A DNA stretch of 64,000 nucleotides from the NCBI GenBank assembly GCA_028820655.1, contig JAPPIK010000006.1, forward strand, positions 183,427 through 247,426, given 5' to 3'. Each line of letters starts with the position of its first letter. Within the stretch, counting starts at the first letter, position 1. The notes beneath the pieces were generated by a model, which had not been told where the DNA came from, made no database searches, and saw only the letters and a program-made list of their open reading frames with translations. The stretch comes from Candidatus Poribacteria bacterium (GTDB lineage Bacteria; Poribacteria; WGA-4E; JAJDTR01). This document shows, piece by piece, positions 1-64,000 of the stretch. Both the position numbers and the translations under genes were made by a program.

Positions 1-260
1 ATTCCCGCACTCCAGCGGAGTGCCATGTGAAAAGAAATACAATGCACACAATCCTCTCTTCTCCCTGTAGCAGCGATCTCCCGCTCGCGACTCCCCGCTC
101 CGGCGGAGTGGAATGTCAATAGAACGGAGAAACCGCAATTCCCGCACTCCAGCGGAGTGCCATGTGAATAGAAATGCAATGCACACAATTCTTACTTCTC
201 CCTGTAGGAGCGATCTCCAGGTCGCGATTCCCCGCTCCAACGGATAACGCACACGAATAG
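1..260. repeat. Two tandem copies of a ~128-bp unit containing paired hairpins (cgcactccagcggagtgcc and ccgctccggcggagtgg); a reverse-complement copy lies at 36000-36103
   Basis: Direct reading: unit 1-128 repeats at 129-256 with few mismatches. Reverse complement of 36000-36103 matches the unit junction (approx 75-175). Confidence 0.8.
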
Positions 261-528
261 CGAGTACAATAGAAAATCCCGCGCAATGTCGGTAGAATGA
301 TGACAGGAAAAGCACCAAACTGTATGTTAGCGATTCCTCCGTCATGCCATAGATTACGCAATGGTTGCGGTATACTAAAGAATGCCCACTACTTTGCTCA
401 AACGCATCTTTTTTGTTGCAAACAATCCCAATCTGATATATAATTTAGCCTGCTGCGATTTGGGTGCATCGTCTTATTGTCCTATCTTGTGAAGTTTTTC
501 ACAACCCTATTGAAATCTAGCTGAGACC

Positions 529-933
529 ATGTTTTTTAACTTCGCAAATGTGCTGATTTTCCTCTTCGTCGGTTCCGTTTTCGTGGCGCTGAACCTCGCC
601 GTGTCTCGCCTGCTTCACACCAAACTTTTTATGGAGGAGAAGTTCATCCCTTATGAGTGCGGCGAAGATCCGATCGGCGATACGCGTATCAAGTTCAACA
701 CTCGCTTCTATGTGATCGCTCTTATTTTTCTGATTTTCGACGTTGAGGTGGTGTTCCTTTTTCCGTGGGCGGTCGTTTTTCGCGGTATCGGTGTGCTTGC
801 GTTTGTCGAAATGTTGATCTTCATCGCCGTGTTGCTGGTCGGACTCGCCTATGTCTGGGCAAAGGGGGATCTTGAATGGATTCGTTCTATCCAGCAGGAG
901 GTGCAAGGGAAGCGTGAGGAGGTTGAAGCCTAG
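529..933 (+). CDS. nuoA: NADH-quinone oxidoreductase subunit A
   Basis: 134 aa, 3 TM helices, conserved PYECG and FDVE motifs. First gene of the nuo cluster. Confidence 0.9.
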   Translation: MFFNFANVLIFLFVGSVFVALNLAVSRLLHTKLFMEEKFIPYECGEDPIGDTRIKFNTRFYVIALIFLIFDVEVVFLFPWAVVFRGIGVLAFVEMLIFIAVLLVGLAYVWAKGDLEWIRSIQQEVQGKREEVEA

Positions 934-956
934 CCGGGAGCGGAGGGTGATTCGTT

Positions 957-1547
957 ATGATTATTGATGAGAAACTTGACGACAACGTTATCGTCACATC
1001 CGTGGACGCCGTCGCAAATTGGGCGCGTGCCTCCTCGCTGTGGCCCATGACCTTCGGACTGGCATGCTGCGCGATTGAGTTTATGGCCACGGCGGCTTCC
1101 AACTATGATCTGGATCGGTTCGGAGCGGGCGTCCCGCGCGCGACCCCGCGTCAATCCGATCTCATGGTGATTTCCGGCACCGTCACCCTGAAGATGGCGA
1201 CGCGTATCAAGAGGCTCTACGAACAGATGCCCGAACCCAAGTACGTTATCTCCATGGGGAGTTGCGCCACCAGCGGCGGTCCATACTGGCAGCACGGTTA
1301 TCACGTGCTCAAAGGAGTCGATCGAATTATCCCGGTTGACGTTTATGTACCCGGTTGCCCGCCCCGTCCCGAAGCCCTGATTGAAGGCTTGCTGAAACTT
1401 CAGGAAAAAATTAAAACACAAACAGTCGCCAAGCGCTCGTACATCCCGTTCCTGCGAAGGCTATACACCAAAACGGATCTCGAAGACCAAGAAATTGACG
1501 CAGTGGTAGAGGAAGGCGCCGAGGAACAGGAAGAAGCCGCTACCTAG
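957..1547 (+). CDS. nuoB: NADH-quinone oxidoreductase subunit B (N2 Fe-S cluster subunit)
   Basis: 196 aa. CCAIEFMA and [10 protein letters not shown] and PGCPPRPE cysteine motifs typical of NuoB. Confidence 0.9.
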
Positions 1548-1567
1548 TGACGGTTTCAACCTTGGTA

Positions 1568-1588
1568 CCGCAAACTGTTGGTTTGCGG
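1568..1588. repeat. Hairpin repeat ccgcaaactgttRgtttgcgg (copy 1 of 3; others at 41626-41646 and 46587-46608)
   Basis: Perfect 8-bp inverted repeat with 5-nt loop. Near-identical copies found in two other intergenic regions. Confidence 0.6.
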
Positions 1589-1677
1589 CCGCATACAATC
1601 CGCTGCAAAGGTGGAAACCTAGGTAACCTGACAAACACCCCCGGTAAAGGGCGAAAGGAGAGCTGCAACGCAATAGG

Positions 1678-2193
1678 TTGATTCCTAGTTCTGGATGCGT
1701 TGTTTTATCTGTGACATCGGAAGAAATTTACACAATACTTAAAGAGGAGTTCGGAGACTCCATTCTCTCCTTTGAGGAGGTCGTCCTAGATTCGTTTATT
1801 CTCATCGCACCAGAGGCAGTCGCCGATATCGCCCGTTATCTAGCCGAAGATGCCGAATTCGCTTTCGATTCGCTAATGTGTTTAGGCGGCGTTGACTTGG
1901 GCGTCAAGGAAGAAAACCTTGAAATCGTCTACCACCTCTTCTCAATGACCCACCGTCACACTGTAGTCCTTAAAGCCATCCTACCCAAGGAAGATCCGCA
2001 TATCCCCTCCGTCGAAGATATCTGGAAGACAGCAAATTGGCACGAGCGGGAGGCGTACGACCTCTACGGAATTACCTTTGAAGGACACAGCGATCTGCGG
2101 CGAATCCTGATGCCGGAGGACTGGGAAGGGCACCCATTGCGGAAAGATTACAAAGATCCCGATTTCTATCGAGGGATGCGAGTGCCGTATTGA
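1678..2193 (+). CDS. nuoC: NADH-quinone oxidoreductase subunit C (30 kDa subunit); exact start uncertain
   Basis: 171 aa. C-terminal HEREAYDLYGITFEGH and PLRKDY motifs characteristic of NuoC. Confidence 0.85.
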   Translation: MIPSSGCVVLSVTSEEIYTILKEEFGDSILSFEEVVLDSFILIAPEAVADIARYLAEDAEFAFDSLMCLGGVDLGVKEENLEIVYHLFSMTHRHTVVLKAILPKEDPHIPSVEDIWKTANWHEREAYDLYGITFEGHSDLRRILMPEDWEGHPLRKDYKDPDFYRGMRVPY

Positions 2194-2745
2194 CGCAACC
2201 AGGCGTAAGGAAAACAGCTATTTGTAAGGTGCAATCAAGTAATTGTAGGGTGTGCACTGCGCACCAGCCTTTTGCTCCGAGGGCGGGACCAAACGAACGA
2301 ACAGTGGGTCCGATAGTGATCCCTCAAGGGAACCGGAACGGTCAAACGTTACGGTAGGAACACAAGCATCCAGAACAATATGGTGCGATGCGGGTGTCGT
2401 ATTGCTGTAGGCAAGCATCGCGAACCTGTCTGAATAAGAGAATAACTCCCGCTATACGGGAAACAATTGCGATATCGGTGCTGGTTCGTCCATGCATAGG
2501 AAGCAATCATAGGCTTATTGGCGGATTGACCGATTTGGAATGACCAGATCCAGATTCTTTACGGCTTTACCATTGAGTTCGTAGTTGAGCGGACCGTCGC
2601 TATCTTCGATGATCAATCAGCGATCATGTCTCTTCTACTGAAGCCGTTGTGTTTTTTCTCAATTCATCGCCGAGTCAAGAATTCTATAGTTTTCAACTGC
2701 CAGAGTTGCCATGACATTATTCCTTGTCTACGAAAGGAGAATATC

Positions 2746-4437
2746 ATGGCACGCAAAGCATCACTAATCACTACATTGCTACCCCTTCTTCTGTGGGGAA
2801 GAACCGCCGTATCCGCGACCCCTACCTCTGAAGAGATCGCCCTGAATGCGCTGGACGGAACAGTCCTTCTGACAATGACGGATGCCGACGGTCGGGCAAT
2901 CGCGTACGGCAGCGGATTCTTTGTTTTGTCCAATGTTGTTGCAACCAACTTTCACGTGATTGAGGGAGCCCGCGGAGGCACCGCCCGCCGCGTGGCTCAG
3001 AATAGATCGTATACCCTCGGGCGGATTCTCAAGAGCGATGAGACACAGGATTTGGCGCTGATCGAGGTATCGGCACCGGATGCCGAACCGCTGCCCATCG
3101 GCGATAGCGATAGCAGGTCGTTACGAATCGGCGCGAAAGTTTATGTCGCGGGCAATCCGCTGGGTTACTGGTGGGGAACCTTCTCCGAAGGTATTGTTAG
3201 CGCCCGCCGTACGTGGGGCAATGGAGCGCAGAGGTTACAGATGACCGCTCCGATTTCGCCCGGAAGCAGCGGCGGTCCGGTTCTTAATGAAAGAGGTGAA
3301 GTTGTAGGTGTTTCCGTTGCATCGAGTTCAGATGAAAGGGCTCAGAATATCAACTTCGCCGTTCCGTCTAACGAACTCAAGAAACTCGTCGCCGAATTGG
3401 ATCCCCCGGCGATGAGCCTCGCTCTCCCTCGACGAGCGAACTGGAATATCGGCGACTCGATTGACGTTGTTCTCAATATCGCGAACGGATCAGACATTGC
3501 GGGATTTCAGGTAACTCTGGGATTTGATGGTTCCGTTCTCAAATATCTTGACGTCTTAAAGGGGGATTACATCATCGAAGGAGATGACTTTGCGCGTGAG
3601 ATCGAGGGCGAGAATCAGGTGACATTGGCGGCAACCGGCTTCCCTCAAGTGATGGATGAAGATGGCGTACTTGCGGTAATAAAGTTTGAAATTACCGCTT
3701 TCAAGCCGTACGGTTGGGTACTGTCCGACCTTATTATGTCGGAGGCAATCCTTGTCGATGCCGATGGAGGGCGATCATATCCACGTGTATCCCATGCGAA
3801 GGTATGGGCGCGTCCACTCGGATTCTTGGAAGACGTGAACGGTGATGGTGATGTAGATATTCTGGATTTACGATCCGTTTTTACCAATTTTGGGGTGCGC
3901 GGGAGGAATCATGCCGATGTCAATGAAGATGGTGTCGTAGATGTCGTTGACTTGGTAAGAGTTGCCTCGGCCATAAACACGCCGCGGGGAACTGCCCCTC
4001 CATTAGCGCAAGAAACTCTTGAGGGACTCACTGCCGCGGACGTGAAACAATGGTTGGCATCAGCCTCGCAGCGAGGTCTGACGGATCCCGCTTCGTTGAG
4101 AGGCATATTCTTTTTGGAGCAACTCCTTAACACACTGCGACCTAAAGAGACAGCGTTGTTGCCCAATTTCCCGAATCCGTTCAATCCGGAGACTTGGATT
4201 CCGTACCACCTCGCTAGTCCCTCCGATGTGAAGATTGCGGTCTACAACACAAACGGAGAAATGGTGCGTCAATGGCACTTGGGACATCAAGAGGCAGGAT
4301 TCTACACCGATAAAAACGACGCTGTATATTGGGACGGACGTAATGGAAGTGGTCAGCTCGTCGCAAGCGGCGTATATTTCTATTCGCTAACTGCCGGCGA
4401 TTTTACGACGACGCGCAAAATGTTAGTCGGAAAGTAA
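2746..4437 (+). CDS. Secreted trypsin-like (S1) serine protease with cohesin-like domain, two dockerin-like repeats and a T9SS C-terminal sorting domain
   Basis: ATG at 2746 preceded by AAGGAGA. Signal peptide MARKASLITTLLPLLLWGRTAVSA. His/Asp/Ser triad context (TNFHV, DLALIEV, GSSGGPV). DVNGDGDVDILDL and DVNEDGVVDVVDL dockerin-like repeats. C-terminal LPNFPNPFNPETWIPYHL...GVYFYSL as in T9SS CTDs. Confidence 0.8.
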   Translation: MARKASLITTLLPLLLWGRTAVSATPTSEEIALNALDGTVLLTMTDADGRAIAYGSGFFVLSNVVATNFHVIEGARGGTARRVAQNRSYTLGRILKSDETQDLALIEVSAPDAEPLPIGDSDSRSLRIGAKVYVAGNPLGYWWGTFSEGIVSARRTWGNGAQRLQMTAPISPGSSGGPVLNERGEVVGVSVASSSDERAQNINFAVPSNELKKLVAELDPPAMSLALPRRANWNIGDSIDVVLNIANGSDIAGFQVTLGFDGSVLKYLDVLKGDYIIEGDDFAREIEGENQVTLAATGFPQVMDEDGVLAVIKFEITAFKPYGWVLSDLIMSEAILVDADGGRSYPRVSHAKVWARPLGFLEDVNGDGDVDILDLRSVFTNFGVRGRNHADVNEDGVVDVVDLVRVASAINTPRGTAPPLAQETLEGLTAADVKQWLASASQRGLTDPASLRGIFFLEQLLNTLRPKETALLPNFPNPFNPETWIPYHLASPSDVKIAVYNTNGEMVRQWHLGHQEAGFYTDKNDAVYWDGRNGSGQLVASGVYFYSLTAGDFTTTRKMLVGK

Positions 4438-4546
4438 CACCATTTCCCTTGAAACCGAGTTTTTTCGTGAAATCTCGGTTTCTTCGCTAAATCCTAGTAG
4501 GCTTCAAGGTAACGGTTTAGAGTTTTGTTGAAAAATACATTATGAA

Positions 4547-4563
4547 GGTGCGCACTGCGCACC
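4547..4563. repeat. ggtgcgcactgcgcacc hairpin (copies also at 2247-2265 and 8395-8412), each preceded by a tgtaggg/tgaagg motif
   Basis: Perfect short inverted repeats located just downstream of the nuoC, protease and nuoI stop codons. REP-like or intra-operon terminator/attenuator elements. Confidence 0.5.
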
Positions 4564-4674
4564 GGCCTCTAAAAGCCCAAGCGGGGATCAAACGAGTGGA
4601 TAGATCAAATGAGCGAATATCGACTGCGATAGAAATTCCCCGCCCACCATTCCTTGTAGCAATTAACTGACGGG

Positions 4675-4920
4675 ATGAAGACAACCGACTCGATTTTCCC
4701 GCTCCAGAGGATCAAGCGACTGAATAAGGAGCGCGATAGTAAATCCTTGAATGTTGATAGAACTCCCAAAGCAAATCCAAATAAAGAATCGGTAGAGGTT
4801 GAGCATCAAACATGGTTAAATCTGTCGATCCAAGGCTTGGAGGAAGCATACGGGGAAGACGAGCCGGAGTATTCTAGCGACTTTATCGAAAAGGTAAACC
4901 CCCACTATTCGGGGAGGTAG
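4675..4920 (+). CDS. Hypothetical small protein (81 aa), low confidence
   Basis: ORF only; no recognisable motifs. Confidence 0.2.
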   Translation: MKTTDSIFPLQRIKRLNKERDSKSLNVDRTPKANPNKESVEVEHQTWLNLSIQGLEEAYGEDEPEYSSDFIEKVNPHYSGR

Positions 4921-5013
4921 TGTCATATTGACTGCTACTATGACGGAGAACCATCGTGGTAGAAACCTTTTCTCATTCGCTCATCACTCATTTGATGCTT
5001 TAGTGAACTCATT

Positions 5014-6198
5014 ATGGCAGCGCCACAACTTGAAAGCAAATTCATAGAATTGCAGCCGTTCTCGGATGAGATGGTCGTGAACATGGGACCTCAGCATCCG
5101 AGCACACACGGCGTGTTGCGCCTGGAGTTGAAACTTGACGGCGAAGTCGTGCGTGAAGCCATCCCGCATCTCGGCTATCTGCACCGCTGCTTTGAGAAAC
5201 ATTCGGAGAATCTGTCGTATCCGCAGATCATTCCGTTTACGGATCGCATGGACTACATCGCCGCCATGAACCAGAACTGGGGATTCTGCCTGGCCGTGGA
5301 GAAGTTGATGGCGGCGGATGAATCGAAGTCCTTTGAAGTCCCGGAACGCGCCGAGTACCTCCGCGTGCTCATCTGTGAACTGAATCGCATCGCCAGTCAT
5401 CTCTTGGCGTTCGGCACCTACGGTATGGACATCGGCGCCTTTACGCCGTTCCTTTACGCCTTCCGGGATCGCGAAAAGATTCTTCTGATGTTCGAGAAAA
5501 TCTGCGGCGCGCGATTAACCTACAACTATGTGCGTATCGGCGGGGTTTCCAGAGATTTGCCGCCTGATTTCCTTGACGAAGTGAAGGAGTTTATTGACTA
5601 CTTCGAGCCAAAGATTGATGAGTATAACAATCTTCTTTCCGGCAACAGCATTTTCATCGAGCGCACAGCCGGCGTCGCGGTGATGGACCAAGAGATGGCG
5701 ATCAACTACGGCGCGACGGGACCGAACCTTCGTGGCGCCGGAATGCAATGGGATCTGCGTAAGGACGAACCGTATTCCATTTATGATCGATTCGACTTTG
5801 ACATCCCCTACGGCAAAGATATGCCCGAAATCGGCGTGGTCAAGGGCGACTGTTGGAACCGATACAAGGTGCGAATGGATGAGTTGAAAGAATCCGTCAA
5901 GATTGTCCGACAGATACTTGAACTTGAGAGCGGCATTCCCGACGGACCGATTGTGGCGGAGTTCAAAGCCGTTCGCCCGCCGAAGGGTGAAATCTTCTTC
6001 CGGAGCGAGGCGCCGCGCGGCGAGTTGGGATTCTACATCGTGAGCGACGGCACGCCGAAACCGCTTCGTCTCAAGGCGCGGTCGCCGTGCTTTAGTGCGT
6101 TGAGCGCATTGTCGGAGTTGAGCAAAGGATTGATGGTCGCCGATATCATTGCCATTATCGGAAGCATCGATATTGTAATGGGCGAGGTTGACCGCTAA
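5014..6198 (+). CDS. nuoD: NADH-quinone oxidoreductase subunit D (49 kDa subunit)
   Basis: 394 aa. NMGPQHPSTHGVLRL N-terminal motif and C-terminal RxxCxSALS...GSIDIVMGEVDR signature. Confidence 0.92.
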   Translation: MAAPQLESKFIELQPFSDEMVVNMGPQHPSTHGVLRLELKLDGEVVREAIPHLGYLHRCFEKHSENLSYPQIIPFTDRMDYIAAMNQNWGFCLAVEKLMAADESKSFEVPERAEYLRVLICELNRIASHLLAFGTYGMDIGAFTPFLYAFRDREKILLMFEKICGARLTYNYVRIGGVSRDLPPDFLDEVKEFIDYFEPKIDEYNNLLSGNSIFIERTAGVAVMDQEMAINYGATGPNLRGAGMQWDLRKDEPYSIYDRFDFDIPYGKDMPEIGVVKGDCWNRYKVRMDELKESVKIVRQILELESGIPDGPIVAEFKAVRPPKGEIFFRSEAPRGELGFYIVSDGTPKPLRLKARSPCFSALSALSELSKGLMVADIIAIIGSIDIVMGEVDR

Positions 6199-6435
6199 AA
6201 TCCGTAGCGATCGAGGGAGTGGATAACGACCGCGACAGAAATCCCTCACACCACATGTAGGAGGGAATCAAGCGACTGGACAAGGAGTGCGATAGAGATC
6301 TTCTTGCCACGATCGGCTAACGTGCAATCAACCGAGTAGTTAGCCACCGCGATAGAGATCCTAAGGCGATAGAAAATCCTGTAATGAGTACCGTAGAATT
6401 TTGCTGACCACTGATCACTAACCACTGTCTTCAAA

Positions 6436-7701
6436 ATGTTTGACCAGATACAACAAATAATTTCAAATTCTCCACGAGTGTCCTCCGAAGCTACCGGAAA
6501 CTGGGCGGAGGAATTTGCCCGGAATCGGTTGATTCCGATTCTGGAACATCTTCCGTTTGTCCCGGCAGGGGTCGCCGAACACTTTCCCGTTTCGCTGGGT
6601 ACGATTCTCGTGATGTTCGGCGCATGCGGCATTTTTGTCGCAATTGTACCGCTCATTCCCCTGGTGCTGGTGCTGGCGGAGCGCAAGGTGTCTGCCCAGA
6701 TTCAGAACCGGACGGGTCCCATGCGCGTAGGTCCCTGGGGAACGCTTCAAACGCTGGCGGACGGGGTCAAGTTAATCTTTAAGGAGGATTTCATCCCTCC
6801 GCAGGGCGACAAACTACTCTTTGTCTTCGCACCATACATCATCTTCGCGTGTTCATTCGCCGCCTTCGCCGCCATCCCGTTTGGCCAAGGAATTTTAATC
6901 AGTGACTTCAACATCGGCATCTTCTATATTATGGCGATATCCTCGGTTGTCGTCATGGGCGTCATTATGGCGGGGTGGTCGTCCAACAGCAAATGGTCGC
7001 TCTTGGGGGCGCTCCGATCCGCCGCACAAATCGTCAGCTACGAAATTCCGTTGGGGCTCTCCATTCTGGTCGTTGTGATGCTGGTTGAGAGCCTGAGGAT
7101 GCAGGATATCGTCGGCAGTCAATCCGAGGGGCTGTTTAGCTGGCTGATATTCCGCACTCCCTTCACGTTTATCGGCTTTTTCGTCTTCTTTATCTCATCG
7201 ATCGCCGAAGTGAATCGGACGCCGTTTGACCTACCGGAGGCGGAATCGGAGATTGTCGCGGGGTTCCACACCGAATACAGCGGAATGCGGTTCGCGCTCT
7301 TCTTCATCGCCGAATATGCGAACATGTTCGCCGTGAGCGCCATCGCGGCAACGTTGTTCCTCGGCGGTTGGGAGGGCATACTTCCGGGATACGACTTCCT
7401 CGGCGGAATGCCGGGCTTCGTCCTTAAGACACTGTTCTTGGTGTTTGTCATGATGTGGTTGCGGTGGACGCTGCCGCGCCTGCGCGTGGATCAGTTGATG
7501 AACCTCTGCTGGAAATATCTCCTGCCCATCGCATTCTTCAACATTCTGGGAGTGGGGATATGGGGATTGATCTTCCCCAAAGATTCCAGGCTAAGCATAA
7601 TCATCAGCATGGCTATCATCGTTGTCGGGATTATCGTCACCTACGCCGTGGCGGGAAAGAGCCTTTCCAAACGCCCCGAGCCTCAGCCGAGTTCAGCTTA
7701 A
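6436..7701 (+). CDS. nuoH: NADH-quinone oxidoreductase subunit H; N-terminal extent uncertain (true start may be internal)
   Basis: ERKVSAQIQNRTGPMRVGPWGTLQTLADGVK and EYSGMRFALFFIAEYANM motifs. About 80 residues precede the ER motif versus about 35 in typical NuoH. Confidence 0.85.
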   Translation: MFDQIQQIISNSPRVSSEATGNWAEEFARNRLIPILEHLPFVPAGVAEHFPVSLGTILVMFGACGIFVAIVPLIPLVLVLAERKVSAQIQNRTGPMRVGPWGTLQTLADGVKLIFKEDFIPPQGDKLLFVFAPYIIFACSFAAFAAIPFGQGILISDFNIGIFYIMAISSVVVMGVIMAGWSSNSKWSLLGALRSAAQIVSYEIPLGLSILVVVMLVESLRMQDIVGSQSEGLFSWLIFRTPFTFIGFFVFFISSIAEVNRTPFDLPEAESEIVAGFHTEYSGMRFALFFIAEYANMFAVSAIAATLFLGGWEGILPGYDFLGGMPGFVLKTLFLVFVMMWLRWTLPRLRVDQLMNLCWKYLLPIAFFNILGVGIWGLIFPKDSRLSIIISMAIIVVGIIVTYAVAGKSLSKRPEPQPSSA

Positions 7702-7720
7702 CATAGGGAGGGATGGTACG

Positions 7721-8383
7721 ATGAACAAGTATTTCTACAATATCTACAAAGCGCTCTACACGGTGCTCATCGGCATGCGGATCACGTTTAAGCAAATGTT
7801 CCAGCACGCGGTAACACATCAGTATCCCTATCAACGTCCGTTTGAGAAGAAGCGAAACGTGCGTGATATTCCCAAGGGTTATCGGGGGCAACTGTTCAAT
7901 AGGATTGAAGACTGCATCGGCTGCAAGAAGTGCGAGATGATTTGTCCCGTCGACTGCATCGCTATCACCACCCAGAAACTTCCCAAGGGGGAACGGCTTT
8001 GGGATAGCATGAACGTGGTTCATCTCAAGGATCGCTCCGAGGTTGTCGGTTTCGTCGAAGGCGACGAGAAGGTGGTCCCGGACACAACGGTCACCGTCAA
8101 AACTCGTGACGACCAATCCCTTGACATCCCGAGCGGCGACATTGCCCGAATCGTCGAACGCAAACCCGTCATCTTCTATCTCGACAAGTTTGACATTGAT
8201 ATGTCGCTCTGTATGTACTGCGGGCTTTGCACCGAAGTTTGCCCGACGGAGTGCCTGATAATGTTTGATGATATGAAAGGCATCGAGTATTCGACGTTCG
8301 ACCGAATGGAATTGGTATTTCCGTTTGCCAAACCTGAGATGTACCAAAATGAGCCTGCTGCCGAGACGGAAGCGACCGAGTAA
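7721..8383 (+). CDS. nuoI: NADH-quinone oxidoreductase subunit I (2x[4Fe-4S]) with an ~50-aa insertion between the two cluster motifs
   Basis: ATG 7721 preceded by AGGGAGGG. CIGCKKCEMICPVDC and CMYCGLCTEVCPTEC ferredoxin motifs. Confidence 0.9.
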   Translation: MNKYFYNIYKALYTVLIGMRITFKQMFQHAVTHQYPYQRPFEKKRNVRDIPKGYRGQLFNRIEDCIGCKKCEMICPVDCIAITTQKLPKGERLWDSMNVVHLKDRSEVVGFVEGDEKVVPDTTVTVKTRDDQSLDIPSGDIARIVERKPVIFYLDKFDIDMSLCMYCGLCTEVCPTECLIMFDDMKGIEYSTFDRMELVFPFAKPEMYQNEPAAETEATE

Positions 8384-8566
8384 CGGCTACTGTAGGGTGC
8401 GCACCGCGCACGAGCGTTTAAAAGCCCTAGAGAGGATCAAGCGACTCAATAAGTAGCGCGATAGAGATGTCTTATTCTTCAATAATCCGGTTTCTCTAAT
8501 CCTCGTTGCATTGTCTTTTAACATGAACCAACTAGCCACTGACCACTAGCCACTAAACACTGCCTT

Positions 8567-9094
8567 ATGGAATTCGCCGGCATTAAATCCCTGATATTTT
8601 ACGCTTTCGCGTTGCTCACCGTTGCCTCCGCGGTCCTCGTGGTAACTGTGCGGAACATCGTCCACGCCGCCTTTTCACTGATGATTACGCTCTTTGGCGT
8701 TGCGGGGCTTTATGTGTTTCTGCAAGCCGACTTCCTCGCCGCAACCCAAGTCATCGTCTACGTCGGCGGCATTCTGGTACTCATCCTTTTCGGTGTCATG
8801 ATGACGAGCGGGCGCCTCCAAATGAGGATTCAGATTGAACGGGGACAACTAATCCTCGGTGGACTGGTCGCGCTGTTGATTCTGCTCCTTCTGTTCGGCG
8901 TGATTTCAAATACGCCCCATTGGGAAGGAATCAAGGACGACGGGTCAACCTTGGAACCGACCACCCGCACCATCGGCGAGATGATTATGCAAGGTGAATT
9001 CCTGCTGCCGTTTGAGGTTGTCTCAATCCTGCTGTTAGTGGCGCTCATCGGCGCAGCGCTGATTTCTCGCAAGGAGGTGCGAGACGAAGAATGA
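8567..9094 (+). CDS. nuoJ: NADH-quinone oxidoreductase subunit J
   Basis: 175 aa, 5 TM helices, position within cluster. Stop overlaps nuoK start (ATGA). Confidence 0.85.
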   Translation: MEFAGIKSLIFYAFALLTVASAVLVVTVRNIVHAAFSLMITLFGVAGLYVFLQADFLAATQVIVYVGGILVLILFGVMMTSGRLQMRIQIERGQLILGGLVALLILLLLFGVISNTPHWEGIKDDGSTLEPTTRTIGEMIMQGEFLLPFEVVSILLLVALIGAALISRKEVRDEE

Positions 9095-9399
9095 CGCTCC
9101 AGCACTATCTCGTTATCAGCGCGATCCTGTTCACGCTCGGCGTATTTGCCGTATTGACCCGCCGGAACGCAATTAGTATCCTGATGGGGATCGAGTTGAT
9201 TCTTAACTCGTGTAACCTGAACTTCGCGGCGTTCTCCCGCTTTATGACGCCTGCCGAGGACATCAACGGGCAAATCATCGCCATCTTCGGGATTGTGCTT
9301 GCCGCCGCGGAAGCGGCAGTGTTTTTGGCTATTATTTTGGCGATTTACAGGGAGTTTGGCACAATCCAACCCGATCAAACGGATACATTGAAGGGATAA
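9091..9399 (+). CDS. nuoK: NADH-quinone oxidoreductase subunit K
   Basis: 102 aa, 3 TM helices. LGIELILNSCNLNFAAFS and AAAEAAVFLAI motifs. Confidence 0.9.
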   Translation: MTLQHYLVISAILFTLGVFAVLTRRNAISILMGIELILNSCNLNFAAFSRFMTPAEDINGQIIAIFGIVLAAAEAAVFLAIILAIYREFGTIQPDQTDTLKG

Positions 9400-9403
9400 T
9401 AAG

Positions 9404-9817
9404 ATGGGCAGGATTTCGGTTGATCTCAAGCTGACAAATAGTCAAGATATGCTCCGTGCGGAAGATGGCATATTGCCTCCTGATCAGATTCGTCAGACAA
9501 CAGCGCGCGGTGTGGTTGACACCGGTGCAACGCGATTGGTAATACCTGCTGCAGTGGCTGAGCAGTTGGGACTGCCTGAGACTGGCGAAGTGGGAGTTCG
9601 TTATGCCGACGGACGGACGGGAACACGCAAGGTTGTCGAAAATGTTCGAGTGGCACTCCTAGACCGTGAATTCACGTTTCGTGCCATCGTTGAGCCGGAC
9701 CGAGACACGGCGCTTATCGGCGCGATTGTTCTTGAAGAACTTGATTTTGTCGTGGATTGCGTCGCCCAGAGGTTATATCCACGAGATCCGAATCGTATCA
9801 TCGCGGAGATTGAGTAA
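9404..9817 (+). CDS. Retropepsin-like (clan AA) aspartic protease, single-domain
   Basis: 137 aa. VVDTGATRLVIP catalytic D-T-G-A motif. Inserted between nuoK and nuoL with 4- and 12-bp gaps. Confidence 0.75.
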   Translation: MGRISVDLKLTNSQDMLRAEDGILPPDQIRQTTARGVVDTGATRLVIPAAVAEQLGLPETGEVGVRYADGRTGTRKVVENVRVALLDREFTFRAIVEPDRDTALIGAIVLEELDFVVDCVAQRLYPRDPNRIIAEIE

Positions 9818-9829
9818 GGAAAGGGTGGT

Positions 9830-12052
9830 ATGGTCGTACCTTTAATCAGCATAATTCTGCTTTGTCCGCTCGCGGCGTTCGCGTTCTTCGGACTGCTGTC
9901 ACTGACCGGTCGAAACTATTCGCGTCAAGACCTCGTCTCGACCGCGGCGATGCTAATCGCAGCAATCTGCTCCTTCCTCCTACTGCCGCAGATTACTTCC
10001 CACCCGGAGCCCATCTCGATTACGTGGATCGAAATCGACCAAATCAAACTGTCGATGGGATTCTATTTTGACAGCGTAACAGCGATGATGCTGCTCGTCG
10101 TCACGATTGTCAGTAGCCTCGTTCATATCTTTTCCATCGGCTACATGCACGGCGACCCCCGCTACCCTCGATTCTTTGCCTTCCTCTCGTTGTTCTCCTT
10201 TTCGATGTTGTTCCTCGTCGTCTCCGACAACCTGTTAGGCATCTATATCGGGTGGGAGCTTGTCGGGTTGTGTTCCTATCTGCTCATCGGGTTCTGGTTC
10301 GAGAAGGACTCCGCCGCAGACGCTTGCAAGAAGGCGTTCCTGACTACTCGTGTGGGCGATGTGGGGATGTTCGTGGGCATGATGATGTTATTCACGAAGT
10401 TCCATACGTTCGCGCTTTACGGCGACGGCGGCATCTTCGCGGCGGTCGCAAATTTGGGATCCGGTGACATCGTTTGGTTGTCCATTGCGGGTGTTCTTAT
10501 CTTCTGCGGGGCTATCGGCAAGTCGGCTCAGGTTCCGCTTCACACCTGGTTGCCCGATGCCATGGAAGGTCCCACACCCGTCAGCGCGCTCATACATGCA
10601 GCCACGATGGTGGCAGCCGGTGTCTACTTGACCGCGCGAATGTTTCCCATCCTGACGCCCGATTCCTCTCTGACGATAGCCTACGTCGGGGGTATCACAG
10701 CTATTGTAGCCGCTACAATCGCCATCGTCAGGTTTGACATCAAGCGGGTGCTCGCCTACTCGACCATCAGTCAACTGGGTTTCATGATGCTGGGTATCGG
10801 TGCCGGGAGCTACGTTGCGGGTCTCTTCCATCTCACCACGCATGCCTTTTTCAAAGCGTTGCTGTTCCTTGGATCGGGCAGCGTCATTCATGCGTTGGCG
10901 GTTCACAACGGCTCGCACGGCGACGACCACGGCCATGAACCGGAGCATCATGACGGCGAACACGGTGAAGCTGAACACCACGACGATACGGGGTTTGACA
11001 GCCACGGCATCCCGGAAGAGCAGGATATGCGCCACATGGGCGGACTACGCCGCAAGATGCCCATCACCTTCCTCACGATGCTGATTGCCACCCTGTCGAT
11101 TTCGGGCGTGCCGTTCGTGTTCTCCGGGTTCTGGAGCAAAGACGCCATCCTGGCGGGCGTTCTGGATCGGGCGATGGCATGGGATTCGGTGCATTACTAC
11201 ATTCTTTTCATAATCGCGCTCGGCGCCGCCGGCATCACCGCCTTCTATATGTTCCGTCTCATCTTCATGACCTTCTTCGGGGAACCGCGCAACAAAGAGA
11301 TGTACGACCACGCGCACGAGTCGCCGGGCGTCATGGCAGTTCCGCTGATCATTCTGGCAGTCCTCAGTTTTCCCATCGTGAACACCTGGTCTTTCAACCC
11401 GTGGTCTTTCAAAAAACATGTGAATGCGCCAATACAACCCCACGTGCACGCTCCCGCGCATGCTAACGAAGAGCGTCCGGTGCTATACGCGATGGCAGGC
11501 GCCTCCGACGCGCACGCTGCCGAAGACGCTGGCCACGGCGCTCATGACGCCGCGCACGCCGAAGACGACCACCATGCTCACCACAGCCCCGCCCACACGA
11601 TTGCAATGGTTCTCTCCATCATTGTTGCCAGTTTCGGCATTTTGCTATCCTATCTATTCTATCATCGCAAAGTATTCTCTGCCGAAGGTGCGGCGTCGCG
11701 TTTGCGTCCGCTTTACAAACTCTGCTGGGGCAAGTATTTCTTCGATGAATTTTATGACGGCGTAATCGTGGCGTTATCCGTCGCTTGGGCAGGGTCTCTC
11801 AGAGTTTTTGACTTGCGCGTGATTGACGGCATCGTGAATCTGGTGGGGTTTGTCACACGAGCGGTGGTCGCCGCGTTCACGGGTTGGTTTGATAACAAAT
11901 TTGTTGATGGGCTGGTAAATTGGGTCGCGCAGATTACGTGGTCGGTCGGTGGGAGGATTCGACGGATTCAAACCGGCGCCATCCAGAATTATCTGCTGAT
12001 CGTTTTGGGCGGTGTCGTGTTGTTGATTCTGATTTTCCGGCGATTTTTATAG
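9830..12052 (+). CDS. nuoL: NADH-quinone oxidoreductase subunit L with two His/Asp/Glu-rich insertions
   Basis: 740 aa. WLPDAMEGPTPVSALIHAATMV antiporter-like motif. Inserts HNGSHGDDHGHEPEHHDGEHGEAEHHDD and HVHAPAHANEE...HGAHDAAHAEDDHHAHHSPAH. Confidence 0.9.
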   Translation: MVVPLISIILLCPLAAFAFFGLLSLTGRNYSRQDLVSTAAMLIAAICSFLLLPQITSHPEPISITWIEIDQIKLSMGFYFDSVTAMMLLVVTIVSSLVHIFSIGYMHGDPRYPRFFAFLSLFSFSMLFLVVSDNLLGIYIGWELVGLCSYLLIGFWFEKDSAADACKKAFLTTRVGDVGMFVGMMMLFTKFHTFALYGDGGIFAAVANLGSGDIVWLSIAGVLIFCGAIGKSAQVPLHTWLPDAMEGPTPVSALIHAATMVAAGVYLTARMFPILTPDSSLTIAYVGGITAIVAATIAIVRFDIKRVLAYSTISQLGFMMLGIGAGSYVAGLFHLTTHAFFKALLFLGSGSVIHALAVHNGSHGDDHGHEPEHHDGEHGEAEHHDDTGFDSHGIPEEQDMRHMGGLRRKMPITFLTMLIATLSISGVPFVFSGFWSKDAILAGVLDRAMAWDSVHYYILFIIALGAAGITAFYMFRLIFMTFFGEPRNKEMYDHAHESPGVMAVPLIILAVLSFPIVNTWSFNPWSFKKHVNAPIQPHVHAPAHANEERPVLYAMAGASDAHAAEDAGHGAHDAAHAEDDHHAHHSPAHTIAMVLSIIVASFGILLSYLFYHRKVFSAEGAASRLRPLYKLCWGKYFFDEFYDGVIVALSVAWAGSLRVFDLRVIDGIVNLVGFVTRAVVAAFTGWFDNKFVDGLVNWVAQITWSVGGRIRRIQTGAIQNYLLIVLGGVVLLILIFRRFL

Positions 12053-12284
12053 TGGGATGTAGGCGGAGGAAGTTCTATAGAGCTTAGGTATTTTGAATTC
12101 TGGCAACCAAAAAACGGATAATTCCGTGCTCGGTCTGGATTGATAAATCCAGACCCGGCGTTGGACTTCACAATCGGACAGAAGGAAAGCATTGTACCGG
12201 TCAGAATTAATTAAGATAAATTTGATTTAACAGGAGCGCCTGTTTCGATTCTTTGTAGTGATGTAATGGGGAGGAATTTATTAG

Positions 12285-13796
12285 ATGCTATTAACGTTAA
12301 TGATTTTTGTTCCGCTGATAGGAATGATTGTTGTGCTATGCCTACCGCGGAACGCAGAGGAAACTATTAAACGCACGACGCTTGTCTTCACGCTTATTCC
12401 GCTCATACTGGGAGTGATGCTGCTTGCGGGATATGACCGGGAGAGCGAAGATCTTCAGTACGAGGTTAACGTAATGTGGATTGACGCGTTCAAAATCCAC
12501 TACCACATCGGAATCGACGGACTGAGCGTGACGCTGATACTCTTGACCGTGCTGCTCGGACCAATATGCGTGATAGCATCGTGGCGGAATATCGAGAAGG
12601 GCATCAAAGCCTATATGGGGTTGTTCCTGTTGCTGGAAACGGGTATGGTCGGTTTCTTCGCAGCGCTCGACCTTTTCCTCTTCTACGTCTTCTTCGAGCT
12701 AACCCTGTTGCCGATGTACTTCCTTATCGGCATCTGGGGCGGTCCTCGACGCGAATATGCAGCCATTAAATTCTTCCTGTACACCCTCTTTGGCAGTGTG
12801 TTGATGCTGATAGCGATGATCGCCGTGTATCTCAAAGGCGGCACATTCGACATTCCGACACTGATTACATTGGCTCAACAGGACGGTCACGCACTCGCCA
12901 ATCCGGTATTCCAGATTTGGGTGTTCCTCGGTTTCTTTATCGGGTTCGCCGTCAAAGTCCCGATTTTCCCCTTCCACACGTGGCTTCCCGACGCGCACGT
13001 AGAAGCGCCGACAGCCATCAGTGTTATTCTTGCGGCTATCCTACTGAAGATGGGAACTTATGGGCTTATTCGAGTTAATTTCGCCATGCTGCCGGAAGGT
13101 ATGGCTTTCTTTACGGACCCGGAAGCTGCAGTGAAGCTGGGGCGATCTGCCACTTGGGGATACGGGCTGGCTATCCTCGGATTTATCAATATTGTCTACG
13201 GATCATTCTGCGCGCTGGCGCAAACCGATTTCAAGAAACTCGTCGCCTACTCCAGTATCGGGCACATGGGGTTCGTCATATTGGGGCTTGCCGCGCGCAA
13301 CGAGAGCGGTGTGACGGGCGCTATTCTGCAGATGTTCAACCACGGCGTGATTAGCGCGATGTTGTTCCTACTCGTCGGTGTGGTCTACGACCGAGCACAT
13401 CACCGCGAAATCAACGGCTTCGGCGGGCTTGGAACCAAGATGCCAATCTACACCGGCATCACCACCTTGGCATTCATGGCATCGCTCGGGCTGCCGGGGC
13501 TTAGCGGATTCGTCGGAGAGGCGCTCGCTCTGCTGGGGGCGTACAGTAAGTATCAGGTGCTGACCATCCTTTCGACAATTGGCATCGTCGTCGGCGCCGC
13601 CTATTTCCTCTGGACGCTGCAGCGCGTGTTTCTCGGAAAGTTGAATCCGAAGTATGAGGGCATCTCCGAAATCAATGGGCGCGAAATCCTGACGCTCGTA
13701 CCGCTCGGTATTCTTACCATTGTTTTTGGAGTTTATCCGTCTCTTCTCATTAACATGTTCAATCAAGCGGTAAGCATGTTGCCGCTCGTGCCGTAA
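12285..13796 (+). CDS. nuoM: NADH-quinone oxidoreductase subunit M
   Basis: 503 aa. FPFHTWLPDAHVEAPT motif, position in cluster, RBS GGGGAGG. Confidence 0.9.
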   Translation: MLLTLMIFVPLIGMIVVLCLPRNAEETIKRTTLVFTLIPLILGVMLLAGYDRESEDLQYEVNVMWIDAFKIHYHIGIDGLSVTLILLTVLLGPICVIASWRNIEKGIKAYMGLFLLLETGMVGFFAALDLFLFYVFFELTLLPMYFLIGIWGGPRREYAAIKFFLYTLFGSVLMLIAMIAVYLKGGTFDIPTLITLAQQDGHALANPVFQIWVFLGFFIGFAVKVPIFPFHTWLPDAHVEAPTAISVILAAILLKMGTYGLIRVNFAMLPEGMAFFTDPEAAVKLGRSATWGYGLAILGFINIVYGSFCALAQTDFKKLVAYSSIGHMGFVILGLAARNESGVTGAILQMFNHGVISAMLFLLVGVVYDRAHHREINGFGGLGTKMPIYTGITTLAFMASLGLPGLSGFVGEALALLGAYSKYQVLTILSTIGIVVGAAYFLWTLQRVFLGKLNPKYEGISEINGREILTLVPLGILTIVFGVYPSLLINMFNQAVSMLPLVP

Positions 13797-13809
13797 CTGG
13801 GAGACTGAC

Positions 13810-15279
13810 GTGACGTCGTTGACAAACATCCAAAGCATTCCCTACTTTATTCCCGAACTGATTCTCGTCGTATTTGCGGTGGGCGCCATCCTGTTGGATT
13901 TGGTGAACAGGGGTAGGAACACCGAGCGGGTCGCTTATCTTGCGCTTGTCGGCGTGGCGGCAACGCTGATTGCGGTCATCGCTGTCGGATCATCGGAAAA
14001 ATCGCTGTTCCTCGGTATGATCCGGCTCGACAGTTTCGCGGTATTTTTCAAAATCATCATCTTGGTCGCCACGGCGGTCACGGTGATCTTCTCCATCAAA
14101 TCCGAAGAGCTTGACCCGCGAATGAAGGGGGAATACTACGCCCTCCTGATTGCCGTGACATTCGGCATGTTCCTCATGGTATCGTCGAAAAATCTGTTGA
14201 TGATTTTCATTTCGCTCGAAACCGTGAGCCTGACCTCCTACATCTTGGCGGGATTCTTGACGCACAACCCGCGCTCGAGTGAAGCGGCGTTCAAGTACAT
14301 CACCTATGGGGCGGTCGCATCGGGAACAATGCTGTTCGGATTTTCACTTCTGTTTGGGTTGACGGGCACCGGGGATGTGGTACAGATTAGCCACCGACTG
14401 ACCGAGATGTTCAGCGCGGGCGAAGCCTATCCGCTCGTCGTATTGGTGATCATCACCTTTATCCTGGCGGGCATCGGCTACAAGATGGCTTCGGTGCCGT
14501 TCCACATGTGGTCGCCCGATGTGTACGAAGGCGCACCTATCCCCATCACCGCGTTCCTGTCGGTGGCGTCGAAAGCCGCCGGGTTCGCGCTGTTCATTCG
14601 ACTGTTCTATTCGACATTCCAGGCTTCCAATATTGTTGGTTCTGTCGATTGGTCGCTTATGCTGTCGATTGTCTCCGCGCTGACGATGACGTTGGGCAAT
14701 CTAGCCGCGCTGCCGCAACAAAACGTCAAGAGGCTGCTTGCGTATTCGAGCATAGCGCACGGCGGCTACCTGCTCATGGGGGCAACCTTGCTGACGCCCG
14801 AGGGAATTCAAGCCATTCTCTTCTACTTCATAACCTACCTGTTCATGAACTTGGGGGCATTCTTTGTGGTGGTGTTGATTGCGAACGAGCTGGGGAGCGA
14901 AACCATTGACGGCTATCGGAATCTCTGGTCCCGCGCGCCGTTCGTTGCGGTGTCAATGGCAATCTTTCTCTTCTCGCTGACGGGCATCCCACCCTTGGCT
15001 GGGTTTTTCGGTAAATGGTGGCTCTTTATGGCGGTCATTAAACAGGAACTCTACTGGCTGGCAGTTGTCGGCTTGCTGAATTCTGTTGTTTCGCTTTACT
15101 ATTATGCGCGAATCGTGAAGGCGATGTTTCTGGAATCATCCGATGAGACGGATGCAATCTCCTTTTCGTGGGGCAATCTTGCGCTGCTGGTTGTGTTCGT
15201 TGTGCCGACGATCATCATCGGTTTCTGGAATACCGTTTATGAGGTGTCGAGGGCTTCGCTGGGGAGGATTGTTGGTTAG
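13810..15279 (+). CDS. nuoN: NADH-quinone oxidoreductase subunit N (GTG start)
   Basis: 489 aa. VPFHMWSPDVYEGAPIPITAF motif. Last gene of the cluster. Confidence 0.88.
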   Translation: MTSLTNIQSIPYFIPELILVVFAVGAILLDLVNRGRNTERVAYLALVGVAATLIAVIAVGSSEKSLFLGMIRLDSFAVFFKIIILVATAVTVIFSIKSEELDPRMKGEYYALLIAVTFGMFLMVSSKNLLMIFISLETVSLTSYILAGFLTHNPRSSEAAFKYITYGAVASGTMLFGFSLLFGLTGTGDVVQISHRLTEMFSAGEAYPLVVLVIITFILAGIGYKMASVPFHMWSPDVYEGAPIPITAFLSVASKAAGFALFIRLFYSTFQASNIVGSVDWSLMLSIVSALTMTLGNLAALPQQNVKRLLAYSSIAHGGYLLMGATLLTPEGIQAILFYFITYLFMNLGAFFVVVLIANELGSETIDGYRNLWSRAPFVAVSMAIFLFSLTGIPPLAGFFGKWWLFMAVIKQELYWLAVVGLLNSVVSLYYYARIVKAMFLESSDETDAISFSWGNLALLVVFVVPTIIIGFWNTVYEVSRASLGRIVG

Positions 15280-15512
15280 AAGCCGGTGGGAGCGAATCTG
15301 TTGCACTTAGTGATAGGGCGTTACCAAGTATATTTGTACGGTGGGATTAAGTGACCGAACAGGGAGTGCGATAGAGTTCCCATAGAAATCTTGATAGCGA
15401 AGGACCAACTGACCTATAGGAGTTCCCACGGAGGAAATCCCATAGATAATCCTACTCGCTCGCTGCTTTGATCGCTCAATCGAACCTACCTGCTAATCTG
15501 TTGATTGCATCG

Positions 15513-15800
15513 TTAGGAGTCGCTTGTTTTAACAGAGTCATTGATGTGGGAATGCGACCCTATATGTGCAAATAGCATCTGTCGGATTTCTCTGATATCA
15601 TCCTTTAATTCCGTTCGTAGCTGGGAAATGTCGGCTATTGTTGCCATGCTCGTGGTAACTTTCCACCACAATCCGCTTGCCGCTACTATCACCGCTATCG
15701 TAGGTATAATCCAACTTTCCATTGTAATCTCCTCGAGTTTATGATTCACGCTCGTTACAACCCTAAGTTTACAAAAAGTTTGCGCAGATATCAAGCACAT
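15513..15800 (-). CDS. Hypothetical small membrane protein (one predicted TM helix)
   Basis: ORF only. Confidence 0.25.
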   Translation of the reverse strand: MCLISAQTFCKLRVVTSVNHKLEEITMESWIIPTIAVIVAASGLWWKVTTSMATIADISQLRTELKDDIREIRQMLFAHIGSHSHINDSVKTSDS

Positions 15801-15893
15801 TGACTTTTAGTTCGCAAGATGCAGTCATTAAACCTAGCAGATTAGGCGAATAATGAACAGTCGAGGTCGGAGCGAAAGCAGGAGGCGTTTCAC

Positions 15894-16121
15894 GTGAAAG
15901 TCACGGAGACCGCCGGTACTTTTGAGGGATCATTTGAATCGACAGTTTTCGAAGTAGATAAGGATGATTTGGACGAAGAGGCAGAACTTCTGTTGAATCA
16001 TCCTCGAATTACTGAAAGCTTTGAAAAATATCCCGTGTGTGATGAAGATGATTTGATACCTTGGGAAAAAGTAAAGCGTTTGGTAAAAGTTCAACCTAAC
16101 CTATGTAGTGAACAGCCGTGA
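15894..16121 (+). CDS. Hypothetical acidic small protein (75 aa)
   Basis: ORF with GGAGG upstream. Confidence 0.3.
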   Translation: MKVTETAGTFEGSFESTVFEVDKDDLDEEAELLLNHPRITESFEKYPVCDEDDLIPWEKVKRLVKVQPNLCSEQP

Positions 16122-16205
16122 TAGCACTAACAGGGTACCGTCCAAAAGCGAGCGCAGGCGCTCGCTTTTTTCTTTGCTGCAAGACAATCCATAATTCCTA
16201 ACCCA

Positions 16206-16829
16206 ATGATATGTCTAGCCTCTGCTGATTGCACAACTGGGCGAGCAAACGAAAAAGAGGAGGCACTCTTGCGCCAAAGCCCCAACTCCTCAAACCCAAA
16301 CATCGTCTACTTCGATCTTGAGACCCAGAAAAGCGCCTCTGAAGTCGGCGGCTGGAAAAATATCCACCTAATGAGGCTGGCTGTCGGTGTCACTTATAGC
16401 ACGGTTTCGGGGCGTTATGAGACATTCTTCGAGGAAGATGCGGATGCGTTAGTCGATGAACTATCGGGAGCGGATCTTGTCGTCGGATTCAACGTCAAAC
16501 GGTTCGATTACACCGTGCTTTCGCCCTATACGGCTGTTCCATTAAAACGATTGCCAACGTTCGATATGCAGGAACACGTTACGCGCACGCTCGGATTTCG
16601 TCTGAGTCTGAATGCCTTGGCGCGCGCAACGCTAAACGAGGCGAAGTCCGCGGACGGAATGCAGTCGCTGCGATGGTGGAAAGCTGGCAGGGTCGATCTG
16701 ATAATGGAATACTGTCGAAAGGATGTTGAAATTACGCGGCGACTGCACGAATATGCACGTGAGCACGGTCATCTGTTATACGATAGTCGGGATGGGCGCA
16801 AAAGGCGCGTTAATACGCTGCATTGGTGA
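16206..16829 (+). CDS. RNase H-like fold 3'-5' exonuclease-domain protein (YprB/PolB-exonuclease-like)
   Basis: IVYFDLETQ (Exo I D-x-E), VVGFNVKRFDYTVL (Exo II) and EYCRKDVEITRRL (Exo III Y-x3-D) motifs. Confidence 0.6.
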   Translation: MICLASADCTTGRANEKEEALLRQSPNSSNPNIVYFDLETQKSASEVGGWKNIHLMRLAVGVTYSTVSGRYETFFEEDADALVDELSGADLVVGFNVKRFDYTVLSPYTAVPLKRLPTFDMQEHVTRTLGFRLSLNALARATLNEAKSADGMQSLRWWKAGRVDLIMEYCRKDVEITRRLHEYAREHGHLLYDSRDGRKRRVNTLHW

Positions 16830-16843
16830 ACGGCAGCAAACTG

Positions 16844-17899
16844 TCACAGTTTTATTATTCCGCGATTCTCCTCCGCAATAATCTCTGTCCCCCATTTCTG
16901 TGAAAGCGTTCGAATCTCATCAATCGCCGCCCGTTTTGTCTTTCCGTCCCTAAAGGTAACGCGCAGGATTGCGCCCGTGTGCTTGCTCTCGCTGCCGGAT
17001 CCGAACACGAAATCCCCCAAGCTGTAAGCGATGATTTTTCCCCTGTAGACCTCAATCCCCTGCAAGACATGGGGATGATGGCCAAACACGAGGTCCGCGC
17101 CGGCATCGATTGCTTTCTTGCCAATCCATTCCTGATACTCGCGCGGTTCGGTAACGAGTTCGCCGCTCCAATGGAACGAAACAACGACGAGGTTTGCCCG
17201 TTCCCTCGCCGCCTTGATGTCGGGCACAAAGATCTCCGCTATGCCGTTCACCGTCCCCGGATCTCCTTCACCCGCGAAGAACTCAAACGGGTACGTTTTG
17301 GAATACGCCAGCACCGCGATGTACACGTTTCTCGACTTCACGATCGCGGGTTGTCTTGCCGTTTGGAGGTCGGGGCCCGCCCCACAGTACAGCAGATTGT
17401 TGGCGCTTAACACCTCCAACGTTTCCAGCAGCGCCTCATCACCATAGTCGCCAATGTGATTGTTCGCGAGCGCGAGCACGTCAAAGCCTGCCTTCGCAAT
17501 TCCCTGTGCCAATTTCGGTTGACCTACGAACACGAATTCCTTGTCGGGGAAAGGGTCGCCGGACGTGGCAAGCGGCATCTCAAGATTCCCAATCGCGAGG
17601 TCCGCCGCCTCAATAATGGAGCGAATGCGGTCAAACGGGTATTCAATGCCGCGTTGCGCGATTACCGGTTTGGCGCTGCCCACCAGCATAATATCCCCAG
17701 CGCAAAGGATGCTTGTTTCTATGGATTGGGGAGCCAATGCGGACGATTCATGCGCAGCCTCCACCATGCGGTCAGTCTTGGTTGGTGTGGCAACGGAGTG
17801 ATCGGCATACAGTATCATGATGAGTATGACAGGCTGCATACTGCGCTTAACTTTCAGCATCGCTCCGCCATATTTTCTGCTGCTTGATGATGCATACAA
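16844..17899 (-). CDS. CapA/PgsA-family metallophosphoesterase (poly-gamma-glutamate capsule synthesis protein-like), secreted
   Basis: GNLEMPL, VVSFHWSGE and GHHPHVLQGIEVYRGKIIAYSLGDFVF motifs typical of CapA family. N-terminal signal sequence. Confidence 0.75.
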   Translation of the reverse strand: MYASSSSRKYGGAMLKVKRSMQPVILIMILYADHSVATPTKTDRMVEAAHESSALAPQSIETSILCAGDIMLVGSAKPVIAQRGIEYPFDRIRSIIEAADLAIGNLEMPLATSGDPFPDKEFVFVGQPKLAQGIAKAGFDVLALANNHIGDYGDEALLETLEVLSANNLLYCGAGPDLQTARQPAIVKSRNVYIAVLAYSKTYPFEFFAGEGDPGTVNGIAEIFVPDIKAARERANLVVVSFHWSGELVTEPREYQEWIGKKAIDAGADLVFGHHPHVLQGIEVYRGKIIAYSLGDFVFGSGSESKHTGAILRVTFRDGKTKRAAIDEIRTLSQKWGTEIIAEENRGIIKL

Positions 17900-18578
17900 T
17901 CACGTGGTCGCCTCCGTGCGGTCTAATAAACGCCCATGAATTCGATTTGTTCCGTGACGCGACGCAAGGATACATCGGATGGGGGTGGGTTGTCACCTGA
18001 AAAATTTAGCAAATTCCGCGCCTATTTCATGATAATTCAAGCCATCTTGATATAGTTATTGCAGATTTTGCAAGGCACTAGCGTGGATTTGTGCTGGGTA
18101 TTGAAGAACAGAACGTCCTATGATAGATCAGCTTTCAACTGGTGGAAATATTCTGCGATCTTGAATCGGGGTACCACTTACGGTTGGAAAGGAGAAATTG
18201 ATGAATTTTGGACAGAAAATCACAATCAGTCTTTTTCTCACTATCGTTCTGGAGAGCGTAGCGATTCGCAGCCCGTCCACACTCCCGACCGGAACCTACA
18301 CACCGCTGTCCAAAACCCGCTCAACCTCGCCCCTACGATAGGGTCCTATCGGCGAAGTACCGACCCGCCTTACATAAGTGTCAACATGCCCTAGTCGGTT
18401 GATCGCTCCTACCTCCTACTAGGATTCTTACCTGCCGGTTCTATCTGCAATGGCGACCCTGTCGGCTTTTTGTTGCTTTGCTGTCGCTTCTTTGCTATAC
18501 TAATTAGCGATTTAGAATCCTACCCTCCATGAGTTCCATGCGCCCGATTCACGTGGAACCGCAGAAAGGCGCTAGTCT

Positions 18579-19121
18579 GTGACCCTATCAGATATATTTG
18601 ACGCATGTCAAGATATTGAGTTGAGGCAGGCGAAGTTGTACGCCGCGCTGTCCTTGCGTTTGGGTGATGTGGATGAACGGATTGCCCGATTTTGGGAGCA
18701 GATGAGCACGGAGGAGTGGCAGCACTACATGCTCGTCGACTTCGGTCGGTCGCTATGTGCTCAGACGATCGGTCTGGACGCACCCGCCGCAGGGTTGCCG
18801 GGGGTGTCCATCCAACAGATCACGGATGCGTTAGACGAGCATGAGCGGAAGATTGATAGCGGGGAAATTACGCTGAATGGGGCTTTTGAGATCGCCATCG
18901 CCATTGAAGGGAGCGAGGCGGATACTATCTACATGTATCTGCTATCCACCATCAAAAAAGCGATATACGAGAGTGACCAACCGTACCTGATTAGCCGAAT
19001 CTCTCATGTTGAGAGGGACATGACGGTGCACATAGACCGCCTTATCGATGCCACCCGGCAGTTTTCCAAAGTACCGGAACTCGTCCGTAGTGCGCAGGCG
19101 CTGAAGGAACACCATCCTTAG
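18579..19121 (+). CDS. Hypothetical protein, possibly ferritin-like four-helix bundle
   Basis: ORF of 180 aa; only weak E..H-type pairs. No firm family assignment. Confidence 0.35.
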   Translation: MTLSDIFDACQDIELRQAKLYAALSLRLGDVDERIARFWEQMSTEEWQHYMLVDFGRSLCAQTIGLDAPAAGLPGVSIQQITDALDEHERKIDSGEITLNGAFEIAIAIEGSEADTIYMYLLSTIKKAIYESDQPYLISRISHVERDMTVHIDRLIDATRQFSKVPELVRSAQALKEHHP

Positions 19122-19204
19122 GAGTCACGTAGAAAGCAAGTCGGTGACGGACTCGATACGAGGATTGCACGGTCAGGTTCGTGGAATCTGAGTCGCGGGC
19201 GCAC

Positions 19205-19870
19205 TCAGGCGTTGGCTACCCATTTTAACGGCTCGTTTTGCAAGTAGGGGCGTAGAAGGATTTGGAGGCGGCGGTGGGCGTGATGGAGATGTGCCTTGAT
19301 TGTCCCTTCGGACCTATCCAAGCGAGCGGCAATCTCTTTTAGCTGCAAGCCTTCATGATGTCGAAGGTTAAAGACTCGTTGCTGTCCCGGGGGGAGTTGG
19401 CTGACCGCTTCGCCTATTATTCTGCCGAGTTCTCTTGATTCCGCTTGGTCCGGCGGGCGTGGTTTTGAATCGTCGAAGATGAGGTCTTTTTCGGGAATTG
19501 TCGGGCTCAATTCGTCAAACGACACGGTGCGCTTTCGGTTTTGTTGGCGAATAAAGTCGATACAACGATTGATTGCGATTCGATAGATCCAACTATAAAA
19601 CGCCGATTCCTGCTTAAAACTGGGAAGAGCTTGGTACGCTTTGATGAATATCTCTTGGCAAAGGTCTTGGGCAGTCTCGGGATTGGCAACGTGTTTGTAA
19701 ACCAAGCTGTAGATTCTGCCTTGGTACCGTATGATTAGCTCGTTAAAGACATCCCGTTCGCCGCACTGAAACCGGTCAATGAGTTTGTACTCGTCAATAC
19801 GATTTGAATCTAACGACAAATCGACGATGGATAGTTGACTGGAATTAACCATTTGCCTTCTCCCTGACAC
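19205..19870 (-). CDS. ECF-subfamily RNA polymerase sigma-70 factor
   Basis: Sigma-70 region 2 (DLCQEIFIKAYQALPSF...FYSWIYRIAINRCIDFIR) and region 4 (LKEIAARLDRSEGTIKAHLHHA) helix-turn-helix. Confidence 0.85.
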   Translation of the reverse strand: MSGRRQMVNSSQLSIVDLSLDSNRIDEYKLIDRFQCGERDVFNELIIRYQGRIYSLVYKHVANPETAQDLCQEIFIKAYQALPSFKQESAFYSWIYRIAINRCIDFIRQQNRKRTVSFDELSPTIPEKDLIFDDSKPRPPDQAESRELGRIIGEAVSQLPPGQQRVFNLRHHEGLQLKEIAARLDRSEGTIKAHLHHAHRRLQILLRPYLQNEPLKWVANA

Positions 19871-20209
19871 CGGTCAAATCCTCTGACTGTCGAGTTTGCG
19901 AACAGGTTGGTTGCCCAACAAATGTCCCTAGTTGAACACCTAGACCGAACAATTGTTCCATATTTCGGAACAATTGTGGACATTCAGAGGTGTGGTTGAT
20001 TGCTTGAACTCCGTAAATAAAGTAATTTCGCGTCTTTCCCGTATAACCCAAGTTGCTACGCCTACAAAATATTGAGGTTTTCATTCCTTCGGGCATTCTG
20101 TTACGTCTTTGATTTTAATCCCGACCTATAGGAATGGATAGCAGCTTGCCCGTCAGCCGTATTTCCTTCTCGCAAGAATCTTGCCATTTGAATCATCCTG
20201 AAATGTCTT

Positions 20210-21592
20210 ATGCCTCGATATAGCATTCAGAACAAAATCGTTTTGCCGTTCCTTGTACTTTTCATGGCCGTTCTGATTGTTGTTCCGCTCATTACCATCG
20301 CACTATTTGATCGAACATACAATAGGCAGTTCAGCCGTGAAACGGAGGGATGGCTGAAGGTCATCAAGGAAACGGGATACGTTGAAAGACCGGATCAGGT
20401 GCAACAGGCGTACGGCGTGGAAGTTATGGTTTTCGGCGCAAGCAACGCTCTGAATTTCACCTCACTGGACGATTTATCGGATGACGGTATGGTCAATCTG
20501 ACAACCTATATGAAGTTGCGGGAGGCGCGACAGAAAATAACAGAATCGGGTGACACCCTCGTATCGCAAAACGTCGTTCTTGACGGCATACCTTATAAAG
20601 TCATTTATGACTCACTCGCACAGGGGCGGCTTTACTGTTTGCTGCGTCCAATGGACGATATTGCGGTCGCCAGGCGTCGGTTGACATGGTTAATGTCGGG
20701 AATTGCCGTCGTCGTCATATCATTGGTTGCACTTACCAGCAATTTAGTTGGACGAAATCTCTCAAATCCGATAAAAAATTTGGTGCAGTTTACGCGGCAG
20801 GTCGCCGCAGGCAAGCTAGATGGGCAGTGCAACGTGAAGAGTGACGATGAGATTGGCGATTTAACGACTGCCTTCAATCAAATGACACGTGACCTGCGGG
20901 ATTCGCGGAACGAGCTTATCCGCGCCGAACGGCTTGCCACCGCGGGACGGATGGCGGCGTCATTTGCTCACGAAATTCGGAATCCGTTGTCCTCTATGCG
21001 GATGCTAACCCAGATGTTGATTCAGAGGAAGGACGTGCCGCCCTCAAAACGCGAACAATCGATGGGTTATATTCTTGAGGAGATTGGACGTATTGATGTT
21101 ATCGTCAAAGGATTCATGGATTTTGCGCGCCCGACGGCTCTCGAACTTGCGTCGCACGACCTCAATGATGCGCTTGAAGAGGTGCTCAACCTTATGGAAG
21201 CGAACTTGAACCATCACCAGATTACGCTTGTCAAGAAATTTGACTCGGAACTCTCCCCAATACGGGTTGACCGGGACAAGCTAAAACAGGGGTTCATGAA
21301 CATCATGCTGAATGCAATAGAGGCGATGGCGGAGGGAGGGACCGTTGAGGTAGAGACCTCACGGCATGAGGATCGAGTTCAAGTGGATGTCCTCGATACA
21401 GGATTCGGTATACCGGCGGAAGATGTGGAGCAATTGTTTGAACCGTTTTTCACCACCAAGGTACAGGGATCGGGACTTGGGCTGCCGAACACAAAAAGGA
21501 TTATGGAGCAACACGGCGGAGGGGTGACCATCAAGAGTGCTGAAGGCGAGGGGACGAGAGTGTCTTTTTGGCTTCCTTTAAAGCCTAATTGA
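20210..21592 (+). CDS. Sensor histidine kinase (TM - HAMP - HisKA - HATPase_c)
   Basis: H-box FAHEIRNPL. N box NIMLNAIEA. G1 DTGFGIP. G2 GSGLGL. Two TM segments flank a periplasmic domain. Confidence 0.88.
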   Translation: MPRYSIQNKIVLPFLVLFMAVLIVVPLITIALFDRTYNRQFSRETEGWLKVIKETGYVERPDQVQQAYGVEVMVFGASNALNFTSLDDLSDDGMVNLTTYMKLREARQKITESGDTLVSQNVVLDGIPYKVIYDSLAQGRLYCLLRPMDDIAVARRRLTWLMSGIAVVVISLVALTSNLVGRNLSNPIKNLVQFTRQVAAGKLDGQCNVKSDDEIGDLTTAFNQMTRDLRDSRNELIRAERLATAGRMAASFAHEIRNPLSSMRMLTQMLIQRKDVPPSKREQSMGYILEEIGRIDVIVKGFMDFARPTALELASHDLNDALEEVLNLMEANLNHHQITLVKKFDSELSPIRVDRDKLKQGFMNIMLNAIEAMAEGGTVEVETSRHEDRVQVDVLDTGFGIPAEDVEQLFEPFFTTKVQGSGLGLPNTKRIMEQHGGGVTIKSAEGEGTRVSFWLPLKPN

Positions 21593-21801
21593 ACAAGGGG
21601 TACAAAATCCGTAAACGGTCATTTGAGGAATGTTTTTTCAGGTTGTCAAAGTTGCATGCGTGTGGAATCTTAATCGCACTCCTTGTTTATGTGGTCGATT
21701 TCCGGCTACGGGGTAGTGCGAAAAGTAGCTGGTGGTATCAGTCTCTCCACCGTAAAACGGTTGGATAACTCAAGAGTTAACGTTTTTCAAATGAAATGAC
21801 A

Positions 21802-24555
21802 TTATTTGTGGATTCTCGCCGAATTCGCAAATAGTTTCTTGGCTTTTTGTCGGTTTAACGGAAGCACCGCGAGAACGCAAAACGCGCCGACCCATTGCCA
21901 TTCCCCCAACCTCAGTGGGGCTGTTCCGAAAATATTGGCTGCGGGTTCATGGTAAATAACTGCCGTATGCAGTCCCAAACAGACGAGAATGGCGGAGAGC
22001 AAGGGGAGGTTTGCCGCCATTCTTTGGGGGAGCGACTCCCATGCATAACGACGGCGCTGGAAGTTGGAGAGCAATTGGGTGAAGATGAGAATGGTACACG
22101 TTGTGGATTGTGCCACCATTTGAGTCTGCGCCCAACTCGCGGATCTCGGCCCGATGGTCACCAAGAATCCCGCAATCGCGAATGCGCTCATGAACAAACC
22201 GCGCAGCAAATCGGCACGCCAAGGGGTGTGCAGGAACGGTGGAATTTTCTGAAGTCTACGGTACTTGAATTGCTCCTGAATTCGGTCGCGTCCCAAGAAG
22301 CCAAGCGGAATCACGTTCACGAGTAGATGAATCCAGACAATCTGAAGAAGAGTCAGCGGCATAGGAAAACCGTACAGTCGATGCAACGCTAAACCGGCAA
22401 CGAGCGTGAACAATTGGGCAAGAGTGCACGAAAGCAGCCACCGCATTGAGTATCTCAGATTGTCACACGCCTCACGCGCGTGGTGCAACAACGCCTCAAT
22501 TACCGAAAATCCGTCCTTAAGCACGAGACAATGTGCGTGTTGTTGTACTGCGTGACATGCATGCGATGCCGAAGCCAGACTCAGGTCCGCCGCTTTCATG
22601 GCGCCCACGTCCCTCGGACTCCGCCCTAAAAAACCCAATGTATATCCGTGCCGTGCCAAGTGTTGCGTAATTTTCAGCGTCTGTGCAGCGGAAAGTTTGC
22701 AATATACCAAGCTGCGACTGACGACAGAATCGTAATCTTCACCATGGATGTCAAAATCGAATCTCTCCGCGATTGCATTTCTGTCCTGCGTTATCCCGAT
22801 TTCTTTGGCGAGCTCTGTAGCCGCCCGCGAATCCAAGTCGGTGCTAACTACTACCTTGACACCCGCATCCATGCAGGATTCAACGGCTTCCCTGGATTCT
22901 TTGTGGATGGATGATGAAAGTGCCACCAGCCCCAAAAACGTGGCACCGCGTTTTATATCGCGCTGAAATCCGGCGGCACCGAAAATCCTATGCGCAACCC
23001 CAAAGACATGTGCTCCTCTACTTTGTAGATGTTTGGTTACCTGCCGAATCAACTCTGATTGATCCGAAGAAATCTCGTACGTAGTGCCTTGGTCCTGGAC
23101 TGATCGACAATCCAAAAGCACCGCCCCCGGATTACCGAGGATTATCTCCAGACGTTTCTCGCCTTCAGTGTTAAACACAAATCCTTGATAGGGATGATTC
23201 GGCGTCTCGGGGATTTCATCTATCAAGGGTAGTTCGGTGTCATAACGCTTGAGATCGAAGCCAATCCGATTAGCGACTTCTTTAAGAGCCGTGTATATAT
23301 CTTCGCCCGCCGAATTGGCGTGCCGGTAACGTCTACCGCTAGCACATCGACTGGCAGCCAATATCAACAATGGAAATCCGTAAGGTACTTGGGACTCCGG
23401 CGGCGGAACAGGAAGGGTGTTCTCGTCCGCGTCGCCGGATGCCTCGTCCAGGTCTGCAATCCACTGTTCCCAAGCGGCTTGCTCAATCAACTGCTCGTCG
23501 ACGAACACATGAGAAAGCGAAAGACTTGCCTGCGTGACAGTGCCAATCTCGTCTACACAAACCGCATTGAGGTTATTCAGTTTCTCTAGGGTATCCAAGC
23601 GCTGTATAGCAACCCCTTTTTTCAGTAGTTTCTCGGCACTGTCGGCAAGAATCGACCAGGTCATCGACGCAATGCCGTCCGGGACGGATGCGATAGCAAA
23701 TCCCAATCCCAAAAGAAAAAGTTGCATCCATTCCAATCGGACATCGGCGGTTCTGGTCAGTGCCCAAGTAATAGCAACGGCAACCGTGGCGGCGATCAAA
23801 CCCGTAAAGCTGAAATAGTTGTAGAAACGGCGCATCTGCCTCTCGGCTTCCGTGCAAGGGTCGGAAGGAATAGACGGCTGTCTACCGTTTATCTGGAGTT
23901 CAAGATTTTTGCCAGTCTTCACCACGATCACCCGGCCATGGCCCTCCACCACGTACGTTCCCCCAAATACCATATTTCTCTGCTTTTCGGGTGGAACAGT
24001 AGCACTTTCCAGCGCATCTTCAGCACTTTTCTGGACAGATATCGCTCCATCGAACAGTCGTGATTCATCAATACCAAGCGAGTCCGTCTCGACAACGCGA
24101 GCATCGGCGGGGACATAGTCTCCTTCATTAAGGATAAGCAAATCTCCCGGCACAATGTCTTTTGGAAATAGCTTGGTAAGCACGCCGCCGCGAATAACGG
24201 ATACGTGTATGTTCACGTGTTTTCGGATGGTTTGAAGTTGATTACGAGCCTTGGTTACCAGGGCAAACCTCCAAACGACCTGGAATCCAAGAATGGCAAA
24301 GATCACGATGGCTTCGTGAACCGCCTGCTGAGAATACCATAGTGCGGCAGCGGCAACCGCCAACAGTAACACCGGTATGTTAGCAATTTGCCTCAGGAGA
24401 AGTAAAGACAGGCGGGGTATAGGTAAAGAGTCAAATCCATTGTCGCCATAACGCTGATGTCGGGCTCTCGCCGCATCATTGGTTAGTCCACGCTCAAGAT
24501 CTGTCGCTAACGCGTGCAAGATATGCGGAATCGTCTGGGCATGCCAGTCTGACAT
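21802..24555 (-). CDS. P-type ATPase homologue with degenerate catalytic motifs (likely non-catalytic)
   Basis: 917 aa with P-type topology. Signature motifs altered: TGES->FDGA, PEGLP->PDGIA, DKTGT->DEIGT, TGD->TDL, GDGxND->GRSPRD. Confidence 0.7.
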   Translation of the reverse strand: MSDWHAQTIPHILHALATDLERGLTNDAARARHQRYGDNGFDSLPIPRLSLLLLRQIANIPVLLLAVAAAALWYSQQAVHEAIVIFAILGFQVVWRFALVTKARNQLQTIRKHVNIHVSVIRGGVLTKLFPKDIVPGDLLILNEGDYVPADARVVETDSLGIDESRLFDGAISVQKSAEDALESATVPPEKQRNMVFGGTYVVEGHGRVIVVKTGKNLELQINGRQPSIPSDPCTEAERQMRRFYNYFSFTGLIAATVAVAITWALTRTADVRLEWMQLFLLGLGFAIASVPDGIASMTWSILADSAEKLLKKGVAIQRLDTLEKLNNLNAVCVDEIGTVTQASLSLSHVFVDEQLIEQAAWEQWIADLDEASGDADENTLPVPPPESQVPYGFPLLILAASRCASGRRYRHANSAGEDIYTALKEVANRIGFDLKRYDTELPLIDEIPETPNHPYQGFVFNTEGEKRLEIILGNPGAVLLDCRSVQDQGTTYEISSDQSELIRQVTKHLQSRGAHVFGVAHRIFGAAGFQRDIKRGATFLGLVALSSSIHKESREAVESCMDAGVKVVVSTDLDSRAATELAKEIGITQDRNAIAERFDFDIHGEDYDSVVSRSLVYCKLSAAQTLKITQHLARHGYTLGFLGRSPRDVGAMKAADLSLASASHACHAVQQHAHCLVLKDGFSVIEALLHHAREACDNLRYSMRWLLSCTLAQLFTLVAGLALHRLYGFPMPLTLLQIVWIHLLVNVIPLGFLGRDRIQEQFKYRRLQKIPPFLHTPWRADLLRGLFMSAFAIAGFLVTIGPRSASWAQTQMVAQSTTCTILIFTQLLSNFQRRRYAWESLPQRMAANLPLLSAILVCLGLHTAVIYHEPAANIFGTAPLRLGEWQWVGAFCVLAVLPLNRQKAKKLFANSARIHK

Positions 24556-24958
24556 ATTTGACTCAACCTGTAGGCTGGGGGCGGTTTGATCTCAGTTCAC
24601 GATGGACTGGGGAATCTTCTTGAAGATTCTTGGGGAGCTAACACTCAATTGAAAGATAAGCGGCAAACCAGTATTCGGCATTAGAGTTGAGTCTAATGCG
24701 CGTGCAACGCGCAGGGAGACGGCGGGCAACACGAAAGGAAACCGACAGCCTTTACTCACATCGTTGAAAATGGAATACGGTTGACGGCCGCCAATCAATT
24801 TCTATCGCAGCCCAAACCTCGCTGCGTGCCGTTATCCGCTAGCTTGAGTCAATCCCGCCATCAATTCCAACCTGAAAAAACTAGACCGGACGTGCAAGGA
24901 CTGGGATGTCTTCAAGAAAAGAGCGAGCATCGACAAACCGATGATTGAAAAGATGCTT

Positions 24959-25891
24959 TCAGACAGACCCTAGGCTTGTCGATTGGATGAGTTGTACGGT
25001 TGCCCCGGTTGTATCAATGGACAAAATCTTGACATCACAGACAACTTCATGGCGGGCGAATGCCTGAGACATCTTCTCGGCAACTTTGTGCATGGCGGAT
25101 ATGCAGTAAGCGGCAACAGTTGGCCCTGCACCGCTCAATGCAACGCTCAACGCGCCAGCCTGTTTTGCCGCTTCCGCAATCTCATCGAAACCCGATATCA
25201 ATGGTATACGGTAGGGTTGATGCAGTCGATCATCCATCGCTTCGGATAACATCCCGAAATTACCGGTGGCAACGGCGGCAACAAGCAGTGAGCTACGACT
25301 CACATTAAACGCGGCGTCCTTGAATTCCACCGATTTGGGCAAAATTTGGCGTGCGTCTTTGGTTGAAATCGGGAAGTCCGGAATCGCCACCACCACCTGT
25401 AGACGTGAAGCACAATCCAACTTAATCGTGTGGACAACATCAGAGTCCGTCACGGAAACAACGAATCCACCCAATAACGATGCAGCTACATTGTCCGGGT
25501 GTCCTTCAATTTCGCAAGCAAAATTGAGGAGTTCGGATTGTGAAAATGGTTCACCACAGAGTGCGTTTGCGGTAAGTAAGCCGCCAAGGATAGCGGTGCC
25601 GCTACCCCCTAATCCGCGGAGTGCCGGTATCCCGTTGGTTAGAACTAATCTGAGCCCTTTAGGACAGTTTCCGCTGCGTTCAAATACTAGCTCTGCGGCT
25701 TGAAGGCTTATGTTTTCGGATGTGCTGGGAATCTTATTGGCGTCGATTCCCGATACAACGACTTCCCTGCCACTTCCCGTTTCTTCCAACTCGACCGTGC
25801 TATACAGTTGGAGTGCCAATCCGAGCACATCAAAACCCGGTCCAAGGTTTGTCGTACTTGCAGGAACACGCGCTATTGCTTTACGAGACAT
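24959..25891 (-). CDS. thrB: Homoserine kinase
   Basis: GHMP kinase motif PASTTNLGPGFDVLGLAL and LSGAGPTV. Length 310 aa. Confidence 0.85.
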   Translation of the reverse strand: MSRKAIARVPASTTNLGPGFDVLGLALQLYSTVELEETGSGREVVVSGIDANKIPSTSENISLQAAELVFERSGNCPKGLRLVLTNGIPALRGLGGSGTAILGGLLTANALCGEPFSQSELLNFACEIEGHPDNVAASLLGGFVVSVTDSDVVHTIKLDCASRLQVVVAIPDFPISTKDARQILPKSVEFKDAAFNVSRSSLLVAAVATGNFGMLSEAMDDRLHQPYRIPLISGFDEIAEAAKQAGALSVALSGAGPTVAAYCISAMHKVAEKMSQAFARHEVVCDVKILSIDTTGATVQLIQSTSLGSV

Positions 25892-25895
25892 ACAC

Positions 25896-27062
25896 CTAGG
25901 CTATCTTTGCAATTCCCGCGTTCATACGCTCTAGAGCTTCATTGATGTTTTCAAGGGAATTTGCGTACGAAAGTCTCAAATACCCGTCGCCGTATTTACC
26001 GAACGCTGTTCCCGGCAACAGCGCGACGCCAGCCTCACTGAGCAGATAATCGGCGAGGTCGCCGCAAGAAAGGGGGAGTTGCGTCACATTAGGAAACACG
26101 TAAAAGGCTCCGAGCGGCTTGCGACAACTGATTCCTTCAATCGCGTTCAGACCGTCGACGATAGCGTCACGTCGAGTCTTGAATTCGGCAGCCATGTTCC
26201 CCACAAAGTCTTGCGGCCCTTTGAGAGCCTCGATACCCGCAATTTGAATGAACGTCGTCGTACAAGAATTGGAGTTAATCGTCAACTGGGTAATCTTATC
26301 AGCCATAGGCTTCGGCGCAATGCCGTAGCCAAGTCTCCACCCCGTCATTGCGTAGGTCTTTGAGTGTCCCTCGATCATGATTGTCCGTTCTTTCATGCCG
26401 GGCCGATTGATCACACTGTCGTGAGTTCCTTCGTAGAGTAAGCGGGAGTAGACTTCATCGGTGAGGACGTAGAAATCGTGCTTCACCGCCAATTCCGAGA
26501 TTGCATCAAGGTCCTCTTTCAATAGAATCCCGCCTGTCGGATTCTGGGGCGAATTGATAATCAACAGTTTTGTTTTATCGGAAATCGATTGAACAAGGTC
26601 GTCAATGCGAAATCGGAAATCTACGTCCTCGCGGAGTGGGAGCGCTACGGGAGTAGCGCCGATGAAGTTGATAACGGACTCATAGATTGGGAATCCCGGT
26701 TCCGGATAGATAACTTCGTCGCCCTCGTCAGCTAAAGCCAAGATGGTAAAGAACATGATCGGTTTGGCGCCGGGCGTCACCGTAACCTCGTCCGGGTGAA
26801 TCGCGACACCCCGCGTTTCCGAGATATGTTCAGCCACGACCTCGCGAAACTCCAGCATTCCCGCAGACGGACCGTAACCCGTGTGCCCATCCTTCATAGC
26901 CTTGAAGGCGGCCTCGCAGATGTTCATTGGTGTTATGAAGTCGGGTTGTCCAATCTCAAGATGAATAATGTCTCGTCCCTGTGTTTCGAGGGCTTTCGCT
27001 TTCGCGAGCACCTCGAACGCTGACTCAGTTCCCAGACGGTCCATACGAGCCGCAAAATCCAT
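25896..27062 (-). CDS. Class I/II pyridoxal-phosphate aminotransferase (aspartate aminotransferase-like)
   Basis: 388 aa. INSPQNPTG and SKTYAMTGWRLGY (PLP-Lys region) motifs. Confidence 0.85.
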   Translation of the reverse strand: MDFAARMDRLGTESAFEVLAKAKALETQGRDIIHLEIGQPDFITPMNICEAAFKAMKDGHTGYGPSAGMLEFREVVAEHISETRGVAIHPDEVTVTPGAKPIMFFTILALADEGDEVIYPEPGFPIYESVINFIGATPVALPLREDVDFRFRIDDLVQSISDKTKLLIINSPQNPTGGILLKEDLDAISELAVKHDFYVLTDEVYSRLLYEGTHDSVINRPGMKERTIMIEGHSKTYAMTGWRLGYGIAPKPMADKITQLTINSNSCTTTFIQIAGIEALKGPQDFVGNMAAEFKTRRDAIVDGLNAIEGISCRKPLGAFYVFPNVTQLPLSCGDLADYLLSEAGVALLPGTAFGKYGDGYLRLSYANSLENINEALERMNAGIAKIA

Positions 27063-27213
27063 TCGGTTGTCTTCCCCCTAACGCGAATTATGAATGTGTG
27101 CCGCACTCACATACGACACACGAAACTATAACAGGCTTGTTCTACCGTTGCTTGAAAAACGCGCGCACATTACCGGAGGCACGGTTTTCGTTGCGGTTAA
27201 CATCTGAACAGGT

Positions 27214-28245
27214 TTACCTATACTGCATGACCAGACCATTGTTGCCTGTCACCCAAGCTCTTTCACCTCTTATGAAGATGTCCTTCACGGGAATTTTGGC
27301 TACGTCAGGCTCACTTAATTCCTGTGTTTGCCACGTTTTCCCGCCATCCGTCGTGTGGATAATCGCTGTCACGCCGAAGTCGCCTCCGACTGCCCAACCG
27401 ACGGTCTCGCTCGCGAACTGGACACTCAAGAGGTGTTCCTCAGTACCGCTGGACTGGCTTTCCCACGTATCTCCGCCATCGGTGGTATTGAGTATGACCC
27501 CGTTTTCCCCGACCGCCCATCCTATCGAGTGGTTAACGAAGAACACGTCTTTCAAGATATCTTCGATGTGGGTTGGCTGGTCTATCCAATTTGCGCCGCC
27601 ATCGACGGTTTTCTGGATCAACCCGTCTTGGCCTCCCGTGCGTGGACTGAGTCGTACGCCAACCACCCAACCCGTGGAATCATCGACAAATTGAACCCCG
27701 TTGAAGACACTCGTATCGTCTTCGCCGACTCCACTGCCGGCTTGCCCGCCGCGCAGAATCTTCCACGTATTTCCGCCATTCCCCGTTTGAAGAATGGTCT
27801 CGCCCATTCCGACCACAAAGCCGTTCGTCGGGCTGACAAAATAGACACTATATAGGTCGTTCCCTACTTTGCTAGTTTGAATGTCCCAACGTCTGCCGCC
27901 GTCCTTGGTGGCGACAATCGTGCCCTCGGCGCCAATCGCCCATCCGTGTTTGTTATCGTAAAAGTAAATGGCCGACAGGTTTTTGTTGACGTCAACCTCA
28001 GCCTTCGACCAAGTTCTGCCGCCGTCTTTTGTGTGACCGATGAACCCCGGGTAGTCCATTTCAAGGACAGAACTTCCCACGACCCAGCCTTCTTTTGAAC
28101 TTGTGAACGCAATCGAGAAGTAATCCCTTATTTCGGGGTCCTGCTTCTGCATCACGCCCCATTCGCCGTGTGCGTAACCTTTGCCAAAGCTAGTTATGAG
28201 CAACACAATGACTCCGATTTGAAGCCATCCCCGTTGGTATATCAT
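27214..28245 (-). CDS. Secreted BNR/Asp-box repeat beta-propeller protein (Ycf48-like)
   Basis: Six S/T-x-D-G-G-x-T/N-W repeats (DGGRTW, DGGRRW, NGGNTW, DGGANW, DGGDTW, DGGKTW). Signal peptide. Confidence 0.8.
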   Translation of the reverse strand: MIYQRGWLQIGVIVLLITSFGKGYAHGEWGVMQKQDPEIRDYFSIAFTSSKEGWVVGSSVLEMDYPGFIGHTKDGGRTWSKAEVDVNKNLSAIYFYDNKHGWAIGAEGTIVATKDGGRRWDIQTSKVGNDLYSVYFVSPTNGFVVGMGETILQTGNGGNTWKILRGGQAGSGVGEDDTSVFNGVQFVDDSTGWVVGVRLSPRTGGQDGLIQKTVDGGANWIDQPTHIEDILKDVFFVNHSIGWAVGENGVILNTTDGGDTWESQSSGTEEHLLSVQFASETVGWAVGGDFGVTAIIHTTDGGKTWQTQELSEPDVAKIPVKDIFIRGERAWVTGNNGLVMQYR

Positions 28246-28658
28246 TAGAACTTACTCCTTCCTTAATTTTGATTTTAGTATAGCACTCAATCAAAATTAG
28301 TGTCAATGTAAAAAACCTTAGTGATCAGGGCGCTTGCACTTGAATTCGGTAATCATGCGAGCCAAAAAGTTTCCGGAAATCAATTGAGATTTCCTAGTGT
28401 ATTTCGAGCGATCGATTGCCCCCTTAAGGACGGCGATAGAGATGCATGATAGCAACTGCGGCAGAGATCCTCGGCAGCCACAGAAATTGACATCCTTGAG
28501 AAATCTCTCGCGAATCATCAATCCGAAGAATGGTCTTCAAAAGGTAGATGAAAGGTTGGAAGTGCGAATGGATGGATGTGGGATTGACGATTGACGAGGA
28601 ATACTTATCGAAGAAATAAATCGGTGATTTCGTGCTCGGCGATCCTTATCCATTGATG

Positions 28659-30065
28659 CTATCTGGCGACAATTATCGTTCCCGTTTTGTAGCTGTCACC
28701 AATCTGCATCTGGTATACATAAACCCCACTTTCCACGACATCGCCCCTTTCGTCTTTACCATCCCATTCCAATTCCTTGTCGTCAGGACCTGCCCTCAAT
28801 TCTTTAACCATGGCTCCGTCAATATCGAAAATCAGTACAAAGAATTCACCCTCGGCTCCTTCGATCGCACGGGCGGGGAACACAATGCGGTTAAAGGCGG
28901 GATTGTCCGAAACAGGAAGGAACGGATTTGGCGCAGGGGAATCAAGAATACGATGTTGTTTAACCTTCCGAGTGGATTTGTTTTCAGCCTCGTCAATCGC
29001 TTCGACAGCATAGAAAAAGATACCGACTCCGAGTATACGATTGTCCGAGAACTCGTAGTCTTCGCGGTTACGGTCTGCCAGGACATCTCCGTTGACTAGG
29101 GGGCTCAATTGATTGGGCGAGGAACCAAACAGCACCCGGTATCTCGTCACGTCCGGGCTTGGACTGCGCGTCCACTTTACTTTGATCGCACTGCCGGCGC
29201 TTGTAAGTGTGAGGCCTTCAGGCGGTTGAGGCGGGGCGGTATCGGGATGCACGCTGATGCGTCGGACAGCTGAGCGTTCAGATCGCAAGAGCGGCGTCTT
29301 GTAGGCCTCGATTGAATACGCGCGGAGACCGCGTGGAACATCTACATCAAGGAAAACCGTCGATGATGGATCATCAACATCGGCTAATCTCTCACCATCG
29401 CGATAAATGAAGTACCCAATTACATCCGGATCCTCTGATTCGCCCCAACTGACGGTCACATCATTATCCCCCGCCGCATCTCTCTTAACCGTGAGCCCCT
29501 GGACGCCGGCGGGCGGCACATTTGGAATGACTTCGAGAGTGAAATCATCATTATTCAGTTTTCCATCCGCCTGCCCCGGCTTGATGAATTCCCCAATAGG
29601 CTGACCATCCACATTTCTGAGTCGGGCCTTGAAAGTCACGGTTTGGGTGACCGGACTGGGGGTCTGGCATTCAAACGTAATTTGATACACAGAGTTGCTA
29701 AAGTCGTCGATCGGCTGGGCGAAAACCACTCGCAGCGAATTCCCGCCGAATTCGGCCGACACCGTCTGGTTTACGCCATCGCGTTGAATCCAGCGAATAC
29801 TTGATGCCCTGGCGATAAATTCATTTGGCAATACGATCTCAATAGTCTGAATTTCCTCGCCCGGTTCAGCCTGAGACCGATCAATAATTATCGTGACGAT
29901 GAGGTCTACAGTCGAATTTGCAACGACGACCCCCTGATCGTCCCCCACGACGTTGATTTCACCCACCGAGGTAACCGCGGCATAACTGGTCGTTGCGGCA
30001 ATAAGCGTGAGAATCGAGATAAAGCTACCAATGAATCCGCGTTGTGTCTTCGTCATATATTTCAC
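28659..30065 (-). CDS. Secreted Ig/FN3-like repeat protein with T9SS C-terminal sorting domain
   Basis: Signal peptide. C-terminal ...FFVLIFDIDGAMVKELRAGP...GVYVYQMQIGDSYKTGTIIVAR typical of T9SS CTD. Confidence 0.65.
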   Translation of the reverse strand: MKYMTKTQRGFIGSFISILTLIAATTSYAAVTSVGEINVVGDDQGVVVANSTVDLIVTIIIDRSQAEPGEEIQTIEIVLPNEFIARASSIRWIQRDGVNQTVSAEFGGNSLRVVFAQPIDDFSNSVYQITFECQTPSPVTQTVTFKARLRNVDGQPIGEFIKPGQADGKLNNDDFTLEVIPNVPPAGVQGLTVKRDAAGDNDVTVSWGESEDPDVIGYFIYRDGERLADVDDPSSTVFLDVDVPRGLRAYSIEAYKTPLLRSERSAVRRISVHPDTAPPQPPEGLTLTSAGSAIKVKWTRSPSPDVTRYRVLFGSSPNQLSPLVNGDVLADRNREDYEFSDNRILGVGIFFYAVEAIDEAENKSTRKVKQHRILDSPAPNPFLPVSDNPAFNRIVFPARAIEGAEGEFFVLIFDIDGAMVKELRAGPDDKELEWDGKDERGDVVESGVYVYQMQIGDSYKTGTIIVAR

Positions 30066-30145
30066 CTAGAAAACCGTACGGGATTGGCCGTCAATACCAA
30101 ACCGAACAACTCCGTAATTTTGTTGCGATTCTGCATTCCTCTACG

Positions 30146-31093
30146 TCAGAATATTAGGTTAAACGATATGCGCTGTGTCGTATTGTCCCGAATGTCCCCC
30201 GTGAGGATTTGAAACGCATAATCTAGTTGTATGATTTTTGCAAGTCTCGCACTTCCTCCGATTGCGACAGTCGTTGCACTGCCGACGCCATTTTTTACGC
30301 CGTACCCGGCTCGGACGGCAATCGATTGATTCAGCCACACTTCCGCGCCGGCACGAACGAAATTTTCACCGTTTCGAACTTCCACCTCAGCAAGACCAAG
30401 TCCCGACCTCAGGATGTCACGCATTGATTCCTGCTCGGTACTTTCGGCTATTCCGGCGAGGCTGTACGCGAGACCGACACGTAAACGAACGGGAACACTA
30501 TCAGCGTCGGTTGAATCGAAAACACTAATATCGGCGGGCAGAAGGTTTTCACCCGACAATCCAAAGCTCAATCCCTCCGACGGTTTGACAATGATGCCGG
30601 CATCAGCGGAAAAAGCGGACGCAGAGGTGCCATTGTCCGCAAACAATTCTCTCACGAACCCCTCAGTCACATCAAAGTTCGTCCCGAACGACTTCAGGTT
30701 TAAGCCGACTGCAATATTCCGGGAAAGTGCCTTTCCGTAAGAGAGTTTGAAGGTCCGTTCCGTATAGATTTCCGAGTCTTCACTCAAGATTCCGATACTT
30801 GCTCCCAGCGTACCCGCGCCGCCGAGCGGCAGAACGCCGCCGAAATACTGGTAATTGACCAGCCCTTTGAATCGCTGCGCCAACGTTGCATTGAGATAAT
30901 TCGTATCAATGAATCCTAATCCGGCAGCGTTATAGTTCGCCGCGCTGCCATCATCGGCAAGTGCGACGAAGGCTCCTCCCATTCCGAGAGGACGTGCTCC
31001 CACTCCGATATCTCGAAACGCACCGATTGCGGCAGACGAGAAGGTGCAGGAGATTATCCCTATTGCGCAGACGGCAACTTTCAATTTCGCCAT
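30146..31093 (-). CDS. Outer-membrane beta-barrel protein, possibly PorV/PorP-like T9SS-associated
   Basis: Signal peptide, alternating amphipathic beta-strand pattern, C-terminal ...RISFNLIF aromatic terminus. Adjacent to a T9SS-CTD cargo gene. Confidence 0.5.
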   Translation of the reverse strand: MAKLKVAVCAIGIISCTFSSAAIGAFRDIGVGARPLGMGGAFVALADDGSAANYNAAGLGFIDTNYLNATLAQRFKGLVNYQYFGGVLPLGGAGTLGASIGILSEDSEIYTERTFKLSYGKALSRNIAVGLNLKSFGTNFDVTEGFVRELFADNGTSASAFSADAGIIVKPSEGLSFGLSGENLLPADISVFDSTDADSVPVRLRVGLAYSLAGIAESTEQESMRDILRSGLGLAEVEVRNGENFVRAGAEVWLNQSIAVRAGYGVKNGVGSATTVAIGGSARLAKIIQLDYAFQILTGDIRDNTTQRISFNLIF

Positions 31094-31205
31094 GTTTTGC
31101 TCCTTGATTGAGGTTCAGCGTCCCTGTATGCGATTCTGTTGCATCGGTATTCGTATTTCTTCACAGTTTGCGGCCCCACACCCGTTACAAACTCGTTCGA
31201 GAGTT

Positions 31206-31916
31206 TTACCCATCCATCACGCGCTCGCCCCCTGTCATCGGGACAAAACGGACCCCTGTGATCGCCGTCTGTTTAATTCCGCGGTCCGTCTTCCGGATCA
31301 GGATGAGTTCTTGATCGCTATCTCCTATCGGGAGCACCAACCTGCCCCCGTTTGCCAGTTGGTTTATGAGCCGATCGGGAATATTCTTTGGCGCAGCCGC
31401 CACAAGAATACCGTCGTAGGGCGCGTGTTCCTGCCAACCGAAGTAGCCGTTTCCAATCTTCAATTGGACATTCCGATAACCGAACATGTCGAGTCGACTT
31501 TGTGCGCCAATCGCGAGGCTCTCTATGATTTCTACGGTGTAGACCTGCCCAACGATCTCTGCCAACACCGCGGTTTGGTAGCCGCACCCCGTGCCGATTT
31601 CGAGAACCTTGAACCCCGGTTGTAGTTCGAGAAGCTCCGTCATTAGAGCAACAATGTAGGGCTGAGAGATGGTCTGGTTGTCAGCGATGGGCAATGCATG
31701 GTCGGAATAAGCCTCGCTCAGAAATGATGATTCAACAAAACGATGACGAGGCACCTTTTCCATTACTTCCAGCACGCGCGAATCCGCAATTCCCCGTTCG
31801 CGAATCTGTTTGCGAACCATCTTGTGTCTCAATTCGGCATAGTTTTCCTCAACCGAGTGAGTCTTGTTCCGAGACTTTCGGACTCTGAAGCGCATTGTCT
31901 TCACCTTGGGACTCAC
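31206..31916 (-). CDS. pcm: Protein-L-isoaspartate O-methyltransferase; start likely internal to ORF
   Basis: SQPYIVALMTELL, VLEIGTGCGYQTAVLAE (SAM-binding motif I) and GRLVLPIG motifs. Confidence 0.88.
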   Translation of the reverse strand: MSPKVKTMRFRVRKSRNKTHSVEENYAELRHKMVRKQIRERGIADSRVLEVMEKVPRHRFVESSFLSEAYSDHALPIADNQTISQPYIVALMTELLELQPGFKVLEIGTGCGYQTAVLAEIVGQVYTVEIIESLAIGAQSRLDMFGYRNVQLKIGNGYFGWQEHAPYDGILVAAAPKNIPDRLINQLANGGRLVLPIGDSDQELILIRKTDRGIKQTAITGVRFVPMTGGERVMDG

Positions 31917-33014
31917 GCACTTCGGTTAGCTAAATCGTTTATCAATGTACCTCTGAGATAGGATTTTGCGGGCAATCATGTGCCAGGAAATCGTCACGAT
32001 AAACTAGCGTAGGAACAACCTACCGCCGCGAGCGAAACTCGCTTCAACAGAAGACAGCCCAAAGATCGGGTCAATTTAGGACCGAGTTGACGATTCGGTG
32101 AAAGATCTTTGTTGATTCGTTGACTCAACAGCGACAATAAAAGTCAATAGAACATGAAATAGCTGTTTTGCGGTGATAGTATTTAAACCAATCGGGAAAC
32201 TCAGTAGCATCGAAATCGGTATCGCCTCTGTTATCCACTCGATAAATTCCTATTCGCCCCTTAATCCCTCCCTATCAAGTCGGTTGATTGTTCCTTTGAT
32301 TCTTCCTACAAAGTGAGATAATGATCGGCGGGCGGCGCCGGCGCTACATGAATTGTTTCATCATCCATTCGGTTGACGCTACCCTAGTATCGCACTCGAC
32401 AAATGTTGTCGCAGATCATGTGTTTCGACTCGAAAAGGGCGTCGAAGCGAGTCGCAGCTTGGCTTCGCGCATGATTTCTGTCGTGATTGAAGTATGCGAA
32501 ATCCTGCGAAATCCTGCGAATATAATCTCTCCCTCCCCCGGTGTTTATAACGATTGCTCAAAAACCGCGTCGGGCACTATGAGCGGACGCCGCCCGGATT
32601 CGCTCATTTCCCGACAAAATCGGCGTCGAACGCGGGCAAGATCAGTCGAAAGGGACAAACGACTTGGAATCAAATTAGACATTTTACTCCGTCGGTTATT
32701 CTTATTTTCAAGGCAAAAATGGCGCGGGCCAGGTTGACCAGACCGTCCTTTCAGCACAGCATCGCGAAGGCGCTTCGACCTCTCCAGCGGCGGATGCGTT
32801 TTTGAACCGATTGCACACGAGATACTGTGGACTGTCGTGCCGGCGACATGTCGCCGGCGGGTGTCGAATCGCGACCAACGACAACCGCTTAAATTATACT
32901 ATACATGTGTATAGTTGTCAATAAAAAAACTGGGAGACATTGCGATCAAATCGTGCCCATAAGACGCCCGCGCCTCACTGCCGCACGATTCATTACCACA
33001 CTAAACGGTGAAAC

Positions 33015-35348
33015 CTAATCGTTGACCTCTATTGCATACGGAGTCAATAGGAACGTGCGATGTTGGCGCAACAGGTCCAGTAGCGAACCACGCCGACCAT
33101 CCGTCGATCCGCCGACGAATGTCTTTGCGGTATTGTAAGCCTTGAGCCATTGGGTAAACCAATGTTCGCGAGGCAACCGGACGAGTTCAACTTCCTTACT
33201 TTCCAACCCGGCTCTCTTCCGGGCGACCATAATAGCGTGATTCAATCCTCCGAGTTGATCAACGAGTCCATTCTCAAGCGCTTGTTTTCCGGTCCAAACC
33301 CGACCTCTGGCAATGCGATCAACCTCGTCCTTCGTCATGTCACGAGCGTCTGCCACTTTTGCGATGAATTCGTCGTAAATTTCGCTAATTTGACGGCGAA
33401 CAATCGCGCGTTCTTCGGGTGGATAATCTCCATAATCCGTATAGAAATCGGCATGTTTTCCGCGTTTGATAATCTCTTTGCGTACGCCAATTTTGTCGTA
33501 CAGTCCTTTGAGGCTAAATTTACCGCCGATAACGCCGATAGAGCCTGTGATGGTGCCGGGTTCGGCGACAATAACATGTGCCGGCACGGCAATATAATAA
33601 CCTCCAGATCCAGCAACATCGGCCATCGACACAATTAACGGTTTAACCTCTTTCAGAAGCATCAACTCCCGCCAGATGATGTCCGCGGCGATGACCAGCC
33701 CCCCGCCGCTGTCAATCCGTAATACAACCGCCTTAACGGAATCATCCAGGCGAACGGATCGGACCGCACGTGCAATTGTGGTAGAACCCATCGCTTGGGT
33801 TCCCGTGAACGGATCCCAAAAACTGTCGCCGGTGACCATGGTTCCGGCGGCTTCAATGATTGCGATCTTCGGCAAGGGAATCTCCCAGTCGGGCCGGTAT
33901 GTCTCGGTGTTCAAATATAGCTTCGCCTTCACCAGCGAATACGATCCTCTCATCAGTTCCTTCGTTATGGTTTCCAATTCATCTCGATATGCAAGCCGAT
34001 CAACAACACCGTGCTCAACCGCCTGCTTTGCCGTGAAGGGGCCCCGGTCAATTTGTTCCTTAATTTGGTTTTGCGTTAACTTTCGTTCGGCGGCGATGGA
34101 TTCACACACTTGATCGTACAGATCATCCAGAATTGAGTTTTGGACCTCCCGGTGGGCATCGGACATTCGCTCGCGGGTAAAAGGATCGGACGCCGTTTTG
34201 TAGTCGCCAATGTGTTCGAGATCGGCTCGAAGACCCAATTTGTCCAGCGTCTTTTTGTAGAACGAAGTCTCCGACCGCAGTCCGATCAACCGCACTTCCC
34301 CCGATGGATGAAGGACAATTCGGTCACATGCGGAGGCAACGATGTAAGTGCCCGTAGAATAGTTGTGCCCGTAACAGATCGTTCGCTTGCCGGCGGATTT
34401 AAAATCCGATACCACATCGCGCAACTCCTGTAATCGCCCAAGTCCGAGATCGGTGTTCTCAACCCGTATGAGCGCCCCTGCAACGTCGGGATCTCGCTTT
34501 GCAATCCTCAGTGTCCTTGCGGCATCGCGGATCCGAGTCTCCAGGAAGATCTTGCTCCGCAACCGAGGTTTGTTTTGATCGACGTTGGAGACGTGTATGT
34601 AACTGAGACCGTCCCGATGCTCCCGGTTCTCATCGAACCGATTAAACGCTCCCAATCCGACTTGACCCAGCGTGATGCCGAAACGGATGTCGAAGCTGCC
34701 GCTCTCGTTTAGATTGGCTCTCACCAACACGGCTTGAACCGGACGGAATTCTACGGCATAGTCAAGATCGATCCCGTCGATGTTTTCCGTTTTTCGCGCG
34801 TCAAGAGAGAAGGTTACGCGCCAGGTGCGCGGTCGAAAAGCCAAACCGAAATCGTAGGTTCGATTCTTGTCAAGAAGCTTCGGTCGATTCAAATCTCTCG
34901 CAACAATGCCAAGCGAAAGGTAGCGTCGGCGCAACATCAAACCGAGCGACAAGGAAGAGAACTCATCGTAGCTTTCATCATCGGAATTAATCCAGCTATA
35001 ACCGGTTCCCCAATAAAGTGATCCCAAGAGACGACTGCCGCTCGACAAGGTGTATCGAGCGAAATCAACATTGACTCCGCCGAACTCCATGCCGAACCCG
35101 ATACCGGGGTTGGAGACAAAGAAGGCATCATCACCACTTGAGGCGCCGCTGTAGGTACGCAAATAGCATAAGTTGAAACCGTTACTTACAGCAAGCCCCG
35201 CAGGATTGAGAACTGTTGCCAGCGGATCGTCACTCACAGCGACAGAATTGGAGGGGAGAGGTGTCTGTGTCTTTGGGGCGGCTGCCGCAGGGTGGGAGAC
35301 AACAAGTGCGAGGAGTGCAGCAATGAATCCAATTTTCGGGCGACTCAA
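33015..35348 (-). CDS. sppA: Signal peptide peptidase SppA (67K tandem-domain type) with ~260-aa N-terminal beta-rich extension
   Basis: Two ClpP/crotonase-like SppA domains (ICYGHNYSTGTYIVASACDRI and VVSMADVAGSGGYYIAVPAHVI with Ser). N-terminal signal peptide plus an OMP-like region. Confidence 0.8.
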   Translation of the reverse strand: MSRPKIGFIAALLALVVSHPAAAAPKTQTPLPSNSVAVSDDPLATVLNPAGLAVSNGFNLCYLRTYSGASSGDDAFFVSNPGIGFGMEFGGVNVDFARYTLSSGSRLLGSLYWGTGYSWINSDDESYDEFSSLSLGLMLRRRYLSLGIVARDLNRPKLLDKNRTYDFGLAFRPRTWRVTFSLDARKTENIDGIDLDYAVEFRPVQAVLVRANLNESGSFDIRFGITLGQVGLGAFNRFDENREHRDGLSYIHVSNVDQNKPRLRSKIFLETRIRDAARTLRIAKRDPDVAGALIRVENTDLGLGRLQELRDVVSDFKSAGKRTICYGHNYSTGTYIVASACDRIVLHPSGEVRLIGLRSETSFYKKTLDKLGLRADLEHIGDYKTASDPFTRERMSDAHREVQNSILDDLYDQVCESIAAERKLTQNQIKEQIDRGPFTAKQAVEHGVVDRLAYRDELETITKELMRGSYSLVKAKLYLNTETYRPDWEIPLPKIAIIEAAGTMVTGDSFWDPFTGTQAMGSTTIARAVRSVRLDDSVKAVVLRIDSGGGLVIAADIIWRELMLLKEVKPLIVSMADVAGSGGYYIAVPAHVIVAEPGTITGSIGVIGGKFSLKGLYDKIGVRKEIIKRGKHADFYTDYGDYPPEERAIVRRQISEIYDEFIAKVADARDMTKDEVDRIARGRVWTGKQALENGLVDQLGGLNHAIMVARKRAGLESKEVELVRLPREHWFTQWLKAYNTAKTFVGGSTDGRRGSLLDLLRQHRTFLLTPYAIEVND

Positions 35349-35475
35349 ATTTTTTCCTTCCTAATCGAGTAGGCTGCGCTATGGGCCGGCTTTGCGCGCC
35401 ATCGCTTGATGTGAATAATAACCCGCCGCGCGGAGACACTAACCCATTCAACGCAATGCATGAATAGCATTTTTG

Positions 35476-37594
35476 CATTATACCACCAAAGCGAGGTGTT
35501 AGCAATTCAAATTGAGCGGCTCACGTGAGATAGCAAGCCTCTATAGCCTTTTAAGAGTGGCTCGTCGGAATTAAATGTGGAATATAAAATTGACGTTGTG
35601 GTTTATTTTCAAGAAAAAAACTCGGTTTCGGGGGCGCTGGTGCGCGGATACGGGAAGATTGGAAGGAGGGAATGGGGAGAGGATTGTCTGAATCACGGAT
35701 TGGGAGGGATGGTGGGCGGTGACGTGGGGCGGGCGGGGGAATCGCGATCGGGAGGTCGATTCTACAGATAAAACGCTGGTGCGCGGAAGATCGCTATCGG
35801 AGTTCTACCGCGCTCGCTATTCACTCGCTTGCTGGATCTCTATCGCACTCGCTATCCACTCGCTTGATTACCCTACACGTTGTGAATTAGGAATGGTGGG
35901 CAATGCCCACCCTACAACTGCCAAATCGCGATCGGGAGAAGATCGCTGTCGTGGTCGTTGTTCTCTCGGTTGTATGGATGTTTGTCTCGCCTTTGAAATC
36001 ACATTGCACTCCGCTGGAGTGCGGGAATTGAGATGTCTGTTTTCTATTGACATGCCGCTCCGTTGGAGCGGGAAATCGCGATCGGGAGATCGCTCCTACG
36101 GGGCGGGGAGTCGCGGCCGGGAGGTCGATTCTACAGAAAAAAGGCGCGTGCGCGGAAGATCGCTATCGGAGTTCTACCGCGCTCGCTATTCACTCGCTTG
36201 CTGGATCTCTATCGCACTCGCTATCCACTCGCTTGAGGGATTTCTATCGCGCTCGCTATCCACTCGCTTGATTACCCTACAGGTTGTGAATTAGGAATGG
36301 CGGGCAATGCCCACCCTACAACTGCCAAATCGCGACCTGGAGAAGATCTCTATGGGATTTCTACCGCAGTCGCTATTCACTCCTTTGCTCACTCATTATC
36401 CATTCGCTTGATCTCCCACAGGAACCGGTTGATGGGCGCCGGGGAGGGGAATCGCGGCCGGGAGGTCGTTCCACAGGGAGGGGAGGCGCGGCGTCGAGGT
36501 CGTGCGGTAAGAAATCGGGGCAAGATGCCTCTCCCACAATTCTCAGAAAGAAGCCAAGTTATCAAGAAAAAACTGGGTTTCGGGGGCACTGGTGCGCGGA
36601 CACGGGAAGAATGGAAGGAGGAAGGGGGAGGGGTTGTCTGGATCACGGATTAGAGGATGGCACAGACGCACAGATGATAGAAGAATAGACGGGACGAAAT
36701 CGGGGGCAAGACAAAAAGACAAGATGTCTACGATGTGATGATGGATGACTGTGTGAAGAAAGAATTGTTGTGCCGCGAGGAGCTTTTATTGAGATCTTCC
36801 GTTTATTTAGGGCATAGATCGTTCAGACGCAATCCTCGGTGCTGTCAGCCTCCAGTCCATCGTTATTAGCCACGTGGATCAATCAGATTCCGTTGATTTA
36901 TGTATTTCGTAGTTTCCAATGTGAGCGTCTAGCTTCCTGTCGATAACATCGACTTTCCGAGCCAAGTTATCGTGTTCTCTGCTAATCTGCGACCGGAGAT
37001 CGTTGAATCGCTGGTCGATTTGTTCGAATCGTTGGTCCATATGCTTGCCAAAATGATCGAATCGATGGTCAATGCTTTTGGAAAAGTCATCGAATCGTTG
37101 GTCAATGCTTTTGGAAAAGTCATCGAATCGTTGGTCAATGCCTTTGGCAAAGTTTTCAAATCGATTGTTCATGTTCTTACTCAAATCGTCTACACGCTTG
37201 CTTACAATGTGCGCGACCGAGAAGATGCCACCAATGTACAGAGCGATTAGCGCGGCAATCTGTCCCATTAGTATCCAACTCATCGCTATGAACCCCCTTG
37301 ATAGTATTGCATGCAACTGTCAATCGCCTAACAGAAAATTCTTCTTCAATATCTTCCTGTTATAGTAGTTATCCATTTTCAAACATACTTCATCAGTTGG
37401 TCCACGTCCTCTCTCACTCCCAATTCATTGTGTTTGCGCTATGGCTTCATGCGCGAAAGAACCTGTCACGCGAAAACACCAAACTGTGCCGGTCATAATT
37501 CGCGTCTCCGCATTATACCACCAAAGCAAGGTGTTATCAATTCAAATTGAGTGGCACACGGGAGATATCCAGCCCCTATGTCTTTCAGAGTATA
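35476..37594. repeat. Repeat-dense ~2.1-kb non-coding block
   Basis: Two 85-bp direct repeats (35476-35560, 37512-37594). Two ~230-bp direct repeats (about 35740-35950 and 36105-36350). ~100-bp direct repeats (35600-35700, 36560-36660). ~35-bp minisatellite tctatcgcRctcgctatYcactcgcttg. Inverted copy of the window-start unit at 36000-36103. Overlapping ORFs here encode repeat-derived peptides. Confidence 0.8.
36879..37316 (-). CDS. Membrane-anchored coiled-coil protein with tandem 11-aa repeats (IDQRFDDFSKS)
   Basis: N-terminal TM helix, then 5-6 tandem repeats encoded by 33-bp DNA repeats. Confidence 0.55.
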   Translation of the reverse strand: MHAILSRGFIAMSWILMGQIAALIALYIGGIFSVAHIVSKRVDDLSKNMNNRFENFAKGIDQRFDDFSKSIDQRFDDFSKSIDHRFDHFGKHMDQRFEQIDQRFNDLRSQISREHDNLARKVDVIDRKLDAHIGNYEIHKSTESD

Positions 37595-37604
37595 CCACCG
37601 CACA

Positions 37605-37634
37605 TTGCAGAACTGTGTTTTAATGTGCTAAAAT
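37605..37634 (+). promoter_or_regulatory. Candidate sigma-70 promoter (TTGCAG - 18 bp - TGcTAAAAT extended -10) for the DUF3179/rSAM operon
   Basis: Sequence match to -35/-10 consensus about 90 bp upstream of the ATG at 37726. Confidence 0.35.
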
Positions 37635-37725
37635 GCTGTGGACATCGGGATGTGTACATTCCGGAGAAGGCTCCGTGTCGCACGCAGTATTGAAATCCGA
37701 AAGGAATGGTACCCGCACCTGTAAA

Positions 37726-38784
37726 ATGGATAAGAATATCACCCTTTTATCGACCACAATCCTGTTGCTGCTGCTCAAATGCCTACCGTGGGCGGGCACA
37801 ACCCGTGCCGCAGAGGCAGGTTATTCGCGAGATGTCATTAAGACACTGCTGCCTTTCGATGCAATTCCCGCGATCACGAACCCGCAGTTTGTGTCAGCGC
37901 ACGAAGCGCAATTGGGCGGCGATGCTCCCGTTATCGGAGTGACTTTCAACGGGGAGCAGCACGTTTACTCGATCTATCTCTTGAACGGGCACGAAATCGT
38001 GAACGATGTTGTCGGCGGAATGAAGATTGCGACCACATGGTGACCGTTGTGCAACTCGGCTATCGTGTATAGCCGCGAGCTTGACGGGAAAACCTACACC
38101 TTCGGCGTTTCCGGCAAACTGTGGCGCGATGCGCTTGTCATGTACGATCATCAGACTCGCACGCTGTGGTCTCACATCACGGGCGAAGCTATCCGGGGAA
38201 AACTCGAAGGGAAGAGGCTAAAGATGCTGGCGGGGATGCCCAAAATCGACTGGCGAACGTGGCGCTTGAATTTCCCGGGGACGAAGGTACTTTCCGTGCC
38301 GGTCGGCGCTTTCGATAACTCCTTCTCGATCGAGGAGCAGAGGCGCGACAGCTACGCGCAATATCACGCCGGTCCGGAAACGGGAGTTAGCGGTATGCAC
38401 TACTCCGATACCCGTCTAAACAACAAAGAACTGGTAGTTGGCGTGAAACACGGAGATCGGCACCGTGCTTACCCGACTTCGGAATTTCAACCGAAGCCGA
38501 TCGTCCATGACGCCATCGACAATGTTCCGATCCTCGTGTTTCACGATCAAAACTCGGGCGCCACCGCCGTGTACAAACGAACGCCAGATGGATTGACGTT
38601 GGTGTTCGAATGGTGCAAAGGTTATTTTGCCGTAGACAGCGCGGGAACAACTTGGAACCTTATCACGGGCCTCGCGACGCAGGGGAAATACAAAGGGACA
38701 CGGCTGGAACGGCTGCCTTCAATCAACCTCTACTGGTTCGCATGGGCGCGTTACTACCCCGATACGTCGATTTATGGTCGATGA
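37726..38784 (+). CDS. DUF3179-family secreted protein with in-frame TGA (38041-38043) at the first Cys of the conserved C-P-L-C motif; predicted selenoprotein (U-P-L-C)
   Basis: ORFs 37633-38043 and 38047-38784 are in the same frame across one TGA. HEIVNDVVGG...TTW-[TGA]-PLCNSAIVY matches the DUF3179 HEIVND...TYCPLC core. Hairpin cggctat-cgtgt-atagccg sits 13 nt downstream of the TGA. Signal peptide from ATG 37726. Confidence 0.65.
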
Positions 38785-38804
38785 GATCGATACACTAAGG
38801 AGCT

Positions 38805-39779
38805 ATGCAGGAAGCAGAACCGATGAATCCATTTGAGAAGGAAATTGCGCGTTACAACGGACACGGACTCGGCGCCTTAGACATCGATACGATCCAGGTC
38901 AATATCGGTCTAAGGTGTAACTTGGAGTGCGCCCATTGCCACGTCGTGTCCTCTCCGCGCCGGAAGGAGACTATGGGCTGGACCACGATGGAACATGTGA
39001 TATCGGCTGCGGAAGAGGTGTGCGCCAAGCTCGTCGACATCACCGGAGGCGCCCCGGAAATGCATCCTCATTTCCGGCGATTTGTCTCCGCACTGCACGA
39101 AAAACGACTGCCCGTGATGGTGAGGACGAACCTGACGATCCTGCTGGAAAGCGGATTTGAGACGATGCCGGAGTTCTTCCGCGAACATCAAGTTGAACTT
39201 TGCGCCTCCTTGCCCTGCTACTTGGAGGAGAATGTGGATTCACAGCGCGGTACAGGAGTTTACGAAAAAAGCATCCAAGCACTTAGAGTTCTAAACGAGC
39301 GCGGATACGGGATTGAACCCGGCCTGCCGTTGAATCTAGTTTATAACCCGGTTGACGCCGCTCTCCCGCCGAATGCATTAGAACTTGAAGCGGATTACAA
39401 GCATGAGCTACGGGAACGTTTCGGAATCGAATTTTCCAGTCTGCTGACTATCACAAACATGCCGATCGGTCAATTTCGGCGCGACTTGAAACGGGAAAAT
39501 AAACTCGAAGATTACAACCGGCTGCTTCAAGCGTCGTTTAATCCCGCGACGCTGGATGGCTTGATGTGCCGTCATCAGATTCATGTCGGCTGGGATGGCC
39601 GGCTCTACGATTGCGATTTCAACTACGCGCTCAAACTACCGGTAGGTGACGCGTATCCCCAATATATCAAGGATTTCAATCCCCACCTGCTTCTGAATCG
39701 CAAGATTCAGACGGGATTCCACTGCTTCGGATGCACGGCGGGTAGCGGGTCGTCCTGCGGCGGTGCACTGGTTGAATAA
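38805..39779 (+). CDS. Radical SAM protein of the ArsS-like family (Cys-rich C-terminal CxxCxAGxGSSCxG)
   Basis: CNLECAHCH CX3CX2C radical-SAM motif near the N-terminus. C-terminal GFHCFGCTAGSGSSCGGALVE. Starts 21 bp after the DUF3179 gene. Confidence 0.75.
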   Translation: MQEAEPMNPFEKEIARYNGHGLGALDIDTIQVNIGLRCNLECAHCHVVSSPRRKETMGWTTMEHVISAAEEVCAKLVDITGGAPEMHPHFRRFVSALHEKRLPVMVRTNLTILLESGFETMPEFFREHQVELCASLPCYLEENVDSQRGTGVYEKSIQALRVLNERGYGIEPGLPLNLVYNPVDAALPPNALELEADYKHELRERFGIEFSSLLTITNMPIGQFRRDLKRENKLEDYNRLLQASFNPATLDGLMCRHQIHVGWDGRLYDCDFNYALKLPVGDAYPQYIKDFNPHLLLNRKIQTGFHCFGCTAGSGSSCGGALVE

Positions 39780-39792
39780 ACCTCGCTAGGGC

Positions 39793-41445
39793 TTATTCGT
39801 AGATATTCTTCATCTGCCACGCATCAAGCGAGCTGAGCGTCATATCTTGATTTTGGGCGCGTATCGAGACGCCGGTGCTGTCCTCGCGACCGGGATATAC
39901 GCGCACCGCCACACACTGTTTGCCGTTGACAAATACCTCAACCACGCTTCTGTCGACGAATACGCGCAGCTTGAGCCGCTCTTCCTTTCCAATTGACACG
40001 GGCGCCGTCTCGGGAGGTCGAGGGCGCGCGTCGGGCAGCGTCGATGAATAAGACATATCAACCGTGATCATGCTGTACTGTCCGTCTCCTCCGATGTCCC
40101 GTCTACTGAAGCCCCGGTTCCTGAAGAACACGATTCGCGTGAACTCCTCCGCCCCCGGCGACCGGAACACGTTCAGTTCAACCATACCGGCTGTTGGCGC
40201 ATCTGCCGGATCTATTTCGGCGATCAGTTCCATCGAATTTCCACGGATCGCATCGAAGACAACCTCCTGATTCGCGGGAAGTTTCGTTGTGCCCACGTGC
40301 TGATGGTTGTATCGCAGCGATTCAATGTCGCCGGCGGGTTCCATTCCCAACTCGTCCTTCCCGATCAACGTCAAACGCCTTGGCAACGTCATGATCTGAT
40401 TCCAACCTAAGGTATCCCTCCCCGGGTTCATGTTGAAGATAATAATCAGCCCGCCGTTGCCGTCCGGAGTAGCCGACGGTGCATGCGACGCGGAAGGGGA
40501 TGCCGCCCCGAAGGTGAAGTTGCCGGCCGCAGTAACAACGAATTTGTCTCGATCCTTATCGTAATCTCCCAGTAGATACTGTCCTCCACTCATGTGGCTG
40601 AAGAACGGAAGTATATGGCGATCCCCGATCGGCCAGAAATACGGACAAGCACCGTCATCGCCCACCAAGGTGAAGCGGTCATCTTCGACGAACGGATGCA
40701 GATATTCCCAGGATGCCAGGTCTCTTGAACGGAAGAGGAAATTCGCACGCACCGGTTTGCCGCCGGGCCCGTTCGGCAGCGTCCCGCCCGATAGGGAGTA
40801 GTACATGCCGTCTTTCTTCCAAATGCACGGATCGAAAACCCGATACGGCAGAGGCGACCCGTCGGGGCTTTTCATCGGAATTACAGCGTTGCCGGACACC
40901 TTCTCCCAGTTCAACAAAAGAGGATCGCTCGACACGGCGACCATATTGCCCACCTCGGTGCCGTGATACATGGCGATAACTCGATCTTCCTCGACGAACG
41001 CGGAACCGGAGTAGCAACATCTTTCCGGGTTCGGATAGATTGCATAGGGTAGATCTCGCCAGTGGATTAAGTCGTCGCTGACGGCATGTCCCCAATGTTG
41101 GCGTGAATCCTCCGGGGGGTAGGCTTGATAGAAAAGGTGCCAGCGCCCCTGCCAGAAACAAATGCCGTTCGGGTCGTTGAGGGTGTGTTCAGGATTGACG
41201 TAGTGATAAATTGGGCGATGCTTGTCCCCGGAGATCGCTTTGCGCGCCTCGAGCAGCCTCAGCATCAGCGGATTGGTTTTAAGTTGCGCTTCCTGTTCTT
41301 CAATCGAGTTGGCAAACGTATATTTCGGAACCTTTGATGTGTAGTCGGGTTGTGCTGTCGTTTCAGTTTGATTCATAAGTCGGTCTCCCTCTTGCTGGAA
41401 AATTGCTGTCGTTGGACCTCGTGCCGCGATGGGCGGATTGAACAC
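39793..41445 (-). CDS. Glycoside hydrolase family 32 (beta-fructofuranosidase/levanase-like)
   Basis: NDPNGICFWQGRWHLFYQ (GH32 catalytic NDPNG block), RDL and EC-type downstream blocks. 550 aa. Confidence 0.75.
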   Translation of the reverse strand: MFNPPIAARGPTTAIFQQEGDRLMNQTETTAQPDYTSKVPKYTFANSIEEQEAQLKTNPLMLRLLEARKAISGDKHRPIYHYVNPEHTLNDPNGICFWQGRWHLFYQAYPPEDSRQHWGHAVSDDLIHWRDLPYAIYPNPERCCYSGSAFVEEDRVIAMYHGTEVGNMVAVSSDPLLLNWEKVSGNAVIPMKSPDGSPLPYRVFDPCIWKKDGMYYSLSGGTLPNGPGGKPVRANFLFRSRDLASWEYLHPFVEDDRFTLVGDDGACPYFWPIGDRHILPFFSHMSGGQYLLGDYDKDRDKFVVTAAGNFTFGAASPSASHAPSATPDGNGGLIIIFNMNPGRDTLGWNQIMTLPRRLTLIGKDELGMEPAGDIESLRYNHQHVGTTKLPANQEVVFDAIRGNSMELIAEIDPADAPTAGMVELNVFRSPGAEEFTRIVFFRNRGFSRRDIGGDGQYSMITVDMSYSSTLPDARPRPPETAPVSIGKEERLKLRVFVDRSVVEVFVNGKQCVAVRVYPGREDSTGVSIRAQNQDMTLSSLDAWQMKNIYE

Positions 41446-42030
41446 CTAAGATATTATGTTCGAGAATCTTTCGAATGGCAATCACAAAATTGATGGACCT
41501 GCATCCGCTGCACAAGGACGGAGACAACATGGAAGGATATCTATCACCGCTCCGATCCAAATCACATTGGGCGAATCATAGGAGCGCGCCATTGTCCCTG
41601 TCGGAATAATTCTTCCAGCAGGTAACACTCTTGTACCGCAAACTGTTAGTTTGCGGATCACAATCTAACAGATTGCGGTACAGATTTACTTCTCTAAGAC
41701 TGGTTCTGAAAAGGTGTTACCTGTGAGAAATGTCCCGTAACTCTTAGGCGTTTCGCAGGATTCGTAGAGTTAAAATTTGCCGCATGTTTAGTCCGGGCGT
41801 GTAAGCCCCCGTTAGCACTGCATTCCCCTACTCGGCGCGTTCCCTTCCTCTTCGATCGGGCTGGATTGGAAAATGCAGACCCATGGTCTAGACAGTTACA
41901 ATTTCACCCTCGGAACCTGCCGAGATACTTCCCGTTTTTGCTTGGTAAAGAAACCTCCGAATCAGGTAGAATATGCGGAAACATCAACTTGCCGAACGAA
42001 CGCGGTTGAACTTTCTCGCGGAGGAAACCG

Positions 42031-43083
42031 ATGATCGAAGTTGAAAATCTCACGAAAAATTACGGACCGATCCGAGCGCTAGAGGACATCTCGTTTCGAA
42101 TCGAAAAAGGCGAAGTTGTGGGTTTTCTCGGTCCCAACGGCGCGGGCAAGACGACCACCATGCGCATCTTGACATGCTTCATGCCCGCGAGCAGCGGTAG
42201 AGCGACTGTTGCCGGATACGACATCTTTCGTGAATCCATTGAGGTGCGTAAGCGCATCGGCTATTTGCCCGAGAACATACCGCTTTATCCGGAGATGACC
42301 GTCTCCAGGTATCTCAAATACATCTCGAAGATTAAGGGATTGCCGCGCAGTCGGCGCGCCGATCGATTGGATCTGGCGGTTGAGGCGTGCGGTTTGACCG
42401 AGCGGCGGAATCAGATTATTGGTCAGTTATCCAAGGGATACCGACAGCGTGTCGGTTTGGCGCAAGCTTTGATACATGATCCGGAAGTGATGATATTCGA
42501 CGAGCCGACTTCGGGTTTGGATCCGCGCCAAATTATTGAAATCAGGGAACTGATTAAGGACCTCGGCAAGGAACATACAATCATCCTTAGCACACATATT
42601 CTGCCGGAGGCGAGCATGACCTGCGAACGTCTGATTGTCATAAACGAGGGACGCATCGCGGGCGATGTCAAACTGTCGGAGGGGAAGGCTATCTCGATTG
42701 ATGCAGGCGAGCAGGTTGAATCGACTCTCAATGAGGGGAAAACGCTTTACCTTGAAGTTGACGGACCGGCGGAGCAGATCTCGACCGCACTCGAACCCGT
42801 GCCGAGTGTCGACCGAGTAGTAGACCGGGGGACGAGCGAAAGCAACCATCCGATTTTTCACGTGAATTACGATGCGGAGACAGATGCCCGCCCGGAAATC
42901 GGGGCTACGATTGTCCGCAACGGGTGGAGTTTACTTGAGATGCGCGTGATCGACGAGACGCTTGAAGAGGTTTTTCTCCGGTTGACTTCGGGCAGCGATA
43001 ATCGAGCGGACGGATTGAGCGACGACGTGGATGTTTCTGAGAATGACCAAGTTCAAACGGCACATGTAGACATAGAGGATTAG
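42031..43083 (+). CDS. ABC transporter ATP-binding protein (ABC-2/GldA-like) with C-terminal extension
   Basis: Walker A GPNGAGKTT, signature LSKGYRQRV, Walker B MIFDEPTSGLD, H-loop STHIL. Confidence 0.88.
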   Translation: MIEVENLTKNYGPIRALEDISFRIEKGEVVGFLGPNGAGKTTTMRILTCFMPASSGRATVAGYDIFRESIEVRKRIGYLPENIPLYPEMTVSRYLKYISKIKGLPRSRRADRLDLAVEACGLTERRNQIIGQLSKGYRQRVGLAQALIHDPEVMIFDEPTSGLDPRQIIEIRELIKDLGKEHTIILSTHILPEASMTCERLIVINEGRIAGDVKLSEGKAISIDAGEQVESTLNEGKTLYLEVDGPAEQISTALEPVPSVDRVVDRGTSESNHPIFHVNYDAETDARPEIGATIVRNGWSLLEMRVIDETLEEVFLRLTSGSDNRADGLSDDVDVSENDQVQTAHVDIED

Positions 43084-43182
43084 ATGTAGTAAAATGGCTT
43101 AGTAAGCGAGGAAGAGAACCCGAAGACGAAAGAGCCACCGAGAATAGTTCCAATTCGACTGAGTCGTGGTGTAGATTAACCC

Positions 43183-43337
43183 CTGGTGCTAGTGCGTTAG
43201 ATACCGTATTGGGCGATTGATAAAGGTACAAAGCCATCATCGTGAATCGACACCATGATACATTTCGCGCTAGGACAATCCCAACATGCATTATTACGCA
43301 ATTTATCTACGAATTTCATACTGGCAACATTGGTTAT
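43183..43337 (+). repeat. ~155-bp structured element, copy 1 (copy 2 at 46414-46567; 62-bp identical core)
   Basis: Direct read: shared core gcgattgataaaggtacaaagccatcatcgtgaatcgacaccatgatacatttcgcgctagg. Bracket a 3.1-kb AT-rich segment. Confidence 0.8.
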
Positions 43338-46300
43338 TAGCTGGAACTATCAACTGGGTGGTGTCCATGGTTGATGCTTACAGTTCCGCACAACGAATCA
43401 ATCTTGAACGTGCGTATCCAACGAGACGATTAAGCCTTCAACCAAGGCTTTCCGAACACCAGGAGGGGGCTCTGGTGTCTTTCCGGCTCTAACATATTCT
43501 AAGACCTAGCGGGCATCATTGGCTGCGCCGTCTAGAAGTTTCTAATTGAAATGTTTGACCACTGAACTTGAACACGATAAGGAGAAGCTGACAATGAGTG
43601 ACATTGGTGATGTGCTTAACAAGCTACAGCAGATCGATTGCCGCGACATAAACAGTGAACTAATTGACGAAATTCAACTAATCGTCCAAGAAGTGGGCGA
43701 AACTCATAAGTTAGAAAGCGGAGGCGCAGTCGACCGAACTGGCTCGCATGAACAACTAGACCAAACTTGGGATGAATTAGATCGGACAATTGAGAAACTA
43801 AGCACCAATTCAACTCCAGAAGAATGTCGTCCATTAATCCATCGGGCAACCGAACTAACGAACCGTCTGTATGATAGATTTTACCACCCAAATGGGATGC
43901 CTAAAAAACTGCGTTAGGTTTCCTCTGCGTAGGGGAGCGATTATGAACGAGTTTAACGATGATTATATCCGAGATTTATCAATCCTAACCAAGTAGGCTA
44001 AAGTTTGGGCGAAGGTTTTACGGTGTGAAACTGAACTCGCAGTATTAAGAGTGACCTGCGGCGGCGTTACGGGTACGCAGTCTTGTTAACTTACCCGTCT
44101 CTTAGACAGGGAAGAAGGAGGTTTACCATTTCTGAACATGATATAACTGCCGTACGCATTGCGAAGCGATATTATGGTTACTATCATCGTGGTTACGGGG
44201 CTGATATTGTAGTAAACAATATGGCTATCAAGGTAGAAACCCTTTAAACGGTTGAAGAAGCCGAGGGCCAACTTAGAATGTATCGTTTCCCGGTTTACGT
44301 GGCTGGAGCCAATCCCGCCGCAACCTAGATCGGTCTTGATTACTATGCACATTCCGACATCGGTGTGATGGGCCGTACTGGAAACATAGTCGTAGAATCC
44401 CATCAACCTGAGCCACTGCGTATGTTCGACTGAGTTTGCATCGCTCGGATGCACTCTAATTTTATAAAAGCGCATTCCAGAGTTCGTCTTGATTGATTTG
44501 ATATCCAAAGTAGCCAATATACTAGAGGTAGAAGATGACAGATACGACCAAGTGGAAAAACGTGCGGATTAGGGCGGACTACGCCAATAAAATTCGCAAT
44601 CTTGCATCATTGCGCGAAGAGAAGATATGGTATGTGGTGGACACGATTGTGCTCACACCCAGTGACAATGTCGTGATAGACCGATTCGTCGAGGGCAAAG
44701 TGTGCTTGCTTCGAGACATAGAATCTGGTAAAAGCACAGTGGACATGGGTTATACCACTATCCACGTCACTGCTGCAGCATATGACAGAATCGCTAGGAT
44801 AGCGAAGGTATTCTCTCGCTATTCGACTGCGAAGTACATGTCTACGCTTTTCTCCCCGCCTATCAAGCGTCTGATAGAGTATCTGGACGCCGACGAGGCG
44901 CATTCACCCCACGAGTTGGGAGTGCAAGTCGCACCCCAACTCACTCAACTCAAACTAGGCAAGGAGGATTAACCATCCATGTATGGTGGACGCATCATCA
45001 AGCAATTCGCGAATACGCCGACAGTGTAGATAAGATGAAGAAATGGTTGGACGCATGACAGGGCAATGCCGCTAGGTAGACCGTTTCCCGACACTTACCG
45101 CTACATGTCCTTCCAGTTAATGCCATGAAATACAGCAGGAACACTGACAAAAGCAACTACCAGTCGCATAGTTGATGACGAGATACACGTGCATTTCAAA
45201 TCAACACGCGTTACATGATCTTGGCATCGTTGATGGAAATTATAGCCTTTTTATTTGCCATTCCCATTATTATCTTAACAATCAACAGCATGATTGCGAT
45301 CGCAAAGCATTTCATTGAACGCCCCGACGAGATATTTTGGGACTCCACTCAAGAGTTCATTAGATTGTTTATGAGCCTCTGTTGGTCCAATGGAGTTATC
45401 GCGTCTTGCAATCCAAATGACTATTTGGAATCAATAGCAGAAGGTTTCAACTATATCGACACTTCAGAGTTTCGACATCCTAACCAAGGCCACACTGCCA
45501 AGGCCACACTTACCATCAACTCTGCGGTCACGATGGCGAATCAGAAGAACGTTCCACCAAACTGGGCGGTGGAAATCGTAGTCGAGGCTGTTATCCGGGC
45601 TCTAAATGACAAGCATCCGTTCATAGCTAAATCTCAGATAAAGAAGTCCTATAACGCGCTTTACGATGCGGTTTTGGCTAGTCATGGTAATGGTATGGAA
45701 GTCGAACCTCCAGTTTAACACGCCCATGTCCATCAATTCATGATGAACCTGTTTATCTATGCAATGAAATACGGCGGCAATATCGACAGAAACAACCACC
45801 GGTCGCTTAGTCAATGAGCAGATTTTGGTGCGGTTAGAGCGAACGGTAATCTATTGCCGTATCCCCAGTTCGCGCTTTGGTGTCTCGGGGGCATTTTTTT
45901 AACCTTCATTCCTTTCAGAACGGAAAATGAAAACCATGATTACGAAGATTCTTGTCACGCTAGACATCATTGACAACGGCTATCTCGATCCAAGGAAAAT
46001 ATCGTCAACGTGCGCCGTGGCACAGGCTTTGGGAAAGCCACTTTTTTCGCAACACTTCCCGTCGGCACAGGTTTTCAATAACTTTGTGCTACTCAGGCGT
46101 CCGAATGACATCCGAGATACTGTGTTCACGGTGTCAATAGCGTTTAGGAACTGGATTTACATATTCGACCGGTGGCAGAAACTCCGTTCGAAGTTGCAAA
46201 CAGCGAAGTTGGAAGGCATGTCCCCGGGAGAGTTAAGAGAACGCCCAATACGCGAATTGGCTTAATGGAAGCGGGAAATCCGTGCGCAAAGCTGTGCCGT

Positions 46301-46413
46301 GGCGCGGACATAGAAAGTGGGCAGCCACCGGACCAGCGGCTAAACAGAGTCTTAACGGCGAGCGTCTCATGGGCGGTGACAAGACAGAGGAATCTGATTC
46401 GTTTGTCTAATAA
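43338..46413. mobile_element. AT-rich (~40-45% GC) 3.1-kb island of small hypothetical genes bounded by ~155-bp direct repeats; no integrase seen
   Basis: Compositional shift versus flanks. Direct repeats at both ends. ORFs 43546-43917(+), 44535-44972(+), 45215-45718(+), 45927-46265(+) and a possible 44086-44517(-) have no recognisable domains. Confidence 0.5.
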
Positions 46414-46626
46414 CCTTTGGTGCTAGTTTAGAGACTGAATTGAGCGATTGATAAAGGTACAAAGCCATCATCGTGAATCGACACCATGATACATTTCGCG
46501 CTAGGGCGATGCCAAAATGTATTATCGCGCTATTTATCTCCAAGTTTCGAACTGGCACCATTGGTTATGAATGAGTACGGTAATGTAGCGCAAACTGTTA
46601 GTCTGCGGGATGGGATCCCAATACCC

Positions 46627-47712
46627 ATGAAGATTTTACATATTATTATCTTATGTATCGTATTCTTATCAAGTTCGTGTTCTAGGCGTTCTATTACAGG
46701 GCTGTTTTTTCGCGTAAACACTGCACCAGTTGGCCTGAATCTCGAAGATTCGTATGGCCCACGCGAAACTGATGAAAAAACTAAAGCGATAGTCGCGGCG
46801 GCCAAGACTTTTCTAGCTTCACTAAATGATAAACAGAAGCAGGCTGCGTCGTATGATTTTTCCGATAACGCACAACGATCCAACTGGTCAAACTTCCCTG
46901 AAGGCATGATCCCTAGGGGTGGCTTAAAACTGGGTAAACTCTACAAGGAACAACGTACACTTCTGGATAAACTGCTGTCCGAACTCATGAGCGAAAAAGG
47001 TGTCCAAAATATCAGCTACCAATTGGCGGCTGAAGACTCCATTTCCCCAAACTCACTGCTTAAATATGGGACACAATACTTCTACGTCGCTTTTCTTGGC
47101 GAGCCTTCAAACACTTACCCGTGGATGTTCCAGTTTGGCGGCCATCACCTAGGTATCAACGTTACGATTTATGGCCCTGACACTACTTTTTCACCAATGC
47201 TCACCGGCGGTCAGCCAATGCTTATCAAATACGGAGGAAAGGAAGTATTTATCATACAGAAAGAAGCTTCGGTAGCTCAAGCCTTTCTGAATTGTCTGAC
47301 CGAAGAACAGAAAAATATCGCTGTGTGTGGGGAAGAAGCAATCGACCTTCTGCTGGGTCCTGGTGAATATGGTACGGTCGTCACATCCGAGGGCATCAAA
47401 GGTAGCGATCTGACAAACGACCAAAGGCTATTGTTACTGGAATTGATCAAAACGCGATTAGGCTTCATTAACGACGACGATTTTGCCGCAACGATGGCCA
47501 CTGTCCTCGCTGAACTAGACGATACCTATTTCGGATGGTGGGGACCGCAGGATAGGTTAGGGTTTGCCTATTTCCGAGTGACCGGACCCTCTTTGGTGCT
47601 TGAATATGCCCCTCAAGATGATGACGATGCAAGTTTCATAACCCATGTACATAGCATATACCGCAACCCTAAAAACGACTACGGTGCCGCATGGCTGAAT
47701 GACAAGCAATGA
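46627..47712 (+). CDS. DUF3500-family lipoprotein
   Basis: ATG 46627. Lipoprotein signal MKILHIIILCIVFLSSSC. YPWMFQFGGHHLGINV motif typical of DUF3500. Confidence 0.6.
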   Translation: MKILHIIILCIVFLSSSCSRRSITGLFFRVNTAPVGLNLEDSYGPRETDEKTKAIVAAAKTFLASLNDKQKQAASYDFSDNAQRSNWSNFPEGMIPRGGLKLGKLYKEQRTLLDKLLSELMSEKGVQNISYQLAAEDSISPNSLLKYGTQYFYVAFLGEPSNTYPWMFQFGGHHLGINVTIYGPDTTFSPMLTGGQPMLIKYGGKEVFIIQKEASVAQAFLNCLTEEQKNIAVCGEEAIDLLLGPGEYGTVVTSEGIKGSDLTNDQRLLLLELIKTRLGFINDDDFAATMATVLAELDDTYFGWWGPQDRLGFAYFRVTGPSLVLEYAPQDDDDASFITHVHSIYRNPKNDYGAAWLNDKQ

Positions 47713-47921
47713 GAAAAATAGCCGCGGCATTATACGAACATTCACTACTGCTTTTTGGAGTAATGATTACTCTTACTATTTTAACCGCTGCAGCGGCTCG
47801 TCATTCCACAAGTCGTCATTTCTTACCAGGCGCGAAAATCTGAGGACTGGCAACGGGGAATCGGGTACCTGAAACAGGAGATTGAAACGCTTAATCGGAA
47901 TTAAGTCGCGAAATCATAACG

Positions 47922-50765
47922 ATGAAAACATGGGTGAGGTTGTTATTTATAGGGTTTCTCGTTCTGCTGACGAACAGCGCTTATCTCATCAGTTCCGGAG
48001 AGCCGACTCTATTTTACATCTTTAACGTCCTGCTTCATGTCGTAATCGGTTTGGCGCTGGTAATTCCGTTTGCCGTGTATGTCAGGGGACATATCAGGGG
48101 TATGTCCATCGTTGGCAAGGTGAGCCTGCCATGTTTGGCGATTGGGATTGCCTCCGGCGGATACCTGATGATAGTCGGGGCGACTCGGCCGTATCGATGG
48201 TTGCTCATCCTACATATCGCCGCAACGACGCTTGGAGTGCTTTTGCTTGTTGCGCATCTAATCGTATTGGCTAGGCGTCCGGACGCCTCGATATCCCAAC
48301 AAAAAGCGGCAAAAACAGCGGGCGCCATCCTCGTTGTCTGTATTCTCTTTCCCTTCGCCGCGAGAATCGTGGGGCATTACCGCCCAAACCCCGACTATCT
48401 GGTCAGGAATCCGTCTTCCCCTCCTGCCAGCATGCACGAAGAGGGCGGGGGCAGCGGCGGTCATTTCTTTCCGGGTTCCGTCGAAACCTACTCCGGCGGC
48501 CTCATTCCGACGGATTTTTTTCTGACATCGCACACCTGCGCCGAGAGCAACTGCCATCCCGACATCTACGAACAGTGGAACGAGTCGGCGCATCACTTCG
48601 CTTCCTTCAACAATCAGTGGTATCGCAAGTCGATCATGTACATGCAGGAGGTCAACGGCATCCAGCCGTCGAAATGGTGCGGCGGCTGTCATGACCTCGC
48701 GGTATTGCTAAACGGCGTGATGGACAAACCGATCCGGGAGAACCTACATACGCCCGCGGCGCAGGCGGGGTTGGCTTGCGTTGCATGCCATTCGATCGAG
48801 AAGGTCAAGGATACGATGGGCAACAACGGATTCGTTATGAACTATCCGCCGCTGCACAAGATCGCGGCCAGCGAGATCCCGGCTATCCGAAAACTCCATA
48901 ACTATCTTATCCGCCTTGACCCGGAACCGCACAGACGAAGTTTCTTGAAGCCCTTCCACCGCGAGAGTACCGCCGAATTTTGCTCCACCTGCCATAAGGT
49001 GCATCTGGATGAACCGGTCAACAACTTCCGTTGGTTCCGGGGTTTTAACGATTACGACCAGTGGCAATCCAGCGGTGTTTCCCATCAGGGGGCGTTATCC
49101 TTCTATTACCCCGAAAGTGCCAAGAAATGTACCGATTGCCACATGCCGTTGGTCGAATCGACCGATGCGGGCAACGTCGATGGCAAAGTGCACAACCACC
49201 GTTTTCCGGGCGCGAACACCGCGCTTCCTTACGTGAACAAGCACGCCGAGCAACTCAAAATCGTTACGGAGTTCTTGCAAAATGATCAAGTCACCGTGGA
49301 CATCTTCGCACTGAGCGGCGCAACGCCGATTCAACTTTCGCAAGAGGGTCGCCCGGTAAACCGCCCGACAGTGTTGAGCATGATGGGAGAGGAGGACACC
49401 CACGGACGGGCCGCCGGGACGCTAACGGACATATCAAAGATTGTCGCGCCGATCGATTTATCAGATGCGACGGTGAAGCGCGGCGAGGAAGTCCGCGTAG
49501 ATGTAGTCGTCCGAACGAGAGGGGTGGGGCACCGCTTTCCAGCGGGAACGATCGATGCTTTCGACATCTGGTTGGAGTTGAAGGCGACCGATGAGAACGG
49601 GACAATCATATTTTGGAGCGGACTGGTGGAGGCGGAAGACGGTGACGGTCCGGTTGACCCGGGGGCGCACTTCTATCGAGCCTACATGCTGGATGAGCAC
49701 GGCAACTTGATTAACAAACGCAACGCTTGGGCTACGAGAACGGTTCTGTACGCGCGAACGATTCCGCCCGGGGCTGCGGATACGGTGCATTATCGCTTGG
49801 CTATACCCCCCGACTGCGGCGATAAAATTTATCTTCACGCCAAATTGAACTATCGCAAGTTCAACTGGTGGCATACGCAGTGGGCGTATGCGGGAGTTCG
49901 GGATCCCGAGGACACCGATTTTCAGGTCGATAAGGGGTACGACGACGGTCGGTGGGTGTTCACCGGCGATACATCGGACGTCGCCGGCGAAATCAAAGAG
50001 ATTCCCAATCTGCCGATTGTAGTCATGGCGGAAGATGAAACGACGTTAACGGTTATTGACGCCGACGCCGTCAAGCCCGATGTCGAAACTCCTCCCGGAG
50101 AGGGTCTGCGTGAGCGCTGGAACGATTACGGAATCGGCTTGTTCCTCCAAGGCGATCTGAAGGGGGCGGAAGCCGTGTTCACCAGAGTTACCGAACTTGA
50201 ACCGGATTATATGGACGGGTGGGTCAACATCGCGCGATGCCGCATTCGAGAAGGGGATATAAAGGGCGCTGACGAAGTGCTTTTCAAAGCCTTCGAGATT
50301 CAGAAGACGCTGCCTGAAAACAGCCCGCATCGCGCGAAGGTGCATTACTTTTATGCACTTACGAAAAAAGCGGTCGGCGAGTATGACGAGGCGATTCAAC
50401 ATTTGCGATCCGCCGCGTCGCAATTCCCTCGGGACCGCACCGTGCGCAATGAAATCGGACGCCTGCTTTTCCTGCAGCGCAAATACAACGAAGCCATTGA
50501 AGAATTTCAGAAAACCGTTGCAGTTGACCCGGAAGATCTGAACGCGCACTACAATATGATGCTCTGCTACCGCGCACTCAAGAATACGTCGATGGCGGCA
50601 AAGGAACAGAAGTTGTACATGCGGTTCAAAGCCGATGAATCGGTTGACGCGATTACCGGTATAACACGCCGCGCGGACCCCCATGCAAACTTGGAGCGCC
50701 AGCGAATCCATGAACACAGGTCGGCGCTAAAAGCCCCAATCAGCGTTCAAAGTTCGAGTTATTGA
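47922..50765 (+). CDS. Membrane-anchored multihaem c-type cytochrome with C-terminal TPR repeats
   Basis: 4 N-terminal TM helices. Haem motifs CGGCH, CVACH, CSTCH, CTDCH plus atypical CAESNCH (CX4CH). TPR-like repeats in the last ~250 aa. Confidence 0.75.
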   Translation: MKTWVRLLFIGFLVLLTNSAYLISSGEPTLFYIFNVLLHVVIGLALVIPFAVYVRGHIRGMSIVGKVSLPCLAIGIASGGYLMIVGATRPYRWLLILHIAATTLGVLLLVAHLIVLARRPDASISQQKAAKTAGAILVVCILFPFAARIVGHYRPNPDYLVRNPSSPPASMHEEGGGSGGHFFPGSVETYSGGLIPTDFFLTSHTCAESNCHPDIYEQWNESAHHFASFNNQWYRKSIMYMQEVNGIQPSKWCGGCHDLAVLLNGVMDKPIRENLHTPAAQAGLACVACHSIEKVKDTMGNNGFVMNYPPLHKIAASEIPAIRKLHNYLIRLDPEPHRRSFLKPFHRESTAEFCSTCHKVHLDEPVNNFRWFRGFNDYDQWQSSGVSHQGALSFYYPESAKKCTDCHMPLVESTDAGNVDGKVHNHRFPGANTALPYVNKHAEQLKIVTEFLQNDQVTVDIFALSGATPIQLSQEGRPVNRPTVLSMMGEEDTHGRAAGTLTDISKIVAPIDLSDATVKRGEEVRVDVVVRTRGVGHRFPAGTIDAFDIWLELKATDENGTIIFWSGLVEAEDGDGPVDPGAHFYRAYMLDEHGNLINKRNAWATRTVLYARTIPPGAADTVHYRLAIPPDCGDKIYLHAKLNYRKFNWWHTQWAYAGVRDPEDTDFQVDKGYDDGRWVFTGDTSDVAGEIKEIPNLPIVVMAEDETTLTVIDADAVKPDVETPPGEGLRERWNDYGIGLFLQGDLKGAEAVFTRVTELEPDYMDGWVNIARCRIREGDIKGADEVLFKAFEIQKTLPENSPHRAKVHYFYALTKKAVGEYDEAIQHLRSAASQFPRDRTVRNEIGRLLFLQRKYNEAIEEFQKTVAVDPEDLNAHYNMMLCYRALKNTSMAAKEQKLYMRFKADESVDAITGITRRADPHANLERQRIHEHRSALKAPISVQSSSY

Positions 50766-50808
50766 TTCCATCTCAAACCCCTTTTTTCTTCCGCGATTCC
50801 GCCCCGCC

Positions 50809-52356
50809 ATGTTTAATAGACCCAATTTCAGATTAGCGTGCGCAATTGCCTTGGCGGCTTTCAAAGTGTTGTGCGCCAGTCATGCCGATAGGGGTGACGA
50901 TATCCTTCCGTTGATTCAAGCCGATGCTCTCGAAACCCACATCTTCGCACTGCAGGAGAATATAAAGCGCGGACGAACGGACTTTGCTTATCGCACGCGC
51001 AGTGCCCACAATAGCGAAGCTTCGGACAATGCAGCGGAATATATCGCTTCTCAGTATCGAAGGTCGCCAAGGTTAGAGGTCAAGTTCGAGGAGGTTGGCG
51101 GCATGAAGAATGTGGTGGCTACATTGCCCGCACGCCCCGAATCGGGAAGCGACCGGATATTCATCCTTTGCGCTCACTATGACTCAAAGGCGGATCGCGA
51201 CCGAGATTGGAACCCTTTGACATCGGAGGCTCCCGGGGCGGACGACAACGCGACGGGGGTTGCCGCGATGCTCGAGATCGCGCATGTTCTAAGTCAGTTC
51301 GATTATGATTACGAGTTGCGATTCATCGCATTTGCCGGAAAAGAGGTCGGATTGGTAGGCAGTAAATTTCATGCCCAAAAGGCGTCAGAGACGGGGGAAG
51401 ACATTGCGGCGGTGCTCAACATCGACATGATCGGTTTCAATTGGATCAAAAACCGGGTGGTGATAATCCAAGACAACTCGTCTCAATGGATTGGCGATAC
51501 GACGCTTCTCGTTAATAGATGGTATGCACTTGGAATGGAAATCGTGGGTGCCGGAGTTACACCGGTTGAGAAAGGAGATCATACATCGTTCTGGGGGAAC
51601 GACTATCACGCGATGACCCTCTCCGAAAGCGAAATCCCCAGGTTAGATTCAGAAGGTTACCGCGCCAATCCGTTTTACCATACGTCTGAGGACACGATTC
51701 AGACGGTTAACGTCGATCTTGTCCGGAGAGTCACGCAACTTGCGCTCTTAACGCTGAATTGCCTAGCAAGCATGCCCTACGAAATCAATGACACGTTACC
51801 GCATGTTACGGTCGATCCACAGACTCTGGTCAGACAGAATCCGGTTCAAATCACCGGTCAGTTTGAAACGCTGTTCCCAATCTACATTGTCGTGCAGCCG
51901 GGAAATATAAGCGCTCAAATAGATAGAACCAATAATACCTATTCAGTAACGGTTCCGTTGCGGACGGGGACAAACCGTATCCGTGTATCGGCAATTCATG
52001 CACTGAGTGCCCGTTCGGTAGAACAGACTATTGTGTATGAACCCGATTTTGAATGGGAAAGTGTGCTCGTTTATCCGAATCCGTCGCGGAACAAGGATGA
52101 ATTGGTAGTATTCCGGGCGGAGGCAAATCTGCCAATCGAACAGATGAAGGTGTACGTACATTCATCGGACGGTATGTTGGTAAGGCGAATTACAGGGGCT
52201 GTCGATCGGGCGGATTCGCGAATCTGGCGAGCGTGGTGGAATCGAAAGATTGTCTACAACCTTCCGGTTGCATCAGGAGTTTATGTGTGTCGATTTGAAA
52301 TCATCGTCAAGGGAAATACATACACTCGACACCGAAAACTGGCAATTGTCCAGTAG
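50809..52356 (+). CDS. M28-family zinc aminopeptidase with T9SS C-terminal sorting domain
   Basis: Signal peptide. DDNATGVAAMLEIAH (M28 zinc-ligand region). C-terminal ...LVYPNPSRNKDE...GVYVCRFEI... CTD. Confidence 0.75.
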   Translation: MFNRPNFRLACAIALAAFKVLCASHADRGDDILPLIQADALETHIFALQENIKRGRTDFAYRTRSAHNSEASDNAAEYIASQYRRSPRLEVKFEEVGGMKNVVATLPARPESGSDRIFILCAHYDSKADRDRDWNPLTSEAPGADDNATGVAAMLEIAHVLSQFDYDYELRFIAFAGKEVGLVGSKFHAQKASETGEDIAAVLNIDMIGFNWIKNRVVIIQDNSSQWIGDTTLLVNRWYALGMEIVGAGVTPVEKGDHTSFWGNDYHAMTLSESEIPRLDSEGYRANPFYHTSEDTIQTVNVDLVRRVTQLALLTLNCLASMPYEINDTLPHVTVDPQTLVRQNPVQITGQFETLFPIYIVVQPGNISAQIDRTNNTYSVTVPLRTGTNRIRVSAIHALSARSVEQTIVYEPDFEWESVLVYPNPSRNKDELVVFRAEANLPIEQMKVYVHSSDGMLVRRITGAVDRADSRIWRAWWNRKIVYNLPVASGVYVCRFEIIVKGNTYTRHRKLAIVQ

Positions 52357-52602
52357 ACCATGGTCAGTCCAATTGGTAAATTTTACGATGGACATGTCGA
52401 GTCATTCTGTGCTATAATTTGTAGTCAGATAAAATTGCAATGAAGTCGATGAATAAATTGACGACCCAAAAACTACAATTGAGATCGTTGCTTGGAGCGA
52501 CCAAGCGGGGTTTTTTGAAGCCGCCGGTCAATGCACGGGTTCCGGTCTAGACATCACAATAAAGATGACGAGTGTATCTTCTACGAAAGGAGGTATTCTG
52601 AA

Positions 52603-52872
52603 TTGGCCCATAGAAAATCCGCAATGAAGCACATTCGTGCCGATCAGAGAAAAGCGGAAGTGAATCGAAGACGGAAGGTGACCCTGAGAACAACGCTGAA
52701 GAAAACAGAAGCGGCAATCGCGGCAGGGGATTCGGAACTTGCTCAGGGTTTGTATCGGCAGGCTTCCGGACGCCTCGACAGGGCGGCGCAGAAGGGCGTC
52801 ATCAAACGAGGCGAGGCGGCACGTCGGAAGTCGCGTCTTTCACAGAAGCTGAACGACATGAGCGCCGACTGA
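52603..52872 (+). CDS. rpsT: 30S ribosomal protein S20 (TTG start)
   Basis: AHRKSAMKHIRADQRKAEVNRRRK... basic N-terminus typical of S20. RBS AAAGGAGG 9 bp upstream of TTG 52603. Confidence 0.8.
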   Translation: MAHRKSAMKHIRADQRKAEVNRRRKVTLRTTLKKTEAAIAAGDSELAQGLYRQASGRLDRAAQKGVIKRGEAARRKSRLSQKLNDMSAD

Positions 52873-52910
52873 TTGTTGGACTTTTCAGGTTGTAGCACGA
52901 TTCCTATAAA

Positions 52911-52950
52911 AGCCCCGTAACTCGGTAGAGTTACGGGGCTTTTTTGTTTT
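52911..52950 (+). terminator. Rho-independent terminator after rpsT
   Basis: agccccgtaac-N8-gttacggggct stem followed by TTTTTGTTTT. Confidence 0.8.
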
Positions 52951-53177
52951 GATTGAATGGGGGCGGGAGCGTCGCGATTCGGAGATCGCTCCTACCGCGG
53001 TCGTTATTCACCGGCTTGACTGTCGCGATTCGGAGAAGATCTCTATCGCAGTCATTATTCATTCCTTTGATCTCCTACGGTTGTAGATGCATGACAGAAA
53101 CCGGTTCATTGCGTGCGGGGCATTTCTATCGATCAACCGACCGGATATGGATGAATTTGACGAAGGTTAATGCGCGA

Positions 53178-53984
53178 TCAATTTTTCCATGAATTGTGCC
53201 AGACGAGAGTGTTCTGGATGTCGTCGTTCAGAAGATCGCCGATTTTGAGGGAGTTGAAGAGGTCTTCGGGCAGAACGTTGCGTTTGCCGTTAAAGGCGCA
53301 CCCATCGGGCATGAAGGCGCATGTCATAGCGCGGCGCGGGGCGAAGGTCATGTTGGCGCCCGCGGCGTGCGCCGTCAACCCGTTATGCCAGACGATCGAG
53401 CCGGCGGGACAGGGGACCGGTCGGGGCTCAATCCCCCGCCATTCCGGATAGATCGTGAAGAGTTCCGCAAGGTTTTCACCGATGTTGCAGTTCTCAAAAC
53501 GCGCCGTCAGGTGACTCCCCGGAAGGTACCACATACAGCCGTTGGCAAGCGTCGCGTCATCTAAAGCCACCCAGCAGGAGATCGCGTCGCGCGAATCGAA
53601 CGACCAGTAGGGAACATCAAGGTGCCATGCGGTCGGATTTCCGCAGGGCGGTTTGATAAGCGCTTGATCGTGCCAGATTCGAATTCCCTCGACTCCAGCC
53701 AGCGCCGCTCCAATCCGTCCGAGTCGCGGGTCATGGATTAGATCTCTTATGCCCGGGTGCGTATCGGCGAGTCGGAGACACTGTGTAAAGACCCGGGCAT
53801 AGAAATCATCGGGCCGCATTTGGTTCGTCATGAATTCAACGGAATTACCCAGCCGCTCCGCGACAGCCTCGTCGGTGCAACGGCGCCACGCCTCCAGTTC
53901 GTCACGGTCGAGGAATTTCTGAATCGCGACAAATCCGTTGGTTCGGTAGAATTCAATCTGTTGATTCGTTAGTCGGTGTTTCAT
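53178..53984 (-). CDS. Phytanoyl-CoA dioxygenase (PhyH)-family Fe(II)/2-oxoglutarate oxygenase
   Basis: Start MKHRLTNQQIEFYRTNGFV. WHLDVPYW (H-x-D) and WHNGLTAHAAGAN (distal His) motifs. Confidence 0.75.
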   Translation of the reverse strand: MKHRLTNQQIEFYRTNGFVAIQKFLDRDELEAWRRCTDEAVAERLGNSVEFMTNQMRPDDFYARVFTQCLRLADTHPGIRDLIHDPRLGRIGAALAGVEGIRIWHDQALIKPPCGNPTAWHLDVPYWSFDSRDAISCWVALDDATLANGCMWYLPGSHLTARFENCNIGENLAELFTIYPEWRGIEPRPVPCPAGSIVWHNGLTAHAAGANMTFAPRRAMTCAFMPDGCAFNGKRNVLPEDLFNSLKIGDLLNDDIQNTLVWHNSWKN

Positions 53985-53997
53985 TGCACCCCGCCTC

Positions 53998-54891
53998 TTA
54001 GACGAAGAACGGGTTTGACCATGCCTTCTTGCCTTCTTCGTCGACGATCTCCACGCGGACGTATTTCGCCGCACTCGGCACCGGGTATTCCGCCTCGGTC
54101 AAGCTTTCGCCTTCCGGAGCAACGATACGCCGCCCGATGCTGCATTGCGCTTTGAATATGATGGACTGGGCGGGGGAACATTTGACGGTGACCTTCTGAT
54201 CGCGAGCAGAATCGCCTACCAGATCGAGATCGACAATCTCCGGACCAAGCGTCGAATAGAAGGAGCCGGTGCGGAAGGCATCCATAATCGCATCGATTGT
54301 GAGTTCGGGGGCTTTCACCATGACCCAGGCGTGGAAGCAATCGTGTTCGGTGCCGTGCGCATCGTCGGCGGCAATACCGTAGACGGGGCCAATCCGATCT
54401 AGGACATCGTCCCATGCCTGTTCTGAGAACCCTTTGCCGATGCCTTGCATGCAGGTGTCGTTGTAGACTTCGACGGCAAAGTAACCATCAAGCTGTTCGT
54501 AGTCTCGGATGGTGTGTCCGCACCAGTACGGGTGGCAAAGCACCGCTTCTCCGCCTTGCGCTTTGATGTCGGCGATAACGTCGTTGGGATGAAGTTCGGC
54601 GCAGTTGATGCGTTCACGCAGGTTGATGCCCACGATGTGATACGTTGAGCCTCCGTACGGGTTGTCGGGATGAACTTCGCTGCCGGAAATAGCGAGGAAG
54701 TTCTCTCGGCTGTGGGATGACACGTCGTTGACTTTTCGGTGATCGGTGAGCACGAGGAAGTTGTATCCGGCTTCGCGGTAGGCGGCGAAGCGTTCGTCCA
54801 TCGGAATCCTGCCGTCGGATTCGGTGCTGTGACTGTGAGTGTTCCCTCGATACCATTGTCCGGGTTGTTTGAACGGGTTTAGATTCTCCAC
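53998..54891 (-). CDS. PHP-domain metal-dependent phosphoesterase
   Basis: WYRGNTHSHSTESDG (H-x-H), LTDHRK, HPYW and DDAHG motifs of the PHP family. Confidence 0.75.
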   Translation of the reverse strand: MENLNPFKQPGQWYRGNTHSHSTESDGRIPMDERFAAYREAGYNFLVLTDHRKVNDVSSHSRENFLAISGSEVHPDNPYGGSTYHIVGINLRERINCAELHPNDVIADIKAQGGEAVLCHPYWCGHTIRDYEQLDGYFAVEVYNDTCMQGIGKGFSEQAWDDVLDRIGPVYGIAADDAHGTEHDCFHAWVMVKAPELTIDAIMDAFRTGSFYSTLGPEIVDLDLVGDSARDQKVTVKCSPAQSIIFKAQCSIGRRIVAPEGESLTEAEYPVPSAAKYVRVEIVDEEGKKAWSNPFFV

Positions 54892-55184
54892 AGGGCGCCT
54901 CCTTGTTTGTGATGTAAATTCAATCCTAGCATACTAGGCAGGAAATTGGAAGGGGAAAAGAGAGGCAGTGGCCAGTGACGGTGGCCGTAAAAGGCAACGG
55001 TCGGGGAAGCAGTACACGAGGGGACGGGTCGGGGCAAAGGGAGCTATATCGCGCTCGCTATTCGCTTCCTTGATCACTCACTATCCGTTCGCTTGATTCC
55101 CTCCTACGTCTTGGTGGAAGGGAGTTCAATTAGGGTTACGGCATACGGCGTATGCCTACTACAGAGGTAGCATAGGATTTTGAT

Positions 55185-55214
55185 TTTGACAGGTTTGCGG
55201 GGGCGTGATATAAT
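55185..55214 (+). promoter_or_regulatory. Near-consensus sigma-70 promoter (TTGACA - 18 bp - TATAAT) upstream of the rhodanese-E1 gene
   Basis: Exact -35 and -10 hexamers. Lies 100 bp upstream of ATG 55313 and just after the gggttacggcatacggcgtatgcctacta element. Confidence 0.55.
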
Positions 55215-55312
55215 TGGAAATGGTTGGGTGGGCTGCGAAACGCGGCGTGCCGGGAGGGATGTTCAGGGGTTGTCTCGGATTGTGCCGCATGTTTTTGAGG
55301 GGAGTGAATTTT

Positions 55313-56512
55313 ATGAGGTCGTCTGCAGAGATTATTGAAGAGGTGAGACAGGAGATTCCGGAGGTTTCGGTTGACGAGGTGAAAGCGGAACAGGACCGGG
55401 GCGAGGATTTTGTGCTGCTCGATGTTCGCGACGATGACGAGCGCCGGGCGGGGTATATCCCGGGCGCGGTTCATGTGTCGCGGGGGATGCTTGAGCTTTC
55501 GATTGACGATTATGTAACTGACGCGGATCAGAAGATTATTCTTTACTGCGCGGGCGGAGTGCGTTCTCTGCTCGCCGCGAAGTCGCTGAAGGATATGGGT
55601 TACACGGACACGATCTCGATGGCGGGCGGATACAGGAGTTGGTTGACGGCGGGCTATCCCACGGAACAGGATAAGCCGATGACGCATGAGCAGTTGGACC
55701 GGTATAGCCGCCATTTCATGCTGCGTCAAATCGGGGAGGCGGGGCAGGCAAAGTTGCTGGAGTCGAAGGTGCTGCTTCTGGGCGCCGGGGGTCTGGGTTC
55801 GCCCGCGGCGGTGTATTTGGCGGCGGCGGGGGTCGGGACGCTCGGTGTGCTGGACTCCGATCTGGTCGAAATCAGTAATTTGCAGCGGCAGATCGCGCAT
55901 CGCACGGAGGCGATCGGCACGCCGAAGGTGCAATCGGCGACGACGACCATCAAGTCGTTGAACCCGGATGTCAAGGTGGTACCGCATCAGACGCGGTTGA
56001 AGGCGGAGAATGTGCTTGAGGTTTTTGAGGGGTATGACTTAATCGTTGACGGCTGCGACAATTTCCCGACGCGCTATCTTGTGAACGATGCCGCGGTGCT
56101 GACGAACAAGACGATTGTGCATGGCAGTATCTCGGAGTTCGAGGGGCAGGTGACGGTGCTCAAGCCTTATGACGGTCCGTGCTATCGCTGCTTGTATCCA
56201 GCACCGCCGCCTCCGGGGATGGTGCCGAGCTGAAGCGAGGCGGGTGTCCTGGGCGTGCTCCCGGGCGTGGTTGGAGTCATGATGGCAACGGAAGCAATTA
56301 AAATATTGGTGGGGATCGGCAGTCCGCTCATCGGTCGGTTGGTGCTGTATGATGCGTTGCGCATGCAGTTTCGCGAGTTGAAGTTGAGCCGGGATACGAG
56401 TTGCCCGGTTTGCGGGGATAAGCCGGAGGTGACGGGGTTGTTTGAGGATTATGACGCATGGTATGATGATTATTGGGTGAATGCGCCGGCGGGTCAAGAG
56501 GCTGCGGATTGA
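55313..56512 (+). CDS. Rhodanese-E1 (MoeB/ThiF/MoeZ-like adenylyltransferase) fusion with in-frame TGA (56231-56233) at the conserved E1 active-site Cys; predicted selenoprotein
   Basis: ATG 55313 with GAGGGGAG RBS. N-terminal rhodanese (YCAGGVRS C-x4-R loop). E1 domain LGAGGLGS Rossmann. Zn motifs CYRC and CPVC. ...CYRCLYPAPPPPGMVPS-[TGA]-SEAGVLGVLPGVVG aligns with MoeB ...TCVEAGV.... Downstream ORF 56255-56512 is in the same frame. Hairpin cctggg-cgtgct-cccggg sits 14 nt after the TGA. Confidence 0.65.
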
Positions 56513-56746
56513 GGTGTGCCCCGGAGGTTTAAAGGCAGTGGCCTGTGTTCAGTGGCTAGTGACCAGTAAAGGCGGGGAGTTGGGTTTCGCTAGAGTTGCG
56601 GTGTTTTCGAGTTACCTGAACCATCAAGAGATTTTATTGACGCGAGTTCTTTTGGAGTTCCGCTCAACCCAACCTACGGGCTGAAATTGCCCCTAAAAGG
56701 CACTAAAACATGGGTTTGAGTTCCAAAGTAGCAAAATGGTGAACCA

Positions 56747-56947
56747 ATGAAGAATGAAAAAGGTGAAAAGGATAAAGAAAAGCAGCCTAAACTTTTGTTT
56801 GAGAACATGAGTCAATCTTCCGGTTATGTGGATGAAGATTCCGATTTATACAATGACCCCGATATTGTTGCGAGTTTGAATCGGGCAAGAAAGCAGATGG
56901 AAAACGACGAGTGCATTCCCAGTAATAGAGTATTCAAGGATGTTTGA
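56747..56947 (+). CDS. Type II antitoxin (small acidic protein upstream of and overlapping the RelE/ParE toxin)
   Basis: 66 aa. Overlaps toxin start by 8 nt (ATGTTTGA). Confidence 0.5.
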   Translation: MKNEKGEKDKEKQPKLLFENMSQSSGYVDEDSDLYNDPDIVASLNRARKQMENDECIPSNRVFKDV

Positions 56948-57197
56948 CTCACAATTTACCAAAGATGCTCATGAGTATTTTAGAGATAAGTTGGATAATA
57001 ATATGAAAAATCGAGTCAAAACCGCTGTGTCACATATAGAAAATAACCCATACCGAGGTCCCAATATTAGGAAACTTGTAAACCGGGAAAACGAATACAG
57101 ATATAGAGTCGGCGATTATAGAATGGTATATCATGTCGACAAAACCAAACGAATGTGTACAATTTTAAGTATACTTCCACGGGGGCAGGTGTATTAA
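56940..57197 (+). CDS. RelE/ParE-superfamily type II toxin
   Basis: 85 aa. ...YRYRVGDYRMVYHVDKTKRMCTILSILPR matches RelE/ParE core (YRxRVGDYRxxY...V..I..R). Confidence 0.7.
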   Translation: MFDSQFTKDAHEYFRDKLDNNMKNRVKTAVSHIENNPYRGPNIRKLVNRENEYRYRVGDYRMVYHVDKTKRMCTILSILPRGQVY

Positions 57198-57564
57198 TCG
57201 ATCAAAATTGCCTATTCCAAGATTTTGGACATGCCCCACCGTTTTTGATCGAGATATGTTCACAAATTGCGGAGATTTGTAGCGATAAGGGTCAGTTTGC
57301 GCATCACATACACAATCTGACAGATTGTGCTGCGAAGATGGGCGACTCGGGTTAAAATAGGATATGCACGGTAGGGGCACGTAGTTGGGTGATGTTTCCC
57401 CCAGTGAAGTGTTGGGTTTCGCCGGAGTTTGGTGCTTTCGGGTAGCATGAAACATCGGGAGGTAATTTGGATGTCCGCTCAACCCAACCTACGGGCTGAT
57501 CGGGCGCGGGAACCGCGCCCCTACGAGGAATTAAATTTGAGATTGTTTTGGAAGGATATGTGAT

Positions 57565-57810
57565 ATGTTACCTTGCCCGGATTGTAATAATCCTTTGACG
57601 CAGTTTCCGGTTGAGCCGTCGGATGTGGATTTGATGAGTTGCGACAGTTGTCAGGTTGTGGTTCTTAACCGCGCGGGTCAGGATCTTGAACGGGTTGATG
57701 ATACGTCGTTCGGTGACTTGGTTGAAGCGTATGGCACGGAGTTTCCGATCGATGTCGATCCGAGTACGGTGACGCTGCCGGAGGAGGTCGAGGAGGCGCT
57801 CGAGGAGTAG
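57565..57810 (+). CDS. Small zinc-ribbon protein (CPDC...CDSC) with acidic tail
   Basis: Two CxxC pairs 23 residues apart. 81 aa. Confidence 0.4.
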   Translation: MLPCPDCNNPLTQFPVEPSDVDLMSCDSCQVVVLNRAGQDLERVDDTSFGDLVEAYGTEFPIDVDPSTVTLPEEVEEALEE

Positions 57811-58021
57811 TGGACGTCGGGGATTGGAATCCCCTCCTACAGGTGGTTGGAGGGCGAGGGAACCTCGCCCCTACGGTTGGGGGTGTGGAATCGGCAGGGA
57901 TTTCTATCAGGATTTGCTATCGTGCACACAATCCATTCGCTTGATTTATTCGCTCGGATTACGTTACAGCAGATGGTGGGCAGTGCCCACCCTACAGTTT
58001 TGTTTTGTTTGATGTGTTGAT

Positions 58022-58906
58022 GTGAAAGCATGGTATCGATTCAATCGATTCTTCCGCGAAAATTTCGATAACCGCGTTCTCATACTTCTTTTTCCCGCCC
58101 TGTTTTGGCTCGTCCTCTTTTTTCTCGTCCCCATCGCGTCGATTCTCATTTACAGTTTTGCCGAGCGCGGCACGTACGGCGGCGTTGACTGGACGCTCAC
58201 GCCAGGAAATTACCGACGGCTGCTGGATCCGCTCTATCTGGGCATCCTTTGGCGGTCGATCGTGACGGCGGCGGTTTCAACGGTTGTCTGCCTGATTCTT
58301 GGTTATCCCTTCGCTTACTACGTTGCGCGCTATCAGTATCGTTGGCGCACCGTCCTGCTTTTGCTTGTCGTTGTCCCCTTCTGGACAAATTTCCTGATTC
58401 GCACGTACGCGTGGATTGTGATTCTGCGGGCGGAAGGGGTATTGAACAAGCTCTTGGTTGCACTCTTCCCCGACATCACGCCGCCGGAATTGCTCTACAC
58501 GCCGGTTGCCGTGCATATCGGTCTCATCTACGGGTATCTGCCGTTCATGATTCTGCCCCTGTATGCGTCGCTGGAGCAGATTGACGGCGCACTGATCGAT
58601 GCGGCAAAGGATTTGGGCGCGAAACCTTGGCGGGCGTTTCTGAATGTGACGCTGCCGTTGAGCCTTCCGGGGGTCGTCGCCGGATCGGTGTTGGTGTTTA
58701 TCCCGACGGTCGGCGCATTTATCACGCCGGATTTGTTAGGCGGCGGAAAGGTCAATTATATCGGGAATGTTATCGCGCGCCAGTTCAAGACGGCGCGGGA
58801 TTGGCCGTTCGGCTCGGCGCTGTCGTTTCTTTTGATGGGGGTTGTGTTGGTTGGGACGGTGGTGTATTTTCGGTCGATGAGGGGTGAGAGAAGCAGTGGC
58901 CAGTGA
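58022..58906 (+). CDS. ABC transporter permease, PotB/spermidine-putrescine-like
   Basis: 6 TM helices. EAA-like motif region IDAAKDLGAKPWRAFLNVTLP. Confidence 0.8.
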   Translation: MKAWYRFNRFFRENFDNRVLILLFPALFWLVLFFLVPIASILIYSFAERGTYGGVDWTLTPGNYRRLLDPLYLGILWRSIVTAAVSTVVCLILGYPFAYYVARYQYRWRTVLLLLVVVPFWTNFLIRTYAWIVILRAEGVLNKLLVALFPDITPPELLYTPVAVHIGLIYGYLPFMILPLYASLEQIDGALIDAAKDLGAKPWRAFLNVTLPLSLPGVVAGSVLVFIPTVGAFITPDLLGGGKVNYIGNVIARQFKTARDWPFGSALSFLLMGVVLVGTVVYFRSMRGERSSGQ

Positions 58907-59191
58907 CCAGTGGTCAGTAGCCAGTGGAGGAAGGATGGAAGGGGGAATTGTCTGAATCACGGATTTTCACGGATTAAGCGGATTACACGGATTGAAGTCG
59001 GTTGAATAGAATTCGATGGGATTTCTATGGGAGCACTATTAGTCGCGGTGGCGTGATTTGGAGTAGGGTTGCGGCATAGGGAGTATGCTTACTACGGGGG
59101 AGATTTCGGCGTACGGTTGCTGGATTTGGCAACCTAGCAGGGGCGGTATTGTCGTAGAGATCTTTATTACGGGTTACGCATTACGTATTAG

Positions 59192-59971
59192 GTGTGGTTT
59201 ATGATAAAACGGGTATTGCAGTTGAATGTTATTCTTGTGTTGGCATTTCTGTACGCGCCGGTAATTGCGCTGGTGGTGTTTTCGTTCAACGCGGCGGAGC
59301 ATACGGCGGTTTGGGAGGGATTTACGTTTGACTGGTACGCCAAACTGCTGGGGAACCGGGATTTGTGGCGCGCGTGTCTCGTTAGTTTGATCGTGGCGGG
59401 GTTCTCGACTTTTATTGCGACAGTCATCGGTACCATGGCGGCGCTTGCTATCGAACGGTATCAATTTCCGCTGCGGAGTGTCTTCATGCAGGTCATTTTT
59501 CTGCCGATTATCGTTCCGGATATTGTCATGGGTATCGCGCTGCTCATGTTCTACGCTCAAGCGCACATCCCGCTGGGGATTGCCTCGATTATCATTGCGC
59601 ATGTGGCGTTCAATATCTCGTATGTCACTATCATCGTTCGAGCGAGGTTGCAGGGGTTTGACCGGTCTATGGAAGAAGCGGCGCTGGACTTAGGCGCCAA
59701 CGAGTGGAGAACGTTTCGGTCTATCACGTTGCCGCTGATTGCGCCGGGGGTGGTCGGCGGGGCTTTGTTGGCGTTCACGCTGTCCATCGACGATTTTGTG
59801 ATTTCGTTTTTCACGGCAGGGGTGGGCTATACCACGTTGCCGGTGCACATCTATTCCAAGTTGAAGTTCGGGATTACGCCGGAGATCAACGCGATTTCGA
59901 CGTTGCTGCTGTTTAATTCGATCGCGTTGGTGGTGTTGGCGATGAGGAAGGCAGTGGTCAGTGGCCGGTGA
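59192..59971 (+). CDS. ABC transporter permease, PotC-like
   Basis: 6 TM helices. EEAALDLGANEWRTFRSITLP EAA motif. Confidence 0.8.
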   Translation: MWFMIKRVLQLNVILVLAFLYAPVIALVVFSFNAAEHTAVWEGFTFDWYAKLLGNRDLWRACLVSLIVAGFSTFIATVIGTMAALAIERYQFPLRSVFMQVIFLPIIVPDIVMGIALLMFYAQAHIPLGIASIIIAHVAFNISYVTIIVRARLQGFDRSMEEAALDLGANEWRTFRSITLPLIAPGVVGGALLAFTLSIDDFVISFFTAGVGYTTLPVHIYSKLKFGITPEINAISTLLLFNSIALVVLAMRKAVVSGR

Positions 59972-60142
59972 CCAGTGGCCAGTAGAAGCAGTAGGAAGGC
60001 TGGAAGAAGGGAAGGGTGGAAAGGAGAAACGGGAAAACGAGAGAGTGGAAAAACGGGAGAGGGAAGAGGCAGTGGCTAGTGACCAGTAACCAGTGATTAG
60101 AGGGGAAGAGGGTTACGGCATACGGCGTATGCCTACTAATTT

Positions 60143-62398
60143 ATGGAACTGGATCGATATTCCACAATTACATTGGAGCAGGTTCGAGTGTTGGCGGAGA
60201 GGTTGGCGAAGGGTGAATTGCCGGTTGTCGACCGGCTTGAACCGGTCGCGGATTATGAGGAACTGAGTACCTTCGCCACCGAGAATCCTACGCCCGTATT
60301 CAGCCTGGATCGGGCCCCTATCTGGCGGCTGGAGTCGGTTGCGGCAAGGCTGGGCGAAGCGTTTGCCATCGCGTCGCATGAACCGCTGTCGAGGGAGGAT
60401 TGGGAGGGCTTGGCGAGGATAATCGTCGAGCATGCCGAATACCTGTACACCTATCACAACTCGGCGCAGAGACACAGCCGATTGGAAGCGGGCGCCGCGC
60501 TGGCTTTGGCGGGTTGCTGCTGCCGTTCGATTCCACAATCGGCGGCGTGGCGGTTCGCCGGGTTCGCGCGGATCGCGGAAGCGGCGGAGAGCACCGCTCC
60601 GTCCTATCTCGTCGAACTGGTCGATGCGGCGTTTGAAGCGGCGGTTGCGCTCAATCTTCCGATTTTGGATGAAGCTGTCAAGGCTTACAACGGCGCTTTC
60701 AATCGTGATCTGAAGTGGGAGAAACTCGAGCGTCTTGGTTTGACGGATACCGAATTTTTCGAAGAATTGGATTTGGACGGAGAGGGTCTGAAGGGCGTCA
60801 AAGCCGAATTGGCTCGCGGGAATGTCGAGGGAGCAGCGGCGGAGTACGAGGCGTTCTTGCGTCGAGAGGTAGGCAGCTCGGAGTTGCACCGTGCGTGGAG
60901 GGAGCACGACGGCTCGGAGGCACCGCGCTCCTTGGAATGCGGTTTCGGTTCCGCCATATCGTGCTTTGAACGGGCGCGGCGATTGTCGGCGCAGACGGAG
61001 AGTTGCGGCTCCGGTGTCACCGTTCAGGGGGTATCGGAAACGAGCGATACCGGAATTGCGGCTCTGGTTTATCCCGATTGGAGAGACAGCGATCAACTGC
61101 TCGCGCTCGCTGTGCGCCGCAGCAGTTGGATGCTTCACACGCGCTTTTTTCCGGACGGCTGTCATGTCCACGGTTCGACCCGTTCTCAGCATGAGGAGTT
61201 CACGCACCTCTGGCGTTTCTACCGGCTTGGAAAACTCGGCGGAGTGCAGTTCGCGCCGGAGTTTAAGTCGCAGATGGAGAGGGTGCTTGAGGCGTTCATT
61301 TACTTGAGCCAGCCGGACTTCACTCTGCCTGCCGTCGGAGATTGCGACCCGTCGGGAATCTATGCCGCGGAGGTTTGCTCCCGCGGTGTCGAGATATTTG
61401 ATCGCGGGGATTTGAGGTATATCGCGTCGGAGGGGAGGGAGGGCGAGCCGCCAACGGAGACCTCGCGCTCTTTTCCGTATGCAGGATACTGGGTCATGCG
61501 GGATTGTTGGCGTCCGGAAGCGCAGTATCTGCACTTCAAAGCGGGAGGAGGGCGGTCGCAGGAGGAAAAACTGAGTTTCCTACTGTACGCCCACGGGCGG
61601 CGGCTGATTGCCGCTCCGGGGATTGTGGGTCCCGGCAAGGGCGTTGGCATGAAGGAATCGGTGTATGTTCCTGATCCGGATGCGCGGTGGATGAGTACGC
61701 CGTCGTTTGATTTTGCGGAGGGTTGGTCTAAGGGAGGTTACGGCGATAATGACGCCATGCGCGGCCTCGTTCATAAGCGGTCGATTTTCTATGTCCGGGG
61801 AGAGTATTTTATCCTGCACGATTTGGTTCTTGGCGAGGGTGAGCATCGAATCGAGCAGGTTTTTCACCTCGCACGGGGGAACGACGACGGAGGAGCGGTC
61901 GAGCGCCCGGAGGGCGGGATTGTTCGGACGGACGATCCGAATTCGGGGAACCTCGTGATCGCGCCGGCGGATGCCGACGGTCTGGAGGTAACGCTCGAGG
62001 GCGGAGGAACTTCCCAGTGTGAGTTGGTTTACGCTATGGATCGCTCCCTCCCGACGCCTATGAATGTCTTGCTGTTTCCGTTGGCGCCGGGTGCGGAGGT
62101 GTCGCCGGAGATTCGTTTGCTGGAGGTTGCGGCGGATGCGGATGTGCTGGCGACGGGGTTCAGCATCGCGCACGGGGAGTTCACCGATTATGTGCTGATC
62201 TCGGATGACGGGTTCGCGGAGATGTGCACGTCGGAGTTGGAGTTTCGGGGTGAGTATGCTTTTTTGCGAGTGGATAGGGAGGGGCGACCGCTCTGGTGCG
62301 GGACGGTGCACGGGGAGTTTCTTGGATGGCGGGGAGAGACGGTGGTAGATTTGCCGGAGGCGCGGGAGAGCTATGTGGAGAGGAGGGAAAAGGGCTAA
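60143..62398 (+). CDS. Heparinase II/III-like (polysaccharide-lyase-like) family protein
   Basis: 751 aa. C-terminal block GGGRSQEEKLSFLLYAHGRRLIAAPG...GWSKGGYGDNDAMRGLVHKRSIFYVRGEYFIL resembles the Hepar_II_III domain. Confidence 0.55.
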   Translation: MELDRYSTITLEQVRVLAERLAKGELPVVDRLEPVADYEELSTFATENPTPVFSLDRAPIWRLESVAARLGEAFAIASHEPLSREDWEGLARIIVEHAEYLYTYHNSAQRHSRLEAGAALALAGCCCRSIPQSAAWRFAGFARIAEAAESTAPSYLVELVDAAFEAAVALNLPILDEAVKAYNGAFNRDLKWEKLERLGLTDTEFFEELDLDGEGLKGVKAELARGNVEGAAAEYEAFLRREVGSSELHRAWREHDGSEAPRSLECGFGSAISCFERARRLSAQTESCGSGVTVQGVSETSDTGIAALVYPDWRDSDQLLALAVRRSSWMLHTRFFPDGCHVHGSTRSQHEEFTHLWRFYRLGKLGGVQFAPEFKSQMERVLEAFIYLSQPDFTLPAVGDCDPSGIYAAEVCSRGVEIFDRGDLRYIASEGREGEPPTETSRSFPYAGYWVMRDCWRPEAQYLHFKAGGGRSQEEKLSFLLYAHGRRLIAAPGIVGPGKGVGMKESVYVPDPDARWMSTPSFDFAEGWSKGGYGDNDAMRGLVHKRSIFYVRGEYFILHDLVLGEGEHRIEQVFHLARGNDDGGAVERPEGGIVRTDDPNSGNLVIAPADADGLEVTLEGGGTSQCELVYAMDRSLPTPMNVLLFPLAPGAEVSPEIRLLEVAADADVLATGFSIAHGEFTDYVLISDDGFAEMCTSELEFRGEYAFLRVDREGRPLWCGTVHGEFLGWRGETVVDLPEARESYVERREKG

Positions 62399-62452
62399 TG
62401 GCAATCGCTTGACGCCCCCCTACCAATATGTTATTATTCCCAATGATAGTGT

Positions 62453-63052
62453 GTGGAAAGGATATCTGGCCGTATGTGCGATGGACAAAGTATGATTGAA
62501 GCTGCGACTAAAGTCGCCGAAGAAGCGCATCGCGGTCAGTTTCGGAAGGGCAGCGGCATCCCCTACATCTCCCATCCGCGCGCCGTGGCGCGTATTCTCT
62601 CGGATGCGGGTTGTTCGGAGGAGCTTGTTGCCGCAGGGATTCTTCACGATACGGTCGAGGATACCTCTCTTACGCTAGACTATATCCGCGAGAGGTTTGG
62701 CAATAAGGTCGCGAAGATTGTGCAGGGGTGTTCGGAACCGGATAAGTCGCTGCCGTGGGAGCAACGGAAGCAACATACGGTGGAGTTCTTGAAGACCGCA
62801 CCCTTGGAGGTGCGCACGGTTACCTGCGCCGATAAACTTCATAATCTTCTTTCCATTATAGCCGATTACGAGGTTATGGGGGACGATGTTTGGGATCGGT
62901 TTAGTAGGGGGAGGGACGCGCAGGAATGGTACTATCGGGAGTTGGCGGCTAGTTTGTGCGCTCAGCCGGATTGTGATGGGGACGGAGCGATTTTCCAGCA
63001 GCTTAAGGAGAGTGTAGAGGCGCTTTTTGGCGCCGCGGAACCGCAGGAATAG
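62453..63052 (+). CDS. HD-domain hydrolase resembling the RelA/SpoT (p)ppGpp hydrolase domain (Mesh1-like small alarmone hydrolase)
   Basis: AHRGQFRKGSGIPYISHPRAVARIL...GILHDTVEDT H-D signature. Confidence 0.7.
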   Translation: MERISGRMCDGQSMIEAATKVAEEAHRGQFRKGSGIPYISHPRAVARILSDAGCSEELVAAGILHDTVEDTSLTLDYIRERFGNKVAKIVQGCSEPDKSLPWEQRKQHTVEFLKTAPLEVRTVTCADKLHNLLSIIADYEVMGDDVWDRFSRGRDAQEWYYRELAASLCAQPDCDGDGAIFQQLKESVEALFGAAEPQE

Positions 63053-63206
63053 GAAAGGGGTAACTGTTTAGTCCACCGGTCTGGATTTGCCAATCCAGAC
63101 CGAGCGGGCAGAGAACGCGCCGAGAATTGAAGTACAATGCTAATTCAGACGAATCGGGGGCTTACATGCCCAGAACAGACGTGCAATGAAAAGGGATTTG
63201 AGGCTG

Positions 63207-64000
63207 ATGACGAAGAAAAAGATTCGTTTAACGAAGACAGTGGAGTGCGCGGGGTGAGCGTCCAAGCTGGATCCGGGTGATCTGGCACAGGTATTGGACG
63301 GTTTGCCCGCCATGGATGATCCGAATCTGCTGGTGGGTACGGAGACATCGGATGACGCCGGCGTGTACCAGCTTAGCGACGAACTCGCCATCATAAACAC
63401 CACGGATTATTTTACGCCGATTGTCGACGATCCGTATGACTATGGCGCCATCGCCGCTACGAACTCGCTGAGCGATGTGTACAGCATGGGCGGCGTCCCC
63501 AAGACGGCGTTGAACATCACGTGTTGGCCCAAGAACCAACTCGATCTGGGCATCCTGCGCGATGTGCTGCGGGGCGGCGCCGATAAGGTGAAACAGGCGA
63601 ATGCGGTGAGTCTCGGCGGGCATACGGTGACCTCCCAAGAGTTGATGTACGGGCTTGCGGTGACGGGCGTGGTTCACCCGGATCGGATTGTCAGGAATTT
63701 CGGTGCGAAACCGGGCGATGCGTTGATTCTCACGAAACGACTCGGAGTCGGCATCCTCACGACGGGATTGAAGTTCAACAAGATCAGTGAATCTGTGCTT
63801 CCGGAGATTTTGGAGTCGATGGCGCGGCTTAACGCCTCGGCGTCGGAGGTGATGCAGAGGCACAATCCCCATGCCTGCACGGACATCACGGGGTTCGGTC
63901 TGCTCGGGCACGGCTTTGAGATGGCGCAGGGGAACGGTGTCCGGCTGGAGTTTTTTGCCGGGGAGATTCCGGTATTTGACGGCGCGACACAGTTGGTCAA
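63207..64000 (+). CDS. selD: Selenophosphate synthetase SelD (partial, continues past window end) with in-frame TGA (63255-63257) at the Cys17-equivalent position
   Basis: MTKKKIRLTKTVECAG-[TGA]-ASKLDPGDLAQVL aligns with E. coli SHGAGCGCKISPKVL. Downstream NLLVGTETSDDAGVY, ATNSLSDVYSMGG, DITGFGLLGH as in SelD. Hairpin gctggatc-cgggt-gatctggc begins 8 nt after the TGA. Confidence 0.8.

Follow-up and report, generated by a model that had tools for sequence, protein, structure and literature searches.

Complex I-like enzymes of 11 subunits are known from Desulfitobacterium, Bacteroides and, as NDH-1, from cyanobacteria. Their presumed electron entry point is NuoI, and their physiological donor is not known (PMC3144371, PMC11238625). 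The 64-kb stretch of Candidatus Poribacteria DNA analysed here (hereafter the window) encodes the same 11 subunits and, like these systems, contains no N-module genes. Unlike other 11-subunit clusters, the Poribacteria cluster is broken by passenger genes and repeat-filled spacers; unlike other 11-subunit enzymes, its NuoI bears a 62-residue insertion between its two clusters. We consider it probable that a loosened operon accounts for the whole arrangement, with conserved blocks, permissive spacers, passenger proteases and a single promoter upstream of nuoA.

Gene content of the cluster

Pfam and NCBIfam searches matched every gene where an earlier reading of the bare DNA (the sequence-only reading) had placed it. 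They confirmed the order nuoA-B-C, serine protease, nuoD, nuoH-I-J-K, retropepsin-like protease, nuoL-M-N, with all 11 core subunits (NuoA, B, C, D, H, I, J, K, L, M and N) encoded:

529-933, plus strand, nuoA (Oxidored_q4, E 2e-36)
957-1547, plus strand, nuoB (Oxidored_q6, E 2e-30)
1711-2193, plus strand, nuoC (Complex1_30kDa, E 3e-47; GTG start according to the gene call of the source contig)
5014-6198, plus strand, nuoD (Complex1_49kDa, E 2e-97)
6436-7701, plus strand, nuoH (NADHdh, E 8e-123)
7721-8383, plus strand, nuoI (insertion at ~7997-8182, separating two 4Fe-4S motifs)
8567-9094, plus strand, nuoJ (Oxidored_q3, E 8e-39)
9091-9399, plus strand, nuoK (Oxidored_q2, E 7e-29; overlaps nuoJ by 4 nt)
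9830-12052, plus strand, nuoL (740 aa; Pfam and NCBIfam)
12285-13796, plus strand, nuoM (Proton_antipo_M, E 3e-77)
13810-15279, plus strand, nuoN (Proton_antipo_M, E 2e-73)

The cluster is of the 11-subunit type, nuoD being followed by nuoH with no nuoEFG between them, and the same holds in compact relatives. The domain search found no NuoE, NuoF or NuoG domain in the cluster or in the whole window, in agreement with the absence already claimed for the cluster. Domain matches also bear out that the two proteases inside it are unrelated, one being of the Trypsin_2 type and the other a clan AA aspartic protease. As read from the sequence, NuoB has the four Cys of cluster N2 (CC..C..C), and the two CxxCxxCxxxCP motifs of NuoI are invariant, so that the Q-module Fe-S ligands are retained. 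The NuoI insertion is restricted to Poribacteria and sits in the loop between the two clusters. Among solved chains, cyanobacterial NdhF1 comes nearest to NuoL. The nuo proteins are 94-100% identical to those of a Poribacteria MAG chromosome. Assemblies made independently from three samples show the identical arrangement, which is therefore not an assembly artefact.

Conserved blocks and variable junctions

About 25 related nuo clusters were compared for synteny, the ancestral-state relatives having been retrieved by an unbiased nuoK-based search. In basal Poribacteria-like clusters nuoC-D-H-I-J-K-L-M are contiguous and the nuoK-nuoL gap is only 23-95 nt, which shows that the ancestral cluster was a compact nuoABCDHIJKLMN. 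Some junctions are fixed (nuoA-nuoB, ~26 nt; nuoH-nuoI, 22-25 nt; nuoJ-nuoK, overlapping; nuoM-nuoN, 16 nt) and others vary (nuoC-nuoD, 120-4412 nt; nuoK-nuoL, 208-2796 nt). Depending on the genome, the spacers hold a serine protease, GmrSD, VapC/PIN, DarT-NADAR, HNH, IS fragments or none of these; Phd/YefM and an Eco57I-like fragment are further passengers. Both protease insertions proved lineage-specific in this comparison. We propose that a once-compact operon loosened into tight blocks (A-B, C, D, H-I, J-K, L and M-N) separated by fast-evolving spacers, which would serve as permissive landing sites and gather clade-specific dispersed repeats together with unrelated passenger genes.

The serine protease and the nuoC-nuoD spacer

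Features of this spacer include:

2746-4437, plus strand, secreted HtrA-like serine protease, a passenger gene (Trypsin_2, Cohesin, Dockerin and T9SS type A C-terminal domain)
4451-4482, plus strand, stable hairpin directly 3' of the protease stop (-15.4 kcal/mol, z -4.5)
4675-4920, plus strand, 81-aa ORF, most likely non-coding repeat DNA, with a 35-nt unit inside at 4711-4740

The trypsin-like, cohesin, dockerin and T9SS C-terminal domains recognized earlier were all recovered by domain matches, the sorting domain (TIGR04183) scoring 33.4 bits, above its cutoff of 23. By inspection, the N-terminus, MARKASLITTLLPLLLWGRTAVSA, looks like a Sec signal; on these two features the protein is counted as T9SS cargo. 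No T9SS machinery was seen within the window. The gene is limited to one subclade, has a dN/dS of ~0.15 and would be a recent passenger in a highly variable spacer. The hairpin behind it was not picked up by the terminator scan and is a possible terminator or RNA-stability element. As for the 81-aa ORF, the reading frame is present, but its status as a gene did not stand: it has no Pfam or NCBIfam family match and includes a copy of the 35-nt dispersed repeat, and relatives with 90-99% identical nuo genes either lack it or conserve it at just 47-61%. Most likely, no gene lies here.

The retropepsin-like gene

A second passenger lies between nuoK and nuoL:

9404-9817, plus strand, cytosolic retropepsin-like aspartic protease, a passenger gene (Pfam gag-asp_proteas and Asp_protease_2; DTGA and LIGA motifs)

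Its clan AA retropepsin-like identity was upheld by the Pfam matches and the DTGA motif; the catalytic motif, VVDTGATRLVIP, and the hydrophobic-hydrophobic-Gly motif, ALIGAIV, are the two hallmarks of the clan. The AF2 model (pLDDT 88.8) matched APRc and the HIV-1, EIAV and XMRV proteases in Foldseek (E 1e-5 to 2e-4, probability 1.00), Rickettsia APRc (5c9f) being the top match. Like Rickettsia APRc and Pseudomonas RimB/Rlo, the protein is a single domain of ~130 aa with DTG, psi-psi-Gly and the retropepsin fold, and it shares with RimB a small size, a cytosolic location and a gene placed within an operon (PMC11957791). Neither a membrane anchor nor a signal peptide is present, in contrast to APRc and Rlo, and unlike members of TIGR03698 and TIGR02281 the protein scores under the curated NCBIfam cut-offs (41.8 vs 57.35 and 28.3 vs 57.95 bits). 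Its dN/dS of 0.02-0.32, against 0.00-0.14 for the nuo genes, indicates purifying selection. We predict that the product is a real, selected and probably homodimeric cytosolic aspartic protease. In the paralogues P0022, P0033 and P0061, NTR replaces the catalytic DTG; dN/dS of the active-site-dead paralogue is 0.35-0.46, and its retention hints at some function.

The gaps of 4 nt on the nuoK side and 12 nt on the nuoL side are exact. Because of this spacing the gene is predicted to be expressed together with nuoK and nuoL, as its packing had suggested, yet it would be dispensable for the enzyme. The ribosome-binding region of nuoL survives deletion of the gene, the deletions still keeping that region along with the last 25 codons.

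A NuoI+J+K tree, which like our other trees is a neighbour-joining tree of short proteins, groups the loci with a retropepsin gene in a single clade, inside which one clean loss is nested. The gene is thus the older passenger, inserted once at nuoK-nuoL in the common ancestor of one Poribacteria subclade and later duplicated, one paralogue losing the catalytic Asp. At least five times it became a pseudogene or was deleted, with the nuo genes staying intact: L016 and L063 hold pseudogenes, L071 and L072 hold 25-codon remnants beside a REP hairpin, and L023 has lost the active copy. The single gain, the repeated loss, the selection and the absence of nuo linkage outside Poribacteria therefore point to a dispensable passenger rather than a core subunit, one that is long-lived and probably co-transcribed. 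A special link between protease and enzyme did not hold up, as the junctions take in unrelated passengers generally and the retropepsin gene was repeatedly lost.

The position and spacing of the gene and its purifying selection persist although NuoL is only 72% identical, which is longer than expected of a purely neutral hitch-hiker.

Dispersed repeats

Short tandemly repeated heptamers (STRR) are found in heterocystous cyanobacteria. REP elements are repetitive extragenic palindromes mobilised by RAYT/TnpA-REP (PMC3733652). Repeats of both kinds have counterparts in the spacers of the cluster:

2245-2265, plus strand, REP-like hairpin, GTAG-tagged (GTAGGGTGTGCACTGCGCACC)
4546-4566, plus strand, REP-like hairpin with GAAG instead of the GTAG tag
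6210-6356, plus strand, three copies of a 35-nt repeat unit (ATCAAGCGAsTGrATA..GCGATAGA) with no stable fold
6404-6427, plus strand, heptamer array RCCACTR, 3.4 copies, adjoining the nuoH start
8392-8411, plus strand, REP-like hairpin, GTAG-tagged
8436-8465, plus strand, 35-nt dispersed repeat unit
8531-8562, plus strand, heptamer array RCCACTR, ~4 copies, adjoining the nuoJ start
12131-12160, plus strand, hairpin of a second dispersed family (D17; 3 copies in the window; -21 kcal/mol, z -4.9)
15346-15375, plus strand, 35-nt dispersed repeat unit 3' of nuoN

The hairpins after nuoC, the protease and nuoI lie where the sequence-only reading put them, but the consensus it quoted does not fit two of the three, which differ by one base. 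The GTAG tag is present on two of these three hairpins. Across the window there are 10 GC-rich palindromes of 20-40 nt with GTAG at one end (1.8 expected), and the GTG[CG]GCA hairpin class has six copies, all intergenic, with more in close relatives. Like GTAG-tagged REP elements, the window palindromes are short, GC-rich, preceded by GTAG, multi-copy, intergenic and of several sequence classes (PMC3733652), whereas their embedding in composite repeats with the non-folding 35-nt unit sets them apart. A REP hairpin lies exactly at the retropepsin deletion scar in L071, L072 and L023. No RAYT gene was found among the window ORFs scanned.

For the heptamer arrays, too, the positions were right and the unit was not: neither strand contains CCAGTGR there, RCCACTR being the unit; sister arrays at 54.9-60.1 kb do contain CCAGTGR. 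Of 7 relatives, 5 conserve the proximal part of the nuoH-side array. Like STRR, the arrays are tandem and intergenic and run in both orientations with respect to the genes beside them, but their unit differs in sequence and they belong to a different phylum. REP hairpins, 35-nt units and heptamer arrays are spread across the window and outside it were found only in close relatives; the 35-nt unit has no copy in 861 kb of other loci. These window-wide dispersed families, with hairpins that have no T-tracts, do not agree with the idea of operon-specific signals.

Intrinsic terminators, taken as a GC-rich stem followed by a T-tract, were rejected as an identity for the GC hairpins: the scan called none of the three and no T-run follows them.

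Transcription and alternative explanations

Two elements precede nuoA:

416-444, plus strand, promoter-like element TTGCAA-17-TATAAT, the best match of the consensus scan (10/12)
488-503, plus strand, CRP-type palindrome TGTGA-N6-TCACA, lying 3' of the promoter and 5' of the nuoA start codon

Both are invariant in 8 relatives, in which the sequence farther upstream is unalignable, and the palindrome is the single match in 64 kb (0.06 expected). Most likely, transcription would start at this single conserved promoter with its CRP-type operator and read through across the spacers. Other promoters could lie inside repeats or unconserved spacer sequence, scans with a sigma-70 consensus may not fit this phylum, and the hairpin after the serine protease gene could terminate part of the transcripts.

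The same spacers could instead separate several independent units with promoters of their own (nuoABC, the protease, nuoD, nuoHI, nuoJK-retropepsin-L and nuoMN), the hairpins being terminators or processing sites. Spacers of 130-576 nt in the window, stable hairpins after nuoC, the protease, nuoI and nuoL, and the strong ribosome-binding site (AAAGGAG) of the protease agree with such a division, as do promoter-like matches in the region at ~2x the shuffled expectation. In cyanobacteria the homologous genes are split at the same boundaries. Yet, unlike nuoA, neither nuoD nor nuoH has a conserved promoter-like block upstream in close relatives, where only the last 10-35 nt are alignable; the hairpins, which have no T-tracts, belong to dispersed REP-like families; and the cluster genes are co-oriented in every genome examined. 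We regard separate units as rather doubtful.

Other alternatives concern the retropepsin. It might be a dedicated complex I accessory, a protease in the maturation, quality control or turnover of a membrane subunit (NuoL or NuoK, for example), by analogy with the endopeptidases of hydrogenase operons or RimB in the rimABK operon. Its 4-nt/12-nt spacing and position are kept in many genomes, purifying selection acts on it, it is the sole family copy found per sampled Poribacteria genome and always at nuoK-nuoL, and there is precedent in RimB (PMC11957791) for a small protease of the retropepsin type that is encoded in an operon and has a specific substrate. We nevertheless find this role unlikely: the independent losses left the nuo genes intact, basal relatives sharing the NuoI/NuoL features never had the gene, its nonsynonymous change typically exceeds that of the neighbouring nuo genes several-fold and there are signs of paralogue replacement, and the Planctomycetota homologues are never nuo-linked. 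A toxin-antitoxin (TA) or anti-phage defence gene was rejected, as PADLOC gave no match and 47 non-Poribacteria loci of the family showed no conserved partner, recurrent neighbour, nuo gene or defence-island context; the 140 neighbouring ORFs there are mostly metabolic, with no enrichment of TA or defence genes. The same results weigh against the idea of a selfish, addictive element, in which a potentially toxic active protease would be countered by its dead tandem paralogue as dominant-negative antidote, and which would explain persistence inside an essential operon. Tandem active and DTG-to-NTR pairs do occur (L006, L014 and the P0005/P0022 contig), TA and defence genes collect in the same nuo spacers, and the family, patchily distributed and multi-copy, is strongly conserved between phyla; but the active copy stands alone in most genomes, the window included, and lineages remained viable after the losses, which makes addiction very improbable.

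A loosened operon remains our preferred explanation. The 11-gene complex I-like cluster of these Poribacteria, with lineage-specific passengers and repeats in its gaps, is a case of operon erosion and not a new respiratory machine.

Gene content of the nuo cluster

All thirteen genes named by the sequence-only reading, eleven nuo genes and two protease genes, were confirmed in place and on one strand by Pfam and NCBIfam searches, with NuoA, B, C, D, H, I, J, K, L, M and N matching at E-values of 1e-29 to 1e-123. The gaps of 4 nt between nuoK and the retropepsin gene and of 12 nt between the latter and nuoL proved exact. The 81-aa ORF downstream of the serine protease is most likely repeat DNA and no gene.

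Features of the nuo region (window coordinates)
416-444, promoter-like match TTGCAA-17-TATAAT
488-503, perfect CRP-type palindrome TGTGAAGTTTTTCACA (TGTGA-N6-TCACA), upstream of nuoA
2746-4437, secreted serine protease gene, between nuoC and nuoD
4451-4482, stable hairpin directly 3' of the protease gene (z -4.5)
4675-4920, 81-aa ORF
7997-8182, insertion in NuoI (residues 93-154)
9404-9817, retropepsin gene, between nuoK and nuoL
9830-12052, nuoL

Neither the cluster nor any of the larger ORFs in the 64-kb window showed a NuoE, NuoF or NuoG domain; the whole window likewise contains no tRNA and yields no Rfam match at gathering thresholds. Four contigs, which come from three samples, share the identical arrangement and so rule out an assembly artefact. 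The retropepsin and nuo proteins are 94-100% identical to those of a 6.49-Mb Candidatus Poribacteria MAG chromosome (OZ242354.1), and a series of other Poribacteria MAGs carries the same cluster. The locus is a nuo cluster of the 11-subunit type, a form of the enzyme that is well known (PMC3144371, PMC11238625). A literature search on the composition of Poribacteria complex I returned nothing relevant, and there is no sign here of a respiratory system of a new kind. The initial observation is confirmed and its interpretation partly supported. The best solved relative of NuoL (740 aa) is the cyanobacterial NdhF1 (6hum_F), and two moderate extra segments (residues ~358-391 and ~535-595) precede its lateral helix region.

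Identity and selection of the retropepsin

The product of the retropepsin gene (137 aa) matches the Pfam families gag-asp_proteas and Asp_protease_2 and bears DTGA and LIGA motifs, while its scores against the NCBIfam clan AA subfamily models lie under the cut-offs. Its structural model (pLDDT 88.8) best matches Rickettsia APRc and retroviral proteases. A profile search of the PDB gave only weak matches to Ddi1, and marginal ones to NDUFA10 (E 0.2-0.6) were dismissed as noise. Compared with its orthologues, the gene has a dN/dS of 0.02-0.32, the nuo genes ranging from 0.00 to 0.14, and in the window lineage it is a real gene and no decaying ORF.

The gene duplicated in tandem. Its copies fall into three lineages, two of active types and one in which DTG is replaced by NTR. 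The dead paralogue is an intact ORF with a dN/dS of 0.35-0.46, so that some constraint remains. Mosaic segments between the paralogue types suggest that gene conversion has operated between them. Among the retrieved loci of relatives (L handles), both dead paralogues and decayed genes were found, decay being frequent.

State of the retropepsin genes in relatives
L006 (9446-9856), L014 (9446-9856) and L023 (10001-10408): tandem paralogue lacking DTG (NTG or NTR; P0022, P0033, P0061)
L016: decay by frameshifts
L063: decay by stops
L071 and L072: only the last 25 codons remain, and the scar bears a REP hairpin
L023: active copy deleted, dead paralogue the only copy
L075: clean absence

The 3' stub that is kept bears the ribosome-binding region of nuoL. 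This retention argues that the translation start of nuoL is embedded in the retropepsin 3' end and that the retropepsin and nuoL are probably co-expressed. No relevant report of retropepsins within nuo operons was found in the literature.

History of the insertions

The window was compared with 16 Poribacteria loci retrieved via the retropepsin, to which 32 loci retrieved via NuoK alone were added in order to remove the ascertainment bias of retropepsin-based retrieval. A phylum-wide nuoK-retropepsin-nuoL order had emerged from the first census, which was conditional on the retropepsin; the NuoK-based retrieval yielded six Poribacteria-like loci devoid of it, and the claim of conservation was consequently narrowed to a subclade. 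Four basal Poribacteria-like loci (L076, L077, L079 and L080) possess a compact nuoC-D-H-I-J-K-L-M order, with 23-95 nt between nuoK and nuoL and no retropepsin, and nuoEFG is likewise absent between nuoD and nuoH. The compact cluster is the ancestral state. Retropepsin-bearing loci form one clade in a tree of NuoI, NuoJ and NuoK, and L075, where a 72-nt gap marks a clean loss, is nested inside it. One gain followed by several losses is therefore the simplest history.

Some junctions are near-constant across the loci, namely A|B (~26 nt), H|I (22-25 nt), J|K (a 4-nt overlap) and M|N (16 nt). Others are variable: B|C (84-480 nt), C|D (120-4412 nt), D|H (68-651 nt), I|J (37-821 nt), K|L (208-2796 nt) and L|M (38-1455 nt). 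The variable spacers contain different passengers in different genomes, as listed below.

Passenger genes in the nuo spacers
Window, L005, L011-14, L016, L023 and L072: serine protease (degraded copy in L004)
L004, L005 and L016 (~3300-5650): protease and GmrSD type IV restriction enzyme
L008 (2713-3329): PIN-domain gene after a small ORF, VapBC-like
L063 (3009-5894): HNH, GmrSD fragment, DarT fragment and NADAR antitoxin
L041 (3392-4360): Eco57I-like fragment in A|B
L015 (5295-6872): cupin, Phd/YefM and extra retropepsins in K|L
L004: IS fragment in K|L
L006 and L071: no passenger

Passenger genes and repeats have thus come to use the inter-block spacers as landing sites. In L063, a duplicated nuoC 3' end has become fused to the GmrSD fragment, an arrangement resembling an insertion scar. 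Among the passengers of the relatives, HNH, GmrSD, the DarT fragment with NADAR, PIN/VapC, the Eco57I-like fragment and Phd/YefM are defence and toxin-antitoxin genes.

As a passenger, the serine protease is recent and confined to a subclade. Its 563-aa product starts with what reads as a signal peptide, continues with a trypsin domain of HtrA-like type followed by cohesin and dockerin domains, and ends in a T9SS type A sorting domain (TIGR04183; score 33.4 bits, cutoff 23). The hairpin directly 3' of the gene could attenuate transcription. We found no relevant literature on cohesin or dockerin in Poribacteria. Elsewhere in the window, a second protein, the product of 28659-30065 (minus strand), has an FlgD_ig-type domain at its C-terminus (E 1e-5, a match that stays under the Pfam cutoff), which suggests that several of the secreted proteins of this genome share such a sorting tag.

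Outside Poribacteria the retropepsin family is common (1692 database matches), mainly in Planctomycetota. At none of 47 non-Poribacteria loci does a nuo gene lie within 10 kb, and these retropepsins have no conserved neighbour: most of the 140 nearest ORFs are metabolic genes, and 3 is the highest recurrence of any family. A role in defence islands or toxin-antitoxin systems was considered as a general property of the family and rejected, as no PADLOC match was obtained and the mostly metabolic neighbours at the 47 loci are non-recurrent (at most 3 of 140).

Repeats and transcription

The hairpins described by the sequence-only reading after nuoC, the protease gene and nuoI are real, two of the three departing by one base from its consensus. 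They are members of a family, TGTAGG-GTG[CG]GCA-NN-TGC[CG]CAC, of which the window has six copies. Counting all classes, ten GTAG-tagged GC-rich palindromes occur in the window versus 1.8 expected, and they match the published GTAG-tagged REP superfamily (PMC3733652). Their stems are of 6-7 bp (-10 to -13 kcal/mol) and are followed by no T-tract, which led us to reject them as intrinsic terminators. They are usually trailed by one to three units of 35 nt, of which the window has 17 copies, some of them in tandem arrays at 35.8-36.4 kb. This unit forms no stable fold (z -0.6 and +0.2), and its reading as a structured RNA was rejected. Heptamer arrays do lie upstream of nuoH and nuoJ, their unit there being RCCACTR; the CCAGTGR first proposed is absent from both strands at these places and is found in sister arrays at 54.9-60.1 kb. 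Such arrays occupy seven sites of the window, in either orientation relative to the flanking genes and among other places between two ABC-permease genes. Close relatives share the hairpin, 35-nt and heptamer families, which deeper Poribacteria lack; other loci, 861 kb in total, contain 0 copies of the 35-nt unit and only 2 and 6 loose matches to the remaining two patterns. All three are clade-specific dispersed repeats rather than nuo signals.

Repeat-dense intergenic regions were noted at 35700-36650, 52950-53071, 54959-55162, 56536-56583, 57500-58000, 58887-59094 and 59945-60138. They mix tandem 35-nt units, several GTAGG-plus-palindrome classes and heptamer arrays, and some of the repeats separate two ABC permease genes of the same orientation (58022-58906 and 59192-59971). 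Upstream of the nuoA promoter, segments 1-107 and 138-244 form a 107-nt direct repeat (90% identical), in a region (1-244) with further small hairpins and a GTAG-type element. A 33-nt tandem repeat (37024-37188; 3.3-4 copies, 90% matches) falls in a 145-aa ORF (36879-37316, minus strand) for which no Pfam match was found.

Eight relatives carry the promoter-like match at 416-444, the best of the region, and the CRP-type palindrome without any change, which suggests that a Crp/Fnr-family regulator controls the cluster. In the 64 kb the palindrome has no second copy (0.06 expected). Sequence upstream of the nuoA promoter is unalignable among these relatives, as are the spacers before nuoD and nuoH except for their last 10-35 nt. 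Such a phylogenetic footprint favours, without being proof of it, one main promoter with read-through.

A candidate selenoprotein gene

A DUF3179 gene (37633-38784) is split by an in-frame TGA (38041-38043), which in alignments with full-length homologues falls on the first cysteine of their invariant W-C-P-L-C motif. The gene calls of most database homologues are truncated there too, and a 61%-identical relative (L107, 1156-2229) has kept both the TGA and a hairpin downstream of it (GGCUAUCGUGUAUAGCC). The gene likely encodes a UxxC selenoprotein; a published list of UxxC selenoprotein families already includes DUF3179 (PMC9312934).

Passengers or parts of the enzyme

One feature that may bear on electron input is found in NuoI, the entry subunit: relative to every solved NuoI/TYKY/NdhI, it carries an insertion of 62 residues exactly within the short loop between the two 4Fe-4S motifs. 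More than 100 Poribacteria-type NuoI clusters show strong conservation of the insert, and an exhaustive search of 1.84 billion representative proteins found it essentially nowhere else. It is predicted to form five beta strands (pLDDT 71-83) within an overall poor model (pLDDT 44.5). A distant match to a Gram-positive LPXTG repeat protein was rejected as a coincidence of low-complexity repeats.

We consider it improbable that the NuoI insert, the retropepsin or both are functional adaptations of the enzyme in one Poribacteria clade. Were this so, the beta-rich insert, located in the electron-receiving subunit, could be a docking site for the electron donor, and the co-translated retropepsin, together with its catalytically dead paralogue, could process or regulate a membrane subunit; the cluster would then give a handle on how electrons are fed into a complex I devoid of the N-module. 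The retropepsin is an old and selected yet dispensable passenger, which is probably co-expressed with its nuo neighbours.

What is well resolved is a natural history, that of an essential respiratory operon tolerating insertions at fixed module boundaries, while REP-like repeats and defence and toxin-antitoxin genes came and went in the same gaps. It calls for caution in guilt-by-association annotation, as tight packing within an operon need not mean membership. It also provides starting points for the study of an uncharacterised and widespread family of small bacterial retropepsins and of a Poribacteria-specific insertion in NuoI.

Follow-up and report, generated by a model that had tools for sequence, protein, structure and literature searches.

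P-type ATPases are defined by a phospho-aspartate cycle, and almost every characterised member of the superfamily is a pump. Transporter-derived proteins that act as receptors or regulators and do not transport include the yeast transceptors Snf3/Rgt2 and Ssy1 and the SUR subunit of K-ATP channels. In concept they resemble the protein described here, whose transporter fold may likewise have been kept under selection after the loss of transport, but they belong to the MFS, APC and ABC superfamilies and their sensing and regulation would serve here as analogy only. Among degenerate P-type ATPases, the nearest precedents are eukaryotic, namely TMEM94, whose status is contested, and the flippase modules found in alveolate guanylate cyclases. 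In the alveolate P4GC module (Cryptosporidium and haemosporidian P4GC-beta), some lineages have changed or lost the Asp of DKTGT and the Glu of the A domain; the fold is predicted to persist, and a supporting, non-pumping role is ascribed to the module (PMC13466520). This module is, like our protein, a degenerate P-type ATPase with its fold retained; however, it is eukaryotic, of the P4 subtype, fused to a cyclase, and its loss is partial and lineage-specific, whereas the protein reported here is bacterial, stand-alone and P2A-derived, with loss at essentially every catalytic and ion-binding site throughout a phylum-wide orthologue group. For TMEM94/ERMA, a human ER membrane protein, one cryo-EM study found the proposed site empty of nucleotide and detected neither Mg2+ binding nor ATPase activity (PMC12134183), although another study argues that it is a Mg2+ ATPase (PMC13322241). 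It also has ten TM helices and A/P/N-like cytoplasmic domains without TGES, but it is eukaryotic and no close sequence relative. Our literature searches, whose coverage was incomplete, returned no published stand-alone bacterial dead P-type ATPase.

The gene considered here lies in a 64,000-nucleotide stretch (the window) of a Candidatus Poribacteria contig; the host Poribacteria are sponge-associated. We refer to the gene and its product as the pseudo-pump.

21802..24555, minus strand: complete P2A-ATPase-like pseudo-pump gene, 917 aa (ORF and translation, Pfam, PDB phmmer, AlphaFold2 model)

The ORF is uninterrupted from an ATG start, and its M1 is the point at which the alignment of all orthologues begins, so the start is correct. 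An identical protein is deposited as MDE0297518.1, from a Candidatus Poribacteria MAG, under the name 'cation transporting ATPase C-terminal domain-containing protein'. Pfam recognises PF00122 (E1-E2_ATPase, 92 bits against a GA of 28), PF00689 (Cation_ATPase_C, 66 against 27) and PF00690 (Cation_ATPase_N, 42 against 20), whereas PF00702 (HAD hydrolase) reaches 17.2 bits, under its GA of 26.4. At 86 bits, TIGR01494 (HAD-IC P-type ATPase subfamily) exceeds its cutoff of 62; among NCBIfam models the PMR1 type fits best, at 241 bits against an equivalog cutoff of 798, and all equivalog cutoffs are far from reached. In phmmer searches of the PDB, alignments span the full length to SPCA1 (2e-55), LMCA1 (3e-54) and SERCA. 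The protein is thus a member of the P-type ATPase superfamily by homology and fold, and its sequence reads unambiguously as that of a P2A homologue. The other long ORF of the window (47922-50765) was considered as a second paralogue and rejected, as it encodes a TPR/multihaem cytochrome protein and no ATPase.

The sequence-only reading had assigned to the protein the length and ten-helix topology of a P2-type cation pump, and the predicted structure bears this out. The AlphaFold2 model (pLDDT 78, pTM 0.70) shows ten TM helices with A, P and N domains, and Foldseek aligns it with solved E1 states of SERCA, SPCA1 and the Na,K-ATPase at TM-scores of about 0.7. The E1-like pose of the model is no evidence of a locked state. 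An orthologue carrying Asn at the nucleophile position was also modelled with the P-type ATPase fold (pLDDT 77). With the P2A Ca2+/Mn2+-ATPases (SPCA1/PMR1, LMCA1, SERCA), the pseudo-pump shares the domain order, from the N-terminal segment through the A, P and N domains and the ten TM helices, as well as the A-domain barrel, the structural glycines and the proline kink of M4, whose Pro (P292) is invariant. In contrast to them, it has its phosphorylation strand followed by a family-specific insertion and an amphipathic helix (aa 359-395), and it differs in its catalytic and ion-binding motifs. These were read from the phmmer alignment to SPCA1 and from a MAFFT alignment with 120 canonical P2 pumps, in which motif conservation is 97-100%; lost residues are numbered as in SERCA.

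24043..24054, minus strand: FDGA (aa 168-171) at the TGES site, the A-domain dephosphorylation loop
23668..23682, minus strand: PDGIA (aa 292-296) at the PEGLP site, the M4 ion-gate motif
23539..23553, minus strand: DEIGT (aa 335-339) at the DKTGT site, the phosphorylation motif
23122..23139, minus strand: LGNPGA (aa 473-478) at the KGAPE site, N-domain nucleotide-binding, with the ATP-binding Lys gone
22903..22914, minus strand: SSIH (aa 548-551) at the DPPR site
22834..22842, minus strand: TDL (aa 572-574) at the TGD site; family pattern [ST][DE]x
22609..22626, minus strand: GRSPRD (aa 644-649) at the GDGxND hinge, the last Asp alone kept

The five motif losses listed earlier (FDGA, PDGIA, DEIGT, TDL and GRSPRD) were upheld in the aligned columns of both SPCA1 and the 120 pumps. 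Losses beyond that list comprise KGAPE, DPPR, F487, R560, GDPTE, R678, K684 and the ion ligands of M5 and M6. Across the family, the TGES loop follows the pattern F-[GDN]-x-x without the catalytic Glu, Phe168 being 97% conserved where canonical pumps have Thr. At the PEGLP site the helix-breaking Pro is constant and the Glu309 position varies (D/E/Q/G/Y/H/S). A phosphorylatable Asp with its Lys and Thr partners is not found at the DKTGT site, where Lys is replaced by Glu in 90% of the family; the phospho-acceptor Asp itself is kept in the protein of the window, whereas about half of the orthologues have Asn there, others His or Thr, and more distant members of the clade Glu or Ser. The N-domain residues that contact ATP (F487, K515 of KGAPE, R560 and GDPTE), 91-99% conserved in the 120 canonical pumps, are represented in the family by Glu or variable, Phe/Leu, Gln/His and variable residues, respectively; in the protein of the window F487 is Glu, R560 is His and GDPTE is lost. 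R678 is also lost, and K684 is Thr in this protein and Arg in most of the family. Among the P-domain ligands of Mg2+ and phosphate (TGD, K684 and GDGxND), only the equivalent of D707 (D649) is invariant, D703 having become Arg, Lys or Gln and N706 being variable. Of the HAD core, only motif II survives whole (T/S572), with part of motif I and half of motif IV remaining and motif III gone. Set column by column against the 120 canonical pumps, structural Gly and Pro residues and the A-domain barrel are what is retained. The residues for ATP binding, Asp phosphorylation, Mg2+ and phosphate coordination, dephosphorylation and cation binding have been replaced essentially in full.

That the motifs are misaligned, with the true ones lying elsewhere in the protein, is hardly conceivable; nothing was found in favour of such an artefact. 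The two independent alignments put the same residues under each motif, the flanking anchors are conserved (VDES before TGES, ICxD...G.T around DKTGT and AMKAAD after the hinge), and no DKTGT, TGE[ST], PEGL or GDGxND string occurs anywhere in the 917 aa, so that a displaced DKTGT is excluded and the artefact is refuted.

The pieces of the HAD core that do persist raise the question of an enzyme or transporter still coupled to energy by a non-canonical mechanism, for example, in the clade of the window, with Asp335 phosphorylated from another donor or with the protein acting as a phosphatase. Asp335 and Thr572 (HAD motifs I and II) and Asp649 (part of motif IV) are retained, constraint is strongest in the P domain, and TIGR01494 scores above its cutoff, all of which is consistent with such coupling; however, K352, T353, K684, D703, N706, the Asp of TGD, the Glu of TGES and all the N-domain ATP ligands are gone, PF00702 stays below threshold, and the nucleophile is replaced by Asn, His or Thr in positional orthologues, so a function shared by them cannot need it. 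With Asn at the phospho-acceptor position of about half of the orthologues, such a function cannot involve a phosphoenzyme. We therefore consider an energy-coupled mechanism quite improbable, although residual or altered phosphatase-like chemistry is formally conceivable in the sub-clade of the window, where the Asp, the Thr in place of TGD and the last Asp of the hinge are kept.

The membrane part has also lost its canonical cation ligands.

22414..22455, minus strand: M5 segment RYSMRWLLSCTLAQ (aa 701-714), with N768/E771 replaced by Thr/Gln
22306..22341, minus strand: M6 segment IVWIHLLVNVIP (aa 739-750), with N796/D800 replaced by His/Asn

The M5 segment holds a MRWLLSC signature conserved within the family. 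At the six ion-site positions, canonical pumps read E-N-E-N-T-D, and the family reads [ED]-[ST]-Q-H-V-[SN] or [QGYHS]-T-[LQ]-Q-x-T; the Ca2+ ligands E309, N768, E771, N796 and D800 of the P2A pumps are thus replaced, and by residues that differ between orthologous lineages. We weighed the possibility that the ten-helix domain is a passive channel or carrier, an ATP-independent conduit with the dead headpiece as its gate or plug, in which the uncharged polar former ion pathway would pass protons, water, an anion or a small neutral solute. TM5-6 is indeed among the most constrained parts (omega 0.09), conservation of M7-M10 is relatively higher than in canonical pumps, M4 retains its Pro kink, M5/M6 retain polar residues (His/Gln, Asn/Thr, Gln), and the palytoxin-opened Na,K-ATPase channel is among the good Foldseek matches (TMq 0.70), a match that is not specific. 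But the residues lining the canonical site change from one orthologous lineage to another, the M4 gate is hypervariable (Q/G/Y/H/S) in the largest clade, which one would not expect where a substrate site is conserved, constraint is weakest in TM1-2, which forms the cytoplasmic entry, and no transport-related gene context was found. A passive conduit is, in our view, unlikely.

The degenerate state is common to about 120 homologues and to 80 Poribacteria species genomes. In a scan with one genome per species, the best 80 matches came from 80 different Poribacteria genomes, one match each, and every complete copy among them encodes 907-976 aa in one unbroken frame. The complete copies at the 86 loci compared are likewise all intact and in a single frame, three others being cut by a contig end. 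The median dN/dS over 33 independent pairs is 0.136 (range 0.07-0.24), with 0.05-0.12 for neighbouring genes; by domain, omega is 0.08-0.09 for P1, P2 and TM5-6 and at most 0.28, in TM1-2. These values speak to the reading of the gene as a pseudogene in decay, or as a pump inactivated not long ago and now without function. Within its syntenic block the gene evolves fastest (33% identity over deep splits, against 52-80% for the neighbours), as might be expected of decay, but in all 33 pairs dN/dS is low, no domain exceeds 0.28, 65 positions are invariant in a family-specific manner, and in some lineages the gene has moved to a different locus and is still intact. We thus regard a pseudogene as refuted, or at best very improbable, and the unconstrained decay considered by the sequence-only reading as excluded.

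At most loci, an aspartate-aminotransferase-like gene is followed by thrB and then by the pseudo-pump gene, a conserved order that shows positional orthology of the pseudo-pump genes.

19205..19870, minus strand: ECF-type sigma factor
20210..21592, plus strand: HAMP/HisKA/HATPase sensor histidine kinase, convergent with the pseudo-pump gene
24959..25891, minus strand: thrB, homoserine kinase (TIGR00191, 276 bits against a cutoff of 168)
25896..27062, minus strand: aspartate-aminotransferase-like gene (class I/II aminotransferase), upstream of thrB within the conserved block
27214..28245, minus strand: Ycf48-like BNR beta-propeller with an N-terminal signal sequence, part of the conserved block

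The gene thrB is the co-directional upstream neighbour in 74 of the 86 loci, and the Ycf48-like propeller gene directly adjoins the pseudo-pump in a deep lineage (L087/L088); the conserved thrB, aminotransferase and propeller neighbours may nevertheless be a mere stable genome backbone. The histidine kinase and the ECF sigma factor, noted earlier as adjacent, are real genes, but they did not hold as functional context: they flank the pseudo-pump in only 9-10 of the 86 loci, all within the sub-clade of the window, the kinase is convergent, and in other lineages their place is taken by a DUF6785 gene or other genes. Since this synteny is not conserved, the functional link was rejected, the two genes probably lie outside the feature, and their linkage gives no evidence for a sensor or scaffold role. 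Nor was a conserved partner gene supporting a scaffold or regulator found among the loci compared. Upstream of the pseudo-pump, a 15-nt leader, GTTGAGTCAAT(T/A)ATG, is conserved in the sub-clade of the window only, and no recognisable ECF-type promoter was seen. An Rfam E-value scan of 21000-25500 gave one sub-threshold chance match only, and a riboswitch or RNA element there was rejected; the whole-window Rfam scan at the gathering threshold gave nothing, and no tRNA. The promoter and terminator scan did not rise above shuffled controls.

The 65 positions conserved specifically in the family fall mainly in the P domain, the stalk, L6-7/L8-9 and M7-M10; part of them is common to distant degenerate relatives.

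23497..23505, minus strand: FVD (aa 351-353), P-to-N hinge, family-specific and invariant, also present in distant degenerate relatives
22021..22212, minus strand: cytoplasmic ends of M7-M9 with L6-7 and L8-9 (aa 782-845), with family-specific invariant residues

In the second of these segments the invariant charged or aromatic residues are D782, R785, Q833, R836, W839, E840 and R845. By homology to SERCA, the conserved residues would cluster at the junction between headpiece and membrane. Positions 335 and 645, which the same homology would place in contact, covary (Asp with Lys/Arg, n=61; Asn with Gln, n=46; Asp with Gln, n=10), a pattern that tracks the phylogeny and includes few independent events. 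Side chains appear to fill what was the phosphorylation pocket, and a pairing of Asp335 with Arg/Lys645, or of Asn335 with Gln645, may stand in place of the Asp-Mg2+-Asp arrangement.

The protein combines homology with loss of catalytic residues and is under purifying selection across species, both of which are criteria for a pseudoenzyme. The earlier suggestion of a pseudo-enzyme rather than a pump is well supported by the aligned motif losses, their occurrence in about 120 homologues, purifying selection, and replacements that differ between orthologous lineages at several catalytic and ion sites, including Asp to Asn at the nucleophile of positional orthologues. Judging from these residues, the pseudo-pump is almost certainly without pumping activity, and we infer that it would run no Post-Albers cycle and move no cation through the canonical site. 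We consider it probable that the gene is a non-catalytic descendant of a P2A-type (PMR1/LMCA1/SERCA-like) Ca2+-ATPase, likely acting as a membrane platform or regulatory subunit; the sensor or regulatory scaffold proposed earlier is a reasonable guess. The strongest constraint and most of the new invariant residues would fall in the P domain, the M5-M6 core and L6-7/L8-9, the junction that in true pumps couples headpiece to membrane, and since constraint is placed there, a folded membrane platform or regulatory subunit appears to be the most likely mode of action, with a partner or a ligand other than a nucleotide docking on conserved surfaces on the cytoplasmic side, close to the membrane.

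In neighbour-joining trees, all degenerate proteins group together in 30 of 30 bootstraps, and the Poribacteria family groups with P0125, P0126, P0127, P0129 and P0138 in 29 of 30. Of these groupings only the latter is solid; the wider one, with the P0145 group and the P0266 type, is taken with caution because of long-branch attraction. Nine distant degenerate relatives were noted, one of which is named in the cluster look-up, as Poribacteria; a profile search with the nine gave a candidate list dominated by canonical pumps. The chances seem about even that these proteins form an ancient, single-origin clade of stand-alone dead P2A-type ATPases, in Poribacteria and a few deeper lineages, with a new ATP-independent membrane function in which the junction binds or signals to a partner, possibly the secreted Ycf48-like beta-propeller, and that this is the first prokaryotic pseudo-P-type-ATPase family.

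Some database records label these genes 'Ca2+-transporting ATPase' or 'cation-transporting P-type ATPase', names by which metabolic reconstructions of sponge symbionts would wrongly count calcium or cation pumps. The pseudo-pump could offer structural biologists a natural scaffold with all motifs dead, in which folding and architecture can be separated from catalysis, and a bacterial comparator for TMEM94 and for the apicomplexan guanylate cyclase flippase module. In every Poribacteria species examined, a machine of about 900 residues is held under purifying selection with its catalytic and ion apparatus discarded; a fold kept in this way points to a second use of the P-type architecture and, if this is true, the family would be a natural system for learning what the P-type fold does without the Post-Albers cycle.

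The homologue of P2A-type Ca2+-ATPases in the window, here called the pseudo-pump, is encoded by the following reading frame:

Window 21802..24555, minus strand: pseudo-pump ORF, intact, 917 codons, ATG start

The protein has a 100% match in public databases, MDE0297518.1 from a Candidatus Poribacteria MAG, recorded as 'cation transporting ATPase C-terminal domain-containing protein'. In Pfam, E1-E2_ATPase, Cation_ATPase_C, and Cation_ATPase_N all scored well over threshold and the HAD hydrolase PF00702 remained under it (17 vs 26.4 bits); the top NCBIfam model was the PMR1-type Ca2+-ATPase (241 bits, cutoff 798). Searches with phmmer against PDB sequences aligned it end to end with human SPCA1 (2e-55), Listeria LMCA1 (3e-54), and also SERCA; together with the domain matches, this identifies it as a full-length P2A Ca2+-pump homologue. 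An AlphaFold2 model built from 57 family sequences (pLDDT 78, pTM 0.70) shows ten TM helices and the A, P, and N domains, and Foldseek aligned it full length with solved P2 pumps, with TM-scores of 0.73 for SERCA E1-sarcolipin and ~0.70 for SPCA1 and for Na,K-ATPase E1 states. By sequence and fold, the pseudo-pump is a member of the P2A branch of the P-type ATPase superfamily.

Motifs were placed by two independent alignments, one residue by residue to SPCA1 and the other using MAFFT with 120 canonical P2 pumps, in which every motif is 97-100% conserved. In the pseudo-pump, TGES is replaced by FDGA, PEGLP by PDGIA, DKTGT by DEIGT and, in the P domain, TGD by TDL and GDGxND by GRSPRD; the sequence-only reading had given these replacements exactly, and the window coordinates of the motifs were verified. 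Both alignments place the motifs alike and no displaced canonical motif was found elsewhere in the protein, which excludes an alignment artefact. The losses reach beyond those first listed: in SERCA numbering, the N-domain ATP ligands (F487 to Glu, K515 of KGAPE to Leu, R560 to His, and GDPTE), R678, and K684 are gone, the Ca2+ ligands are changed in M5 (N768/E771 to Thr/Gln) and in M6 (N796/D800 to His/Asn), and DPPR reads SSIH. Structural features are kept: the A domain retains its beta-barrel signature VIRxG...VPGD...GDxxPAD.R and M4 its proline, and the glycines and the final Asp of the hinge motif also persist. On all functional criteria for a P-type pump that lend themselves to in silico testing, the pseudo-pump fails, and we infer that it can neither form a phosphoenzyme nor pump a cation.

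A search of 5.8 billion proteins yielded ~120 full-length relatives in four tiers of identity to the pseudo-pump (65-71%, 43-46%, ~35%, and 33-34%), all degenerate at every motif. The protein of the window keeps the phospho-acceptor Asp. The largest orthologous tier has Asn instead (NENGLAT), individual orthologue sequences have His or Thr, and Glu, Ser, or Asn occurs in more distant relatives; a nucleophile that is Asn, His, or Thr in orthologues makes a non-canonical enzyme an unlikely reading. In 90% of the family, Glu replaces the adjoining Lys. At the position of the Mg2+ ligand D703, Arg or Lys accompanies Asp335 (61 sequences) and Gln accompanies Asn335 (46), with ten sequences combining Asp and Gln, which suggests that the old Mg2+-phosphate site may now be occupied by side chains; this pairing tracks the phylogeny and hence represents few independent events. 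The canonical cation ligands E-N-E-N-T-D occur in 80 of the 120 canonical pumps. In most orthologues, the six ligand positions are uncharged and differ between lineages, and the M4 gate position is hypervariable in the largest tier (Q/G/Y/H/S), such that a conserved ion site in the family appears unlikely. A passive conduit, without pumping, is possible but disfavoured, as the residues of the pathway vary by lineage. Since the nucleophile, the Lys, the Mg2+ ligand, and the cation ligands are all replaced among orthologues, their sequences would rule out pumping as the function common to the family.

The gene is retained across the phylum: in a scan that took a single genome for each GTDB species, the best 80 matches came from 80 separate Poribacteria genomes, each contributing a single locus. 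Except for three copies cut by contig ends, every locus has an intact ORF in a single frame, 907-976 aa long. A co-directional aminotransferase gene (aspartate-aminotransferase-like) and the homoserine kinase gene thrB lie upstream in 74 of 86 loci, and where the three genes stand in this order the gap on the thrB side has a median of 114 bp, the shortest being 4-10 bp. The longer block runs S49 peptidase, PCMT, hypothetical gene, FlgD-Ig protein, Ycf48-like BNR propeller, aminotransferase, thrB, and pseudo-pump, and because the order of the last three is shared within it, the identity tiers are positional orthologues rather than paralogues. In one sub-lineage, the intact gene was moved behind RNase E/G and rplU-rpmA, ~200 bp downstream of the latter:

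L003 and some 10 loci like it (L012-L017, L020, L054, L064): relocated pseudo-pump, one Poribacteria sub-lineage

In two closely related genomes, 5-6 kb are inserted between thrB and the pseudo-pump (locus L001, 5175-9972, and its equivalent in L006), with genes for a DnaE2-like PHP/DNA_pol3_alpha protein (1040 aa), a 261-aa ORF without Pfam matches, and SRAP (PF02586); the insertion looks like a damage-inducible mutagenesis cassette.

No other member of the block evolves as fast as the pseudo-pump, whose identity across the deepest splits is 33% vs 52-80% for its neighbours. NG86 dN/dS had a median of 0.136 (range 0.07-0.24) across 33 close pairs that are phylogenetically independent, and neighbouring genes gave 0.046-0.119. 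By domain, omega was 0.08-0.09 in both P-domain halves and TM5-6, 0.14-0.16 in the N and A domains, TM3-4, and TM7-10, and 0.28 in TM1-2. Selection is clearly purifying and every domain is constrained. A decaying pseudogene, which the sequence-only reading had left to a survey of orthologues, is excluded by the intact ORFs across loci and by these ratios, the degenerate motifs being common to the ~120 relatives.

The same reading had suggested a sensor or regulatory scaffold and pointed to the adjacent sensor kinase and ECF sigma factor. Both genes are real (the former a HAMP/HisKA kinase), but they accompany the pseudo-pump in only 9-10 of 86 loci, all in the window's own sub-clade, and the kinase gene is transcribed convergently with it; in other lineages that flank holds genes for DUF6785, alcohol dehydrogenase, or PKD/cohesin proteins. 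The neighbourhood gives no support to a signalling role, and the argument from neighbours is rejected. Adjoining the ECF sigma factor gene, a 180-aa ORF (window 18579-19121, plus strand), 85-94% conserved in the sub-clade and with no Pfam or NCBIfam matches, may encode an anti-sigma factor. No riboswitch or other Rfam element was found upstream of the pseudo-pump. Its start codon is preceded by a 15-nt leader, GTTGAGTCAAT(T/A)ATG (window 24556-24575, minus strand), which lacks a Shine-Dalgarno-like sequence and is kept only in the sub-clade; the leaders of other lineages are A-rich.

At 65 positions, the family is at least 90% conserved for residues rare in canonical pumps. They include:

Phe168 (at the Thr of TGES), Glu336, and an FVD triplet at the P-to-N hinge: family-specific conserved positions
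Several invariant Trp residues; P-domain core residues: family-specific conserved positions
D782, R785, Q833, R836, W839, E840, and R845: charged-residue cluster, cytoplasmic ends of M7-M9

By analogy with SERCA, the new constraints would sit at the junction through which the P domain and the membrane helices are coupled. Several family-specific positions are also shared by P0125, P0126, P0127, P0129, and P0138, degenerate proteins at a greater distance, and these five cluster with the family in 29 of 30 bootstraps of a neighbour-joining tree. The P0125 gene lies 8-10 bp downstream of an aminotransferase-thrB pair, and that of P0138, labelled Poribacteria, directly behind a Ycf48-like propeller gene. 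In this deep 'Poribacteria' lineage (L087, 5248-11078, and also L088), the propeller carries a signal peptide, the P0138 gene follows after 84 bp, and a cohesin/PKD-repeat protein gene after a further 13 bp; the same propeller gene stands two genes upstream of the pseudo-pump in the window (27214-28245). The propeller is a possible extracytoplasmic partner of the pseudo-pump.

Two other degenerate kinds were observed. P0266, P0270, P0271, and P0291 (the last labelled Candidatus Poribacteria) are P2-type and read C[CS][SN]K[KTR]G in place of DKTGT, with Asp changed to Ser or Asn, Lys kept, and all other motifs missing; P0145, P0180, and P0201, from metagenomes, carry LCFD[AP][QRE]GV as their phosphorylation-site sequence and F[IVL]GRRLYD as their hinge. 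Elsewhere in the window, a 947-aa protein (47922-50765, plus strand) has both multihaem cytochrome domains (c554/MtrC-MtrF-like) and TPR repeats at its C-terminus, and at the distant locus L086 an MtrC-like cytochrome and a porin lie near a degenerate pump. From 54000 to 64000, GC skew is sustained and strongly positive (+0.18 to +0.23 vs ~0 elsewhere), AT skew falls to -0.27 at 58-60 kb, and the gene content is unremarkable (ABC permeases, a heparinase II/III-like protein, ThiF-rhodanese, and PhyH).

In the literature, as far as our incomplete coverage extends, we came across no bacterial P-type ATPase that stands alone and lacks its catalytic apparatus, and the closest precedents are eukaryotic. 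Like the pseudo-pump, the flippase module of alveolate guanylate cyclases keeps its fold with degenerate catalytic residues, the Asp of DKTGT and the Glu of DGET being affected in Cryptosporidium and P4GC-beta, among others (PMC13466520), and TMEM94 has a P-type-like fold without TGES (PMC12134183), its ATPase status being disputed (PMC12134183; PMC13322241). The motif and ligand losses, the fold, the intact orthologues, and purifying selection lend support to the pseudo-enzyme that the sequence-only reading had proposed. Most likely, the pseudo-pump would serve Poribacteria as a folded platform in the membrane or a regulatory subunit, of which the conserved cytoplasmic, membrane-proximal surfaces would be the working surfaces.

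Follow-up and report, generated by a model that had tools for sequence, protein, structure and literature searches.

Two genes lie in tandem on the plus strand of the window, the whole 64-kb stretch of Poribacteria DNA analyzed here: a gene for a DUF3179 protein (Pfam PF11376) whose reading frame holds an internal TGA, and a gene for a radical SAM enzyme of the ArsS family. A hairpin follows the TGA, and a candidate promoter and one copy of a repeat lie upstream of the pair (Table 1).

Table 1. Features of the DUF3179 locus (positions in the window)
Feature	Position	Strand	Details
86-nt repeat copy, family D8	37494..37579		Other copy at 35459-35544; 83% identity
Candidate DUF3179 promoter	37605..37634	+	-35-like TTGCAG, 37605-37610; 18-nt spacer; extended -10 TG-n-TAAAAT, 37626-37634
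DUF3179 selenoprotein gene	37726..38784	+	352 codons plus stop; predicted Sec at codon 106
Predicted N-terminal export signal	37726..37815	+	~30 residues, MDKNITLLSTTILLLLLKCLPWAGTTRAAEA; hydrophobic N-terminus in sequence
TGA read as selenocysteine (predicted)	38041..38043	+	U106 in U-P-L-C; Cys in all 66 homologues at this column
SECIS-type hairpin, cggctat/cgtgt/atagccg	38057..38075	+	Stem 38057-38063 with 38069-38075; apical loop CGUGU, 38064-38068
ArsS-family radical SAM gene, Cys form (neighbor only)	38805..39779	+	TIGR04167; alternative start 38823

The TGA alone divides two open reading frames, 37726 (37633)..38043 and 38047..38784, that are in the same frame. Reading across it gives ...KIATTW-U-PLCNSAIVY, and the fused protein matches PF11376 along the whole profile (residues 45-347; profile positions 2-292 of 292; E=5.5e-76; 256.2 bits against a Pfam gathering threshold of 27). 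Alignments made with tblastn in loci L001-L007 span residues 1-352 free of frameshifts; since they run in frame over the TGA, both halves of the gene are under protein-level selection. The product is a DUF3179 protein of 352 residues, predicted to be exported: homologues have N-termini of the lipoprotein or signal type, and the region matching the window's N-terminal signal had low pLDDT in the orthologue model described below. Among the other TGA-split open reading frames scanned across the window, none was a credible selenoprotein candidate.

In an alignment of 66 DUF3179 sequences (31-61% identity to the window protein), E90, V92, N93, D94, C106, P107, L108, and C109 were invariant, and His89, Met139, and Asp141 were invariant or nearly so. 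The window protein keeps the core HEIVND...TW-C-P-L-C except for U in place of C at position 106. The motif codon is TGA in 79/80 Poribacteria species genomes. The Sec form was also found in 29 of 80 diverse metagenomic DUF3179 loci, and 39 more Sec sites were counted at 35 loci beyond Poribacteria.

The hairpin begins 13 nt past the TGA and has a 7-bp stem (fold, -18.4 kcal/mol). Over 45 distinct sequences its pairing was 96.8%, with a near-invariant CGUGU loop, compensatory changes in four of the seven stem pairs, and a covariation score of 0.408 (shuffles, 0.169). Third-codon positions within it were 100% conserved, so that synonymous sites are frozen, and at the same register Sec genes form 6.9/7 pairs versus 2.7/7 in Cys genes. 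No Rfam family matches the hairpin, and nothing across the window attains a gathering score. On comparative grounds, it is a genuine SECIS-type element specific to TGA genes. The combined signal (invariant Cys column, conserved TGA, covarying hairpin) goes far beyond chance, and comparison among homologues confirmed the prediction that the TGA at 38041 encodes Sec in the putatively exported DUF3179 protein. The sequence-only reading of this DNA had joined the two frames into one DUF3179 protein, assigned the TGA to the first Cys of C-P-L-C, and pointed to a 7-bp hairpin 13 nt downstream; all three points held, Cys homologues having been found for the column. Neither selA, selB, selC, or selD nor any tRNA gene was found in the window; Sec enzymes have been reported from Poribacteria (PMC13582414), and SelA/SelB have been reported in sponge-symbiont bins (PMC5649159).

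Upstream, 8/10 sister loci retain the candidate extended -10 element TGTGCTAAAAT (37624-37634), with TGTGCTA(A/G)AAT and TTGCRG kept amid otherwise diverged noncoding DNA; a consensus promoter scan did not call the candidate promoter. The repeat copy carries a promoter-like site (37540..37512, TTGATA-17-TATAAT with TG, 11/12 matches). This near-consensus site lies on the minus strand and is therefore directed away from the DUF3179/ArsS pair; the leftward gene at 36879-37316, not the DUF3179 gene, is its most likely target. A candidate extended -10 promoter and an 85-bp repeat had been described earlier as preceding the pair: the first stands as a candidate and the repeat is real, but it measures 86 nt and its promoter-like site points the other way.

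The product of the downstream gene scores 416.8 bits with TIGR04167 (curated cutoff, 300), also matches PF04055 and PF12345 (E=9.8e-51), and contains CNLECAHC (CX3CX2C) and the C-terminal Cys tail CFGCTAGSGSSCGG; it is 100% identical to P0233 (NCBI, ArsS from a Poribacteria MAG, 318 aa, start 38823). Its earlier assignment to the ArsS family was thus borne out, and the earlier statement that some members are selenoproteins agrees with the NCBIfam name "(seleno)protein ArsS" and with reviews that list TIGR04167. The two genes had been called tightly coupled. They do adjoin on one strand, with a gap of 20 nt rather than 21 (38 nt from the NCBI-annotated start), and the window scan found no terminator-like site in between. 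A terminator-free gap of 20-38 nt makes co-transcription possible in the window, and the two genes may be co-transcribed in this genome.

The structural model is of P0005, a naturally Cys-containing orthologue that is 61% identical to the window protein. The model is all-beta, with two Rieske-like domains in tandem, and the predicted structure falls within the Rieske fold. The Rieske ligand pair CxH...CxxH is absent from DUF3179, no Rieske Pfam match was obtained even at E values up to 10, comparison of the DUF3179 profile with a Rieske ferredoxin gave a nonsignificant probability of 3.6% (hhalign), and the PDB holds no DUF3179 sequence homologue. Homology of U-P-L-C to the Rieske box II C-P-L-H was considered because the spacing from H89 to C106 (17 residues) equals the His-to-Cys spacing in 2QPZ. 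It was rejected as unproven, given the hhalign value and a repeat-transferred register that puts the motif in another hairpin. DUF3179 itself has no thioredoxin-family Pfam match; the model is all-beta, and only the motif resembles WCxxC. Redoxin homology of N-terminal DUF3179 fragments, suggested by an ad hoc redoxin HMM (E ~1e-4), was rejected as only local WCPxC similarity.

In a Pfam census of proximal open reading frames, AhpC-TSA/Redoxin was the commonest DUF3179 neighbor (11/150), and ECF sigma factors ranked second. A TlpA-like extracytoplasmic thioredoxin adjoins or is fused to DUF3179 in 13 of the 80 metagenomic loci; Redoxin-DUF3179 fusions occur at L152, L146, and L112, the last with TGA at the motif. 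The recurrent partner of DUF3179 is thus a TlpA-like redoxin rather than ArsS. No TlpA-like gene lies near DUF3179 in the window or at any of 80 Poribacteria loci, and for Poribacteria such a partner would be an extrapolation from the lineages in which the two are linked. Flavoprotein disulfide reductases were seen at L084 and L085 and, by tblastn, in 11/80 loci, but make up only 2/150 proximal open reading frames, which marks them as occasional rather than general partners. Radical SAM enzymes were likewise rejected as general partners, with few cases.

We give a probability of roughly 0.8 to the explanation as a whole, namely, that the locus encodes a Sec-decoded, exported DUF3179 protein with a TlpA-recycled redox center and that ArsS is an unrelated neighbor. 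The hairpin would recruit SelB and Sec-tRNA, and Sec would stand in for the first Cys of the invariant C-P-L-C. Judging from the model, the motif would lie in the turn of a beta-hairpin of the N-terminal domain, whose register may set it opposite the nearly invariant His89. An extracytoplasmic selenol/thiol redox center appears to be the most likely chemistry: Sec would be the attacking nucleophile, forming a selenenylsulfide with Cys109, and TlpA/ResA-type membrane-anchored thioredoxins would carry out re-reduction. The idea of thiol/selenol redox chemistry, already put forward in the sequence-only reading, gains independent support from the TlpA-like redoxin neighbors and fusions. The ArsS gene would encode a separate, Cys-form radical SAM enzyme of the arsenosugar-type family, adjoining DUF3179 through a lineage-specific gene arrangement. 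More tentatively, at somewhat less than even odds, DUF3179 may represent an uncharacterized class of extracytoplasmic selenol/thiol reductases (or soft-metal handlers) whose scaffold is a duplicated Rieske-like domain without a cluster and which TlpA-type thioredoxins recycle, with Sec forms dominating lineages such as Poribacteria. A weaker addition to that proposal is that the window's subclade recruited DUF3179 beside ArsS for a metalloid-related task.

The same residues could instead bind metal. On a Rieske-like scaffold that has degenerated, U/C-P-L-C and His89 would then serve primarily as a site for a soft metal (Cu(I), Hg(II), Zn, or Fe), and DUF3179 would be an extracytoplasmic metallochaperone or sequestering protein whose ligands TlpA-like redoxins keep reduced. 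We consider this unlikely. The Rieske-like predicted fold, the CPxC "knuckle" within a beta-hairpin, and the conservation of His89, Met139, and Asp141 are all consistent with such a site, but the classical Rieske ligand set and Rieske HMM signal are absent, and a published UxxT variant lacks the second thiol and so is more in keeping with a catalytic nucleophile than with a chelator. Genomic context divides in the same way: some loci have metal-stress surroundings (upstream, a bufferin operon and an ECF sigma factor accompanied by NrsF; downstream, in L084, a MerA-like flavoprotein), ECF sigma factors rank high among neighbors, and several other selenoproteins predicted in the 2007 study that predicted the family are metal-related, whereas the neighbor census showed no consistently adjacent metal transporter and the thioredoxin-fold fusions are typical of recycled reductases.

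Far less probable is the proposal of the sequence-only reading that the two genes form a functional module, a periplasmic selenol redox protein working with a radical SAM enzyme in As/Se metabolism; the distribution of the adjacency largely refutes it. The short, terminator-free gap on one strand and the retention of the adjacency in 10 related genomes speak for a module, but those genomes have a single syntenic block in common (S49 peptidase, DUF3179, ArsS, GH32) and thus count as one evolutionary event. They make up 10/81 Poribacteria loci, all in the window's own subclade, and gaps range from ~20 to ~475 nt. ArsS was found near DUF3179 at none of the 71 other Poribacteria loci and in 0/80 metagenomic loci, and in one Poribacteria chromosome with both genes they lie ~950 kb apart. 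Elsewhere, ArsS keeps other company, namely, ArsM-like methyltransferases, glycosyltransferases, and LMW phosphatase (L086, L091, L093, L095); near ArsS in the window, we found no arsM-like methyltransferase, glycosyltransferase, or LMWPc gene, and the earlier remark that arsM is missing was right for the window. Radical SAM genes do occur near DUF3179 in other settings, including an rSAM/SPASM-ArsM-like fusion following a MerA-like flavoprotein (L084, L096, L097), a TrsS-like rSAM gene with a DVU_1556 methyltransferase (L124), and two rSAM genes with a methyltransferase and a glycosyltransferase (L103), yet Radical_SAM falls outside the top 25 DUF3179 neighbor families. The products would also be kept apart, since ArsS is cytoplasmic (without a signal peptide) and DUF3179 is predicted to be exported. 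ArsS is a clade-specific neighbor of DUF3179 rather than a conserved partner, and nothing indicates that the two work together.

We regard as negligible the possibility that the TGA is a true stop, whether in a pseudogene, through a nonsense mutation or sequencing error, or between two independent genes. Gene callers do break the gene in two, 239-aa C-terminal fragments make up most of the database homologues, and Pfam-annotated contigs show DUF3179 in two pieces. Yet the TGA recurs at one column across independent assemblies (in nearly all the Poribacteria genomes and at the 39 sites elsewhere), the protein sequence is conserved in frame on either side of it, the covarying hairpin accompanies the codon only when it is TGA, and the N-terminal fragment alone would lack most of the domain.

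For annotation, the reading as a Sec-decoded DUF3179 protein means that the gene should be annotated as a single selenoprotein instead of a pair of fragments; the miscall is present in almost all Poribacteria genomes and in about one-third of metagenome-sampled DUF3179 genes. The finding adds little to biology, because the family is already in selenoprotein catalogues: DUF3179, with the motif UxxC/T, is listed as a predicted selenoprotein family (PMC9312934, PMC13188914), with the prediction credited to Zhang and Gladyshev (2007, NAR 35:4952, Olavius symbiont metagenome). The novelty earlier attached to Sec in an uncharacterized DUF3179 protein was overstated, as these published tables attest. 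The literature that could be searched yielded no experiments on any DUF3179 protein, and the searchable papers do not state SECIS covariation, a Rieske-like fold, or TlpA-like redoxin neighbors and fusions for it. The present comparisons and model offer the first concrete functional handles on this widespread family: a predicted extracytoplasmic location, a probable TlpA-like partner with Rosetta-stone fusions, a modeled cluster-less Rieske-like fold, and a defined, covarying SECIS. A link between DUF3179 and ArsS or metalloid metabolism should not be propagated.

Among known systems, Rieske [2Fe-2S] and NirD-type Rieske-like domains differ from DUF3179, which has neither their ligands nor their Pfam signal and whose domain is duplicated in tandem; correspondence between the Rieske CPxH box and the U/CPLC motif could not be demonstrated. 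The ArsS gene resembles the TIGR04167 (seleno)proteins of arsenosugar biosynthesis (Synechocystis SsArsS, acting with ArsM) in its CX3CX2C motif, DUF3641 C-terminal domain, and CxxCxAGxGSSCxG tail, but it carries Cys instead of Sec at the GxxU column and, unlike ArsS clusters of four other lineages, stands without nearby arsM, glycosyltransferase, and LMW phosphatase genes. Some periplasmic reductases, such as the Neisseria Trx-MsrA-MsrB fusion PilB, are recycled by TlpA/ResA/DsbE-type thioredoxins; TlpA also keeps the ligands of ScoI and CoxB reduced. DUF3179 would resemble these systems in being extracytoplasmic, in its two-residue redox motif, and in adjoining or being fused to a thioredoxin-fold CxxC domain (membrane-anchored or lipoprotein), but its fold is unrelated to Msr, Sco, and thioredoxin, and Poribacteria have no adjacent redoxin gene. 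Closest are the published DUF3179 selenoproteins, with which the window protein shares the Pfam family, Sec at the first position of UxxC, Cys homologues at that column, and a stem-loop 3' of the UGA whose apical loop contains G. It differs from them in host lineage only (Poribacteria, nearly all of which have the Sec form) and is an ordinary addition to a selenoprotein family already predicted in 2007.

The two DUF3179 reading frames are separated only by a TGA, as the sequence-only reading had described, and Pfam matches their 352-residue read-through product to DUF3179 (PF11376, E=5.5e-76), covering profile positions 2-292 of 292, end to end. C106, P107, L108 and C109, numbered on this fused product, are invariant in 66 full-length homologues (31-61% identity to the window protein), and the TGA, in the peptide KIATTW-U-PLCNSAIVY, aligns to C106, the first Cys of C-P-L-C, where Sec had been proposed. 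The 80 closest genomic loci are all Candidatus Poribacteria, which places the window on a Poribacteria chromosome; the column 106 codon is TGA in 79 of these species genomes and TGT in one, and protein alignments run in frame through the TGA at 54-82% identity. Because of a TGA at this column with in-frame coding beyond it, the majority of homologues in databases are recorded as 239-aa "C-terminal fragments". Outside Poribacteria, 35 loci contribute another 39 sites with TGA in the same column; of 80 diverse metagenomic loci, 29 are Sec forms and 43 are Cys forms, the Cys-containing orthologues that had been asked for.

Features of the DUF3179-ArsS region
Feature	Position	Strand	Details
DUF3179 upstream ORF	37726 (alternatively 37633)..38043	+	Ends at TGA 38041-38043
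DUF3179 downstream ORF	38047..38784	+	Same frame as upstream ORF; only the TGA between
Hairpin	38057-38075	+	Stem CGGCUAU/AUAGCCG, loop CGUGU; begins 13 nt past UGA
Hairpin pair 18-34			G-C or U-A
Hairpin pair 20-32			C-G or G-C
Hairpin pair 21-31			U-A, C-G or A-U
Hairpin pair 22-30			A-U or G-C
Extended -10 candidate TGTGCTAAAAT	37624-37634	+	TTGCAG 18 nt upstream
86-nt repeat, two copies	35459-35544 and 37494-37579		
ArsS radical SAM gene	38805-39779	+	TIGR04167 416.8 bits (cutoff 300); PF04055, PF12345

The 7-bp hairpin noticed earlier behind the TGA is present and behaves as an RNA element under selection. Within Poribacteria, its third-codon positions are 100% conserved, against 28-85% beyond the hairpin region. 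Across 45 core-distinct sequences, pairing is 96.8%, with compensatory double changes at four of the seven pairs; the covariation score is 0.408, compared with 0.169 for shuffles (0/500 reach 0.408); slid controls do not exceed 0.11. Of the 7 pairs at the hairpin register, 6.9 form in Sec genes, against 2.7 (maximum, 5) in Cys genes encoding similar peptides. Four lines of evidence strongly support reading the TGA as a selenocysteine codon; pseudogene, sequencing error, and two-gene readings are effectively excluded by the column, conservation, and hairpin evidence. Sec-containing [NiFeSe] hydrogenases have been reported in Poribacteria (PMC13582414), and SelA/SelB in sponge-symbiont bins (PMC5649159). 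The sole Cys form among the 80 Poribacteria genomes (TGT at 6316-6318 of locus L018; protein P0005) retains the sequence of the SECIS hairpin, suggesting that Sec was replaced by Cys recently.

The protein is predicted to be exported: the DUF3179 N terminus is hydrophobic and reads as an export signal, and lipoprotein or signal sequences are found in homologues. When the 150 ORFs no more than 2.5 kb from DUF3179 at metagenomic loci were counted by Pfam family, AhpC-TSA/Redoxin came first with 11 ORFs and ECF sigma factors second with 5. These redoxins are TlpA/ResA-like and mostly CxxC, with membrane-anchor or lipoprotein N termini, and occur at 13 of the 80 metagenomic loci beside both Sec and Cys forms. 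Single ORFs at L152 (822-2270) and L146 (1430-3097) fuse a redoxin domain N-terminally to DUF3179, and a lipoprotein-redoxin-DUF3179 fusion at L112 (3481-4851, minus strand) has TGA at the motif (F-U-PLC), making it a selenoprotein candidate. Gene fusions are classical evidence for a functional link, and these argue that the U/CxxC pair may undergo thiol-disulfide exchange and be re-reduced by a thioredoxin-like protein. The best reading is a candidate extracytoplasmic selenol/thiol reductase in which Sec would be the nucleophile, Cys109 would resolve, and TlpA-type redoxins would recycle the protein. No redoxin gene adjoins DUF3179 in Poribacteria, and the redoxin model is therefore an extrapolation for the window. 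A Rieske-like fold, predicted by modeling, is another lead on function.

The main rival to a reductase is a soft-metal site or metallochaperone at U/CxxC, with TlpA keeping DUF3179 reduced; it draws on gene contexts that now and then point to metal stress, namely a bufferin operon, NrsF together with an ECF sigma factor, and a MerA-like flavoprotein. At L084 (2080-11042; also L096 and L097), the order is ECF sigma factor with NrsF, a bufferin-type operon (BufA1, MbnB-like, HvfC, DoxX), DUF3179, a MerA-like FAD oxidoreductase (PRK06370 family), and an 829-aa radical SAM/SPASM-ArsM-like methyltransferase fusion with a Cys-rich C terminus, possibly a metal or metalloid stress island. At L124 (5001-10900), DUF3179 and two small ORFs precede a TrsS-like radical SAM gene, which at 445.6 bits falls just short of its cutoff (490), along with genes for a DVU_1556-type methyltransferase and a flavoprotein disulfide reductase. 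DUF3179 paralogues are often grouped, with Sec and Cys forms in tandem at L083 (4820-7179) and two Sec forms on opposite strands at each of L112, L115, L120, and L150. Four Poribacteria DUF3179 homologues (P0054, P0084, P0114, P0118) carry a collagen-like G-x-x insertion (GADGQDG...) of 20-50 residues between domain halves, with PF01391 recorded for P0118.

The downstream gene was rightly assigned to ArsS: it scores above the cutoff of the NCBIfam equivalog "arsenosugar biosynthesis radical SAM (seleno)protein ArsS" and is 100% identical to P0233 (318 aa, start 38823), annotated by NCBI as ArsS from a Candidatus Poribacteria MAG. Its start is ambiguous, since ATG 38805 has AAGGAG just 2 nt upstream and homologues of both lengths are known; the gene lies close downstream as claimed, with a gap of 20 or 38 nt, depending on the start, rather than 21 bp. 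ArsS lacks a signal peptide, in contrast to DUF3179 with its predicted export signal. No arsenic genes (arsM included, as noted earlier), selenium genes, or tRNAs were found in the 64-kb window, whose remaining genes are housekeeping (nuo genes, peptidases, GH32 glycosidase, ABC transporters).

The proposed functional pairing of DUF3179 with ArsS is not supported. Among Poribacteria, adjacency is limited to the window and the nine loci nearest to it in sequence (identity 74% or more; gaps of about 20 to about 475 nt), where the whole block of S49 peptidase, DUF3179, ArsS, and GH32 is syntenic, and it therefore represents one evolutionary event. ArsS is absent within 6 kb of DUF3179 at the 71 other Poribacteria loci, within 5 kb at all 80 metagenomic loci, and likewise from the remaining sampled DUF3179 loci. 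In 67 of those 71, a short-chain dehydrogenase-like gene, surrounded by assorted oxidoreductases, lies near DUF3179, mostly immediately downstream on the opposite strand. Poribacteria lacking the adjacency still possess ArsS elsewhere: one 6.35-Mb chromosome has a split DUF3179 at about 0.38 Mb and ArsS at about 1.33 Mb, where its neighbors are a nucleoside phosphorylase gene on one side and a metallo-beta-lactamase-fold gene on the other. At L081 (6749-9882), from other Poribacteria, ArsS lies between a PNP_UDP_1 nucleoside phosphorylase, which might serve 5'-deoxyadenosine or MTA salvage, and a metallo-beta-lactamase-fold gene; because no arsM or glycosyltransferase genes lie beside it, Poribacteria ArsS may not be an arsenosugar maker. 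In other lineages, four loci (two of them with the annotations Latescibacterota and Krumholzibacteriia) have ArsS in a conserved cluster with glycosyltransferases, an MptA_B-family protein, another methyltransferase a few kilobases downstream (4/4), an LMW phosphatase (3/4), and an upstream ArsM-like methyltransferase (2/4); DUF3179 is in none of the four. In a few lineages (L084/L096/L097, L124, L103) DUF3179 does have ArsM-like genes or radical SAM genes other than ArsS nearby; these are taken to be chance neighbors that sometimes share a stress or detoxification island, and Radical_SAM is not among the 25 commonest neighbor families in the Pfam census.

Upstream, TGTGCTAAAAT with its TTGCAG is kept in 8 of 10 sister loci (the window's own subclade), and its earlier naming as a promoter candidate for DUF3179 is therefore reasonable. 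The repeat described as 85 bp is real and 86 nt long, and 4 of 9 sister loci keep it upstream of DUF3179. The repeat looks like a duplicated promoter module: both copies have a near-consensus -35/-10 with TG on their minus strand, and each precedes a gene running leftward (S49 peptidase at 33015-35348 and the ORF at 36879-37316, respectively). In the copy next to DUF3179 the site reads TTGATA-17-TATAAT and most likely drives the leftward gene. Both copies flank a dense noncoding repeat region (35577-36650; families D1-D7, D9, D10) in which larger repeats are spaced by 369/404 nt (93% and 91% identity), units of 28-59 nt recur every 35 nt, and repeats of 62 nt and 28 nt mark the two ends; CRISPR was rejected because gaps between units are just about 7 nt. 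The minus-strand ORF at 36879-37316 encodes a 145-aa protein of tandem 11-residue repeats (33-nt period, DQRFDDFSKSI...) with weak apolipoprotein and LEA-like amphipathic-helix matches.

The main value of this analysis is in correcting a systematic misannotation of DUF3179 and in new handles on its function (TlpA-like partner, predicted Rieske-like fold, covarying SECIS); a literature search found no experimental work on the family. The selenoprotein itself is not new, joining a family already cataloged: the listings in PMC9312934 and PMC13188914 include DUF3179 (UxxC/T) as predicted, both crediting Zhang and Gladyshev 2007 and the Olavius symbiont metagenome. TIGR04167 also appears in those listings with Sec at the GxxU position, which bears out the earlier statement that some ArsS members are selenoproteins, as does the "(seleno)protein" of the NCBIfam name; the window ArsS differs from them in having Cys there (GSSC).

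Follow-up and report, generated by a model that had tools for sequence, protein, structure and literature searches.

The DNA analysed here is a 64-kb stretch (hereafter, the window) from the genome of a Candidatus Poribacteria bacterium, a sponge symbiont. Near its right end lies a gene for a sulfur-carrier-activating enzyme, in which a rhodanese domain is fused to a ThiF/MoeB domain, preceded by a putative sigma-70-type promoter and containing, as the first-pass annotation had claimed, one in-frame TGA, which we located at codon 307 (Table 1). In databases, the gene is annotated as a truncated, 306-aa 'ThiF family adenylyltransferase' (e.g. MDE0683062.1), and the same mis-called product occurs in the genomes of about 75 Poribacteria species, in Entotheonella, in Tectomicrobia, in Nitrospinota and in soil metagenome contigs. 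The protein around the predicted selenocysteine (Sec) reads …GMVPS-U-SEAGVLGVLPGVVGVMMATEAIK, and could be aligned by tblastn over residues 1-393 out of 399 in 80 genomes. An orthologue 96% identical to it is found in a complete Poribacteria chromosome, OZ242354.1, and the chromosomes OZ240209.1 and OY764073.1 have the orthologue as well.

Table 1. Features of the rhodanese–MoeB locus (positions refer to the window).
Feature	Position	Strand	Description
Sigma-70-type promoter (putative)	55186-55214	+	TTGACA 55186-55191, 17-nt spacer, TG-extended TATAAT 55209-55214
Shine-Dalgarno-like GGGAG (putative)	55300-55304	+	8 nt 5' of the ATG; read from sequence
Rhodanese–MoeB/ThiF CDS, predicted selenoprotein	55313-56512	+	ATG 55313; stop TGA 56510-56512; 399 codons including predicted Sec307 (translation)
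N-terminal rhodanese domain	55367-55648	+	Residues 19-112; Pfam PF00581, E=1e-18
Rhodanese active-site loop C79-A-G-G-V-R84	55547-55564	+	Residues 79-84
ThiF/MoeB adenylation (E1-like) domain	55703-56410	+	Residues 131-366; Pfam PF00899, E=4.8e-84
GAGGLG nucleotide-binding motif (GxGxxG)	55781-55798	+	Residues 157-162
First zinc CxxC	56180-56191	+	Residues 290-293
UGA codon 307, predicted to be read as Sec	56231-56233	+	Replaces the crossover-loop Cys (column mapping)
SECIS-like hairpin	56246-56266	+	Part of the minimum-free-energy fold
Hairpin core	56248-56265	+	5' arm CCUGGG 56248-56253; loop CGUGCU 56254-56259; 3' arm CCCGGG 56260-56265
Second zinc CxxC	56402-56413	+	Residues 364-367

Apart from codon 307, all the motifs initially described as intact, namely GxGxxG, both CxxC pairs and the rhodanese C-x4-R loop, are indeed present. 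Within the rhodanese loop, Cys79 is found in 115 out of 121 homologues and Arg84 in all 121, while the four zinc cysteines are invariant wherever a homologue covers their column. The PF00899 match spans the entire profile (positions 1-238 of 238). When scored with Cys substituted for Sec307, the protein reaches 537.8 bits with the NCBIfam model NF006444 (PRK08762, 'MoeB'), whose cut-off is 449, residues 5-382 corresponding to positions 4-381 of the 387 in the profile; with the MoeZ model, NF005902, it scores 386.1, below the cut-off of 647. The N-terminal location of the rhodanese domain, which had been regarded as unusual, is the architecture of NF006444 itself, and is common to hundreds of Cys-form homologues. 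The promoter had been called a textbook one, and both of its hexamers do coincide with the consensus (12 matches out of 12), with the TG dinucleotide upstream; the exact pattern TTGACA-N16-18-TATAAT recurs in 54 of 68 orthologous Poribacteria loci, the spacer sequence being variable.

Alignment to characterized E1-like enzymes bears out the proposal that the TGA falls at their conserved cysteine: its column corresponds to Cys184 of ThiF, Cys187 of MoeB and Cys202 of Uba4. In the structure chains the column is index 186 for E. coli MoeB and index 200 for C. thermophilum Uba4, equivalent to Cys187 and Cys202, respectively, in the literature numbering. The same column is occupied by Cys in 88 out of 88 full-length homologues examined, and 32 further homologues end exactly at codon 307. 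A search for Sec- and Cys-containing orthologues with an N-terminal rhodanese domain, suggested by the first-pass annotation, showed the TGA at the same position in all 81 distinct orthologues, contributed by about 75 Poribacteria species along with Tectomicrobia/Entotheonella and Nitrospinota; Cys forms were also found, the close ones (57-62% identity) in Nitrospinota, Binatia, Tectomicrobia and Deltaproteobacteria.

Downstream of the TGA, the frame of the orthologues stays open for 88-94 codons, including an invariant second CxxC, and sequence identity is 71.5%, compared with 74.4% upstream. Codons 309-311 vary only synonymously (GAG/GAA; GCA/GCT/GCG/GCC; GGT/GGA/GGC) and, since they lie 5' of the first possible restart codon, this pattern indicates that they are translated. 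As the gene also uses TGA as its own terminator, recoding of UGA would have to be context-dependent.

A candidate for such context is the 6-bp hairpin which, as noted in the initial reading, starts 14 nt 3' of the TGA and carries G and U in its loop. It shares the form of a SECIS, i.e. a stem-loop that directly follows the UGA and whose small apical loop contains a guanosine, and may be extended by an additional G56246-C56266 pair, leaving U56247 bulged. Codons 311-318 represent the gene-wide minimum of synonymous entropy (0.117, versus a median of 0.776; none of 20000 permutations gave a value as low), and this minimum falls exactly over the hairpin. All six pairs can form in 68 of the 71 distinct TGA flanks, and in two more with a 1-nt shift in register; the hairpins of Entotheonella and Tectomicrobia have 6 bp and are shifted by 1 nt. 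Among further metagenomic sequences, the hairpin was found in 10 out of 10 TGA forms, as opposed to one out of 60 Cys forms encoding the same peptide (p=2.8e-11). The same hairpin accompanies the TGA in proteins just 52-61% identical and in both domain orders.

RNAalifold and pair counting revealed no compensatory double substitutions within the hairpin, only single changes compatible with wobble pairing. Pairing was observed in 95.4% of cells, against 69-71% when the partner was slid by one column; a shuffle control was uninformative. Shuffled sequences fold at least as favourably as the hairpin region (z=+1.3 to +1.7), and in DNA this rich in G+C thermodynamics by itself is uninformative. 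Rfam searches of the whole window at gathering thresholds, and of region 55150-56600 at E≤10, detected neither a SECIS nor a riboswitch or tRNA-Sec; the one match, to Xist_exon1 (E=2.2), was discarded as noise. The case for a putative SECIS is built on synonymous-site constraint and on the contrast between TGA and Cys forms.

The use of Sec by this genome is supported by two other genes in the window, which also carry in-frame TGAs at Cys positions. One is the selD gene reported in the first reading, which we confirm 6.7 kb downstream of the MoeB gene, with its start around 63207 and its own TGA at 63255: its product matches TIGR00476 with 335.7 bits, and the TGA is at the position equivalent to Cys17. 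The other encodes a DUF3179 protein, where the TGA, at 38041, falls within a UxxC motif. Seven ORFs separate selD from the rhodanese–MoeB gene, and the two are neither adjacent nor co-oriented in an operon; in the extended scaffold, selD is followed by housekeeping genes, coding for a phosphoribosyltransferase, YmdB, exonuclease VII and DXS. A search for selA, selB and selC just beyond the window, proposed in the first reading, found none of them in the adjoining 10 kb: Pfam and ARAGORN searches of the window plus these 10 kb, that is 74 kb of a genome of about 6.5 Mb, found no selA, selB or tRNA-Sec, and ARAGORN identified no tRNA of any kind in the same extended scaffold.

The first-pass annotation was not aware of any characterized example with this architecture. 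A precedent exists, with the rhodanese domain at the C-terminus: a selenoprotein family named 'Molybdopterin biosynthesis MoeB protein' was described by Zhang, Fomenko and Gladyshev in 2005 (PMC1088965), and is also listed in the 2008 GOS survey (PMC2398784) and in two reviews (PMC9312934 and PMC13188914; representative, MBT7809913.1). In these papers the family is defined by COG0476/PF00899, domain order not being stated as a criterion. The published Sargasso sequences feature Sec at the same column (…LVPSuAVAGVLGVLPG…, aligned by BLASTP with residue 307; PMC1088965 supplement), within a context shared with the window protein, …PPP..LVPS-U-(A/S)(V/E)AGVLGVLPG…; as in the window protein, Sec is placed between the first CxxC and the second, and the hairpin that follows is essentially the same as ours (GUCCUGGGCGUGCUCCCGGG). 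Identity between the E1 domains amounts to 52%, and in a crude neighbour-joining tree of this domain the Sargasso sequence clusters among TGA forms. The domain order is different, the Sargasso sequence having ThiF at residues 2-160 and a C-terminal, MoeZ-type rhodanese at 201-291, with the rhodanese preceding ThiF in the window protein. In addition, the Sargasso sequences are fragments of marine planktonic origin, while the Poribacteria gene is complete. In the literature searched, we found neither 75Se or mass-spectrometry evidence nor any biochemical characterization of MoeB selenoproteins.

Similarity to NF006444/PRK08762 extends over the full length and includes all motifs, the difference being that database members have Cys at position 307, where the window protein has a predicted Sec followed by a putative SECIS. 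The functional name of this model, 'molybdopterin-synthase adenylyltransferase MoeB', derives from annotation. Uba4, MOCS3 and MoeZ(R) similarly combine an E1-like adenylation domain and a rhodanese domain in one polypeptide, but in the reverse order, and use Cys rather than Sec; the linker of the window protein is short (about 10-20 residues). The column of Sec307 is that of the cysteine at which Uba4 forms a thioester (Cys202 in C. thermophilum, Cys225 in yeast), and this thioester is essential for thiocarboxylation of the carrier (PMC6007339, PMC7527816). A C202K variant of Uba4 has served to trap the intermediate. Among solved structures, the best matches are E. coli ThiF (1ZUD/1ZFN; E=4e-57) and MoeB (1JW9; E=2e-55), which share with the window protein the Rossmann motif, the two zinc CxxC pairs and the crossover-loop cysteine (Cys184 and Cys187) corresponding to Sec307; these proteins lack a rhodanese domain, and sulfur is supplied to them by separate proteins. 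The selenoprotein family has already been catalogued, as has, separately, the domain architecture, and the gene does not define a new category. The novelty appears to lie in the pairing of Sec with an N-terminal rhodanese domain, its near-universal occurrence in Poribacteria, and the truncated annotation under which it has been recorded.

Taken as a whole, sequence comparison makes it very probable that the gene encodes a genuine selenoprotein, homologous to PRK08762-type MoeB, in which UGA 307 would be decoded as Sec with the aid of the SECIS-like hairpin; actual insertion of Sec at this position is what we infer from these data. A lone in-frame stop in a single metagenomic scaffold, viewed by itself, might well be taken as a nonsense mutation in a pseudogene, or as a sequencing or assembly error. 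The comparative data refute this reading, whose probability we regard as negligible: the identical TGA is present in three independent assemblies of the same population, besides the 81 distinct orthologues, no further stops or frameshifts occur, the downstream part is conserved like the upstream one, the promoter is conserved as well, and a systematic error affecting both short-read and long-read assemblies is implausible. Alternatively, the TGA might separate two genes, a 306-aa rhodanese/Rossmann protein and a product of about 80 aa restarting from GTG315 or later, the conserved nucleotides serving re-initiation instead of acting as a SECIS. Gene callers do propose a 306-aa product and a downstream ORF of 76-87 aa matching ThiF, and the GTG at codon 315, the first possible start 3' of the TGA, is invariant. 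A split of this kind would nevertheless cut the crossover loop and remove the catalytic residue; codons 308-314, between the TGA and GTG315, preserve their amino acids despite free variation at third positions, which indicates translation, the break always falls at the very codon which is Cys in every full-length homologue, and the hairpin follows the TGA across distant proteins of either domain order. We therefore deem a split gene extremely unlikely.

Two further alternatives accept that the UGA is read through. In the first of them, UGA and SECIS would direct insertion of Cys, by means of a SelC*-type tRNA(ReC) and SelB, or of some other tRNA, yielding an ordinary Cys-type MoeB. Insertion of Cys at a SECIS-dependent UGA by tRNA(ReC) has been described, and this tRNA has been sought in metagenome-assembled genomes, including those of Poribacteria (PMC13582414); the lack of tRNA-Sec in the 74 kb examined is compatible with such decoding. 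The same 74 kb provide no evidence for tRNA(ReC), however, the SelD protein of the window, itself a TGA form, is required only where selenium is used, and both the classical pattern of Sec/Cys pairs and the existence of a published selenoprotein family fit Sec. Decoding as Cys appears, on balance, very improbable. The other alternative assigns selenium a different task: the Sec-containing E1 and the rhodanese domain would load it, as a selenocarboxylate, onto a carrier, for synthesis of a selenium cofactor or nucleoside. In SelU-type enzymes rhodanese domains do participate in selenium transfer, and selD is only 6.7 kb away. On the other hand, selD, seven ORFs away, is neither adjacent to this gene nor co-oriented with it in an operon, no conserved link with selenium genes is seen in other lineages, Cys-form orthologues sharing all other motifs are far commoner, and in known selenoenzymes genetically encoded Sec is the catalytic residue, not a selenium donor. 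We consider such a role, too, extremely unlikely. A catalytic function of Sec307 is a simpler reading than selenium-carrier chemistry, which finds no support in these data.

If Sec307 is catalytic, its chemical role may be sketched by analogy with the characterized ThiF, MoeB, MoeZ/MOCS3 and Uba4 systems. The E1 domain would adenylate the C-terminal glycine of a sulfur-carrier protein of the MoaD/ThiS type; Sec307, in the crossover loop, would then attack the adenylate to form an acyl-selenoester, comparable to the thioester formed at Cys202/Cys225 of Uba4. The persulfide carried by rhodanese Cys79 would in turn attack this intermediate and release the carrier as a thiocarboxylate or, alternatively, an acyl-disulfide would be formed and resolved by Sec307. 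Since Sec surpasses Cys both as a nucleophile and as a leaving group, its presence would speed these steps or guard them against oxidation. The selenoester step is drawn by analogy with Uba4 only, because Termathe and Leidel reported that the stand-alone MoeB/MoaD system operates without a thioester (PMC6007339).

The family name would point to molybdopterin as the pathway served by the enzyme, thiamin, cysteine or thio-tRNA being other possible destinations. No moaD, moaE, thiS or other MoaD/ThiS-like carrier gene is present in the window, and a search for small ORFs ending in GG, as possible cognate carriers, returned a single antisense ORF, rejected as spurious. The gene neighbourhoods of Cys-form and Sec-form relatives were also compared, and were found not to be conserved outside Poribacteria; one Cys form, from Binatia, is located near a ThiS-like gene.

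A more far-reaching proposal seems to us very unlikely. In it, selenium mobilized through SelD and the rhodanese domain would either form a selenocarboxylate on a carrier with the ubiquitin fold or be handed on by way of an acyl-selenosulfide on Sec307. The same estimate covers a milder version, that this is the first natural E1-like enzyme using an acyl-selenoester.

Once the gene is re-annotated, the enzyme is complete again, and the selenoprotein inventories of sponge symbionts gain one member. The presence of Sec at the crossover-loop Cys position in proteins of both domain orders argues for rate-relevant chemistry at this residue in bacterial sulfur-carrier activation. The role of the crossover-loop residue in MoeB-type enzymes is still debated, and the natural Sec/Cys pair offers a suitable system for testing the thioester against the acyl-disulfide model. 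Should the selenium route be true, sponge symbionts would possess a selenium-carrier-protein pathway; should an acyl-selenoester be formed, a bacterial rhodanese-fused MoeB would use, like Uba4, a covalent E1~carrier intermediate.

The rhodanese–MoeB/ThiF gene is, as judged from its sequence and those of its relatives, a genuine and strongly conserved selenoprotein gene, with Sec307 encoded by the only TGA within an otherwise open frame. By phmmer against PDB sequences, codon 307 is aligned to Cys184 of E. coli ThiF, to the conserved cysteine numbered Cys187 in the literature on E. coli MoeB (chain index 186) and to the one in the crossover loop of C. thermophilum Uba4 that is published as Cys202 (chain index 200), in agreement with the first-pass annotation, which had placed the TGA at the conserved E1 cysteine. 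Its observations on this sequence were confirmed in every detail: the GAGGLG motif, both CxxC pairs and the rhodanese loop are all found, and the sigma-70 promoter is perfect and is kept in 54 out of 68 orthologous loci, with a variable spacer sequence.

Coordinates of the gene, its motifs and other features of the window
Feature	Position	Strand	Details
Rhodanese–MoeB/ThiF gene	55313 (ATG) to 56510-56512 (TGA stop)	+	399 codons
In-frame TGA	56231-56233	+	codon 307
Rhodanese domain	residues 19-112		Pfam, E=1e-18, Cys in place of stop
ThiF domain, complete	residues 131-366		Pfam profile 1-238 of 238, E=4.8e-84, Cys in place of stop
GAGGLG motif	residues 157-162
CxxC pairs	residues 290-293 and 364-367
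Rhodanese loop	residues 79-84		C79-AGGV-R84
Promoter	55186-55214		TTGACA-17-TATAAT, upstream TG
Hairpin	56248-56265		CCUGGG-CGUGCU-CCCGGG
selD	~63207-64000	+	runs off window end, continues to 14069 in L174 (window's scaffold extended by 10 kb); TIGR00476, 335.7 bits; TGA 63255-63257
DUF3179 gene	37633-38784	+	PF11376; TGA 38041-38043
Radical-SAM/DUF3641 gene	38805-39779
CehA/McbA-family PHP metallohydrolase	53998-54891	-	NF038032, 100 bits
Antitoxin-like and ParE-toxin ORFs	56747-57197	+	66 aa; 85 aa, PF05016
81-aa protein	57565-57810	+
Complex I (nuo) cluster	529-15279	+
Trypsin-like protease ORF	2626-4437		603 aa
Retropepsin-like aspartyl-protease ORF	9404-9817

A scan of species-representative genomes yielded 80 loci, featuring TGA at codon 307 wherever the motif is readable. 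TGA loci span about 75 Poribacteria species, plus Tectomicrobia and Entotheonella (61% identity), and the same codon is TGA in a Nitrospinota locus (L083); the genomes nearest to the window gene are Candidatus Poribacteria MAGs, at no more than 96% identity. Among the best 120 protein matches, 32 stop at residue 306, and the 88 full-length ones all carry Cys at this column. The comparison of Sec and Cys orthologues proposed at first pass also located the TGA at the same position in 81 distinct orthologues, where the downstream frame is open for 88–94 more codons, identity to the window protein is 71.5% after the TGA and 74.4% before it, and the second zinc CxxC never varies. Codons 309–311, which precede the earliest possible restart codon, GTG315, retain Glu-Ala-Gly by means of GAG/GAA, all four GCN codons and GGT/GGA/GGC, indicating purifying selection on translated codons. 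This excludes a pseudogene, and strongly argues against a split gene with re-initiation after the TGA, since the selected codons lie ahead of any such restart. Since the gene itself also ends with a TGA stop, UGA cannot have been reassigned throughout the genome, and its recoding has to be context-dependent.

The 6-bp SECIS-like hairpin, reported at first pass 14 nt downstream of the TGA, is present within the minimum-free-energy fold. Because its folding energy is ordinary for the base composition (z=+1.3 to +1.7) and no matching Rfam family was found, two comparative tests were used. In one, normalised synonymous codon entropy was evaluated over 7-codon windows, with 20000 permutations, for 78 distinct Poribacteria genes aligned by codon: from a mean of 0.75 it drops to 0.117 over codons 311–318, exactly coincident with the hairpin, this being the lowest window of the gene (median 0.776), matched by none of the permutations. 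In the other, Cys-form homologues served as seeds for a metagenome scan, which produced 70 loci encoding the same peptide, GVLGVLPG; all 10 TGA forms have a fully paired hairpin (6/6), compared with a single one among the 60 TGC/TGT forms (Fisher p=2.8e-11), most of which pair at just 2–4 of the six positions.

Full pairing is also found in 68 out of 71 distinct TGA flanks of the genome set. Tectomicrobia and Entotheonella reach 6/6 pairs once the register is moved by one nucleotide, the loop then being AGUUUUG, and the Nitrospinota sequence features an 8-bp stem with loop GUCC; GU is common to all these loops. Overall, 95.4% of base-pair cells are paired, vs about 70% in registers slid by one column. 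RNAalifold and pair counting revealed no compensatory double substitutions within the hairpin, only wobble-compatible single changes: covariation is thus uninformative, and the case for a SECIS rests on the synonymous constraint and on the contrast between TGA and Cys forms. In a soil metagenome contig (L093, Ga0081455_10000378), a Cys form (TGC) is followed by codons, GTGTTGGGAGTTTTGCCCGGG, nearly matching the Entotheonella/Tectomicrobia Sec-form hairpin; this locus may be a recent Sec-to-Cys reversion.

Two further genes of the window, selD and a DUF3179 gene, contain an in-frame TGA at a Cys position. A Sec-containing selD near the gene had been noted at first pass; its TGA falls within the motif C-A-G-U-A-S-K, and SelD itself is a predicted selenoprotein, its Sec corresponding to Cys17. 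DUF3179 is a catalogued selenoprotein family (PMC13188914); here the TGA lies in a W-U-P-L-C (UxxC) motif, about 13 nt ahead of a hairpin, GGCUAUC-GUGU-AUAGCC. A radical-SAM/DUF3641 gene follows. Sec-type group 4 hydrogenases have been reported in several phyla, including Poribacteria (PMC13582414). The first-pass annotation had pointed to selA, selB and selC as genes to look for beyond the window; selA, selB and tRNA-Sec, which define the Sec-decoding trait, were found neither in the window nor in the 10 kb of scaffold that follow it and that encode a phosphoribosyltransferase, YmdB, exonuclease VII, DXS and others.

The 'Molybdopterin biosynthesis MoeB protein' was introduced, from 11 Sargasso Sea sequences, as a new selenoprotein family (Zhang, Fomenko & Gladyshev 2005, PMC1088965), found again in GOS data (19 sequences; PMC2398784) and included in reviews of 2022 and 2026 (PMC9312934, PMC13188914), with MBT7809913.1 as representative. 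In the Sargasso sequences (PMC1088965 supplement), Sec occupies the same column as in the window protein (…PPPAALVPSuAVAGVLGVLPGVVG…), and the same hairpin, GTCCTGGGCGTGCTCCCGGG and variants, lies downstream of the Sec codon. In the E1 domain they are 52% identical to the window protein, but their rhodanese is C-terminal (ThiF 2-160, Rhodanese 201-291) rather than N-terminal. The latter arrangement, deemed unusual at first pass, is already catalogued as NCBIfam NF006444 (PRK08762, 'MoeB'), which the window protein matches over its full length (537.8 bits vs a cut-off of 449), while falling below that of the MoeZ model NF005902 (386 vs 647). At first pass, no characterised example of this architecture was known of. 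Sec-MoeB and the N-terminal rhodanese are each catalogued; it is Sec in the PRK08762 architecture that is absent from the searched literature, as are the findings that nearly all Poribacteria have it and that it also occurs in Entotheonella, Tectomicrobia, Nitrospinota and soil metagenomes. In a neighbour-joining analysis of E1 domains, which gave a crude tree and not a rigorous phylogeny, a single split groups all 32 TGA forms, one from the Sargasso Sea included, with just 4 Cys forms, which suggests one origin for the Sec and SECIS module.

After adenylation, the Uba4 cysteine that corresponds to Sec307 becomes linked by a thioester to the C-terminal glycine of the carrier; transfer to the rhodanese persulfide and formation of the thiocarboxylate both require this thioester (Termathe & Leidel 2018, PMC6007339; Pabis et al. 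2020, PMC7527816), which also blocks off-pathway conjugation during oxidative stress (PMC7527816). With ThiS, the equivalent Cys of ThiF makes an acyl-disulfide (Xi et al. 2001, as cited in PMC6007339), and stand-alone MoeB/MoaD is reported to work without a thioester (PMC6007339). By analogy, Sec307 most likely plays a nucleophile and leaving-group role. It would act as a selenoester, or as the residue resolving an acyl-disulfide, working together with the persulfide that the fused rhodanese domain would carry on Cys79.

No MoaD/ThiS-like gene is found in the 64-kb window, and the neighbourhood (S20, PhyH, a CehA/McbA-type PHP hydrolase, an 81-aa zinc-ribbon protein and ABC permeases) is conserved only among close Poribacteria. 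The hydrolase gene is divergent from the MoeB gene and syntenic in close relatives; the 81-aa protein, zinc-ribbon-like, with two CxxC pairs, an acidic tail and no family match, is kept downstream of the MoeB gene in close relatives (4497-4742 in L003-L006). Directly past the MoeB gene, an antitoxin-like ORF overlaps a ParE-toxin ORF; missing from the 91%-identical relatives L003-L006, the pair looks like a recent insertion. In Binatia (L088, 5099-9255), a Cys-form rhodanese–MoeB gene lies among two ferredoxin genes, a pyridine-nucleotide-disulfide oxidoreductase and a 98-aa Ub-Mut7C/ThiS-like gene, a cluster that may hint at which carrier the enzyme serves in that lineage. Elsewhere in the window, the nuo cluster is interrupted by two protease ORFs, the trypsin-like one containing cohesin, dockerin and FlgD-Ig domains.

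The rhodanese–MoeB gene is mis-annotated in public databases: its 306-residue product, ending at the TGA, is recorded on ENA scaffold ROBB21-1_SAMN13943214_METAG-scaffold_18 (377 kb), and public names are 306-aa 'ThiF family adenylyltransferase' (e.g. MDE0683062.1) or 'molybdopterin/thiamine biosynthesis adenylyltransferase'. The kind of system is not new; the selenoprotein family described in 2005 gains a member with another domain order, and new lineages. The finding has moderate value: it serves annotation, and it offers a natural probe of E1-like sulfur-carrier chemistry.
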